Positions 1-64,000 of a DNA stretch of 64,000 nucleotides are shown in pieces. A program made the translations under genes and the position numbers. This DNA is from Nemertoderma westbladi. Lineage: Eukaryota > Animalia > Xenacoelomorpha. The DNA lies in the NCBI GenBank assembly GCA_032718475.1, contig JAUCBJ010001861.1, positions 141,851 through 205,850 of the forward strand, read 5' to 3'. Each line of letters starts with the position of its first letter. Position 1 is the first letter of the stretch. The notes under the pieces are model-generated. The model had not been told where the DNA came from. It worked only from the letters and a program-made list of their open reading frames with translations, and ran no database searches.

Positions 1-95
1 AATGACGTCCAGGTGGGATCGAAAAGGTAACCTCCGGGTTGGAAGTCTGACGATCATTGCCAACTTTGCAAAGCTGTGCCCAACAAAAGTTATAA
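1..95. repeat. Partial, rearranged copy of the tRNA-tailed dispersed repeat
   Basis: 1-52 is the reverse complement of the tRNA-like part of the 1713-2095 copy; 53-95 matches that copy's tail (ctttgcaaagctgtgcccaacaaaag) in forward orientation. Confidence 0.7.
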
Positions 96-142
96 TATGA
101 AACCACTCATTCACCCAATACACCAATAATAAATTATAAAAC

Positions 143-325
143 TATACCGGTCGCAATTCTCTATGGGTGAAACTGACCTACCTAAAATAGTAGCTAGAGT
201 GTATAATTTTCATCAATGGCCGTGATGGTTCATGGTTAATATACACTACCCTTTCATTGTAGTGAGTGGTTGAAGACGGCCAAGTGCGATAGGGTTGAGC
301 ACAGAGGCAGCATACTGTATGATGG
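143..325 (+). repeat. 5' part of the same dispersed repeat (truncated)
   Basis: Matches 1713-1895, e.g. ataccggtcgca...tggccgtgatggttcatggttaatatacactaccctttcattgtag. Confidence 0.8.
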
Positions 326-1055
326 TTTCTGGACTTTTAGCCTTTCTGTGGTTATTCTTACACTTTCGCTCGGTAGAGGTAAATCCAATTACCTCGGTAT
401 TGCCAAGTCGTTTATCTTTTACTCCCAAACGCTGGGGTTATTGATGGCCAGCAACTTATCTGTCGTAATACCGGGCTACGACGCTATTACATCCGCTGCA
501 AGATCGCTGTCCTTCAGATTTAGAGGTCTCCAATGCTTTCTACAGAATTTACAGAGCGAATCAACAAAAATTTCGTTGTTAGTTTCACTGCCTTACATCG
601 CAATTGGGATATTGCTTGTTTTTTTTATACTGTTTGTCATTTGTAAGCGATATTTGATCCCCGCAAGCCTACAGATGCCCAGCATCGCATATGGAATAAA
701 AGATCACTATCCTTTGTATTCCAACAAATATTGTATCCCCATAATCAACGCGCTCACTGACAGTGAATTATTACTATTACACAATCTTGGGGGTTTAGTT
801 TTGTCCATGTCTGGAATGGTGTCTTTTCCAATCGCTTTGAGGGGACTGAAGGGAATTCACCCAGCTGTATTGAGAAACTCTACTGGTTCGAACGACTACT
901 ATATGAAGCATTACCCCTCCATTCGCACGGGTACCTGGGAACATTATGCCATACTTGTTCCATCTGAGATATGTTGCGTACATTGGCATCTATTCATCTT
1001 AATAACTTGGCGATTGATTCGTGTCTACAAGGCCAAATACAACCATATCAAGTAA
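325..1055 (+). pseudogene. Possible exon or remnant of a multi-pass membrane protein
   Basis: ORF 270-1055 has several hydrophobic segments (FWTFSLSVVILTLSL, KSFIFYSQTLGLL, LLVSLPYIAIGILLVFFILFVIC). Its start lies inside a repeat and no family is recognised. Confidence 0.3.
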
Positions 1056-1310
1056 GTACACACATACGGTGAGTGCTCACCATTGTATGCACTTACCACA
1101 ATATACTATTATGTGAATCGTTGTTGTGAATCGTAAAATCTTTTGTGAACAGTGATCAGGTGTTTCCCGCATTATCACTGCAGGAATATTAGCCAGATCG
1201 TGCGGGCAAAATAATTGTTTCATTAGGTAGTTTACAGTCTCAACTGTGTATTCACAGCTAGTCTCAAACGTGTAATTAGTTATATGTATATTAACACCAA
1301 CATACAACAT

Positions 1311-1690
1311 ATTATTATAACTTTTCGTAGGGCACAGCTTTTGCAAAGTCGGCAATGATGCCCAGGTGGGATCGAACTATTGACCTCCGGGTTGGAAGTC
1401 TGACGCTTAACCATTCAGCTAGCGCCTCTTGTAAAATATAGACCTGTGGAAATTCTATTTGAAACCTTGTATGTCCGCAAATTACCTCCTCATGGCCTCC
1501 CATCTGTCAATACCATCATATGCTGCCTCTGTGCTCAACTCTACTGTACTTGGCCGTCTTTAACCACTCGCTACAATGAAAGGGTAGTGTATATTAACCA
1601 TGAACCATCACGGCCACAATGATTAATTATACACTCTAGCTACTAATTTAGGTAGGACAGTTACACCCATAGGGAAATGCGGCCGGTATT
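1311..1690 (-). repeat. ~380 bp dispersed repeat with tRNA-like 3' module, inverted copy
   Basis: Diverged reverse complement of 1713-2095 over the full length. Confidence 0.85.
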
Positions 1691-1712
1691 ATAATAAATT
1701 TATTATTGGTGT

Positions 1713-2095
1713 TATACCGGTCGCATTTCCCTATGCTATGTGTGTAAATGTCCTGCCAAAATTAGTAGATAGAGTGTATAATTAATCATTGTGGCCGTGA
1801 TGGTTCATGGTTAATATACACTACCCTTTCATTGTAGCGAGTGGTTAACGACGGCCAAGTGCGGTAGGGTTGAGCACAGTGGCAGCAGATGATGGCATTG
1901 ACAGATGGGAGGCCATGACGAGGTAAATTGCCGACACACAAGGTATCAGGTAGTATTTCCAGGTCTACCTTTTACCTGAGCCGCTAGCTGAATGGTTAGA
2001 GCGTCAGACTTCCGACTCGGAGGTCACCAGTTCGATCCCACCTGGACGTCATTGCCGACTTTGCAAAGCTGTGCCCAACAAAAGTCATAATAATA
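1713..2095 (+). mobile_element. ~380 bp SINE-like repeat with degenerate tRNA-like module (Pol III A and B boxes) near its 3' end
   Basis: A-box-like TAGCTGAATGG at ~1985 and B-box-like AGTTCGATCCC at ~2029 with tRNA spacing; stems pair poorly; four copies within 2.1 kb. Confidence 0.65.
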
Positions 2096-3799
2096 TTATA
2101 GGCACGAGGTCCGAGGCAAGACTGTAATGACATCATGTAAGCATAAAGTAAGTAATCGTTAACATCTCAAGAAGTTCACTCGTATTCCCACCCTAACCAT
2201 ACTCTACTAAAAGCTCCACAGATTCCATTTATGCAGATGGGAGGCTAGCGAACAATTTAAAAAAATGGATGTAAAAAGAGCGACTCGCGTGTCCATATGC
2301 CGTACCTATGAATAAAGAGTATACCAGTCGACTTGGTGTGTATACAAGTACACTTTCCTCTGTGGTTCGAAAGAACAGGTGACGGGGAGGGGTCTGGTTT
2401 AATGAGGGTATCCATTGTTGAAAGAGCAAGCCATGCCATTATGGATGGAGCCAAATGCTTTATTGAAGTCCATAAAGGATAGAATTGCAGGAAGGTTCTA
2501 TGATTTAATATATTACACCAATCTTCGTAGAAAAGGTAAAAAAACTACAAACAAAATTTGCGATGTGGCTGGACGGGATTGCATAGGTCTTGTTTGTATA
2601 GAGCTGTCGTTTGTGTCGAAGATTGCGGGAAGATATCCCATATTATTAAATCTGGCTTTCCAAAAAGAAACAGTATAACAGTAACACTGAATGTGCTCCA
2701 GAAATAACTCGAAAAAATTATATAAAACCTAATTTACATAGCGTAATTCTCATAAAGCTTCCATAAGCTGTGAGCCTAACCACAGCAATCTGGCCATGCA
2801 ATACCTATGGTCCTCAATCAAAACCGTATAGGCCTATATTACATGTTGTATACAATCAAACCGTAAGGCATAAATTGCCTTACCATTGGACATAATCATA
2901 ATTCTCCTTTAAGGGATGCCGCCGACGGGGCAAGCGTCATTAGATAGTGTGGCAGGCAGATTAGCAAGCTACTCGAAACATTTATTATACGGCTTCCAAT
3001 AAATATGTTTGGACAGTGTGGACAAGGAGCGTGTATGAGAGCGATGTAATTAACCAAACAGTAAAGCCAATGAGCTTTTAGGAAACCTGCAAACCATAAC
3101 GCACAAACAAAGCGATGTTGGTATGATATGAAGAGTTTGTCCCAACCCCCACATCCGCCATTCAATAGAGCCAGGACAATTTGCCAGAAACCCAAATCCT
3201 TATGCAATAAAGCAATATCCGCGGCTTATAAATTCCTTACCCCGAGGTAGAAGAACCCTGGTGGGTTTATTTAATGAATGAATGTTAGGTCCGCATATCC
3301 TTCCCTGGCGGTAATATATTATTCCTCTGTTATTCTAATGTAATTTCCAGGACGCCCTGCCCTTTCGCCACAGTGCGTTCTACACGCATAGATACTGAAT
3401 CCCAGTGGATAAAAATGACGGAGTGAGGCTCTGGATAGGCGAGGGCCTCGCAACGAGACTGTATGTATGGAGAGAACGGTAATCAGTGCTCCTAGTGTGA
3501 AAGAATTGAATAAAAAATATTCAATGTTAATTGAATAAAAGGTTATGGATAGACGTTCTGCGAATCCTGTCGCATTAATATTTAATATCCAGTCCACTTG
3601 GCAGTTACCTCCTACCTATTCTGTATTGTTCATTGTGAATAAAGGGAGCACGAAAATGTATTGAACTATGGAACACCGAGCTATAGTAGGTTGGTATTAG
3701 ACGTTGATAGGTAACTTGATAGTTGATGAGCTCCAACAATGATAGCAATACAGGTGTGGGGTGGTGCACTGGTGACGTTGCAGAGCAATAAAACAGGCC

Positions 3800-6700
3800 A
3801 GTTAATGGGAATATAGAAGGAAATAATGGCAAATATATAGGGGAATTAATGGGAATGTAGAAGGAAATAACGGCAAATATAGGGGAATTAATGGGATTAT
3901 AGAAGGAAATAACGGCAAATATATAGGGGAATTAATGGGAATGTAGAAGGAAATAACGTCAAATATATAGGGGAATTAATGGGATTATAGAAGGAAACAA
4001 CGGCAAATATATAGGGGAATTAATGGGAATGTAGAAGGAAATAACGGCAAATATATAGGGGAATTAATGGGAATGTAGAAGGAAATAACGGCAAATATAT
4101 AGGGGAATTATTGGAAATGTAGAAGGAAACAAAGGCAAATATATAGGGGAATTAATGGGAATGTAGAAAGAAATAACGGCAAATATATAGGGGAATTAAT
4201 GGGAATGTAGAAGGAAATAACGGCAAATATATAGGGAAATTAATGGGAATGTAGAAGGAAATAACGGCAAATATATAGGGGAATTAATGGGAATGTAGAA
4301 GGAAATAACGGCAAATATATAGGGAAATTAATGGGAATGTAGAAGGAAATAACGTCAAATATATAGGGGAATTAATGGGAATGTAGAAGGAAATAACGGC
4401 AAATATATAGGGGAATTAATGGAAATGTAGAAGGAAACAAAGGCAAATATATAGGGGAATTAATGGGAATGTAGAAGGAAATAACGGCAAATATATAGGG
4501 AAATTAATGGGAATGTAGAAGGAAATAACGGCAAATATATAGGGGAATTAATGGGAATGTAGAAGGAAATAACGGCAAATATATAGGGAAATTAATGGGA
4601 ATGTAGAAGGAAATAACGTCAAATATATAGGGGAATTAATGGGAATGTAGAAGGAAATAACGGCAAATATATAGGGGAATTAATGGAAATGTAGAAGGAA
4701 ACAAAGGCAAATATATAGGGGAATTAATGGGAATGTAGAAAGAAATAACGGCAAATATATAGGGGAATTAATGGGAATGTAGAAGGAAATAACGGCAAAT
4801 ATATAGGGAAATTAATGGGAATGTAGAAGGAAATAACGGCAAATATATAGGGGAATTAATGGGAATGTAGAAGGAAATAACGGCAAATATATAGGGGAAT
4901 TAATGGGAATGTAGAAGGAAATAACGGCAAATATATAGGGGAATTAATGGGAATGTAGAAGGAAATAACGGCAAATATATAGGGGAATTAATGGGAATGT
5001 AGAAGGAAAGAACGGCAAATATATAGGGGAATTAATGGGAATGTAGAAGGAAATAACGGCAAATATATAGGGGAATTAATGGGATTATAGAAGGAAACAA
5101 CGGCAAATATATAGGGGAATTAATGGGAATATAGAAGGAAATAACGGCAAATATATAGGGGAATTAATGGGAATGTAGAAGGAAATAACGGCAAATATAT
5201 AGGGGAATTAATGGGAATGTAGAAGGAAATAACGGCAAATATATAGGGGAATTAATGGGAATGTAGAAGGAAATAACGTCAAATATATAGGGGAATTAAT
5301 GGGAATGTAGAAGGAAATAACGGCAAATATATAGGGGAATTAATGGAAATGTAGAAGGAAACAAAGGCAAATATATAGGGGAATTAATGGGAATGTAGAA
5401 AGAAATAACGGCAAATATATAGGGGAATTAATGGGAATGTAGAAGGAAATAACGTCAAATATATAGGGGAATTAATGGGAATGTAGAAGGAAACAAAGGC
5501 AAATATATAAGGGAATTAATGGGAATGTAGAAGGAAATAACGGCAAATATATAGGGGAATTAATGGGAATGTAGAAGGAAATAACGTCAAATATATAGGG
5601 GAATTAATGGGAATGTAGAAGGAAACAAAGGCAAATATATAGGGGAATTAATGGGAATGTAGAAAGAAATAACGGCAAATATATAGGGGAATTAATGGGA
5701 ATGTAGAAGGAAACAAAGGCAAATATATAGGGGAATTAATGGGAATGTAGAAAGAAATAACGGCAAATATATAGGGGAATTAATGGGAATGTAGAAGGAA
5801 ATAACGGCAAATATATAGGGAAATTAATGGGAATGTAGAAGGAAATAACGGCAAATATATAGGGGAATTAATGGGAATGTAGAAGGAAATAACGGCAAAT
5901 ATATAGGGGAATTAATGGGAATGTAGAAGGAAATAACGGCAAATATATAGGGGAATTAATGGGAATGTAGAAGGAAATAACGGCAAATATATAGGGGAAT
6001 TAATGGGAATGTAGAAGGAAAGAACGGCAAATATATAGGGGAATTAATGGGAATGTAGAAGGAAATAACGGCAAATATATAGGGGAATTAATGGGATTAT
6101 AGAAGGAAACAACGGCAAATATATAGGGGAATTAATGGGAATATAGAAGGAAATAACGGCAAATATATAGGGGAATTAATGGGAATGTAGAAGGAAATAA
6201 CGGCAAATATATAGGGGAATTAATGGGAATGTAGAAGGAAATAACGGCAAATATATAGGGGAATTAATGGGAATGTAGAAGGAAATAACGTCAAATATAT
6301 AGGGGAATTAATGGGAATGTAGAAGGAAACAAAGGCAAATATATAGGGGAATTAATGGGAATGTAGAAGGAAATAACGGCAAATATATAGGGGAATTAAT
6401 GGGAATGTAGAAGGAAATAACGTCAAATATATAGGGGAATTAATGGGAATGTAGAAGGAAACAAAGGCAAATATATAGGGGAATTAATGGGAATGTAGAA
6501 AGAAATAACGGCAAATATATAGGGGAATTAATGGGAATGTAGAAGGAAACAAAGGCAAATATATAGGGGAATTAATGGGAATGTAGAAAGAAATAACGGC
6601 AAATATATAGGGGAATTAATGGGAATGTAGAAGGAAATAACGGCAAATATATAGGGAAATTAATGGGAATGTAGAAGGAAATAACGGCAAATATATAGGG

Positions 6701-9118
6701 GAATTAATGGAAATGTAGAAGGAAACAAAGGCAAATATATAGGGGAATTAATGGGAATGTAGAAAGAAATAACGGCAAATATATAGGGGAATTAATGGGA
6801 ATGTAGAAGGAAATAACGTCAAATATATAGGGGAATTAATGGGAATGTAGAAGGAAACAAAGGCAAATATATAGGGGAATTAATGGGAATGTAGAAGGAA
6901 ATAACGGCAAATATATAGGGGAATTAATGGGAATGTAGAAGGAAATAACGTCAAATATATAGGGGAATTAATGGGAATGTAGAAGGAAACACAGGCAAAT
7001 ATATAGGGGAATTAATGGGAATGTAGAAAGAAATAACGGCAAATATATAGGGGAATTAATGGGAATGTAGAAGGAAACAAAGGCAAATATATAGGGGAAT
7101 TAATGGGAATGTAGAAAGAAATAACGGCAAATATATAGGGGAAGTAATGGGAATGTAGAAGGAAATAACGGCAAATATATAGGGAAATTAATGGGAATGT
7201 AGAAGGAAATAACGGCAAATATATAGGGGAATTAATGGGAATGTAGAAGGAAATAACGGCAAATATATAGGGGAATTAATGGGAATGTAGAAGGAAATAA
7301 CGGCAAATATATAGGGGAATTAATGGGAATGTAGAAGGAAATAACGGCAAATATATAGGGGAATTAATGGGAATGTAGAAGGAAAGAACGGCAAATATAT
7401 AGGGGAATTAATGGGAATGTAGAAGGAAATAACGGCAAATATATAGGGGAATTAATGGGATTATAGAAGGAAACAACGGCAAATATATAGGGGAATTAAT
7501 GGGAATATAGAAGGAAATAACGGCAAATATATAGGGGAATTAATGGGAATGTAGAAGGAAATAACGGCAAATATATAGGGGAATTAATGGGAATGTAGAA
7601 GGAAATAACGGCAAATATATAGGGGAATTAATGGGAATGTAGAAGGAAATAACGTCAAATATATAGGGGAATTAATGGGAATGTAGAAGGAAACAAAGGC
7701 AAATATATAGGGGAATTAATGGGAATGTAGAAGGAAATAACGGCAAATATATAGGGGAATTAATGGGAATGTAGAAGGAAATAACGTCAAATATATAGGG
7801 GAATTAATGGGAATGTAGAAGGAAACAAAGGCAAATATATAGGGGAATTAATGGGAATGTAGAAAGAAATAACGGCAAATATATAGGGGAATTAATGGGA
7901 ATGTAGAAGGAAACAAAGGCAAATATATAGGGGAATTAATGGGAATGTAGAAAGAAATAACGGCAAATATATAGGGGAATTAATGGGAATGTAGAAGGAA
8001 ATAACGGCAAATATATAGGGAAATTAATGGGAATGTAGAAGGAAATAACGGCAAATATATAGGGGAATTAATGGGAATGTAGAAGGAAATAACGGCAAAT
8101 ATATAGGGGAATTAATGGGAATGTAGAAGGAAATAACGGCAAATATATAGGGGAATTAATGGGAATGTAGAAGGAAATAACGGCAAATATATAGGGGAAT
8201 TAATGGGAATGTAGAAGGAAAGAACGGCAAATATATAGGGGAATTAATGGGAATGTAGAAGGAAATAACGGCAAATATATAGGGGAATTAATGGGATTAT
8301 AGAAGGAAACAACGGCAAATATATAGGGGAATTAATGGGAATATAGAAGGAAATAACGGCAAATATATAGGGGAATTAATGGGAATGTAGAAGGAAATAA
8401 CGGCAAATATATAGGGGAATTAATGGGAATGTAGAAGGAAATAACGGCAAATATATAGGGGAATTAATGGGAATGTAGAAGGAAATAACGTCAAATATAT
8501 AGGGGAATTAATGGGAATGTAGAAGGAAATAACGGCAAATATATAGGGGAATTAATGGGAATGTAGAAGGAAATAACGGCAAATATATAGGGGAATTAAT
8601 GGGAATATAGAAGGAAATAACGGCAAATATATAGGGGAATTAATGGGAATATAGAAGGAAATAACAGCAAATATATAGGGGAATTAATGGGAATGTAGAA
8701 GGAAATAACGGCAAATATATAGGGGAATTAATGGGAATATAGAAGGAAATAACGGCAAATATATAGGGGAATTAATGGGAATGTAGAAGGAAATAACGGC
8801 AAATATATAGGGGAATTAATGGGAATGTAGAAGGAAATAACGGCAAATATATAGGGGAATTAATGGGAATATAGAAGGAAATAACGGCAAATATATAGGG
8901 GAATTAATGGGAATGTAGAAGGAAATAACGTCAAATATATAGGGGAATTAATGGGAATGTAGAAGGAAATAACAGCAAATATATAGGGGAATTAATGGGA
9001 ATATAGAAGGAAATAACGGCAAATATATAGGGGAATTAATGGGAATATAGAAGGAAATAACAGCAAATATATAGGGGAATTAATGGGAATGTAGAAGGAA
9101 ATAACGGCAAATATATAA
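3800..9118. repeat. 44 bp satellite, ~120 copies (ggggaattaatgggaatgtagaaggaaataacggcaaatatata)
   Basis: 44 bp periodicity read directly; purine-rich plus strand; a few recurring variants. Confidence 0.98.
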
Positions 9119-10691
9119 TACTGTGACTGATGACGTCATCGCCATATAGACATGATTCGATAAGTTAGAAATAGTTACAATTATACTTTGAAAAATAAAT
9201 GCATTGAATAAATACCAATTAACAAACTATATGACGGTTAAATACAAACATTTAAGTTTGTATTATAAGTACTTTTATTATGATGAAACATTCTAAAGAA
9301 AAGCGGTGGTACAATACAATTATTATAACTCATTTCAATTTATTATAATATAAAGTATTACTAAATGTGAAGGAATACAGCATTCTAATAATTTACGCAA
9401 CATCCGATACTTTAACGCACTCTTTGTCTCAATAATCTCTGAAGGTCATTTATTTCCCGGGCTACATAGGAAATCAGTTGCGCCGTCGCAAATGCCTGAC
9501 TAAACATAAAAAAAATCAGAGCAGGCTCCACTGCCCAGTCCACAACTAAATGCCAGTCATCTATTTTAGATTAAAAAATGTACAAACTTTGGAATAAAAA
9601 CGAAGGATAAAATAGATCAGGCAATTAACATCATCTCATATACTTTCTATCCGAAATAATAATCTTGAATTAAATAAACCTCTAATAGTATATAATATAA
9701 CATTAATAAGAAATTATATAGTTCCAACGAATTGGGGTAGAAAGAAACCAACGCGTGTTTGTTAAACGAGCAGATCTTGGGATCAATCTCGGTCCATTGA
9801 TAAACAACCGACCGACACACAGGCAGCCCGGGTTATAAATGGGAGGCAATGAGCGGGGGGATGTCCTATATTATAATTATTTATTATATAAGGTGAAGAG
9901 ATGGACCTAATTAAGTGAATATAACGATTAATAACGGTGGCAATAACGTCCCAACAACCGAAGCTGCCTAGCTAACCGTTACAGATCTCTAACTCTTAAA
10001 CATTTTCTACGCTGATATTTGTCTTATAAATATCCTGAATACCAGAAATAAATTCCTGGTATTACAGTGTACGGATTCACGAGGTGTATTATCTTGGACC
10101 TAAAGGATAGGACATTTGTTTGAATTATCATATAACTTACATTTACAACGCGTACTATTATGTAATAATAGATCACTAGAGTGAGGTATATATATATTGG
10201 GCTCTAAAATAATGCTGTTCAAATACGTTGAACCGGTGCGGTCCCGGTATACTGAAAAATTTACAGTCAGATGTCACAAGGGCATTGAAACAAGTGTGAC
10301 AAGCTATTAGTGTCAGACTATTAATTATAAACAAAACAATAAACGATAATCAATAGCACATTATATATATATAACAGTTTAATTTGTGATCCTAATCAGC
10401 TGTTATTTACGACATTAACCTGATGTCTTAATACGGTAACTTAATACGGATAGGCCACGCAACTCCGGTTGTTGGTGTACGAAAGTAATTAATTTACTAG
10501 AGATGCAACAGTAAAGCCAGCCCGCTGGATTAGCCAATCAACTAGTAACTGCGGTCGTAAAGTCAACCGATCCAAACTTCGATCCAAACCAGCTTTATAA
10601 ATCAACCGCCCAAACTATAGTATCTCAATCAACCCACTATAATGACCCAGTTCCCTCCCGCCCAGCCCACCCGATTCCCGACGGCTCCAAC

Positions 10692-12446
10692 TCAACTCCG
10701 GTTGCTCGTCTTCCCCGTCGCGATCAACTCGTCGGCACGTCGATGCGCGTCCAACGCGCGCTGTGTCGCCACGTCCGGCGGCAGGTCGGACCGTCGACGC
10801 AACGCCGCCGACCCCGTCGACGTGCCGCTCGCCGACGCCGTCACCCCCGTCCCCGAGCTCGGGAGGTTGGCGAGTTCTACGCGGGGGTCCGCCTCCGAGT
10901 CCGTCTGATCGAACGCGTTCGCAACCTCAACTAAATCCAAATTCTTAAACTGTTTTGACACGGGGTTAGCGACGGCCATGCGGAGGATGGTGGACCAAGC
11001 GCGATCCCTCGACGCCGCTCGCTCCTTCTCGCTCGCGCGATCGCGTTTGTACGAGTTGACGCACTCGTCGAACATCCTCTGATTGATTTCCATAAAGAGC
11101 TTGAGCGCGTTGTAGATGAGCCCATGGATCGTCTTATTCCAGTGGGTCTTGGAGTTGCGGTAGAGCGGCGCGAACATGATGGGAAGGATAGTGGCGACGT
11201 TGTCGTTGACCAGACTGAGGATATACTCGTTGTTCCAGAAGTAGAGAGCGCGCTCGGCGACCTGGAAGTGGGGCGATGAGACGCATTTGGCGAGCTGACG
11301 GAACAACGGCACCTGGATCTTAATGAACTCCTGAGGATCGATAACGTCGAGAATTTCTTCCATCTCGTTGAGGAACATGACTTCCTTGGGGCTGTGGACT
11401 TTAGGCCAGAACTTGAGGAGCCCCATGACGACGGGCTCGGTGAGGGAGGGGTCCTTCTCGAGGAACTGGACGACGCAGTAGGCCAGCTGGGGATGGTAGA
11501 CGGACAGCGACTTAACCTTGTGTAGCGGTATGAGGACCTTTAGCAGGAATACCTTATGCTCTTCCTTGAGGGGCAGGGCGAAGCCGTTGATGATACTTCC
11601 CAGGATCTCGAGGAGCTCTGCGATCCCGTTGTGTTTCTCAGTCTCGTAGACGAAGCTATAGAATATGTTGTTGATCTGTTTGCGGATGTAGGCGCGAAGA
11701 CCGAGGAACTTGCCGTAGATGCGATGCAGCGTTGTCTTGAGGAAGTCGCGTTCGCGCGGATCTTCCGTGTCGAAGAGTTCGAGAAGTTGGTAGACGAAGT
11801 TCTGGTCGATGTGCCGCTTGGCCGTCTGCGGCGTGAAGTCGGGGGACTCTAGAAACCGGAGGAAGAACTCGTACACTATCTGGAGATGCGGCCAAGCAGC
11901 CTCCAACGAGGGTTCGTCCTCCTCGGGATCAAATTCGGCGCCACTCGGGTTAGAGTTGGGCGGGAGGGTGCGGAAGGCGTTGACCCGGAACACGTTAACA
12001 GCCTCCGGGTAAACCGCTTCCGTGATGACGCCGCGGTTGTGGGTAACGTATTCGACTAGCTCGTTGAGGGCCGCGCGTTTAATTTCCTTCATTTTGAGGT
12101 CGCTGAGCGGATCGGTGACGAAATCGAAGAGGACGCAACACTGACGCAGTTTCTGGATCATCATATCTTCGCGTTCAGAAGCAGCTGTATCTCGCAGCAA
12201 CGGTAGTTTAGTGAGTTCCCGGTTGCGGGAGAGATTAAACCTCGAGGAACTCTGTCGCTTGGAGCGGGATACCCGGGGGTCGGCGGGGCCCGCGTAGTTG
12301 ACTTTGTTTAGTTGCGTCACTGGCGGGGGCGGCACATTGAGTCGGGCTGCGGAGTCCGATGGCGCCGGCGCTGCCCCGCTGCTTCCAGGAGTCGCAGTGC
12401 TCGATTTACTGCTCGAGGACTTCCCTGGTTTCTTTCCAGTAGGCAT
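10692..12446 (-). CDS. PPP2R5C/D: Protein phosphatase 2A 56 kDa regulatory subunit (B56/B'), gamma/delta type; intronless, 584 aa
   Basis: B56 motifs [100 protein letters not shown]; RQSSSRF and LRRRSDLP fit the gamma/delta subfamily. Confidence 0.97.
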
Positions 12447-14404
12447 AGCGTTAGAATAAATAAAGAGTTAATCTGAGATTATTATTATTAACCGACAAAA
12501 CAACAATTTATGGCCGTTACATTACTGTTACAAATTTATCTGCATGTCTGTATGCAGTATGTATGTACGTACAGGTATGTGTATTGTGTAGGCCCTACTG
12601 CTGTACTGTGTGGGATTGGCCTACGGTCAACGGTACCGTCCCGGTCTGCCGCTGCCGGTACTCTACTCTACCCTTTCTGTCAGTCTGTCTGTATGCTGGT
12701 ATGTATACTGGTAGCCTATATGTCAGACAGCCAGATGTCATGTCACCAGTAAACGGATATAAAACACGGTCTGCCTTAACCAGTTAACACCCACACCTGC
12801 TGCCTACCTGCATGCACAGGAGTGCACAGCCGACTTTCACCCAACCACAAAATAAAACTACTGTCACACTGTACAGTGTAGCCTACCATGCAACCATGTA
12901 CCGGTACACTTCCTCGTTCCTCGTACATCAACATCAGTCAGTCAGTCAGTCAGTACATAAACTAATTGCTCCGCACAGCGAAGCGAACAGCCGCAGTCTG
13001 GCAGTTTGGAGCAAATCACTGAATCAGCAAATGCTGAAATGCGAAATGCCATAGGTCTACATAATTATTTGGAATTCTTGCATGGCCGCGGGCAGTGTGA
13101 CGTCAACTTCAAGTCAGCCACCCTATAACTGTCACTGTATAACAGTATAAGGTTGCATTAAATTGTAACTTTATAATCCAGTTAAGAATCTATTCAACGA
13201 CATGTCAAGTCAACGGTTTTGTGTTGTTGGTCTTACTTGGGTTTGGGTGGGGGGTACCGGTAGTGTTTTATTATAATAGATGTAGGCCGATGATCAATTC
13301 TCAAGTTTATATATTATTATACGTCCATATTACTGCATTATATTATACTCTATCGACACTATGGATCGACCGAATTTAAAATTTGGCCGAACCGGAACCG
13401 AACCGAATTTGAAAAAAAATTCGGCAAATTCGGTAGGCCTACCGAATACCGAATATTGAAATATTTGACACTAAAGTGCCAAAGTCATAATATTCAATTT
13501 TAATTTTAAATCTAAAAAATTTGTCAAAAAATTCAGTTTTTACTAAAAGAAAGGTGTGACGGGATCTACGGAAGATCCCGATTTATCCGGTTTGGTTTCT
13601 AGTTCACGCGTCCCCACCGTGTGTGAAAGATATAAAGAGTTCTGGGTTATTGATCGATCGATGTATATAAGTTCGGGATATAATATAATAGAGATAATAG
13701 CACAAAATGGTTGATGTATGATGTAATGTACCGGTAGGTGATATGTACTGGTGACGGTAGGCGGAGACGGTAACTAGAGTTCCGCTACTGTCCTAACTAG
13801 CTGACTTACTACAAGTGAATGAAATATTGCATGGACCGGTAATATATTGCACAGTTGGCCATATTGCTCTACCCAGTCGATGCTTCCCCCCTATTGGCTA
13901 ATATCCTAATTGTCGCCCCTTTACCTTCCCTGGAGTGTTTCCCATTACTCCTGTTATTCCCTCTCTCTCTCAGGGGTGTAACCTCGGACCCCTTTGTGCG
14001 TATGTCCTCTGGGGTTTCCTTGTCCCCACTTTATTGGGGTGGTACGAGGTTGATATTGGGTATCAACCTCGTGTTCCCAATATTGGTTAAAGCTCACTTT
14101 ATGGGGCTGGTTAGCGGAATTGAATACGCTAACAAAAGGGGGAAAATCGGCTATGGTACTACCCGGTACTGTAAGAACTACTGAACTACCGGTACGGTTT
14201 TTGTTGGTCCATCTAACACTAATCTAACAGGGTTGAGTAAGTGATTAACATAGTTTCTTAATCCTGTATTCCGTTATTATTGTATATATTCATAGGCCTG
14301 ACAGCTGGACGGATTGACAGTGGACAGTCCACTACAGCACTGTCAGACTGTGCAGTGTGCATGCATATGCAAATTACCAATATTACTGAATGTAATAATT
14401 ACTT

Positions 14405-14820
14405 ATTCCAGTATTGCATGAGAAAAAGTAGAACTTTTTTTCACTATTCTCGAGGCATTTTATTTAAGCCTACCGACACCGAGCAGCCGAGCGTCACCGA
14501 CTGACCGAGGTCTGGAGGTTAATAGGCCTAAAGGATCAAGATAATATTGGAAAAAAAATGTTCTACGTTTTTTCCCATGTAATACGTAATTTTATTCTTA
14601 AATTATTGGAATAAAAAATAGAGTGAAAGGCATATGGCTGCATAGTGTTACAAAATAAATTGAGATGTAGTATTTTACTATATTGCTTCCATAGTTACTG
14701 CAATTCAAATTACTGCACTCTTCAACTCTGGATCGTTCCTTACTCAATGTTAAATCAGTAAATGATGGAGTGTTCTCAAATAATTATTACGTATAACTAA
14801 AGCTGCAGAGAGCAGCTTAA
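14405..14820. repeat. Dispersed repeat with palindromic core (TATTACATGGGAAAAA...TTTTTCCCATGTAATA family)
   Basis: Related sequence at ~52675-53360, ~55080-55230 (inverted), ~63590-63775, and the flanking part at ~39860-40330. Confidence 0.7.
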
Positions 14821-15980
14821 CACACTACCGGTATCGGTCAGCCGGTGCCAGTAGCGGTAGGTGAAGGCAGGGATCGTACGGTAGTTAATTTTTGCGGTAG
14901 CGGTAGCGGTAACGGTATGGCTTTGAGGTAGCGGTATTTACCGCGGTAGCGGTAGCGGTAGTTGCAGTAGCAAAAAATTTAGCTGGTATTAATGAAGTTA
15001 GATGTTCACTTTTCGACGACTTTTTTTTTAATTGTGGCGTTTATTTTTGGTAAATTGTTTTCTTGAATTAATACATTTTATTTTCTTTTTGTTTTTTGTT
15101 GACAGAAAATACGCTACAATGCGAATTAATTTTTCATATATAATGTGTAACTGCTGACTGCTGTAATGATGGATGAACGTTATGTTGCATATATGGTGAT
15201 TTTTGAAGGTATAAAAAAGGAAACAATATGATATGAATGTGATTTTAAGAAAATGTGATATGATACGAAAAAGTTTTGTAATTTTTTCGTATCATAAAAA
15301 ATTTATATCTTAATAATTTCATAGTTATACGAAATCAGGATTATTATTTTAGAAAATTATTCGACGATTTCAAATAATTTGACTATTACTATCTGTACTA
15401 TTGCTGCTGTTTCAGCCTGTTATGACATATGATATGATTGATATGAACTTCAACTTATTAATTTAGGAACACAGTTTACAGTAAAAGTTTTATTTCTTAG
15501 GTACTTATTTTTCAATTATCAAAATAATGTATGTGCAATGTTTGTACTTTAGTATCTTATCTACATATCTTTTATTTGTACTAACTCACTATGTTGGTAC
15601 CGGTATGCCTAAGAAATCTCTCCTAAGATCGCAGTGTAAAGTGATACTTTACAGGTACAGTGTGAAAGTAATTTAATACTGTACTGTTGTAGCCTATATG
15701 CATGTACTGTAATTATACTACAATCCCCTACCCACAAATTATACAAACTTTATCATTGAAGTTGTTGCGCTAGGCGATCTAGAAAATTGTTGAGACTGCC
15801 TTATTTTTAGTCTACCGTAATGATTTACAGTAGTGATACACGTAAGTTACATTTGTTTCTCATTCTTTCTGACAAACCGAATCTACGCCTAAAAAATTAT
15901 ATAGGTTTTGCGATAATATTAAATATTAAAAATAATAAAAGTAAAAGATAACATCAAATAACATGTAAGTTAAAACGAAA

Positions 15981-16991
15981 TTATACATAATTATTATCAC
16001 CAGTACACCGCGGACGCCCCACGGACTGACTCCCAATAGTTTTGTCTGAATACGAAATCCTATCGTATCTTTCGGTATTATAGAGTTGCGCAATTCGGTT
16101 TCTATCACGACGATTAACTCGTTTCTTATATTTAACGGCCATTATAATTTCTACCGCGATTAATATGAGCGTAAATGAGCACGCGAGAGAAATTAAAGGA
16201 GTCCATCGCTTCAGTAATCTACGGAAGACCACACCACATCCTGGAACCTTAAAGTTGCCACCGGAAACACCTGAAAATATATCTTTGTGCTTTAACTTTA
16301 CGCAGCTGGGCCCAGAAACCTTAAATGTTTTAAGTACATAATCAGAGCAACACGACCACGGCAGTGCTTGCCCATTTATCCATGCTGTACTTGCGTTGTA
16401 TCGAATGTTTTCTCCACTCGATTTAGTCAGAAATATGAAAAGATTGCTGTCATTGTAGTCACGGTAACTGTCTCCTCCACAGCACGCCCATAACGATTGT
16501 AATTTATCAAGAAGTTGGTAACCATGACTGCTGGTATCTTTACTGGTTTTTGCAATATTCGTTAATGTACTCGTGAATGTTGTTGCAATGTCTGTCGAGA
16601 ACAAAAATACAGAAATTAATACCGCCGGGGGAATAAGAATGACACATATCAAGGTCACGATAAAAACATTGAGGCAATGTTGGTTTGCTAGGAAGGCACC
16701 AGTACACCCACACGTACTGATGATAATGTGGGCGACCCCAACAACAACGGCAAAATAGGCGACCAACCAAAATTCTTCCAGTCCAGTAGATACAATAGCG
16801 TTATCGTTTATATCAATGAGTATAACCCCACCAACAGCAACTAAAAAGAGTCCCAAACCGAGATAAGTAAGATTTACTAGGTATATAATTGTTCTGTACC
16901 ATCTAGCTGTGGTATCGCCGATGTAAATATCTCTCCAATTTCCAATTGTATTTCCTGTATCATTTTGAGCGGAGTTGAGCTTGATATTCAT
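15981..16991 (-). CDS. Tetraspanin-family protein, intronless, 336 aa
   Basis: Four hydrophobic segments, GCTGA after TM2, CCG motif (WACCGGDSYRDY), PWSCC and GC cysteines in the large loop. Confidence 0.92.
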   Translation of the reverse strand: MNIKLNSAQNDTGNTIGNWRDIYIGDTTARWYRTIIYLVNLTYLGLGLFLVAVGGVILIDINDNAIVSTGLEEFWLVAYFAVVVGVAHIIISTCGCTGAFLANQHCLNVFIVTLICVILIPPAVLISVFLFSTDIATTFTSTLTNIAKTSKDTSSHGYQLLDKLQSLWACCGGDSYRDYNDSNLFIFLTKSSGENIRYNASTAWINGQALPWSCCSDYVLKTFKVSGPSCVKLKHKDIFSGVSGGNFKVPGCGVVFRRLLKRWTPLISLACSFTLILIAVEIIMAVKYKKRVNRRDRNRIAQLYNTERYDRISYSDKTIGSQSVGRPRCTGDNNYV

Positions 16992-17559
16992 ACTACAGTT
17001 TTCGAACTTACAGTATCATCGACTTCGTGATTTATCACGTCTGTGCAATAAAGTGAAGAAACACTACCGTATTTTTACACAAAATAAAGTGGTGGTTTAA
17101 AAGATGAATAGTCCGGCAGATTGGCTATTTTACATTTGATCAGATTATATAGGTTTAGTAAATCGCCCATGTGAAGAATACCAGGTTTTCACTTTTCGTC
17201 GAAATTTTATTGGAATTTTATATTATATATGAATTATGTATTTTTTCTCACTTCTCCTTATTAAGTGTTTAGAGCGCGTATTTCTGTCTTATAACCTGTA
17301 TAGATACTTATTCGTTTATTGTTTTGGTTAGAATCAGCCCTTCTGAAATCTGTGGTTTTAGTGAAAACCTGGTATTCTTCACATGGGGATAAACTGCAAA
17401 GTGAAATATAACAGCAGAAGTCTGGTATACTTCACATGGGCCTAGTAAATGAGTGTGGTTATTTTGATAGTAAGTTATTTTAATTCCACAAAGTCCTGGA
17501 TCCTGGAATATAGTGTCGTAATTCAATGACAAAAAATTAACAGGTAAGTCAATCTAACC

Positions 17560-17890
17560 AAAAAAGGGGGTGAACCCATAACAAATTCGCAATTCGTCCA
17601 AACCAATTTTTTTTTAATTCTATATTACCTTGGTAATACCCCCAAAAAAAGTCTAGAAAAATTTTATTTTGCAGATCACTTACAATTTCCTGTTTCTTTC
17701 CTTAGCAACATGGATTTTACATAGCAATTGGTGGGATTTTCTCCAAACTTGGCTTAGACAAACTTTAGTCTAATTACTATCGATTGACTGAGGAATGGAC
17801 TTCAAGATAGTTACCAGTTTAGTTTCCAGAGCAACGGAAATTGTCTTATCATTTAACCATTTTTAATACCAATTTTGCTGGTACAATACA
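17560..17890 (+). repeat. Dispersed repeat, second copy at ~20770-21120
   Basis: Shared blocks tttctttccttagca, ttggtgggatttt, agtttccagagcaacggaa. Confidence 0.7.
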
Positions 17891-18923
17891 GGGAGTTTAT
17901 TTACACAACTTCTCTACTAAACGGGTGGATGTAACCTCGCCCATCGGATTTATCGACCTCAAACACATGACAATTTCCTTGCAGTGGAATTGCATAATTT
18001 CTTTACATCAGTTTTAGCTAAATATATCGTGACTTGATATATTTAAAAACGGGATGCGACTTCTAGAACATAGTATATATTCAGGACGCGATGCTCGCAT
18101 ACAGTGTTAATTATTTTTGAGGCCGGTATTTATTATCTATATTTATTACCTATATTTTTTCCGAGATTAGTTGGTAACAACTTAGTTTATACTATAGTGT
18201 AGCTAAATAAAATAAATGCAGTTGCAATACTATTGGCGAAAAGTATACTACAATACTATTACCCAGAATTTCCATTAATAAACATATGATCCGCAAAATA
18301 GAATTTTATAGACTTTTTTGGTCATTAACAATGTGATATAGAATCCAAAATATGTGGTACGGATTGATTGCAAATTACTTATGGGTTTTTTACTAGATTG
18401 ATTCGACTACTACTTCTTGCTTTATAAGAAAGGTAATTCCAAACTTCAATAAAATTCGGACAGTTTTCTTGATTTCATAATATTTTTTAATGAAAAATTT
18501 AAAACTATAGAACTTTTATAGTATCCCATACTATATGAAAATACAAAAATACAAATGTATGCTGAATCTAAGTCTAAGCATTTCAGGCAATCTTATCACG
18601 ATTTGTAAACAAATTTAGGGGGGGGGGGGGGGGGGGGTTGGATGTACCTGAATAAAGATACTACAGTATATTCAGGGACATATAAAATATTAATATATAC
18701 CACTGTAATAGTTTCAATTTAACAATCAACACTACATTATTCTCACTTCAATTCTACTTCTCATTGTAATGGAAATTATATTGATCAGTACGAAGTGATA
18801 AAGGTATGAAAAACCCCACCGACAACTTTAAAAATAAAATCAACAAATAAGTTTGTTTTTAATTTTTTAAGATGTGATTAAGAACATTAAATATTATGTT
18901 CTAGAAAATATATTATATAATTA

Positions 18924-19833
18924 CACCATGAACCGTAATATAGTGTCATTTTCTGATGACACGGACCCCCCCCCCCCCCCCCAGATTTTTCTACAAATCG
19001 TTATCATATTGCTTGAAATACAACTATTTCAACTCACCGTGGTTGACCCCATGAAGCCGGAATTTTCGATTTTGACTTTAAATTTTTTTTTATAGGCGTT
19101 TCATAAAAGTGTATTTTGCGAAATCGTACCCTCCGTATCGTGGCCATGCTTCACATTAGTCGTAATCTATAAATATCTAATAAATTATCATTAGAAAGCT
19201 TGCGTTGCAAGGATTTCAAATATGTAACAATATCTGAATTTCATTGAGAAACAGCTGAGATATAGGCGTTCAAAGATTGCAAGAATTATCATTCGCTGAA
19301 GGCCATTTATTCTATTTAATAAATACACAATGTTCTGGAACATTTTGTTTTAAGTATGAATAGCTACACTATAGATCTATTGGATAGGTACCCTGCTGTT
19401 GCCTACCAACTCATAAAATAAATAACACGTTCCAGAACGTTGTGTATTTATTAAATAGAATAAATGGCGTTCAGCGAACGATAATTCTTGCAATCTTTGA
19501 ACGCCTATATCTCAGCTGTTTCTCAATGAAATTCAGATATTGTTACATATTTCGAATCCTTGCAACGCAAGCTTTCTAATGATATGATAAAATTACGACT
19601 AATGTGAAGAATGGCAATGATACGGATGGTACGATTTCGCAAAAGACACTTTTTTAAAACACTTATAAAAAAATTTAAAGGCAAAATTGAAAATTCCGGC
19701 TTCATGGGGTCAACGACGGTGAGTGGAATAAGTTGTGTTTCAAATTTCAAGCAATATGATAAAGATTTGTAGAAAAATCTGGGGGGGGGGGGGGTGGTCA
19801 TCAGAAAATGATACTATATTACGGTTCATGGTG
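18924..19833. mobile_element. Non-autonomous foldback/MITE-like DNA transposon, ~420 bp TIRs, flanked by TA
   Basis: ta|CACCATGAACCGTAATATAG ... CTATATTACGGTTCATGGTG|ta; arms complementary, including poly-C/poly-G tracts. Confidence 0.9.
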
Positions 19834-21119
19834 TATAATAAGCGTAGGTGATGATCTATTAATAAAAAATTGAAATCCGGATATAGCTAGTAAATAATAG
19901 AAATAGACAGTAGGCCTAATACTGTCAAAATAATGCCATGCAGTAAGTAATCATAAGTTACCAAAATAAGAATTATAATGCTAGCTAGAACAAAATGGCC
20001 ATAAAGACAAACTTGTACTGTTTCGATACGCCTACCTACCCTTACGACATTTTTATACTTGCTAGTTTTTGCTACTTTTATAATGTTCTAGAATACGTTA
20101 GCTATTTATTTTAGAAAAATAGTTGTTCTAGAACAAATATTTATTCTTCTGGAACATTTTTAAAAACACAATATTACGATACATTATTGAATATTTATTA
20201 ATAAAATTCATCACATTGTTGTTACCTAACTTTCTAGATTTATTTACACGCAGCATTTACGCATACGTTCTGTGATACGTTGTTGCTTTGTAGCTAATAT
20301 GTCTACCAGGCATACTTTTAAGATTGATATAAATAGAGACCTAAATAGTGAGGAGACTATACTTCAGCTTTATTAAAAGCAAAATATAATTTTAAAAATA
20401 CTAACTAGTACTAAAATACTAGCTACCATGTCTCCAAAACGTAACTGTTTGATGTAAGACATATCTTAGTAAAGAAAAAAATGATATTTAAAATTTTGAA
20501 AAATAGCTATTTATTTAAATTTTCTAGTACAAAGTATTTTTTAGTTAAATAGCTAACATATTCTAGAACATTAAAAAAAAGTAGCAAAAACTAGGTATTA
20601 TAAAATATGTGGCATGGTAGGTACGCGTATCGAAACAGTACCGACAAACTCTAATTCTAGAACAAAAACGTACATATGCCCTGTGAAGACAAGTGAAGAT
20701 TAATTATGACATATAATAAATAACCACAAAAAACGAGTCTACATGCTACCTATAGTCCAGTTAATCTTGTGAAAAAGAGGGTGTAACTCAAAACAGATTC
20801 ACAAATCATCCGAAACAATTGTTTTTATTCTACATTATCTTGCTAATATCACCAAAAAAGTCTATAAAAATTAATTATTTGGAACACTTTCAATTCCATG
20901 CTTCTTTCCTTAGCATCAAGGATTTTGCATAGCATCAAATGGTCTATTGGTGGGATTTTCCCCAAATTAGGTACAGATCATCTTTAGACCAATGACTATA
21001 GAGTGACTGAACTACGCACTTCTACATAGTTACTAATTCCTAATTCAGTTTCCAGAGCAACGGAATATTTTATCTAATCATTTAGACATTTTTAATTCCA
21101 ATTTTGCTTGTACAATATA

Positions 21120-23950
21120 TGTAGCAACCATCAATTCGTTGTTCAAGTGATTTAGTCAGTGTCCAGGTCTCACCCCCGTATAAAAATACACTTTCCACTG
21201 TGGCTCGAAAGAACTTAGTCTTCAGGTGCCTGGAGAGATCTGATTTCCAGATGGTATCCATTTTTGATAGAGCTACCCAAGCCTTTGATTTCCTAACTTC
21301 TATGTCCTTTTTGCTACTCTCTATCCATGATCCAAGGTACTGGAAGTCGTCAACCTTCCTTAGTTGATTATTGTCAATGGTTGTCAAGTTTCCATCAACA
21401 TTAAAGGTCATGAATTCGGTCTTGGTAGCATTTATATGCAATCCAACCTCCTTAGCAGCCCTCTCCACTTTATTTAGTAGAAGCTGTGCATCTGCTAGGG
21501 TATTAGAGAGCAGGGCGATGTCATCCGCAAAGTCGGTGTCTGTGACTGTAGTTGCCGGATATCTACTACTTCTGCGTTCTTGAAGTGTGAATCCCAGGGC
21601 TTCACCCTTTGTGGCTGTCCTCATTGCGTAATCCAGCACAATTACAAATAGTAGTGGTGCTAATGTGTCACCTTGCAGTACCCCAGCCAGGATTGAGAAA
21701 AACTCAGTTTCACCATCTGGTGAGAGTACCTGCGCTTCTGTGTCACAATATAACAATCCAATGCCAGCAACAATTACTTCTGGTATTCCATAAGCTCTTA
21801 GGATTTCAAGCATTTTTTCTCTATGGATGGAGTCGAATGCCTTCTTGAAGTCCACGAGAGTCATGACTGCGGGGAGATTCTTTGACTTAATTCCTTCAAT
21901 CAGTCTCCGTAGTGCAAGTATCTGAGCTATTGTTGATCTACTTGGTCGAAATCCGTTTTGGCTCTTACGCAGTAGTTTCTCTATGTGAGGCCTAATCCTA
22001 TATAGAATCATTTTATTGTATATTTTGGCAGCTACCACAAGCAGACATATCCCACGATAGTTTGTTGGTATACCGCGGTCTCCTTTCTTGGGGAGAGGCT
22101 TTAGTTGACCTTTAGTCCAAATTGGGGTGGCTTTTCCCCTTTTAACATCCGGTTGCAAACATTCAATAATGGTCTGTTTAGCACTCCTGTTTTCCATACC
22201 TCCGCAGGGATTTCATCTAATCCACTCGCTTTATTATTGGACATGCTTTTAATGCTTCTTTGCAGTTCGGCAGGTGTGAAGTCCCCTGTTTCTATAGGTA
22301 GTGTCTTGTCATATATTTCCCTTGTAGGGCTGACCTCGATGTTTAGTGGCTGCCCAAGCAAGTTGCTGAAGTGATTTTTCCACTTCCCAACACGTTCTTC
22401 AGAGCTATCGGCTTTGAGGCGCCCCTTTGCACAACTTTTCCGACCAGATACCTCATTTACAGTTTGCCAGGTAAGTCTTGATTGTTGCTGTATGTGAGCA
22501 GTTGTAATTGCTTCAATTTTATCCTGTATGTACTTTTCATTGCTGATGTTGTAGGCCAATTTAAGATCGTCCTTAGCTTTCTCAACCCTGTTAATGTTTT
22601 CTGTTGTTGGTTGTTCGGTTTTAACTTTGTAGGCTATCTTAAGATCTTCTCTCTTACAAGTAACCTCAGAGTTTTGCCATGGCACATACTGTTTTCGTTT
22701 GGGTTTCTAGGGGATATGCCTCTTAGCTGATTCCTTGTGGGCTGTTATTATATTCTGGTATATTGAATCGGTGGACTGGTCTTCATCCATTGACTGAAGT
22801 GCTTCAAAGCGATTTTGAACTTCTACTGTGTAAGCATCCTTTACTGCATTGTCAGTTCTGAGTTTCTCCCAGTCATAGTTGAATTGCTTGCTTGTCCTGG
22901 GTTTGCTGGCTCTCAAACTGAGTCTGATCTCTGCAGTCACAATTCTGTGGTCCGAACCAATTAGGTTGAACGAGCTGTATGCCTCGCAGTTGATCATGCT
23001 GTTTCTCCACTTTTAGTTTATAAGGATGTAATCCAGTTGTGCTTTGGTTCCATTAGGGTATTGAAAGGTCCATAGCTTCCCCTTACTCTTTTAGAATGTG
23101 TTGTTTGTTGGTATCAATTCACATTCTTCCATTAGGTCTAAAGGTAAGTACCCATTTCTGTTAGAACTGGTGTTATAGGTGTAACCCTTGATGTCTACTG
23201 GGCCTATTTGCGCATTCAGGTCACCAGCAATGACTTTAACATTGTGTTTCGGAATGTCGTTTATAAGTCCAGTCAGTTCTTCATAAAACTTGACTGCTTG
23301 TTCTGGCTCTGAGGCATTGGTTGGACTGTAGCAACATATAACTGTTGTCTTGGGATTCCCATCAAATGTTGCGATCATAACCCTGGAATTTATAGATTCG
23401 ATGTTGTTTAGGGTTTTAAGTGCAACTGGGCTTAGCAGAATTCCTACTCCGCCAATTGATGCATTGGCCGAGTTTCTTACTGCTGAGCTTGTTACTAACG
23501 TCCATCCATTTCCAATGTCATTGTACTTTATGGCAGTGTCTTCATGACAAATCCGATGTTCTTGGATGCAGATGATGTCGATGTTATATTCCATTGCCAG
23601 AGCAACCATGTCACCCTGTTTGCTATGTGCTTTCGGCGTGTGTGTGTTCATTGTAGCAATCTTTAGTGTCGTTTTACATTTCAACAGGTTGGTTCTTCTT
23701 TCTTCTCTGTCTTCTGTTCCAGTAGCCAAGTGTTGACCCGGGCGACGACCGAGCCGGTATTTCTCCTAGAGGTTTCTCATACTCATATCTTTCAGTTGGG
23801 AGAGTAAACCGCTTGTGGTCGCAACTCCTACAAGCGTCTTCGCAGTAGGTCGCCGTTGGTTGATTACCTTCCGCCGACCTTGTCAGCATGTTTAGCCGTT
23901 GGTTGATTACCTTCCGCCTATCCATGGCCTACAGCCCTGCTGCCGACTGT
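21120..23950 (-). mobile_element. RTE-like LINE (APE endonuclease + reverse transcriptase), disrupted and 3'-truncated
   Basis: APE motifs (IICIQEHR, IAGDLNAQIG, SDHRIV); RT motifs (NYRGICLL, QNGFRPSRST, VDFKKAFDSI, GVLQGDTLAP, DFADDIALL, FQYLGS); ORF split by stops and frameshifts; ends at a repeat near 21120. Confidence 0.93.
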
Positions 23951-24399
23951 AGGGGTCCTTTTATCTTTTGTAACAAATTACAATATGTGTAATACAATTC
24001 CGTCGAATAATGAATGGAAGGTTGATTGTTGTGGAGAGTTAATTGACTCAATAACAGGTTATTACACTGATATATATACCCCTCCGCTCTAAATTCTACA
24101 CTTTTCAGAAAAACATCACAAAAATTAGCACATCAAATATACCGACAAAACCAGGGTTGCCAGTCACCTAGAATACACAGGGAATTCTTGTAAAAGAAAT
24201 GGGCAAATCAGGGAAAAGTCAGGGAATTTGATATATAGAAGACATGTGTCATAAGCTACGCTACCCCACAGGACTACCCCCCCCCCCCCCCCCCCCCCTT
24301 CGTCATATTTCTCACACTCGCGCGAATTCTTTTTCCCCTCTCTGAAACATCTCAAATTGAGATACAATACAAAATTCTCCACCTTAAATTAAATTGCAG

Positions 24400-25000
24400 C
24401 TTCAATGACCCTTTTCCACCAAAACTTATAAGACTATCAGCCGAACCGCTTCTTACCAGTTATACAACCTTTTTAATCTTTCTATTATCCACGGTTTCTT
24501 TCCGGATTCCTTCGATGACATAACTGATCCGACAATTACCCCCATTTCCCTCTATCTATTCTCAGTAAAATTCTTGAACAAATTCTTAACGATAAATTAC
24601 AAACACACCTCGCCAAGTACAATATTATTTCCTCATCTCAATATTGTCTACTTCACATTGTGCCGTATATATTGATCTGAAAAAACCCTTTGACACCGTG
24701 GACCACAAGATTCTTACAGAAGCTTGAAGCCTTCGGTGTCAGAGGCCCCCCATTACATATATTCTCAGACTTTCTTGCTAATCGTAACCAGTTTGTTTCG
24801 ATCAATAATATCCAACCGACTCTTCTACCCTTACATTGCAGCGTTCCACAGGGCTCTGTCCTGCCCCCATACTTTATATATAATTTGTATTAATGACCTT
24901 CCAATCGTGACTTACTGACCACTGTATTTGCCGATGACGACACAAGATTGCTAAATTCGCACATCAATATTCAGACCCTTCTCAATGACACCAATCCCCT
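24400..25000 (+). mobile_element. Decayed CR1/L2-like reverse transcriptase fragment
   Basis: Across frames: IDLKKPFDTVDHKIL, SVPQGSVL, INDLP, FADD. Confidence 0.7.
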
Positions 25001-25227
25001 GCAGTCTGTAAGTCTGTGCCACTCGACATTAGAACAGAAAATCAAAATCGTCGTTCTCGGCATCTTATAAAAATAAATTCTTATTGTCGACTTGATAAAA
25101 TCTCTGAACCAAAACAAATCACAGAAAAAGGAAAATTTATTGACTTTTCACTCAGTACTTTACTCTTTTATCCACAATCCACAATATTCAAATTACCATT
25201 TGTATGTTTTTTGTGCAATTTATAGTA

Positions 25228-26095
25228 CACCATAACCCTTAATACAACAACCATTTTTAAGGGGTCGGAGCCCCCCCCCCCCCCCCCCCTAATTTTTTTC
25301 AAATTTCAATAAAATGCTACGAAATTCGGTATGATGATAGATCCTCACCTTTTCTTACTGGTGGCCTGGCCGGATTTTTCAATTTTCTCAGTTATTTTCA
25401 TACAACAATCCCTTAACAAAAGTCTATTTAGCAACTTTATTTTACGTCTTTGAAATGTAATCTAGATATCATTCGAAGCGCCTTCGTCTGTAGATTCCGA
25501 ATCTGAAACCCGTTTTAAATTTAACCAAAAATTGGTAAAGATATTATCAAAATACTAATGTGTAAATTCAGAGACGTAAATCGCTATAATTCTGATGTTT
25601 TGTTGTCTTTATTCTAGAATATTAATTATTATTTAAGCTGAGCGTTTAAAACTCTCCATCTTGTTTTTTCATTACCGATAATTAATATTCTAGAATTGAG
25701 TAAAAAAAACATTAGAATTATAGCGATTAACGTCACAAAAATTTAAACCTTGGTATTTTGATAATATCTTCGGAAGTTCTTGGCGAAATTTTCAACGGGT
25801 TTCAGATTCAGAATCTGCAGATGAAGGCGGTTCTAATGATATCTAGATTTCATTCCAAAGACGAAAAATAAAGCTGACGGAGGTGGCTAATTATTGCGAA
25901 ATAGACGATTTTTAACGGATTGTTGTATCGAAATAGCTCATCAATTAAAAAATCCGACCAGGCCACAAGTAAGAAAAGGTGTCGATCTATCATCATACCA
26001 AATTTCGTAGCATTTTATTGAAATTTGAAAAAAATTAGGGGGGGGGGGGGGGCTCCGACCCCCTAAAAATGGTTGTTGTATTAAGGGTTATGGTG
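25228..26095. mobile_element. Non-autonomous foldback/MITE-like DNA transposon, flanked by TA
   Basis: ta|CACCATAACCCTTAATACAACAACC ... GGTTGTTGTATTAAGGGTTATGGTG|ta; complementary arms with poly-C/poly-G tracts. Confidence 0.9.
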
Positions 26096-26382
26096 TATAT
26101 CAGCGGCAGAAAGAATGAATACCCTTGAAACCTCACTTTAGTAGTGATGACTATGTATATTCTAGAAATCCCATCTAATTGCACCGAATTTTTAAATAAC
26201 TAAAAAGTTTTTGTCCTATTCTAGATAGCGAGTGCTTCCTATACCTACATACATATGGGACAGTAATAATTCCAAATTATCTAATGTTGCTGCTTTCTGA
26301 TATCGCCGCGTCAGCAAAGACAAACAAATTAAGTGGTTGTTACAAGTGCATAAATGTTACCAAATCAACAGATTTTGGCAGT

Positions 26383-26814
26383 TCAATCGATTCCGAAACT
26401 AAGATCTCTGACACTACCCTCCAATGTGAAGAGTTCGTAGTCTTTGACGGGGAAGTGAGTGTTACCCATGAGAATAATTGGGCTTTGTTGCTGAGCGCTG
26501 TATGAATGAGGGAAGATACTCGTACTTCGGCTGTTTGTGTTGCAATTGTTGGCGATCGCCAGATCGGGTCCGGCACCGAATACCGGCCCGTAGCCGGAGT
26601 GGTGTATGGTCGCGAAATTCTTCATCTGGATGGGGAACTTCATCGGTGGCGTTCCCTCCCCGTTGTTCAGCGTGAAGAGGTAGGACTGGTTGGAGGCGCG
26701 ATGTTGCTGAGTGCGTCGGCTAATCTTGGTGGACCAGGCGACGTCAGTGAATCCGCCGCAAACGTTCCCATTGTTACCGAGGACTATAGTAATAGTCGGC
26801 ATGTACCCGTCAGC
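26383..26814 (-). CDS. BTB-BACK-TLDc protein, exon 8 (C-terminal TLDc domain, stop)
   Basis: ttaaag|ADGYMPTITIVLGNNGNVCGGFTDVAW...SYLFTL...YGPVFGAGPDL...VKDYELF; phase 0 join to exon 7. Confidence 0.88.
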   Translation of the reverse strand, partial: ADGYMPTITIVLGNNGNVCGGFTDVAWSTKISRRTQQHRASNQSYLFTLNNGEGTPPMKFPIQMKNFATIHHSGYGPVFGAGPDLAIANNCNTNSRSTSIFPHSYSAQQQSPIILMGNTHFPVKDYELFTLEGSVRDLSFGID

Positions 26815-26889
26815 CTTTAATATAAGTTAATATTAGCATTTTAATATTCATTAATATTATTAAGAATTGGATTGGCATCAAAATTAGTT

Positions 26890-29800
26890 GTCAAATACAC
26901 CATGTTTAGTTGAAACTCTCACACAGTTGAATGTTTGTTTAGTTGAAACTCTCACACAGTTGAATGTTGAACATAACTATGTCAGGCTCAGTATGTACCA
27001 AATACACTATGTTTAGTTGAAACTCTCACACAGTTGAATGTTTGTTTAGTTGAAACTCTCACACAGTTGAATGTTTGTTTAGTTGAAACTCTCACACAGT
27101 TGAATGTTTGTTTAGTTGAAACTCTCACACAGTTGAATGTTTGTTTAGTTGAAACTCTCACACAGTTGAATGTTTGTTTAGTTGAAACTCTCACACAGTT
27201 GAATGTTTGTTTAGTTGAAACTCTCACACAGTTGAATGTTGAACATAACTATGTCAGGCTCAGTATGTACCAAATACACTATGTTTAGTTGAAACTCTCA
27301 CACAGTTGAATGTTTGTTTAGTTGAAACTCTCACACAGTTGAATGTTGAACATAACTATGTCAGGCTCAGTATGTACCAAATACACTATGTTTAGTTGAA
27401 ACTCTCACACAGTTGAATGTTGAACATAACTATGTCAGGCTCAGTATGTACCAAATACACTATGTTTAGTTGAAACTCTCACACAGTTGAATGTTGAACA
27501 TAACTATGTCAGGCTCAGTATGTACCAAATACACTATGTTTAGTTGAAACTCTCACACAGTTGAATGTTTGTTTAGTTGAAAGTCTCACACAGTTGAATG
27601 TTGAACATAACTATGTCAGGCTCAGTATGTACCAAATACACCATGTTTAGTTGAAACTCTCACACAGTTGAATGTTTGTTTAGTTGAAACTCTCACACAG
27701 TTGAATGTTGAACATAACTATGTCAGGCTCAGTATGTACCAAATACACTATGTTTAGTTGAAACTCTCACACAGTTGAATGTTGAACATAACTATGTCAG
27801 GCTCAGTATGTACCAAATACACTATGTTTAGTTGAAACTCTCACACAGTTGAATGTTGAACATAACTATGTCAGGCTCAGTATGTACCAAATACACTATG
27901 TTTAGTTGAAACTCTCACACAGTTGAATGTATGTTTAGTTGAAACTCTCACACAGTTGAATGTTTGTTTAGTTGAAACTCTCACACAGTTGAATGTTTGT
28001 TTAGTTGAAACTCTCACACAGTTGAATGTTGAACATAACTATGTCAGGCTCAGTATGTACCAAATACACTATGTTTAGTTGAAACTCTCACACAGTTGAA
28101 TGTTTGTTTAGTTGAAACTCTCACACAGTTGAATGTTTGTTTAGTTGAAACTCTCACACCGTTGAATGTTGAACATAACTATGTCAGGCTCAGTATGTAC
28201 CAAATACACTATGTTTAGTTGAAACTCTCACACAGTTGAATGTATGTTTAGTTGAAACTCTCACACAGTTGAATGTTTGTTTAGTTGAAACTCTCACACA
28301 GTTGAATGTTTGTTTAGTTGAAAGTCTCACACAGTTGAATGTTGAACATAACTATGTCAGGCTCAGTATGTACCAAATACACTATGTTTAGTTGAAACTC
28401 TCACACAGTTGAATGTTGAACATAACTATGTCAGGCTCAGTATGTACCAAATACACTATGTTTAGTTGAAACTCTCACACAGTTGAATGTTTGTTTAGTT
28501 GAAACTCTCACACAGTTGAATGTTTGTTTTGTTGAAAGTCTCACACAGTTGAATGTTGAACATAACTATGTCAGGCTCAGTATGTACCAAATACACTATG
28601 TTTAGTTGAAACTCTCACACAGTTGAATGTTTGTTTAGTTGAAACTCTCACACAGTTGAATGTTTGTTTAGTTGAAACTCTCACACAGTTGAATGTTGAA
28701 CATAACTATGTCAGGCTCAGTATGTACCAAATACACTATGTTTAGTTGAAACTCTCACACAGTTGAATGTTTGTTTAGTTGAAACTCTCACACAGTTGAA
28801 TGTTTGTTTAGTTGAAACTCTCACACAGTTGAATGTTTGTTTAGTTGAAACTCTCACACAGTTGAATGTTGAACATAACTATGTCAGGCTCAGTATGTAC
28901 CAAATACACTATGTTTAGTTGAAACTCTCACACAGTTGAATGTTTGTTTAGTTGAAAGTCTCACACAGTTGAATGTTTGTTTAGTTGAAACTCTCACACA
29001 GTTGAATGTTTGTTTAGTTGAAACTCTCACACAGTTGAATGTTTGTTTAGTTGAAAGTCTCACACAGTTGAATGTTGAACATAACTATGTCAGGCTCAGT
29101 ATGTACCAAATACACTATGTTTAGTTGAAACTCTCACACAGTTGAATGTTGAACATAACTATGTCAGGCTCAGTATGTACCAAATACACTATGTTTAGTT
29201 GAAACTCTCACACAGTTGAATGTATGTTTAGTTGAAACTCTCACACAGTTGAATGTTTGTTTAGTTGAAACTCTCACACAGTTGAATGTTTGTTTAGTTG
29301 AAACTCTCACACAGTTGAATGTTGAACATAACTATGTCAGGCTCAGTATGTACCAAATACACTATGTTTAGTTGAAACTCTCACACAGTTGAATGTTTGT
29401 TTAGTTGAAACTCTCACACAGTTGAATGTTGAACATAACTATGTCAGGCTCAGTATGTACCAAATACATTATGTTTAGTTGAAACTCTCACACAGTTGAA
29501 TGTTTGTTTAGTTGAAACTCTCACACAGTTGAATGTTTGTTTAGTTGAAAGTCTCACACAGTTGAATGTTGAACATAACTATGTCAGGCTCAGTATGTAC
29601 CAAATACACTATGTTTAGTTGAAACTCTCACACAGTTGAATGTTGAACATAACTATGTCAGGCTCAGTATGTACCAAATACACTATGTTTAGTTGAAACT
29701 CTCACACAGTTGAATGTTTGTTTAGTTGAAACTCTCACACAGTTGAATGTTTGTTTTGTTGAAAGTCTCACACAGTTGAATGTTGAACATAACTATGTCA

Positions 29801-32800
29801 GGCTCAGTATGTACCAAATACACTATGTTTAGTTGAAACTCTCACACAGTTGAATGTTGAACATAACTATGTCAGGCTCAGTATGTACCAAATACACTAT
29901 GTTTAGTTGAAACTCTCACACAGTTGAATGTTTGTTTAGTTGAAACTCTCACACAGTTGAATGTTTGTTTAGTTGAAACTCTCACACAGTTGAATGTTGA
30001 ACATAACTATGTCAGGCTCAGTATGTACCAAATACACTATGTTTAGTTGAAACTCTCACACAGTTGAATGTTTGTTTAGTTGAAACTCTCACACAGTTGA
30101 ATGTTTGTTTAGTTGAAACTCTCACACAGTTGAATGTTTGTTTAGTTGAAACTCTCACACAGTTGAATGTTGAACATAACTATGTCAGGCTCAGTATGTA
30201 CCAAATACACTATGTTTAGTTGAAACTCTCACACAGTTGAATGTTTGTTTAGTTGAAAGTCTCACACAGTTGAATGTTTGTTTAGTTGAAACTCTCACAC
30301 AGTTGAATGTTTGTTTAGTTGAAACTCTCACACAGTTGAATGTTTGTTTAGTTGAAAGTCTCACACAGTTGAATGTTGAACATAACTATGTCAGGCTCAG
30401 TATGTACCAAATACACTATGTTTAGTTGAAACTCTCACACAGTTGAATGTTGAACATAACTATGTCAGGCTCAGTATGTACCAAATACACTATGTTTAGT
30501 TGAAACTCTCACACAGTTGAATGTATGTTTAGTTGAAACTCTCACACAGTTGAATGTTTGTTTAGTTGAAACTCTCACACAGTTGAATGTTTGTTTAGTT
30601 GAAACTCTCACACAGTTGAATGTTGAACATAACTATGTCAGGCTCAGTATGTACCAAATACACTATGTTTAGTTGAAACTCTCACACAGTTGAATGTTTG
30701 TTTAGTTGAAACTCTCACACAGTTGAATGTTGAACATAACTATGTCAGGCTCAGTATGTACCAAATACACTATGTTTAGTTGAAACTCTCACACAGTTGA
30801 ATGTTTGTTTAGTTGAAACTCTCACACAGTTGAATGTTTGTTTAGTTGAAAGTCTCACACAGTTGAATGTTGAACATAACTATGTCAGGCTCAGTATGTA
30901 CCAAATACACTATGTTTAGTTGAAACTCTCACACAGTTGAATGTTGAACATAACTATGTCAGGCTCAGTATGTACCAAATACACTATGTTTAGTTGAAAC
31001 TCTCACACAGTTGAATGTTTGTTTAGTTGAAACTCTCACACAGTTGAATGTTTGTTTTGTTGAAAGTCTCACACAGTTGAATGTTGAACATAACTATGTC
31101 AGGCTCAGTATGTACCAAATACACTATGTTTAGTTGAAACTCTCACACAGTTGAATGTTTGTTTAGTTGAAACTCTCACACAGTTGAATGTTTGTTTAGT
31201 TGAAACTCTCACACAGTTGAATGTTTGTTTAGTTGAAACTCTCACACAGTTGAATGTTGAACATAACTATGTCAGGCTCAGTATGTACCAAATACACTAT
31301 GTTTAGTTGAAACTCTCACACAGTTGAATGTTTGTTTAGTTGAAACTCTCACACAGTTGAATGTTTGTTTAGTTGAAACTCTCACACAGTTGAATGTTTG
31401 TTTAGTTGAAACTCTCACACAGTTGAATGTTGAACATAACTATGTCAGGCTCAGTATGTACCAAATACACTATGTTTAGTTGAAACTCTCACACAGTTGA
31501 ATGTTTGTTTAGTTGAAAGTCTCACACAGTTGAATGTTTGTTTAGTTGAAACTCTCACACAGTTGAATGTTTGTTTAGTTGAAACTCTCACACAGTTGAA
31601 TGTTTGTTTAGTTGAAAGTCTCACACAGTTGAATGTTGAACACAACTATGTCAGGCTCAGTATGTACCAAATACACTATGTTTAGTTGAAACTCTCACAC
31701 AGTTGAATGTTTGTTTAGTTGAAACTCTCACACAGTTGAATGTTTGTTTAGTTGAAACTCTCACACAGTTGAATGTTGAACATAACTATGTCAGGCTCAG
31801 TATGTACCAAATACACTATGTTTAGTTGAAACTCTCACACAGTTGAATGTTTGTTTAGTTGAAACTCTCACACAGTTGAATGTTTGTTTAGTTGAAACTC
31901 TCACACAGTTGAATGTTTGTTTAGTTGAAACTCTCACACAGTTGAATGTTTGTTTAGTTGAAACTCTCACACAGTTGAATGTTTGTTTAGTTGAAACTCT
32001 CACACAGTTGAATGTTTGTTTAGTTGAAACTCTCACACAGTTGAATGTTGAACATAACTATGTCAGGCTCAGTATGTACCAAATACACTATGTTTAGTTG
32101 AAACTCTCACACAGTTGAATGTTTGTTTAGTTGAAACTCTCACACAGTTGAATGTTGAACATAACTATGTCAGGCTCAGTATGTACCAAATACACTATGT
32201 TTAGTTGAAACTCTCACACAGTTGAATGTTTGTTTAGTTGAAACTCTCACACAGTTGAATGTTTGTTTAGTTGAAACTCTCACACAGTTGAATGTTTGTT
32301 TAGTTGAAACTCTCACACAGTTGAATGTTTGTTTAGTTGAAACTCTCACACCGTTGAATGTTGAACATAACTATGTCAGGCTCAGTATGTACCAAATACA
32401 CTATGTTTAGTTGAAACTCTCACACAGTTGAATGTTGAACATAACTATGTCAGGCTCAGTATGTACCAAATACACTATGTTTAGTTGAAACTCTCACACA
32501 GTTGAATGTTGAACATAACTATGTCAGGCTCAGTATGTACCAAATACACTATGTTTAGTTGAAACTCTCACACAGTTGAATGTTTGTTTAGTTGAAACTC
32601 TCACACAGTTGAATGTTTGTTTTGTTGAAAGTCTCACACAGTTGAATGTTGAACATAACTATGTCAGGCTCAGTATGTACCAAATACACTATGTTTAGTT
32701 GAAACTCTCACACAGTTGAATGTTGAACATAACTATGTCAGGCTCAGTATGTACCAAATACACTATGTTTAGTTGAAACTCTCACACAGTTGAATGTTGA

Positions 32801-33613
32801 ACATAACTATGTCAGGCTCAGTATGTACCAAATACACCATGTTTAGTTGAAACTCTCACACAGTTGAATGTTTGTTTAGTTGAAACTCTCACACAGTTGA
32901 ATGTTGAACATAACTATGTCAGGCTCAGTATGTACCAAATACACTATGTTTAGTTGAAACTCTCACACAGTTGAATGTTGAACAACTACGTCAGGCTCAG
33001 TATGTACCAAATTCACTATGTTTAGTTGAAACTCTCACACAGTTGAATGTTTGTTTAGTTGAAACTCTCACACAGTTGAATGTTTGTTTAGTTGAAACTC
33101 TCACACAGTTGAATGTTTGTTTAGTTGAAACTCTCACACAGTTGAATGTTTGTTTAGTTGAAACTCTCACACAGTTGAATGTTTGTTTTGTTGAAAGTCT
33201 CACACAGTTGAATGTTGAACATAACTATGTCAGGCTCAGTATGTACCAAATACACTATGTTTAGTTGAAACTCTCACACAGTTGAATGTTGAACATAACT
33301 ATGTCAGGCTCAGTATGTACCAAATACACTATGTTTAGTTGAAACTCTCACACAGTTGAATGTTGAACATAACTATGTCAGGCTCAGTATGTACCAAATA
33401 CACCATGTTTAGTTGAAACTCTCACACAGTTGAATGTTTGTTTAGTTGAAACTCTCACACAGTTGAATGTTTGTTTTGTTGAAAGTCTCACACAGTTGAA
33501 TGTTGAACATAACTATGTCAGGCTCAGTATGTACCAAATACACTATGTTTAGTTGAAACTCTCACACAGTTGAATGTTGAACAACTACGTCAGGCTCAGT
33601 ATGTACCAAATTC
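26890..33613. repeat. Intronic two-module satellite: (33 bp) x 1-7 alternating with a near-invariant 41 bp module
   Basis: 33-mer tgtttagttgaaactctcacacagttgaatgtt; 41-mer gaacataactatgtcaggctcagtatgtaccaaatacacta. Confidence 0.98.
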
Positions 33614-34730
33614 ACTTACGCGATCTGCTCTTTCATTCCCACCGAGATTCACACTCACAATTAACCTGCTAAGAGCTGAATAATAGACCTGAAAATGTAG
33701 CTAATATTATTAATAGACAAGCTGGATTTCATCTGGCCTCATGTAATGTTTTAGAATTAGAATAAATTATTAAACTAAAATTTGCTTGTTTCTAATTAAG
33801 TTACTAATGTCCTTGTTTTCGTTACGATTTTAACATGCTAATTATATTGTGGAATTTAAAGTTGTCAATTTGAAACTTTTTATGCATCAATAGGACCAAA
33901 TTACAAACTATCAGACACCATCGAGAACAACAGACTCACACTAGACTTAACGTCCCGTCATTTCTTGTTCCTATTCCGTTTAAGCTAAAAATCAGCAGGA
34001 ATATACTATAACCATTAACTAGATATTTTTTGGAAGCACATTCGTCTGCAGTTCTCCAGTCTGCCGCTAGAGGGTGATATGAAAGTGAAAACCTTAAATG
34101 TCTTAGTTTATAATACGTTCAAGCTGAAACTAGCCAGATATGGAATGGACTACAGCGCTGCGCCTTTGTGTGAACGGTGATCCATCACATTTTGCTTATT
34201 ATTGCTATTGGCAAACTGTGTTTTTCGAGGTGTTTGTAATTTTACATGGATTATATAGGGAACTGTTCTAGGGGTCTTAACCTCGAATTATAAGTGGATT
34301 TTCACAAAAATAACTTATCTTTTATTGGCGCAATTGTAGGACTAATCCCATCACATGCGTAATTTTTATTGAAATTAATACCTCATATATCTCCAAACCA
34401 TGTACGCGTTTAGACCTTACTGGGTCTGTTCAGCGTGGTGTCGGATTCGAACCTCGGAACTCGAATTGGAAGCCGTGACAATTTGGCTTATAGACCTAAT
34501 TCATTAAAGTTAACAATTAACATAAATTTATCACACGTGTGCTACGCATAGGTCCCAATTCGTGTATTTGATATACTTATATCTCTGTATATAGCTATCA
34601 GTAGTGGGTCTATTTGGAAATTTAATTAATTAATTATTAATAAATTATAATTTTTGGGAAGTTTCGGGAAATTAGATGGATGGACATTAGTAACTTAGCA
34701 AGAAGTTAGCAAGGCCAATATTTAATGTAC

Positions 34731-34878
34731 CTTGGAATGGAATGATTGGCTTGAGTAACCGTCTCGCGATGCTCTATAAACTAACTTCCATTGCTGTGTG
34801 AGATTCCCGTACCAAAGGCCCAGCTGCCGCTGTAGATGACGTCGCTTTCCTGACAGAATATCTGTATCGTGAAACATT
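34731..34878 (-). CDS. BTB-BACK-TLDc protein, exon 7 (start of TLDc)
   Basis: ttgttgtag|..MFHDTDILSG...WKLVYRASRDGYSSQSFHSK|gtacat. Confidence 0.85.
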
Positions 34879-35214
34879 CTACAACAAAAGAGAATAATTA
34901 TAGAAGCAAATCGAGTAGAAAATTAACTGGAACTCTACCGGTTGTTATGCGATGACCACACAATATGTTAAAACGTAATATGGTAACCAAAACAATGTAA
35001 GCAATCATAGATCAGCTGTCAGCAGTCGTGGGAAGGTTTCACTCCACAATGGAAGGCGCTTTCAGGAGGCTAATCTAGAGACTGATATCAGGGTGAAATC
35101 CATAAGAGGGAAAAAAAGACGCAAATATATCTTGGACCGAGTTGGGGTCGAAGGAAGAGAGATAACGTGAAGTTGTGCCTGTGGTTGGTTATGTTAACAT
35201 TAATTATTAATAAC

Positions 35215-35458
35215 CTGTAAATTAATCGCGGTCTAATCCTTGGGTCTCCGGCTATGTTGCGTATTTCGATCGGAATCACTTCTAACTTGTACCGCTCCAA
35301 TGCGATCTCCTTGGGTATAAGTCGTGTCGGTTCGACCTCACCGGCAAACACATTGCTGTCGATAAGTAGAAAGCGAATCAACGGCAATACGTCGGTGAGA
35401 AGTTCCGACATTCGTATTCTGTTTTCGTCAGTCCAATGACTGGGATGGTTGTGAACCC
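35215..35458 (-). CDS. BTB-BACK-TLDc protein, exon 6 (end of BACK)
   Basis: ttctttaag|..VHNHPSHW...LLTDVLPLIRFLLIDSNVFAGEVEPT...PRIRPRLIY|gttatt; phases consistent. Confidence 0.85.
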
Positions 35459-35624
35459 CTTAAAGAAGAATTCGGTTACTCAGCTTAATGTTTTATTTTC
35501 TACAAGGATCTTTTGATCACAAATATATCGTTTTCTCCCCAACTCGATTAATGTTTTATTTTAGTTTCCTATCATGAAGATTTTTGGATTAGACATCGCC
35601 AAGTGGGATGAGTCCAGTAGACTA

Positions 35625-38600
35625 ACTAACCTAACAGATGGGTAACCCATACCAGTACACTAACCTAACTGCTGGGTAACCCATCCCAGTACACACTAAC
35701 CAAACTGATGGGTAACCCATCCCAGTGCACTAAATTAACTGATGTGTAACCCATCCCAGTACACACTAACCTAACTGCTGTGTAACCCATCCCAGTACAC
35801 GCTAACCTAACTGCTGGGTAACCCATCCCAGTACTCTAACCTAACTGATGGGTAGCCCATCCCAGTACACTAAATTAACTGATGTGTAACCCATCCCAGT
35901 ACACACTAACCTAACTGCTGGGTAACCCATCCCAGTACACACTAACCTAACTGTTGGGTAGACCATCCCAGTACACTAACCTAACTGATGGGTAACCCAT
36001 CCCAGTACACTAAATTAACTGATGTGTAACCCATCCCAGTACACACTAACCTAACTGCTGGGTAACCCATCCCAGTACACACTAACCTAACTGCTGGGTA
36101 ACCCATCCCAGTACACTAACCTAACTGATGGGTAACCCATTCTAGTACACACTAACCTAACTGTTGGGTAACCCATCCCAGTACACACTAACCTAACTGA
36201 TGGGTAACCCATCCCAGTACACTAAATTAACTGATGTATAACCCATCCCAGTGCACACTAACCTAACTGCTGGGTAACCCATCCCAGTACACACTAACCT
36301 AACTGCTGGGTAACCCATCCCAGTACACTAACCTAACTGATGGATAACACATTCCAGTACACACTAACCTAACATATGGGTAAGACATCCCAGTACACTA
36401 ACCTAACTGATGGGTAACCAATCCCAGTACACACTAACCTAACTGATGGGTAACCCATCCCAGTACACACTAACCTAACTGCTGGGTAACCCATCCCAGT
36501 ACACTAACCTAACTGATGGGTAACCCATTCCAGTACACACAAACCTAACTGATGGGTAACCCATCCCAGTACACACTAACCTAACTGATGGGTAACCCAT
36601 CCCAATACAGACTAACCTAACTGCTGGGCAACCCATCCCAGTACACACAAACCTAACTGTTGGGTAACCCATCCCAGTACACACTAACCTAACTGCTGGG
36701 TAACCCATCCCAGTACATACTAACCTAACTGTTGGGTAGCCCATCCCAGTACACTAACCTAACTGTTGGGTAGCCCATCCCAGTACACTAACCTAACTGC
36801 TGGGTAGCCCCTCCCAGTACACTAACCTAACTGTTGGGTAGCCCATCCCAGTACACTAACCTAACTGTTGGGTAGCCCATCCCAGTACACTAACCTAACT
36901 GTTGGGTAGCCCATCCCAGTACACTAACCTAAATGATGGGTGGCCCATCCCAGTACACTAACCTAACTGTTGGGTAGCCCATCCCAGTACACTAACCTAA
37001 ATGATGGGTAGCCCATCCCAGTACACTAACCTAACTGATGGGTAGCCCATCCCAGTACACTAACCAAACTGTTGGTTAGCCCATCCCAGTACACTAACCT
37101 AACTGTTGGGTAGCCCATCCCAGTACACTAACCTAACTGTTGGGTAGCCCATCCCAGTACACTAACCTAACTGTTGGGTAGCCCATCCCAGTACACTAAC
37201 CTAAATGATGGGTGGCCCATCCCAGTACACTAACCTAACTGATGGGTAGCCCATCCCAGTACACTAACCTAACTGATGGGTGGCCCATCCCAGTACACTA
37301 ACCTAACTGATGGGTGGCCCATCCCAGTACACTAACCTAACTGTTGGGTAGCCCCTCTCAGTACACTAAACTATAACTCTTTGAGTTGATGCCCATATGA
37401 GGGATATTAGGCAAACATATGAGGCACGTTGAGCGTGACACTGTGAAACCAATGGAAGGGCCTCTGACCGAGCCATTAGCTGCTGGATGGTGTCTGTTTC
37501 CGCTCACTGCCAGAGTGGATAAATCTGTCTCCCTTTCCACGAGGGAGGATAATATATTGTTGGGGAACACGTTGGCCTACGTCTAAAGCTGCGGTCACGG
37601 CTGTCTGGGCACTCTGTGCAAGGAAAGGGATTAACTGGAAGTTGGGTTTGATCAGATAGCGTAATGCAGGTCTCCACATGTTGCACCCACAGGTATTAGT
37701 CCGAAGGACTCGTGCCCAAGGCTTCCTGTGGGTTCAGGTTCTGTCAGTCCGAGGGACCTTGTGCCTAAGGCGTTTTCCTGGATAGTATTTCGGGTAAATA
37801 GAGTGTGAGGGCTTGGATGAGTGCGCAAGCTGTCTCAGTCTCTAACAACTCCGAGGTGACCCCACAAACTGGTAGCAAACTGCGATGTAGCAACCTGCGC
37901 GTAAGTCGGTTTAACGTGCCACTTGGACAAGGACAGTGGTTAAATTGCGGCACCAGGATGTGAGGTATTGACTACACCTCCGCATTAAAGACGTTGACCC
38001 TTCGGGGAATCCCTCCATGATACTGAAGTAATGCGTAGAAAGTCCAACCGCCCACCTCCCTGTGGTAAGAGTTGGTAATAGGATTGGCACTCCTAGCAAA
38101 GCGGCGGCAATGGCACAAGGACAGAGGTGTTCATCCAACCATGGTAACTTCATTAGTTAACATGAGAGTCTATGTTGATATGGGAGTTATGCTCGGGGTC
38201 GTGTGTGTTTGGCTGCCCACTGAGTCCTACCCGTGGCTCAGTGGTCTACAGCCTCTCACATGTGGCCCCAGTCTCGAGCCGCGATTACTGCTGATAACCT
38301 ATAACCTAGCTGTTAGATTTACAGCTCTAGGCGGTCGTTGGATTAGATAGCTCCTCGCTTGGGGTCTACGGTTCGTGGTCACTGCATCATCCACGGTTAC
38401 GTAGTTAACTCGATTGCGGTCTGGCAAGAGTGACAGCCACACTTGCCCAGTCAGTAGAGCCAGTCAAGGGGGTCACATCTGTTGAATGGAACGTAGGGAG
38501 GTCCTGAGCTATAGCACACTGCCCTTTAAACACACCAGTGTGCACCTCCAACTGCAGTAGTAGCATATTGCCGACCTGCAATACGGTAATTCCAACGTAA

Positions 38601-39531
38601 AGCCGAGTCTGGTGAACTATGCTCCACTAGGGTTGACATCTGACCCACGCACTCAATGGGATCCTGCCATACCAGAGCACAACACTAGCTGGTATGCCCA
38701 TATGAGACACCGCATGTGGCAGCGAAATCTACACACCCGGAAACGACACCAACACCAACTGTGTTAAGGTGCATGTTTGGAAGCGTGTCGAGGGGCGGAG
38801 CGTATACCAGGTGAAATTCGAGTGCTCTTAGTAACGGCAGGTGGCTCTGCCGTCGTTCTGACGGTTTGGCAAATCAGGGGAACGGCGGTGAGTAACTATG
38901 ACTCTCTTAAGGTGGCCCATCCCAGTACACTAACCTAACTGTTGGGTAGCCCCTCTCAGTACACTAACCTAACTGTTGGGTAGCCCATCCCAGTACACTA
39001 ACCTAACTGTTGGGTAGCCCATCCCAGTACACTAACCTAACTGTTGGGTAGCCCATCCCAGTACACTAACCTAACTGATGGGTGGCCCATTCCAGTACAC
39101 TAACCTAACTGTTGGGTAGCCCCTCCCAGTACACTAACCTAACTGTTGGGTAGCCCCTCCCAGTACACTAACCTAACTGATGGGTGGCCCATCCCAGTAC
39201 ACTAACCTAACTGTTGGGTAGCCCCTCCCAGTACACTAACCTAACTGATGCGTGGCCCATCCCAGTACACTAACCTAACTGATGGGTGGCCCATCCCAGT
39301 ACACTAACCTAACTGATGGGTGGCCCATCCCAGTACACTAACCTAACTGATGGGTGGCCCATCCCAGTACACTAACCTAACTGTTGGGTAGCCCATCCCA
39401 GTACACTAACCTAACTGTTGGGTAGCCCATCCCAGTACACTAACCTAACTGTTGGGTAGCCCATCCCAGTACACTAACCTAACTGTTGGGTAGCCCATCC
39501 CAGTACACTAACCTAACTGATGGGTGGCCCA
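35625..39531. repeat. Intronic 34/36 bp satellite (~65 units) derived from the exon 5 end plus donor site, interrupted by an insertion
   Basis: Unit cccatcccagtacactaacctaactgWtgggtRg; the last unit overlaps exon 5. Confidence 0.95.
37370..38910 (+). mobile_element. 1541 bp non-coding insertion with 57 bp TSD and a 28S rRNA target-like end (putative non-autonomous retroelement; strand inferred)
   Basis: 37313-37369 is identical to 38911-38967, including a variant seen nowhere else in the array; ends in aacggcggtgagtaactatgactctcttaa; no long ORF. Confidence 0.8.
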
Positions 39532-39719
39532 CTGCATTACGGCTCTCCATATGTCTTCTTCCTCTAACCCAATCTCATCCGCTTGAATCAACGTGATTAG
39601 CGCGTCTTTAGAAAGGCAATTCCATGAAGAATTGGGGCCAATAATATTATGAATGTTTTTGTAAATAAACTTTATGATATGATCAACCATTGTATTCTCT
39701 ATTGTCGGCATACATGATC
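39513..39719 (-). CDS. BTB-BACK-TLDc protein, exon 5 (BACK)
   Basis: atttag|..SCMPT...LSKDALITLIQADEIGLEEEDIWRAVMQWATHQL|gttagt. Confidence 0.87.
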
Positions 39720-40622
39720 CTAAATTATAAATCAGTTTCACTTACAATAAATTAGGACTAATGTGTCCCTAATGTAATCACGTACTACTACTACGTAGGC
39801 ATGCCTACATGTGAATAGAGTAAAACATAAAAATAGAAAAATACATTAAATAGAGTAAAATATTGAGTAGAATAAATTGAACTGGAGTATTTTACTATAT
39901 TGCTTTCATATAATTTGGGCTTCAAATTATTGTACTCTTCAACAAACTGATGATGCCTTACTCAATGTTAAAATAATATAGTGTTCTCGAATATTTATTG
40001 CGTAACTAAGAGAGTCGCTTAACTACATAAACCAATAATGGATTGGATATTGAGTTCCGTTTTAGACTTCGCCTTTTGACTGTGTGAATGGATTTTGATC
40101 AAATTATGTGCAACCATTTTCTCAAATGCTCTTTCAACAGATGCAATTCAATTTAAGTATTTCCACCAAAAATATTTACTTTTTCGCCGGAAAAAAAGTA
40201 AAATTAATGCGAATCTATGGGTAACTTTTCTTCCCTATGGAAATAGTCCTTCTTTTCCTCCCGATTTTCGCATATATCCCGGCGAAAAAGTAATCAATTT
40301 AAGAATAATAAATATTATTAATGCATTTTATGGCGACTAATTTGTAATAATTAAAAGCTATAATACAATTTATTTTTTAATAAAGTAAAAACAAGTAAAA
40401 TCAAGTTCGTGTGTTTAAAACCCAATCGACGCTGTAAAGAAAAGTTGTATCGATGGGAGAAATTTACCGCGTCGAAAATTCTTAAAATATCTGAAATAAG
40501 AAATAATAAACCTATTGAAAAAATTTATATTTATATCATGACCTATACTAACCTACCTTATATCATAATAATACTGTAGCCAATATAGGAGAACGTATAC
40601 GCGCAAGGTATTATTTGTTAAC

Positions 40623-40790
40623 CTGCTTGTCCTGTAAGTTTCATAGCAGCTGTAAGTAGATAACAGGCGTTCGCAGTATTCAGCATGGACAACATGTGAC
40701 GCTCACAGGCTGAGTACAAATCTGGTATACCCAATTCTTGCGAGAGACCCAGACAGTTGAACACGTTGCTGTCCGTTACAGATATAATGC
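40623..40790 (-). CDS. BTB-BACK-TLDc protein, exon 4
   Basis: tattag|..IISVTDSNVFNCLGLSQELGIPDLYSACERHMLSMLNTANACYLLTAA..|gttaac. Confidence 0.85.
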
Positions 40791-41849
40791 CTAATATAAA
40801 TATAGAAATAACGTCAGAATATAAATAATGCCTTTATTACCGAGTTATAGAGGATACAAAATGGATCTTTATAATATCCTGTCCATAAAGTGTGCCACTT
40901 ATTAAGTTCCACCTTGGTGTAGTTGTTACAATGAATTTACAACTTTAAGGAGGTTCGATCCCAGCATTATTGGGGCAAGGGACTTTTCGTTTCGATACGA
41001 ATGCTATAATAGGGCCTAGAGCCTAGACAGGGCGGATATCTGCCTTGCACCATTAAATGGTAGCTAAATGGGTAGGCCTACCTACCAGTTTCCACTGGGT
41101 CGACCTTCTTTTATGGGTAGACCGCACTGGAAATACGTCGTCAGAATCTGTACGTAATCCTGGGGCGGCCGTATGCTTAGATGTAGTATAAACTATGGTA
41201 GTTCAATCTTGGTAGTTCTATCTAGACATAGTACTAACTTCGCGAGTAAGAACTAATGATATGCCCAGTCAATTTGTCAATAATAGTACTATCTAAAGTA
41301 CGAACTACACCGGTAAAATGAACTTTTGTGGAATAGTGCCTTAATTGAGGTATCTCCACCCCCACGCCTTCCCCCTAAGTTGCCTACAAAACATAATTGG
41401 ATATCTCAAAATTTGAAAGAAAGACTCCACGACCAGCTAGCTAATGGGTCATTGAATCTTCATTTCAGCTTCCATGATTTTTCTGCTAAAAGCGTTTGAT
41501 AGAGAAAGTGCCGGACTTCTCGTTGATATTATTATTACACCAGTCACACCGCAGTTATTCCTAGTCTATACTGGGATTTGTTGTTTCGATAGAAAGGTGA
41601 ACTAACAATAAGGATTCCAAATGTCTAAATACATATGAATTTCGTTGAAAGATCGTTGAAATAATGGCGTTCGAAAGTTGCCTCTTTGGCATGGATGTGA
41701 GCAAGATCTTCTGCATCCATTAAATTATCAAACATTAGTGTCAGTGACTGAACATATGAACAAGTTCAAACTACCATAGTATGAACTACCCTAGTAACTA
41801 CCCCTAGTACGAACTAAGTTGTTAAGAACCGAGTTAACTTATCTGAGAT

Positions 41850-42450
41850 CCACCCCCACCAACAAGGGCAACCTAACACTATTTGGATCCTTTCGTGGAA
41901 TCTCACTGATCTCGATTGCTGCAAAGTTATACAATAGAATTATATTAAATCGCATTAGGGATCCCATTGAGAAACTGCTCCGTGGAAATCAGAATGGAGC
42001 CCATTTTGGCACTTAGACGGATAATTGAAGAGTTATCAAAAAAGAAAGACAGGCATCTGGCTGTTATCTTTGTTGACTTCTTCAAGGCCTTTGATTCAGT
42101 CTCTCGCTCACGTATATTCAGCATACTTTCATTATATGGGATTCCTGATGAAATTATTGCAGCAATCAGATCAGTATACGATGGTTAGACAACATTTGTG
42201 TCTACTGTTGACGGTAACACAGAACCATTTGAAGTGTTATGGGGCGTCCTCCAGGGAGACACACTTGCACCATTCTTGTTCAATAATTGTGGTTGATTAT
42301 GTTCTACGCATGTCCTTAGATCATCATAATGATGACTGGGTGATGATAACTCCAACTACTGGCTCCAGAAGTCGAGGAAATCCTGCCAAGTTCAAGTACC
42401 TAACTGATCTAGACTTTGCTGATGACTTAGGAGTACTCTCAGAATCACTA
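41850..42450 (+). mobile_element. Decayed RTE-like RT fragment in intron 3
   Basis: FRGISLISIAAKLYNRIILNRI, FVDFFKAFDSV, GVLQGDTLAPFLF, LDFADDL across frameshifts. Confidence 0.85.
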
Positions 42451-42884
42451 GGGAGTCCATTCTGGGCAAACAATTTTATTTCTTTACAGAAACTTGGAAC
42501 TGAGCCTACTCTTAACTTTCGAGAAAATAATTTTCACAGTGCTTTCTCCAGACAAGCAGTTATCCTAAAATGGCGCCTAAATATTATTTAACCTCTATTT
42601 TCTTTTCTTTCTTACATCCATTACTAGCTACTTTAGCTAATGACCAATCAAAATGCTTTCAGTCTTACTGTAGCGAAAAGCTAAACTAAAAACTCATTAC
42701 ATGATTCTAGTAATGTACTAAATCTTTGGGAAATAACGAAACTAGTTCAATGTCATCAGCATATAAAATGTTTTTAAAATTGTTATCTATACCATTGAAC
42801 ATGGCACCTTATAAACATTATTGACACATTTCTTATTTTGAGACAAGTGCCCCTGTTGCTTCCATTAAGATTGTATTAACCTAC

Positions 42885-43036
42885 CTGTATACATATACCG
42901 TAGCACAATCTTAAACACATTAGCCGAGTACCCAGGTTGCGTCACTTTGAGGTATTTGTGAGGAGATTGCGACAGGTTTTGCAACATCTCATTCTTGTAC
43001 ATCTTATATTTTCGGCAGCGAGTGTAAACTATTAAT
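42885..43036 (-). CDS. BTB-BACK-TLDc protein, exon 3 (BTB)
   Basis: ttattag|.LIVYTRC...VFKIVLRYMYT|gtaggt; completes AHRLIV and YMYTG motifs. Confidence 0.85.
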
Positions 43037-43079
43037 CTAATAATAAATAGCAAAAATGAAATAAGAATAAAATAGCCAC

Positions 43080-46000
43080 ATGCTAACGGTAGGTCTTCGT
43101 GCTGATGGTCGGTTTCCGTGCTGACGGTAGGTCCTTGTGCTAATGGTAGGTCTCCGTGCTGATGTTAGGTCCTCGTGCTGACGGTAGGTCCTTGTGCTAA
43201 TGGTAGGTCTCCGTGATGATGTTAGGTCCTCGTGCTGACGGTAGGTCCTTGTGCTAATGGTAGGTCTCCGTGCTGACGGTAGGACCTTGTGCTAATGGTA
43301 GGTCTCCGTGCTGATGTTAGGTCCTCGAGCTGATGGTAGGTCCTTGTGCTAATGGTAGGTCTCCGTGCTGACGGTAGGTCCTTGTGCTAATGGTAGGTCT
43401 CCGTGCTGATGTTAGGTCCTCGTGCTGACGGTAGGTATCCGTGCTGACGGTAGGTCTCCGTGCTGATGTTAGGTCCTCGTGCTGACGGTAGGTATCCGTG
43501 CTGACGGTAGGTCCCCGTGCTGACAGTAGGTATCCGTGCTGACGGTAGGTCCTCGTTGTGACGGTAGGTCCTTGTGCTGACGGTAGGTATCCGTGCTGAC
43601 GGTAGGTCCTCGTTGCAACGGTAGGTCCTCGTGCTGACAGTAGGTCTCCGTGCTGACGGTAGGTCCCCGCGCTGACAGTAGGTATCCGTGCTGACAGAAG
43701 GTCCTCGTTGTGACGGTAGGTCCTTGTGCTGACGGTAGGTATCCGTGCTGACGGTAGGACCCCGTGCTGACAGTAGGTATCCGTGCTGACGGTAGGTCCT
43801 CGTTGTGACGGTAGGTCCTCGTGCTGACAGTAGGTCTCCGTGCTGACGGTAGGTCCTTGTGCTAATGGTAGGTCTCCGTGCTGACAGTAGGTCCCCGTGC
43901 TGACAGTAGGTATCCGTGCTGACGGTAGGTCCTCGTTGTGACGGTAGGTCCTCGTGCTGACAGTAGGTCTCCGTGCTGACGGTAGGTTCTCGTGCTGACG
44001 GTAGGTCCTTGTGCTAATGGTAGGTCTCCGTGCTGACGGTAGGTCCTTGTGCTAATGGTAGGTATCCGTGCTGACGGTAGGTATCCGTGCTGACGGTAGG
44101 TCCTTGTGCTAATGGTAGGTCCTCTAGCTGACGGTAGGTCCTTGTGCTAATGGTAGGTCTCCGTGCTGACGGTAGGTCCTTGTGCTAATGGTAGGTCTCC
44201 GTGCTGATGTTAGGTCCTCGTGCTGACGGTAGGTATCCGTGCTGACGGTAGGTCTCCGTGCTGATGGTAGGTCCTAGTGCTGACAGTAGGTCTCAGTGCT
44301 GAAGGTAGGTCCTTGTGCTGACGTTAGGTCTCCGTGCTGACGGTAGGTCCTCGTGCTGACGGTAGGACTCCATGCTGACTGTAGGTCCTCATGCTGACAG
44401 TAGGTTTCCGTGCTGACGGTAGGTCCTCGTGCTGACAGTAGGTCCTCGTGCTGACGTTAGGTCTCCGTGCCGACGGTAGGTCCTTGTGCTGACGGTAGAT
44501 CTCCGTGCTGACGTTAGGTCCCCGTGCTGACAGTAGGTATCCGTGCTGACGGTAGGACCTTGTGCTGATGGTAGGTCCTCGAGCTGACGGTAGGTCCGTG
44601 CTGACGGTAGGTCCTCGTGCTGATGGTAGGTCTCCGTGCTGATGGTAGGTCCTCGTGCTGACGGTAGGTCCTCGTGTTGATGGTAGGTCCTCGTTGTGAC
44701 GGTAGGTCCTCGGTAAGTCCTCATGGTGACGGTAGGTCCTCGTGGTGATGGGAGGTCCTCGTGGTGACGGTAGGTCCTTGTGGTGACGGTAGGTCCTCGT
44801 GGTGAGGGTAGGTCCTCGTGGTGACAGTAGGTCCTCGGTAAGTCCTCGTGGTGACGGAAGGTCCTCGTGGTGACGGTAGGTCCTCATGGTGACGGTAGGT
44901 CTCCGTGCTGACGGTAGGTTCTCGTGCTGACGGTAGGTCCTCGTGGTGACGGTAGGTCCTCGTGGTGACAGTAGGTCCTCGGTAAGTCCTCGTGGTGACG
45001 GAAGGTCCTCGTGGTGACGGTAGGTCCTCATGGTGACGGTAGGTCTCCGTGCTGACGGTAGGTCCTCGTGGTGATGGTAGGTCCTCGTGGTGATGGTAGG
45101 TCCTCGGCTGACTGTAGGTCTCCGTGCTGACGGTGGGTCCTCGTGCTGACGGTAGGTCCTCGTGGTGACGGACGGTCTCCGTGCTGACGGTAGGTCCTCG
45201 TGCTGACATTACGTCTCCGTGCTGACGGTAGGTCCTCGTGCTTACGGTAGGACTCCATGCTGACTGTAGGTCCTCATGCTGACAGTAGGTTTCAGTGCTG
45301 ACGGTAGGTCCTCGTGCTGACAGTAGGTCCTCGTGCTGACGTTAGGTCTCCGGGCTGACGGTAGGTCCCTGTGCTGACAGTAGGTCTCCGTGCTGACGAT
45401 GGGCCCTCGTGTTGAGAAGTAGGTCCTCGTGCTGACTAGTACTAGGGTCGGCATGCTGCATTGCACCTGCATTTTTAAGAATGCTGTGCTGGCTTGTCGA
45501 CAAAATTGCGCCTCCACTACTCCCTATCACCCATGACATTTGCTAGATCATCCGCATCTTCAAGGCCAGTGTCCTTTAAGATGCGTCTCAAGAAAGTCAT
45601 AGGCTGTCCACCATGCTTATTCACTCCATGAGGCTGCCAAAGTACAAGATTATGTACTGGCTGGTCCTCACGGCGAAAGCAATATCCTGCAAAGCGGAGG
45701 CGATTTTGTTCTAGTGTCAAGCTTGGGGGAACCAATGCGACACCTCCAATGTTATATAGTTTCTGGTTGGAGATGTGTGCATTGTACTTGACACAATGAA
45801 CCCGGCGTAGCATTCTTGTGAATGTGCCATCCAGAGATTTGGTGTCCTCAGCAGTGAGAGCCCGTGCTGACGGTAGGTCCGTGCTGACGGTAGGTCCTCG
45901 TGGTGACGGTAGGTCCTCGTGGTGACGGTAGGTCCTTGTGGTGACGGTAGGTCCTTGTGGTGACGGTAGGTCCTCGTGGTGATGGTAGGTCCGTGCTGAC

Positions 46001-46340
46001 GGTAGGTCCTCGTGGTGACGGTAGGTCCTCGTGGTAACGGTAGGTCCTCGTTGTGACGGTAGGTCCTCGTGGTGACGGTAGGTCCTTGTGGTGACGGTAG
46101 GTCCTCGTGGTGACGGTAGGTCCTCGTGGTGACGGTAGGTCCTCGTGGTGACGGTAGGTCCTCGTGGTGACGGTAGGTCCTCGTGGTTACGGTAGGTCCT
46201 CGTGGTGAGGGTAGGTCCTCGTGGTAAGGGTAGGTCCTCGTGCTGACGGTAGGTCCTCGTTGTGACGGTAGGTCCTCGTGCTGACGGTAGGTCCTCGTGG
46301 TGACGGTAGGTCCTCGTGGTGACGGTAGGTCCGCGCTCAC
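43080..46340. repeat. Intronic 19 bp satellite (gtgStgacggtaggtcctc), ~150 units, interrupted by a LINE fragment
   Basis: 19 bp periodicity read directly. Confidence 0.97.
45440..45860 (-). mobile_element. 3' fragment of an RTE-like LINE within the 19 bp satellite
   Basis: SLDGTFTRMLRR...ISNQKLY...RLRFAGYCFR...LVLWQP, typical of the RTE ORF C-terminus. Confidence 0.8.
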
Positions 46341-46751
46341 AGTAGTCTTGTAAATAATCATGACGTAGACCTACACTAATAATTAATTATAGCAAAATCA
46401 AAATCAAGTTTAGAGCTAATAAAAAAGCACTACTGTAGCTACAATAAATTCGCTAGCTACTAACGAGATTTTTGTAGCAATATTTGAGAATTTATTATTA
46501 AATATTCTAGAATATTATTATTTGTTGTAGAATATTCACAAGAATTTAAGATAATAGCTAAAGCTAACATGTTCTAGGATATTTTCAAATAAAAATTGCA
46601 AACACTTGTTAGGATAAAAAATTGCAAAGTATTTCCCACATATATACGATACACATTGTATAATAAAACTTCAGAAATAATAGTCGTATACAGAACTGTT
46701 ACCATTATTTTACGACATAAAATGTATACTAGATGTCTGTAAATATGTCAC

Positions 46752-46906
46752 CTGTGTGCAAATACGGGCGTTTCTTCTGGACCGAGAATAAAGAGCATGT
46801 CTGCAGTCTCGTGGTCTTCCAATAGTCTATCCATATCCTCAACCAGTACCTGGGGTTTCTTTATCTCAGTGGTTCTCTTATGGCCCCTCCCTTTACTAAA
46901 AGCAGC
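46752..46906 (-). CDS. BTB-BACK-TLDc protein, exon 2 (start of BTB)
   Basis: cttacag|AAFSKG...LVEDMDRLLEDHETADMLFILGPEETPVFAH|gtgaca. Confidence 0.85.
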
Positions 46907-47467
46907 CTGTAAGATTTTACATATCGAAATATATATATCACGGATAAATCCAGATTTCGCCTTGAAACAAACCAATGAAATATAGTGCCATAGCAGGGCA
47001 ACGCGGGTGTCAGTTCTCTATTCCACCCATCTGATATTTTGGTATTATTAAATGAAATAACATATATACAAACAGTACATACACACACTGCCCTACCCAC
47101 TAGTTCCGCACTCCTTCCTTGCCATTAGTTCAGTGGTAGGGGGTCTACTCTACTCATCCCCCACTCGCACTAGTTCGCACGTAATGTTATTTAAAACACT
47201 AGCTAGACCAAAAATTCTAGCAAGATTAATATGTCAAAATCTGTTTAAAAATACCGGTAATTAGGAAAATAAAAAAAAACACTTCTGCAGTAGATCAAAT
47301 ACTACCTGTCATAAAAATTAATATTATATTATTTTTGCTGCAGGATGTTCTAGAACATTAATTCAAAAATTGCTTAAAAATAGCTAGTAAAATAAGGAAC
47401 TGTTACCGGCCACAGTCCAAAAATGTATAATGTGTCGGGCGTCGCTACTCGCTAACTTAGCACTTAC

Positions 47468-47548
47468 ATTGTCTCCTTTGGATACTGAGCCAATAGCTAC
47501 TTCATCACTAGGCACCATTAACACGGGATTAAAAGAAGATTCTGCCAT
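47468..47548 (-). CDS. BTB-BACK-TLDc protein, probable coding exon 1
   Basis: ATG-MAESSFNPVLMVPSDEVAIGSVSKGDN|gtaagt, phase 0; the eight exons total 1587 nt (528 aa + stop). Confidence 0.65.
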
Positions 47549-48799
47549 TATTTACTAGTGTGCAGCAGTCTGTTCGTTGTAAAACAAATGGTAACTCAAT
47601 AAAGTAATATTTCAGTAGCTCCCAATTCTAGAACAAACAATACTTGTTGCCGTGTGAATATTCATTCGATAAGTTTTAACCAATAATACGATCCAAACAC
47701 TCAACAGGCCAAAACCGTCTATGTCGAATGAGTCATGGAAATATATTTAGAATCAGGAAAAAAAGGCGCATCTATCTCAAAGCGAGAAAATAAAGTTCTA
47801 AGAAAATAATTATTTGCCAAAACGGTGCAAATCGATCTGCCTTCACAAATGAATGACAAAATTTTACAATCAATTTAGTATGTTTTGTGCTTAGATCATA
47901 CTGTAACCTGTTATCTAAATCTCGACGGTATTCCTCTGTACTATGTTAAACGTTATTACATGCGATAACTGATAAGCTTTGCGATATCGCAAAGGGATAT
48001 TTGCGATTATCGCGAAGCTTGCGATAATCTTACTGATAGCTCTGTTTTGTTTCACCCAAAACCGTCCAAATGTCCCTGGTGAAATAGGAAAGCTCCTGAT
48101 TCATTATTGAGTGGTGGGTTTAAAAAAAATAGTTAGTATCACCAAGGCACATGCCAAAACCGATCCATTATATGCTAGAGGACTTGTCTGTCGGTGTGTC
48201 GGTTATTTGTCAACGTTCTCCAGAAAAGTGAAATATTAAATATAAGTTTATAATTGGCAGTGCAGTGGTGGGGTTAATCTGGTGGAATGGAACGAATTGG
48301 TTGGTAATGGTGGGGTTAATCTGGTGTTACTTGTGTTATCAACATATATAATGCATTACACGAAAATTATTTTAATTACTTATTTTCCTTTTTTCGTCGT
48401 GATAAACAGTAAAATCACTGCGATCCTATGGGTTGCTTTTTCACTATGAAAAAAAGGTACTTGTTTTTCTCCAAATTTTGGTGTATATTCGGGCGAAAAA
48501 GTAACAATAAAATAAAATAGAAAATAAGTAAATAAAATAATTAATACCTTTGATATGTGTTATTAAGTATTACTTACTCCACTAGTTGCTATGTAAACGA
48601 GTATTATAATAAAGACTTTCGCTCTCTAGTTGTAGTGGCGGAAGAAATAGTATTTTTCTTTTACTGGATAACATAGATATAACTTCGTTTGAATACTCAT
48701 TATAATAATAATAAAAATATAAAAAATATCGAAATTCTTACTAACGACACTTCTATATTCAAGTCCTTGGTTTAAATTTATACATAATTACAAATAAGT

Positions 48800-49400
48800 C
48801 GTGTGGTGGAGACAAAAACCGACGACCTGGAGCGGATCAGTACGGCTCTACTGCAACAATATATCCCGGCAATATTTGGGACTGCCCCTGGGACTGTGAA
48901 CGAGGGACCTGGTGCTTCTCCCGGTCAGACTCTGAGAGATTGGGATCCAGGGCCGCAGGTGCGGATGAGACATGCTCGGGAGGTATCGTTCGCGGGAACG
49001 GTGAGGGTCGGACTAGGATCGGATGTAAGGGCGGATCTCTTAGCAAGATGGCGTCTTTCGACATTGGGATTGTAAACGGTGACACCCCCTCTATGTTAAC
49101 CGGTCCCTGGACTCCGTCCTGGAGCAGAGAGTCCGAGTCAACAAGGCGCACTACAGTGCGGTGAGCGAGGATCGTAGGATCTCCTTCACTCCCCTAGTCG
49201 GAACCTCCGACGGGGTCTGGTGCAAGGCGGAGACCCTTGTGGCTCGGTGGCAGGGGTTCCCTGAACACGGCCTCGCGTGTGTTTGGGCGGTGTGCAGAGG
49301 CGCCTACAGTTCGCGCTCCTTCGCTCCAACTCGCTATGCCTGCGCTCACCTAAGGGGATGGTGCAAGGCTGCGGGGATCCACCTCCCAGACCGGTACTAA
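48800..49400 (+). mobile_element. Degenerate, internally deleted CRE-clade non-LTR retrotransposon (RT thumb remnant + restriction-like endonuclease)
   Basis: GC-rich island; across frames YIPAIFG, DLVLLPVRL, RADLL, ASFDIGIVNGD, KAHY, RRISFTPLVGTSDGVW, RLQFALLRSNSLCLRS. Confidence 0.7.
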
Positions 49401-49737
49401 AATGTCTGTCATGACCAACAACTAATACTGGGGGTTGTGCCATTATGTCCGTTGTGCAAATAATTGCAATACTGTCGTTTGATCAATTATATTTTACCTA
49501 ATTTAAAATAATAAATATAATAATTTTATTACGTGGGAAAAAATAAGAACTTTTCTCGGGGTGAAAAAACAAAAAACGTTATTTTTCCATTTAATATGTA
49601 AACATAATTTAATTCTTAAATTAGTAATAAATAATAATTAGTTTTATAATTGAGATACTCCTTATATTTTTGAGATGTATTCGATATTACTTTACCAAAA
49701 TTCGACCAGTCAACAAAATATTTACATTTCTGAAGCT

Positions 49738-50015
49738 AGGACAATTCCGTCGAGGATAATTCCGTCGAGGACAATTCCGACCCGGTCAATTCCGACCAGG
49801 ACAATTCCGACCCGGTCAATTCCGACTTGGACAATTCCGACCAGGACAATTCCGACCCGGTCAATTCCGACTTGGACAATTCCGACCAGGACAATTCCGA
49901 CCCGGTCAATTCCGACTTGGACAATTCCGACCCTTTCAAAGATCGAATCAAATTTTCATGGGTCAGAATTAATTGTCCTAGGTCGGAATTGTCCGGGTCG
50001 GAATTGTCCGGATCC
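49738..50015. repeat. MITE-like module with 15 bp subrepeats (ggacaattccgaccc); inverted relative at ~52540-52640
   Basis: ~13 tandem 15-mers, a short core (gatcgaatcaaattttcatggg), then inverted 15-mers ending ggatcc. Confidence 0.75.
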
Positions 50016-50611
50016 AAATAAATAAAAATAATTAACAGATTAATAATAATCAATAACACAAGTCTGTGTTCCAGAACACTAATATTTTACTTATTTTTTT
50101 AAAATATATTTTGTTACATTATGTCAACTTAACAGCGTTCTTCGTTTTTGCATTGTAAGCTTATTATTTTTAATATGGTTTCAACATTCTACCAACTTGT
50201 TCTAGTAATTTTGACTCTATTACGATTTAACAGCGTTGAATTACTCGTAACGCTGCAAAGTAATCAATGACATGGAAACAACTTCAATTACCGTATTCCA
50301 GAATGTATTATTTCCATTTTTTTAATGATTTCTGCTTTATTATCCAGTTTGCAGTTACGGGACTAGCTACTGTATATAAATAATTGTTTAAAGTGTATGT
50401 AATCCATTATGGCGAAACGTCCAATAGAACAACAAAAGACACTAAACTGACCAAAGATAATGGGGACAGTGTTTAGTAAAACTGGACGGACACAGACGGT
50501 GACTAAGTTTACTTCAGTCGAATATAGTCAGGATGGATTAATGATTTATCACATCCATAAATTCCTATACATACCGCACGCTGATAAGTTGAGATAATGT
50601 AACAAAATTAA

Positions 50612-50758
50612 ATACATCATTGTATGCAAAGGTCACTTTTCAGCGTTAATGACCCTTGTTTATTTATGTAAACCTCCCTCGCTGCGCTGCGCTGCGGTAC
50701 ATAAATAAACTCGGGTCATAACGCTGCAAAGTGCTACTTTGCACACAATGATGTAAAT
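50612..50758. repeat. ~145 bp imperfect palindrome; relative at ~54645-54790
   Basis: tacatcattgtatgcaaag ... ctttgcacacaatgatgta arms; both copies share aaagtgctacttt and tgtaaatagttat. Confidence 0.75.
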
Positions 50759-50899
50759 AGTTATTTATTACACCCCCAATCGGGGCAATCACGGTTTTAT
50801 TTTCAATAAAAGGAGTATAAAAATGCACGAAAAGAAGTTAAATGTGCACGAAATTTAATAAAATAAATAGAATAAGTGAAATCAGTTGGCTGACCACGG

Positions 50900-52376
50900 T
50901 GGAGAGCGGCGGTGAAAGGAGAGCGGCGGTGAAAGGAGAGCGGCGGTGAAAGGAGAGCGGCGGTGAAAGGAGAGCGGCGGTGAAAGGAGAGCGGCGGTGA
51001 AAGGAGAGCGGCGGTGAAAGGAGAGCGGCGGTGAAAGGAGAGCGGCGGTGAAAGGAGAGCGGCGGTGAAAAGTTGCAACTGATAACGTGGTAGCGGACCC
51101 CGGAACTGTTCCTTGCAACTGATAACGTGGTAGCGGACCCCGGAACTGTTCCTTGCAACTGATAACGTGGTAGCGGACCTGAACTGTTCCTTGCAACTAA
51201 TAACGTGGTAGCGGACCTGAACTGTTCCTTGCAACTGATAACGTGGTAGCGGACCCCTGAACTGTTCCTTGCAACTAATAACGTGGTAGCGGACCCCGGA
51301 ACTGTTCCTTGCAACTGATAACGTGGTAGCGGACCTGAACTGTTCCTTGCAACTGATAACGTGGTAGCGGACTCCGGAACTGTTCCTTGCAACTGATAAC
51401 GTGGTAGCGGACCCCTGAACTGCTCCTTGCAACTGATAACGTGGTAGCGGACCTGAACTGTTCCTTGCAACTGATAACGTGGTAGCGGACTCCGGAACTG
51501 TTCCTTGCAACTGATAACGTGGTAGCGGACCTGAACTGTTCCTTGCAACTGATAACGTGGTAGCGGACCCCGGAACTGTTCCTTGCAACTGATAACGTGG
51601 TAGCGGACCTGAACTGTTCCTTGCAACTGATAACGTGGTAGCGGACCCCGGAACTGGTCCTTGCAACTGATAACGTGGTAGCGGACCTGAACTGTTCCTT
51701 GCAACTGATAACGTGGTAGCGGACCTGAACTGTTCCTTGCAACTGATAACGTGGTAGCGGACCTGAACTGTTCCTTGCAACTGATAACGTGGTAGCGGAC
51801 CTGAACTGTTCCTTGCAACTGATAACGTGGTAGCGGACCCCGGAACTGTTCCTTGCAACTGATAACGTGGTAGCGGACCTGAACTGTTCCTTGCAACTGA
51901 TAACGTGGTAGCGGACCTGAACTGTTCCTTGCAACTGATAACGTGGTAGCGGACCGGAACTGTTCCTTGCAACTGATAACGTGGTAGCAGACCCCGGAAC
52001 TGTTCCTTGCAACTGATAACGTGGTAGCGGACCCCTGAACTGTTCCTTGCAACTGATAACGTGGTAGCGGACCCCTGAACTGCTCCTTGCAACTGATAAC
52101 GTGGTAGCGGACCTGAACTGTTCCTTGCAACTGATAACGTGGTAGCGGACCCCGGAACTGTCCCTTGCAACTGATAACGTGGTAGCGGACCCCGGAACTG
52201 TTCCTTGCAACTGATAACGTGGTAGCGGACCCCGGAACTGTCCCTTGCAACTGATAACGTGGTAGCGGACCCCGGAACTGTTCCTTGCAACTGATAACGT
52301 GGTAGCGGACCCCGGAACTGTTCCTTGCAACTGATAACGTGGTAGCGGACCTCGGAACTGTTCCTTGCAACTGATA
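50900..52376. repeat. Compound satellite: 17 bp unit (~10 copies) then 38/40 bp unit (~33 copies)
   Basis: gagagcggcggtgaaag; ttgcaactgataacgtggtagcggaccccggaactgttcc. Confidence 0.97.
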
Positions 52377-53949
52377 CCGAATATATTCAATTCGAAAAAT
52401 ACTATTCAACGATAAAATTACATAGCAAACGATTCTAGAGCGAAGAATATCCATGGATACAGCAATCTTATGTTGAATAATAAAACATTGTAATGTTAAA
52501 TAAAATTATTTTTTATTATTATTATTATTTTGTAATTATTTCCGGTCGGAATTGTCCTATGCTGGATCCGGACAATTCCGGCCCATGAAAATTTCATTCG
52601 ATCTCTGAATGGGTCGGAATTATCGGGTCGCAATTGTCACCTACATTTCTGTCAATTGAAACTAGAGAATAATTATTTATTACATGGGAAAAAAGTTGTT
52701 CACTATTAATTCTCGAAGCATTTTATTTACCGAGCGACAGCGAGGTTGATAAGGTCTAGAGAATAGTGGAAAAAATATCCTATGTTTTTTTTCCCATGTA
52801 ATACGTTATATTCTTAAATTGGTACCGTACTTTTTTTTGGTTGCTTAATTCCTTAATAAAAGATAGAACGATATAGTTAATTACATAATAAATTGAACTG
52901 CAGTTTTTTACTATATTGCTTCCATATAGTTACTGCGATTTAAATTACTATACTCGTCAACTCCAGATGCTGCCTTACTCAATGTTAAATAATTTAGTGT
53001 TCTCGAATATTTATTACGTAACTAGAGAGCCGCTTAACAAAATAAACCAATATTGGATATTGAGTTCCGTTTTGGAGTACACTTTGTAGACACTAAAGTT
53101 GCAATAACTTTTGAGTGTGTGATTGGATTTTGCTACAATTACTTGCAAACCTTTTCAACTTCGATGCTCTTTCAACAAATGTAATAAAATTTCAGAAATT
53201 CCACAAAAAAATATTTATTTTACAATAATTATTTCGCAGGGAAAAAAAGTAAAATTAATGCAAACCTATGGATTACTTTTTGCCCTAGGGGAAAGAATTC
53301 TCCCTATTTCTCTCGATTTTGGGGTATATTTGAGCGAAAAAGTATCAATTTAAGAAAAATGTGTTCATTTTAATTTTAAAATACATATAAATTGTTATGT
53401 AAAATGATGTAGTAAAACAGCATAGCGTTACTACAGTATTACCTAACTATGTTTCTCGTTTCCATTTTCTCGTTCCTCGTTTCCAATTCCTCGTTTCTCG
53501 TTTCCATTTCCTCGTTTCTGTATACTGTCTTGTACGTATATAAAATAAAAAAATTGTGACACATTGAGACACAATATGACACATTTTGTCCATAACAACG
53601 ACCAAATAGATATCAAAAAAAAGTTATTGTTTCAGCCTCTGATAAAATCAAATAGCCATATAATCTAAAATAGTACCAATTAATTACAAATAAACAGTAT
53701 TCACCAATGCACTGGGGGTTGCTTGATATGATCTCGTCGTATACTATAACATTGAGAAATTTAATTGAACTTGGTTCGTTCACTGTCTAAAATTGTAGGA
53801 ATTGGGGTTGATGTGATGTTGCAACCTAAGTTTATAACACACCATGCCCTGGAATATAGTGTCGTAATTCAGTGACATGCATCCACCTCAAAATTAGTCT
53901 ACAAATCTAATGAGATTGCATTAAATTTGAAGCAGGGGTAGTTTGACCT

Positions 53950-54030
53950 CCCCACTCTTAGCTAGAGGGTGAGTCGGCCCACTCTTAGCTAGAGGGTGAG
54001 TCGGCCCACTCTTAGCTAGAGGGTGAGTCA
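53950..54030. repeat. 27 bp tandem repeat x3
   Basis: cccactcttagctagagggtgagtcgg. Confidence 0.9.
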
Positions 54031-56688
54031 GAATTTTTTATTTTCGCTTGCAACGAATCGGCGGGAGGCTATTTAATTATATTTAAGAAATACACCATAT
54101 TCTGGAACATTTTGTGTTACATAGTGTACATGGAAAGGTATTGCCAAAGACTTCTAGAATATAGTATTTATTCATAAAATTATAGTAATTATTATTCCAA
54201 AATTGTAACATTACTCAACGCCGTTAGTATTAACAGCGAGTTGTTATTTAGAAATTTACAACTTTAGAGGACATTACAGCATTATATTGGCATTTACATT
54301 TAGTATTGTATTTGGTGTTATCAGTTAAGTAATGTCCCCTTAGTGGACATTACTTAACGCCGTCATTGGTTACCAGGTAAACAATAGGTGGAAATTTGCA
54401 TGACAGCCAGATAGGCCTACTGCATTACCTACCGGTAGGCGGGGTATAGCTATTAATAACCAGTAGCTATATTATTAACATGGCTCCAAACGCCACCATA
54501 AATATCAGCTAACTTATTTATAATCAAATTTATGTCATTTTTACATTTATTTATACAGCAACTTATTTAATTTGTGCAGTTTCTATCACTTATAATATAT
54601 ATGTACAATAATTTCGTAATGTTAACATTTTGGAATAAAACTACATACATACTTGTTGCAAAGTACTTTACAGTGTTCTGATCCTCGTGGCTTTATTTTC
54701 ACTCACTCACTAACGTTCGTTCGAGAAACAAAGCCACTCGGATCATCACACTGTAAAGTGCTACTTTACACACAAGTATGTAAATAGTTATTATTTATAA
54801 AAATTATATAATAATAATAATATATTATTCATAAAAAATTATTTATTCTTAAATAATTATTAAATATTGCATTGATTTTACTTTTTTTCCCGGCGAAAAA
54901 AAAGCAAAATAAACAAATAATTTTGGCGGAATCTCTTAAATTTTATTTCTTGTGTTGAAAGAGCATCGAATATTTGCAAGTAAGTAATATGAGCAATTTG
55001 ATGACCACAATTCAATTTATTTTGTAACACTATTATATCAGTCTATCTTATTAAGGAATTAAGCAACATAAAAGTACTAATTTAAGAAAATAATTACGTA
55101 TTACATGGGAAAAAAACGTAGAATCTTTTTCATATTTCTCGACCCTTCTTCATTAACCTCACTGGGGCTTGGTAAATAAAATACCTCAAAAATAGTGAAA
55201 AAGTTATAATTATTTTCCCATGTAATAAATAATTATTATTCATGAAAAAATACAATATTCTATAAGTCCTTGGTATCGCATTTTTGGTAACCTACTTATG
55301 AGATAAGTATAATTTTTCCAATAAATATAATAAAATAGCTTCAAGCAGAAAATAACATGCAACCTTCGAACGCCTATATACATCTCGGCTATTTCTCAGC
55401 AAAACTCAGATTATATTAAATATTTGGATTCCTTACAATGCCATCTTTCCATCGGTACTAACGAAACACAATATAAGTTTATAATGAATAACTGACATAC
55501 TACTGGTGAAATTCGGCAGTGATACTTTTTTAAACGCTCGTAGCTAAAGATTGAAAGCAACAATCGCGAAATCGCTCAAAGGTCCGCGTATAGTAACGCA
55601 TGAACGGTCTCCTCATTGAATGGCTTACTACCACTACCAAAGTTTCAAATAAACCAATTTTACAAAATCGAAATATTTTATTCGGAAAAACATAACAATT
55701 ATGTTGGGATTGAACCCCGTATCTCGAATTCCAAGCCCAAGGCTCTTAAAAAAATGAGCAAAAAAGTGGCATAATATCAAGTGAGAAAAAGCAATGTGAG
55801 AATAAACAACAACACCAACAACAAATGGAATGGTTAGAGGTCGCAGACCTGAAAATGATCCCGGGAGTCCTATATTACGGGGCATGGTGTAAATATATTT
55901 TGTTCAGAAGATGAAAAACTGTGGAGATGTCACTGGGGGTTGAACCAGTACAGAATCTGCCCTTCAGGCCGAACCAGTTCAACCAATCTCCCCCGATACT
56001 CCCTTGCTAATTTTAGTCCACCTTTACCGAAGAGACGACATTCTTAAGTTACATATAATATCTCTAACAGAGGCTTACCAGTGTCAACCATGTTAGAATG
56101 TCTGTTCGATAGAACTAGAAGTTTAACGATATAAAATGGGTAAGAGATTGTTAGCATCTAGGAGCTAACTGGCAGGGGCTAACTGGTTAGCGCTTCTGGA
56201 GAGGACTAATAGACCAAAACCGTACAGCATGACACCACTGGTTCAACCGCCACTGACGTTCTTCCACATTTTCCCCTTTCTTAACAAAATCACTTATCTT
56301 ATATCCAATGGAGGAATTTGAGATTATCAGTAATGAAGATAGAATCTGCATTCGATACAGAATTTAACAAATGTCTCAACCTTTGAAAAATTTTCTCAAT
56401 GTTGAAAAAGGCAGTTTAAAAGCAACTAAATATCCTTTAAGTTATTTTAGGTCATTTGAACAAGGGGCTTTACAGTTTAGGTGATAATAAACATACTAAT
56501 CACCTGAATGAAAAACTCCAGCCTATTTGGTACATCAAACGCAGATAATTTGGTTTGGTAAGAAAGCAAAGCCATAAAAACACCGTAAACCTAAAAGGAC
56601 GACATACATTAATTAAAGTTACACTGAAGTTCCACATTACGAACAAAATTATAATAGTTCATATTAAATCCAACATTTACTAGGTTTA

Positions 56689-59600
56689 TTAAGTGATAGT
56701 GGCAGGCGCGATCACGAACATAAGATGGGATTTCCCGCTGACGCGCGCTTGCAGATCGGGTGAATGGCGCGCCAACTGCGACTGCGTAAAGCCGCAGGGC
56801 GGGAAGATATGGAGAACAAGATGCGGCAGATCGTGATCATCGACGCCCTCTAGCGGCACATTGATGATACCGGCGGCCTGTTTCTCCAGGAGGTAGGTGA
56901 TGAACCCAGAGTGCAGCAGGTTGGTCTGGTCTCGCATCTCGGTAGGCGTCAATCCGCACGGCAGACCCATCAGCAAGGAGTACTCCTCATCTGCCGACAT
57001 CCTACGAATAACTCCTTCCAACTGGCTGTCCTCCAACCGCATCCGCTGGAATATTTTCAACGAAACCGTCTCGGACAAAACCTTCTTAGCTAATTCTAAG
57101 TTACCGTGGATAAAATTCATCTGCACCATCGCCGAGTCGTTCTTTAAAACCAAGTTGCCCTGCCAAATAACAGGATAGCGCAACAGCAGTGGGTCGGCGT
57201 TGATTATATCTCCGCCCATTGCCGTGGTAGATTGATTGTAAACGTAATGGATCCGCTGTTCTACAATGTCGTTCTGAAGGGGTTCCGGCGCTCCGGTTTG
57301 TTCAATAACTGGTTTGTTTACAGGGGTTGCCCTGGCGACGGTAGAATGCTGGGTGGTCACCGGGGTGGCGTCGGATACGGCGAAGGTAGCTGGACTCCAC
57401 AGCGTCGTCGCGACTGGCGGTGCGCCTATCTCCGCCGGTTTACCGTACGGGGACGTCCGTCTCAGCAGATGCTGCACCAACTCGGGACTCGCCAACGCCG
57501 TCTGCGCCGACTTCGTCTCGATGCCGCTTGGGGGCGCCCCCCCGCCCAACACGTAACCCCCGAAACCGTCCCGCCCGTAGAGCGGGGCACCAGTGGGACC
57601 GCCGCCCCCGCTACGCAGCATGTAGGCAGCGTCCGCCTGGTACTGGAATCGAGAGCCCGGCGCTAGGGGGCGATGGTAGCCGATGTAGGTCGGAAGGGGG
57701 AAGTGGAGGGGGGAAATAGCGGGGGATAGGGGGGAGAGACGGGGAGCCAGGAAGTGGCTCATATCAGGGTAGGTGGGTTTAACGCTCTCTATTGAGTTAC
57801 TATACTGCATTGCTTTATCTCCCGACTGATACTGAGTAGTAATAACTGATATAAGCTGCGGGGCTGCGGTGTCCTTGTCAACAGGGACCGGGTTCGAGGC
57901 GTCATTGAGTTGCTTAGTAACACCTTTGTAATTAGTGTTTACTATGCGCGTGATCGTTCCCATTGCTGAGTCGTTGGCGAGCGTTACGAAGGCGGGTTCC
58001 GCGAGGTTCGTGGCCACGTGGAGCGGTTGAGCTGGTTCTGCGAAGATCGGCGGCATTGGATAAGCTGTGGTTTCCTTCGTTTGAACCGTTCTGCGTTGGG
58101 GGTCGATCGCGGGTTGGGGGAAGGGGTTGGTGGCGGGCGGGGCGGATATTGGAGAGAGGATGCGACCCATGGAATGGGTGAGATCGTCGGCCGACAGACA
58201 GACTCCGTCACGCGGACCATTCCAATCCGACGAGCAAATCAGCAAGGATTCCCGACGTTTCAACTCCTCCATGTGCGAACTTCGGTACTCTTTGCTGATC
58301 CGTTTCTTGATCGGCCCCTCGGAAACCACCACATTCCTTGCAATGGTCTGTTTACCTTCGATTATTACTCGCGCTTCGCAGACGTCCGCCGATATTTTAG
58401 CCGTCAACTCGTCGCTCCCATCGCACACCACCTCCTCCAGTTGGCCCGCTAGAGACTGGTTATTGTTGGCGATTTCTATATCGGCGACGCACTCAATAAC
58501 GGCAGCATCGGGAGTTTCTGGGGAGTCCTCCTTACTCCCGAAGTTGTAGATGTCGGTCTTATCGCTCTCATTCGCGGACTCCCTATCTGCGGACTCATCA
58601 TCGCAACAAGCTTCCAACGTATCATCCATATCTTCGTCTGTCTTAGGAATACTCTCCACAACAGATATTTTATCAGCAACGATATCTTCCTCTGTCAGGA
58701 CTTCAGCGTCACTTTCACATTTGTCGTTAACTTCCGAAGTGCTGGAAGGTTCATCAATGACAAGCTTCTTCCCATGTTTCCTGCGGTTATGTTTATGCTG
58801 ACTATGTTTGTAATGATTTGTCTTTATGGGAGGAGATTCCTGTGTTTCCACACTGCTACTTATCGACCCATCGGAGGCTTCCTCATCTTCAACCATAACA
58901 ACGTCGTCCTCGTCCTCTCCTTCGGACTGCGTCCAATGCTTCGGGTTTCCGGACTGCCAATGAGTTTTCCATTGGTGTCGAGTTGTAATTCCACCATCAG
59001 CACTGCCCTTCTTTTTCTTACCATTTAAAGCTAATTTATTATTTTTCGGCTTCTTTACTGAGATGACTTTCTCTTCAGTCGACTGGATGGTTCGTTTAAC
59101 CTTTTTACGCTTCACAGTCTTGCCGTCTTTAGATTCAACGGTTGATTCCGTGATTGTATCAATGACATTCTCTCGCTGTTTCATCAGGCGGTGAAGACTC
59201 GTACCGCTCTTAGAGTCTTTGATGAATTTGGCTCTTCTAACGGACAGCTGTGGAGGTTCCATGACCCGATGACTTTTAACACGTCGACTTGACTGCGGTT
59301 TCGACTTTTCAATAAAAGCAGTGAACTGTGACTCATCTTCCTCATCAGTGGCACTGACGCCCAGGTCCTCAGACAAGCGATGCAGTGGAGTTTTACCTTT
59401 CGGTTTACGGATTCTCGGAGAGGAGGGCGCATTGCAGGAAGGGCCCGATCTGCTATGCTCCGACTTGGAACGCGACTTCGGAGAAACTGGCTTACTTGAT
59501 ACGGTTGAAGAAGAAACCGATGATTGACGTCTCTTTGGGTAAATCTTATGTTTGGTTTCATCTTTGCCGAATGCTTTACTTGGTTTACTGGGACCGGGGT

Positions 59601-62600
59601 CAGCAGATGGGTCCTTTGCTATAAATTGCCTAGATTTTTGAGGTTTCTCCAAGTCCACAGAACTTTCGCTTACAGTTGGCGTTTTTATTTCAGACGAAGA
59701 ATCAATGTGATTTTGCTTGGATTTATATTTATCGTGTTTATGAGTCACCTTAGAGTCAATGTCCTTAAAGAGATTTCCCACAGTATGCTTAGGGGCCACT
59801 TTGACAACTGGTTTTGGGGTTGTGGTTACAGGTGAACTCGTGGATGGTTTACTAGGCTGGGGGGAAGTATTTGGGACGCCGGTGGAAACTGGTCTAGGAT
59901 CTGTGATGACGTCACCAAACATACTCTTTTTCTTTAAACTGCTTTTCAAGGGTTTCAAGCAAGGTTTTGGAGCCAATGAGTGAAGTGGTAGAGTAGGCGG
60001 TTGCAATTTACGGGAATGGTCGTCCTTCTTTTCGTTTTGACTTGCCTGAAACCCTGGCTGCTCGTTTTTTGCCGGAAATGGATTGTTCCCTGGAATGGCA
60101 GGATCATTTTTAGTAGCCTTTAGAACATTTGATGTTTCCATTACAAGTGACTGATTATTAAGAGCAGTTGACCCCTCGTTTGGTTTATCACATGCAGTTA
60201 CTACTGTTTTGATTACCTGCGGCTGTAATTGAGCGAATCTTGCATCAACACTTAGATTGTCACTGTCGTTGTCAATTAGTGAAACATCGCAAGCCCTAGA
60301 TGAAGTCGGTATGGCCGGATCAGCGGCCATACCCGGATACAAAGGTTTAAGGAAACCAGTACCAACTGGCATAGATTGCGATGAAATGTCCCCCTGCTCT
60401 CCAATTTCGTACATCTTAAGTTCTTGCTCCAAATCGAATTTGAGTGAATCTTGTGTAACAGTGAAGGCCTTCTGGGACTGCTCAAGTCGCTCTGAATCCT
60501 GGTCGAATATGCTCGGGCGTGGTGTGACGCGAGTGTCGCCAGGGGACAACTCTGAAACCGGCCCAACTCCATCTCCAAGACGTTTCTTTATGCGTCCGCG
60601 ACGTCGCCATTCCTCACGGATGTCCACGGATCGCTCAGCACTGGACTCCAGACTGTGGGGCGTCGACTTCTCGACCGAGCGAGGTGTAAGTGGGCCCTGT
60701 GGAGTGGTGGAGACTGTAAGCGGCGGGAACTCATACACCGGATCACGGTTGCTATCCGAGATAATAAAGAATGGATTGTTCGGCTCACCGAAGTGATCCA
60801 CCTCAACACTGTTTGTCTCCTCCTTTAACCGTTTATATCGCTCAGCCATGCTGGATGTTAAGTCGTCCAGAATCTTAGAAGGAGTCTCCAAGGGTATGTT
60901 AATAGGGCCTTTACTATCAGTAGAAATCCGCCGGATTCTCGGATCCTTTATGTCGCTTCCTGCATGATCGTTGCAGCTCTCCTCAGTACTCACACGTCGT
61001 GGTTTGCGGTTTGTTCTAACAACTATAGGCAACATCATGCTGTCATTTGGCATTGGCTCGAAAGGAATTGATATGGGCGGGAGGCCAGGAGTAATCAAGC
61101 ATCCACCGAAGACCTCCATATCCTCCAATTTCATGCGATCGCCACTAAAAATCTTAAGACGAGGGTCGCCATCTTCAACAATTTGATCAACACCTTCATT
61201 TAATGCACTAGCAGCCACACGAACATCTTTATAAATAGCGTCCAAAACCACATCAATTGGATGAAGATTATAACAAGTTTCATCATCCAGAATAACCTGA
61301 GGTTCCAATACTGGGGGAATACCGGTGTTCCCCGCACTGGGGGACTTGGGGGAAAATTCATCACCATCGCTTTTATCTTGGACAGGACTCACCGGATCAA
61401 ACGGCATAGGGGGGAGAGCGGCTACCTCAACAGGAGATCTGGTGTGGTACAGAAAGTCGGGGGAATCGTCTTCTATGGGGCTGTACTGCGCGTTGAGAGG
61501 GTTCAGATTGACATCCCCAAACGGAACCCCCAGCTCAGATGGTAGTAGAGGAGTTATCCCAAGAGCGATCTGGGGTTTACCCACGTTCGCGGCTCCGGGC
61601 GACTGGATAACGAGCGTGCCTGGTTCATACGGAGTGAGCTCGTCGTTTTCCTCGTCGGACGAGCCACTGGGATGGCCACCGACTCCTCTTGTCCGCCCCC
61701 CACCTTTGCTATACTGGTAGTACCGGTCGCCAGAGGCATCCCGACCGCCAGAGTAGGATGGTTTGGAGTAACGCGCAGCACTGGCGTGCATCCCGTGAGC
61801 AGCGGCCCCGTTGTACCGCCGGTTCTCCAGCATCCGTTTACCCCCCGCATCGGAACTGGAAGACCTCGAACTCGACCAGTTCTGGTACTTCTTGGCAATA
61901 GCCTCTGCTACTTTCTCGCTACCACTACTGCTCTCTTCCCATTGGCCGGCATGTCGCCCTTTTTTGCGGGACTTTTTCGACATTTTTCGGGACATGGAAT
62001 CCCCCGATGATTCGCCTCCGCCACGCATCAGCCGACCTTTTCGTTTACCAAGTTTTCCTAAACTATGATACTCATCTTCTCCAGACGTCAACTCTCCACT
62101 AGAAACATCCCGGCGACGTTTCTTCTTCATATGCTTCGGACTCGCGACAGCCAATCGGGATCGCTTCCCTATTTGCCTAATCTCATCAGATTCCTCATCA
62201 GTGTCAGACGACTGATTCAACCCAGCTTCCCTGGCCTTTCTTCTGGCCTTCTTTAAAAGCAACTTGTGTTTTTCCAACTTGTACTTCAACTCCTCCAACG
62301 TCTCATCCCCCGACATGTAATCCGAACTGGAAAGATCGCCCCCGAGATCAACTTTCCGAAGTTTTCCCTTTTTATCCCGCAACCGATGCCCTTTGCCAGC
62401 GGCGGCCGCCAGAAGCAAGTCATCCGCGCTATCCGACATGCGTCGCTTGATCTTCTTTGACTTCCGTTTGAGACTCTGTTCGTATCTGAGCTCGCGCCTC
62501 AGACTATCGGCGCTGTCTTCACTGTCCCCGCGGGTTTGGAGATGGGCATCGCGAGAGACGAGAAGTTTCGATGACCGCGAGTCTAAAACAGGTAGCAGAG

Positions 62601-63445
62601 GGGAGAGATCAGCCGGAGGGAGGTCATCGTAGCGATCAGAGGGCCAGGCGGAGACCAACCCGCGATCACGTTCATGGTGTGACGAGGGGAAGTGCTCCAA
62701 CGCACCGCCATACGAGTTGTGATACTCACGGCGCGAAGAATGACCGCCGTAACGACTTGCGCCGTGCTCGTAATCCTCGTACTTTCCATGGTACTCACCC
62801 GCTGCTCCCGCGCCCCGGCCACCGTCCTCTATGTAGTAGGTCCGCCCGCCGCCGGCCGCCACACTGCCACGCGGCTCATACCTCCGGTTATCCTGGCCCC
62901 GGTAGATATCCAGCTCAGGAACCTTCTGCCCCGAGTCCGCCATCCGGTGGGTGAATGCCTCTTGGGCGTCCCTATTGTAGTAGTCTACACGGAGTTTGCA
63001 CGTCGCTATAAAACGTCCCTTCATATTGGCCATGGCTTCAGCAGACGCATCGACGGAATCAAAGAATAACAAGGCCTGTTTGGCGATGCGATCAACTACA
63101 ACCATCCGAACAGGAGCAAATCTCTCAAACTGCTGCTGTAAATAAGTTTTCTTGATGTGATCCTGAACATTGTCTACCCATAGGACGTGACTCTGAATGG
63201 ACTTACCGAAGCCCAGCTTCACCTTACCGCCCAACATAAATTCGCCGTCATACTTTCGGATGGCACGACACACCGATTTGATTTCGAGATATTGCACGAA
63301 GGCAAACGTCACCGTTATATTGTTGTCACCGTGTTGGCGTTTAATGTCAATACCAACGATCTGGCCGAATCGTTCGAAGTGTTTACGGATTTCTTCCTCT
63401 GCAACATCCCTGGAAAGCCCTCCAATGAACAGCGTCCGCGACGAC
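56689..63445 (-). CDS. SPEN: SPEN/split ends (SHARP/MINT) family protein, 6757 nt terminal exon; upstream exons not identified in the window
   Basis: tttag|..SRTLFIGGL (RRM) ...FAFVQY...KVKLGFGKS..VLWVD (next RRM), long low-complexity region, C-terminal SPOC domain (RYPVIWQGNLVLKND, QRMRLE, FITYLLEKQAAGIINV, HIFPPC). Confidence 0.95.
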
Positions 63446-64000
63446 CTAAAATATATAATTATAAGTCATATATTCATTAATCACAGGAACTCAAGAAAAA
63501 GTATGTTGAAAACAAAATATCAAAATGTGATATTTTATTTATATTATTTTTATTCAGTCAGGACTGTATCAGCATCTCCAGAATATAATATTTATTACAT
63601 GGGAAAAAAAGTATAAAGTTTTTTCACTATTCTCGAAGCAATGTATTTACGGAGCGTCAGTGAGGTTAATAAAGGGTCGAGAGAATATTGAAAAAAAATT
63701 TGAACTTTTTCCCCCATGTAATACGTAATTTTATTCTTAAATTGGTACTTTTTTTGTTGCTTAATTATTTAATAAAACGTACAGCAATACATATGTCCCA
63801 GAATATAGTATCGTAATTCAGTGACACGCCCCCCCCCCCCCCCCCTAATTTTTCTACAAATCTTAATCAGATTGTATGAAATTTGAAACAGAGATAGTTT
63901 CACCTCCCGACCACTGACTGTGTGAGCCATAATTTTTATTTTAGCTTTACATCTGTAGCTACAAGCGTTTAAAAAAGTGTCTCCAGCTATATTACACCAG

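What the first reader, a model, noticed from the sequence alone, without database searches (positions are those of the whole stretch)
38881..38917. The insertion ends in the 28S rRNA R2/I-PpoI target sequence and rebuilds that site with the flank
Seen: AACGGCGGtGAGTAACTATGACTCTCTTAA|GGTgGCC. Known: eukaryotic 28S reads AACGGCGGGAGTAACTATGACTCTCTTAAGGTAGCC; this is the R2 insertion site (AAGG^TAGC), the I-PpoI site (CTCTCTTAA^GGTAGC) and the Pokey TTAA site. The match has one extra T and one A>G, and the junction falls at the cleavage position. In normal R2 insertions this upstream 28S sequence lies 5' of the element, not at its 3' end. Inference: either (a) a parasite of R2-type machinery that carries the upstream half-target and regenerates a target after each insertion, or (b) an element normally inserted ~30 nt upstream in rDNA whose read-through 28S tail annealed to GGTRGCC to prime an ectopic insertion. 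Either would be an unusual rDNA-linked retroelement system.
Basis: partly seen in the sequence, partly recalled or inferred. Interest (0 to 1): 0.85.

Follow-up and report, generated by a model that had tools for sequence, protein, structure and literature searches.

The report
R2 passenger ending in its target
The ribosomal sequence is the tail of a 1.5-kb non-coding repeated element that starts with a predicted self-cutting RNA and likely borrows the enzyme of the R2 jumping gene; ending in the front half of R2's landing site is unusual, but whether it really re-creates a usable site is untested.

Summary
The match is real: 35 of 37 letters equal the 28S R2 site. It ends a 1.54-kb non-coding insertion (37370-38912) in a 34-bp minisatellite. 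New here: (1) a 55-57 bp target-site duplication flanks it; (2) it holds the window's only HDV-like ribozyme core, whose only P1 partner is the element's own 28S-like first seven bases, so the 28S piece is truly at the 3' end; (3) other copies, including a subfamily about 14% diverged beside it, keep the tail with its extra base, and two or three different flanks begin at the same AAGG-T point and resemble the downstream half-site. So it is not a one-off capture. Best reading: a SIDE-like R2 passenger with a fixed upstream-28S tail, here inserted off target. Not shown: a copy inside 28S, the partner enzyme, arrays, or re-use of the rebuilt site; the extra base falls in R2's upstream recognition motif. 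Autonomous fish and Hydra R2s with 28S-like 3' ends are in print. The scan has found 28S-headed R2 passengers in other genomes; my look-ups found none with this tail.

The parts
35625..37373 (.). Host minisatellite, left part (34/36-bp units, about 50 copies); each unit holds GG-T(A/G)(A/G)CC
37313..37369 (+). Left copy of a 57-bp direct duplication (55 bp if the GG is counted to the element); likely target-site duplication
   Evidence: the 57-mer occurs only here and at 38911; it carries a unit variant found in only these two of about 69 units
37370..38912 (+). The insertion: about 1.54 kb, 51% GC against 35-37% around it, non-coding, multi-copy
   Evidence: longest stop-free frame 93 codons; 0 of 17 ORFs reach a Pfam cut-off
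37369..37393 (+). 28S-like head: AACTAT (28S -19 to -14) then a decayed copy of 28S -13 to about +6
   Evidence: local score 28, reached by 3 of 1438 windows in the element body
37375..37381 (+). Predicted P1 5' strand (AACTCTT); predicted self-cleavage just before 37375
   Evidence: 7 of 7 pairs with P1 3' strand; only partner within 800 nt upstream; other copies start at 37374-37385
38048..38107 (+). Predicted HDV-like ribozyme core: P2 38048-52/38103-07, P3 38054-56/38064-66, L3 38057-63, P1 3' strand 38067-73, P1.1 GG 38074-75, P4 38079-95, catalytic C 38097; J1/2 about 665 nt
   Evidence: drz-agam-1, E 2.8, below gathering score; descriptor scan
38845..38892 (+). Predicted RNA hairpin that pairs the first 12 bases of the 28S tail, including the extra T
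   Evidence: -21.4 kcal/mol, z -3.66; one compensatory pair (38865/38873) and one G-U to A-U change in other copies, one pair broken
38881..38912 (+). 3' tail: 28S -31 to -1 with one inserted T (38889)
38911..38967 (+). Right copy of the 57-bp duplication; its first bases complete the R2 site (7 of 9 identical over -2 to +7)
38911..39531 (.). Host minisatellite, right part (18 units)

Best explanation
The 28S piece is the shared 3' tail of a 1.54-kb non-coding repeated element that is likely a passenger of an R2-type retrotransposon, and this copy is likely an off-target insertion. Inferred cycle: a source copy, probably in 28S rDNA, is co-transcribed; its predicted HDV-like ribozyme pairs the element's own 28S-derived first seven bases and would cut out the 5' end; an R2-family protein would copy the RNA by target-primed reverse transcription. 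Because the RNA ends in 28S -31 to -1 and would read through into TAGCC, it can pair with look-alike DNA, which would explain insertion at GG-TGGCC in the minisatellite; a distant second nick would give the 55-57 bp duplication. The tail was likely captured once, by read-through from an ancestor that lay about 31 nt upstream, and then fixed with an extra T. The site it rebuilds has an intact nick motif but a shifted upstream motif, so it is probably a weakened target. Shown: boundaries, duplication, non-coding state, shared tail, flanks. Predicted: ribozyme, hairpin. Inferred: partner enzyme, rDNA home, read-through priming, origin of the tail.
For: Duplication of 57 bp with a private unit variant on both sides. 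Single HDV-like core in 64 kb on both strands; its only P1 partner lies at the 5' boundary; element shuffles give the core in 6, core plus P1 in 1, and P1 in the first 15 nt in 0 of 3000. P1 pairs 7 of 7 with the head and 6 of 7 with 28S -13, the pattern described for sea-squirt R2 B and C; P1 separations over 700 nt are known (PMC3774820). Other copies leave the reference at 37374-37385 into several different left flanks, one of which carries a 13-nt 28S-identical stretch; one 1423-nt contig begins with GACTCTT at this point. 11 of 13 contigs laid on the 3' end cover the extra base and none lacks it, including one with 7 substitutions and 2 gaps in the 64 nt before the tail. Exits fall right after AAGG-T in the window and in a flank seen in three runs; both match 28S +2 to +7 at 4 of 6, which 3.5% of background positions do. 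T at +1, essential for R2Bm cleavage (PMC10499050), is kept in every exit seen.
Against: No junction with real 28S, no partner ORF and no array was seen; no genome is held and contigs cannot show absence. The ribozyme descriptor was relaxed after a first scan found nothing, Rfam scores the core below threshold, the core alone does not fold better than shuffles (z +0.95), P2 needs an unpaired base, and this copy has A, not G, at the base of P1. A 55-57 bp duplication is not typical of canonical R2 (2-bp deletion to small duplications; 9 bp R8, 126 bp R9; PMC6895275). The empty minisatellite site matches only 1-2 of 4 nick-motif bases and has no upstream motif, so cutting by an R2Bm-like enzyme there is doubtful. 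A high-depth related form leaves the reference at 38817 and was not seen to carry the tail; in one run it ends in poly(A) there. No sequence shared with any autonomous element was found.
Confidence: 0.62

Rival explanations
1. The element really ends near the extra T and inserts about 23-31 nt upstream of the R2 site; the rest of the tail is host 28S copied by read-through each time an off-target copy is made.
For: The 24 bases after the T are identical to 28S in all 101 loci by construction of the search and unchanged in diverged copies; R2Hm-B was first read as inserted 15 bp upstream (PMC5035012). The host's own 28S was not seen.
Against: Exits fall at the canonical R2 nick, not at scattered read-through lengths. 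The head pairs as a -13 type P1, which fits the normal R2 site. The bases before the T are also 28S-like and pair in a hairpin with element sequence.
Confidence: 0.13
2. The 28S piece is the 5' leader of a second R2-type element lying downstream (joined by a template jump or by insertion into the rebuilt site); the common CACC-starting flank is that element's start, and the window copy was cut off at the join.
For: Many R2 RNAs begin 9-36 nt upstream in 28S and template jumps are known (PMC3774820, PMC3414825). The CACC flank runs on for 291 nt in three runs.
Against: The window copy is bounded by a duplication that ends exactly at the tail; a second flank branches at the same base in two runs and a diverged copy exits nearby into a third sequence. 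Only 30 letters of the flank were visible, so it could not be tested for a ribozyme.
Confidence: 0.12
3. The element has an R2-derived head but is moved by another LINE with an AP endonuclease (for example RTE-type), which primes at short homologies and leaves long duplications; the 28S tail only biases where it lands.
For: Long duplication and poor R2Bm motifs at the empty site. RT and AP-endonuclease ORFs of such a LINE lie in the window. R2/R1 hybrid SIDEs show that heads and enzymes can be mixed (PMC3414825).
Against: No shared 3' sequence with the three LINE pieces in the window (best E 0.065 over 13 nt); no simple-repeat tail on this copy; exits coincide with the R2 nick.
Confidence: 0.1
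4. One-off capture of an rRNA fragment at a DNA break.
For: Only one copy lies in the window.
Against: The tail with its extra base is in 11 of 11 covering contigs from three runs and in diverged subfamilies, with different flanks.
Confidence: 0.03

Closest known systems
R2 SIDE and R2/R1 hybrid SIDEs of Drosophila (PMC3414825; abstract and passages read)
   Same: Non-coding, headed by an R2-type HDV-like ribozyme, likely moved in trans.
   Different: R2Dwi_SIDE is 529 bp, lies in 28S, ends in an R2 3' UTR plus poly(A) and has a known partner. This one is 1.54 kb, has a 665-nt J1/2, ends in upstream 28S, was seen only outside rDNA, and has a 55-57 bp duplication.
Fish R2 lineage with 28S-like 3' UTR (R2Gs, R2Pt, R2Bs-A/B, R2Sb) and Hydra R2Hm-B (PMC5035012; abstract, passages and section 14 read; figure not held)
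   Same: Element ends in sequence like the 28S upstream of the R2 site; R2Hm-B may carry 15 bp of 28S at its 3' end.
   Different: Those are autonomous, and the fish elements replace 110-130 bp of 28S, so their tail stands in for lost sequence. Here the element is non-coding and is 28S-like at both ends.
Sea-squirt R2Ci-B/C and earwig R2 5' junctions (PMC3774820; parts 1-6 of 7 read)
   Same: 5' end made from a duplicated 28S piece with a P1 one pair longer than with 28S itself; earwig carries 22 bp of downstream 28S at its 5' end, the mirror image of target rebuilding.
   Different: Autonomous, and the extra 28S is at the 5' end only.
R1 tandem arrays and R9 (PMC2718515 passages; PMC6895275 passages)
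   Same: Target sequence is restored on insertion (R1, 14-bp duplication, arrays follow); long duplication (R9, 126 bp).
   Different: There the site is restored by the duplication, not by an element-borne tail; other target positions.

Membership tests
R2 SIDE | No coding capacity | tested here: met
   Longest stop-free frame 93 codons; 0 of 17 ORFs reach a Pfam cut-off
R2 SIDE | R2-type HDV-like ribozyme defining the 5' end | tested here: met
   Structure predicted only; activity not tested; descriptor relaxed
R2 SIDE | Copies inserted at the R2 site inside 28S genes | tested here: inconclusive
   No 28S junction among 13 contigs on the 3' end; the tool drops human-like contigs without notice; flanks seen are non-rDNA look-alikes
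R2 SIDE | 3' end identical to the 3' UTR of a co-resident R2 | not testable with these tools
   No genome held
R2 SIDE | R2-type junctions (small deletion or short duplication) | tested here: not met
   55-57 bp duplication at this off-target copy; junctions in 28S unseen. It is therefore called SIDE-like, not a SIDE
Autonomous R2/R8/R9 | ORF with zinc finger/Myb, RT and restriction-like endonuclease | tested here: not met
Functional R2 target (R2Bm rules, PMC10499050) | Nick motif T-6 T-5 A-3 T+1 | tested here: met
   4 of 4 in the rebuilt site
Functional R2 target (R2Bm rules, PMC10499050) | Upstream motif A-31, G-27, C-26, A-22 at the right distance | tested here: inconclusive
   2 of 4 in register, 3 of 4 at +1; a +1 shift is tolerated by R2Bm; the host's enzyme may differ
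Pokey / piggyBac MITE | Terminal inverted repeats and TTAA duplication | tested here: not met
   No inverted pair at the ends among 8 found; duplication is 57 bp with no TTAA on the left
Group I intron with I-PpoI-type endonuclease | Intron fold and location in an rRNA gene | tested here: not met
   No Rfam hit at gathering score, none to an intron family at E up to 10; flanks are minisatellite
tRNA-derived SINE | tRNA-like head | tested here: not met
   0 genes by ARAGORN; no tRNA hit

The most novel reading that the evidence does not exclude
A non-coding R2 parasite that leaves a working R2 target at its own 3' end after every insertion in 28S, so that later R2s or further passengers dock directly behind it; the downstream element's ribozyme then trims the passenger's 3' end, and the same tail seeds new R2 landing sites across the genome. 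The extra T and the hairpin would tune how strongly the site is re-cut.
Probability: 0.2. Interest if true: 0.72.

Novelty: new variant of a known kind. Interest (0 to 1): 0.48.

Why it matters
R2 proteins are being built into gene-insertion tools whose templates carry short 28S arms. A natural template with upstream 28S at its 3' end shows what such an arm does over evolutionary time: whether it restores the target, allows stacking of inserts at one site, or steers insertions to look-alike sites with long duplications. It also extends SIDE-like passengers beyond Drosophila to another animal group and gives a direct test of the idea, raised for fish R2s, that 28S-like 3' ends stabilise the insertion intermediate. 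If the rebuilt site is dead, it is a modest addition: one more off-target R2 passenger with an odd tail.

Tried and rejected
An 11-bp target deletion (my first reading): replaced by a 55-57 bp duplication once the private unit variant was seen; a pre-existing two-unit duplication plus an 11-bp loss is not excluded, and pairs of private variants do occur elsewhere in the array at other spacings. A second, decayed 28S copy at 38800-38845: not significant (shuffle p 0.07; 70 of 1347 body windows score as well), and 28S -140 to -31 does not align (p 0.86). Upstream likeness of the minisatellite to 28S: 11 of 33, reached by 22% of positions; only -2 to +7 is unusual (7 of 9; 0.09% of positions outside the array; tied best of 68 positions in the unit). 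Circular-RNA (retrozyme-like) origin: head and tail differ, so they are not one copied junction (inference from sequence). Head-to-tail arrays: no joint from the 3' end to the 5' end among the 7 joints and 4 short-insert rows; contigs cannot show absence. No RNA holder listed. First ribozyme scan found nothing because it demanded an unbroken P2. Exact tail with the T: 0 hits in metagenome contigs; 24-nt core: 0 in viral contigs. Sequence look-up in earlier findings: nothing. Host placement failed: PP2A B56 is 64-73% identical to lancelet, lamprey, mussel and arthropod proteins alike. The flank letters shown by the read tool were compared by eye only.

Full report
Observation. Window 38881-38917 matches the eukaryotic 28S R2 site at 35 of 37 positions, with an inserted T at 38889 and A>G at 38914. 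The score is 30 against 10-13 for 20 shuffled windows. The junction can be read at 38910/38911 or at 38912/38913 because GG(T) fits both sides.

Setting. The host is an invertebrate animal that I could not place; no genome is held. The match ends a 1.54-kb block of 51% GC that interrupts a 34/36-bp minisatellite. The block has no ORF over 93 codons and no Pfam match at cut-off in the 17 longest of 25 ORFs, no Rfam hit at gathering score, no tRNA and no terminal inverted repeats. A 57-bp stretch is repeated exactly on both sides (37313-37369 and 38911-38967); it occurs nowhere else in the window and carries a unit variant found only in these two places. I read this as a target-site duplication of 55-57 bp. 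An older two-unit duplication followed by an 11-bp loss is possible but needs a coincidence.

Orientation and 5' end. An Rfam scan at loose threshold gave a weak drz-agam-1 match at 38032-38087 (E 2.8). A descriptor scan, relaxed after a first version failed, finds one HDV-like core in the whole window on both strands, at 38048-38107, with the conserved L3 bases, P1.1, P4 and catalytic C; its P1 3' strand has one perfect partner within 800 nt upstream, at 37375-37381, the element's left boundary. Shuffles of the element give the core in 6, core plus P1 in 1 and P1 in the first 15 nt in 0 of 3000. The head itself looks like a decayed 28S -19 to +6 (3 of 1438 body windows score as well) and pairs 7 of 7, against 6 of 7 for true 28S -13. 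Eickbush et al. (PMC3774820, parts 1-6 of 7 read) describe this arrangement for sea-squirt R2 B and C, -13 cleavage in other R2s, and P1 halves over 700 nt apart. Against: the core does not fold well alone (z +0.95; its P1 partner is absent and the folding program has no pseudoknots), and this copy has A at the base of P1; a G-to-A change there cut activity almost tenfold in a stick-insect R2 (PMC4370867, passages).

Other copies. Four public runs of the same coded organism (at most three samples) hold the element. 179 contigs were laid (68, 33, 77 and 1); the tables were cut (20 of 51 loose ends, 27 of 200 pieces shown). Copies differ by up to about 10-15% with many non-triplet indels. Left ends leave the reference at 37374-37385 into at least four different flanks; one flank holds a 13-base stretch identical to upstream 28S, another repeats the head. 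In run X4 a single 1423-nt contig begins with GACTCTTAAG at this point and ends in poly(A) after 38817, and the minisatellite has no depth there; this looks like a ribozyme-trimmed RNA of a related form, but the run is not on record as RNA and contigs cannot show RNA ends, so it is a hint only. On the 3' end 13 contigs were laid in three runs, none in X4. 11 cover the extra base and none lacks it (9 shown exact there; 2 show no gap there). One subfamily has 7 substitutions and 2 gaps in the 64 nt before the tail and none in the next 30 (chance 0.01-0.03; weak, since contigs end where they merge). After AAGG-T the contigs continue into a CACC-starting flank (three runs, 291 nt) and, in two runs, a second flank that branches at the same base (inferred from two contigs starting at the same point with 0.68 agreement). 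A diverged copy exits after 38903 into TGAGGTACC. The window flank and the CACC flank each match 28S +2 to +7 at 4 of 6, a level reached by 3.5% of background positions. A high-depth related form leaves at 38817 and was not seen with the tail. No contig joined the tail to 28S or to the head; the tool drops human-like contigs without notice, so 28S joins may be invisible.

Is the target rebuilt? By the R2Bm rules (PMC10499050, passages) the nick motif is intact, 4 of 4, but the extra T lies inside the upstream motif: 2 of 4 key bases in register, 3 of 4 shifted by one, a shift R2Bm tolerates. In RNA the first 12 tail bases are predicted to pair in a hairpin (z -3.66) whose inner stem shows one compensatory change in another subfamily. 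The empty minisatellite site has 1-2 of 4 nick bases and no upstream motif, so this insertion was more likely primed by pairing of the RNA end than by normal recognition.

Mechanism. Most likely (0.62) a SIDE-like passenger of an R2-family element, with a fixed upstream-28S tail, launched from rDNA and landing here off target. Rivals: true site 23-31 nt upstream with read-through (0.13); tail as leader of a downstream element (0.12); another LINE as enzyme (0.10); one-off capture (0.03). Shown are the boundaries, duplication, shared tail and flanks; ribozyme and hairpin are predicted; enzyme, rDNA home and priming are inferred.

Known relatives. Drosophila SIDEs (PMC3414825, abstract and passages) are the working model, but one defining feature (R2-type junction) is not met at this copy and two could not be settled, so I do not file it as a member. 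28S-like 3' ends are in print for seven fish R2s and R2Hm-B (PMC5035012, abstract, passages, section 14). Off-rDNA R2 copies and R1 arrays are in PMC2718515 (passages); the R8 and R9 duplication lengths are from PMC6895275 (passages). PMC13188248 (abstract, passages), PMC12203849, PMC4838377 and PMC4844689 (passages) added nothing on this point. I found no non-autonomous element with an upstream-28S 3' tail in ten searches; the library lacks most subscription papers, including the original Hydra and R9 reports, I saw no figures and read no supplements, and Repbase was not available. Earlier scan notes report 28S-headed R2 passengers outside rDNA in other genomes; these are unchecked and concern 5' ends.

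Verdict. Real, family-wide and a new variant of a known kind; interest 0.48. The bold reading, a self-renewing landing site, has about one chance in five and is directly testable.

Noticed in passing
window 56689-63465 (-): A 2258-codon uninterrupted ORF that reads like Spen/SHARP (RRM-like start, SPOC-like end; recalled, not scanned); apparently without introns over this span.
   Followed up: no
window 10692-12467 (-): Single-exon PP2A B56 regulatory subunit (PF01603), 64-73% identical to named animal proteins.
   Followed up: partly
window 15981-17015 (-): Single-ORF tetraspanin-like protein of 344 codons (by eye, not scanned).
   Followed up: no
window 21082-23765 (-), 42025-42591 (+), 45517-46386 (-): Pieces of an AP-endonuclease LINE, probably RTE-type; the first has RVT_1 and Exo_endo_phos matches and is broken into several frames.
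   Followed up: partly
window 18922-19835 and 25226-26097: Two fold-back elements of about 0.9 kb with long inverted arms, shared TACACCAT ends and poly-C/poly-G tracts; likely one MITE family, with related pieces at 18580 and 63830.
   Followed up: no
window 3802-9117, 26903-33616, 43081-46332, 51073-52376: Several large minisatellites (44, 33/74, 19 and 40-bp units); the 19-bp array interrupts a LINE piece.
   Followed up: no
window 38200-38265: Strong hairpin in the element body (z -3.61); role unknown.
   Followed up: partly
window 37389-37401 and 38694-38706: A 13-bp direct repeat near both ends of the element; may be chance.
   Followed up: no
L059, L064, L067, L003, L095 (28S loci, just after the R2 site): The sequence leaves 28S within about 20 bases downstream of the site; probably introns or other insertions.
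   Followed up: no
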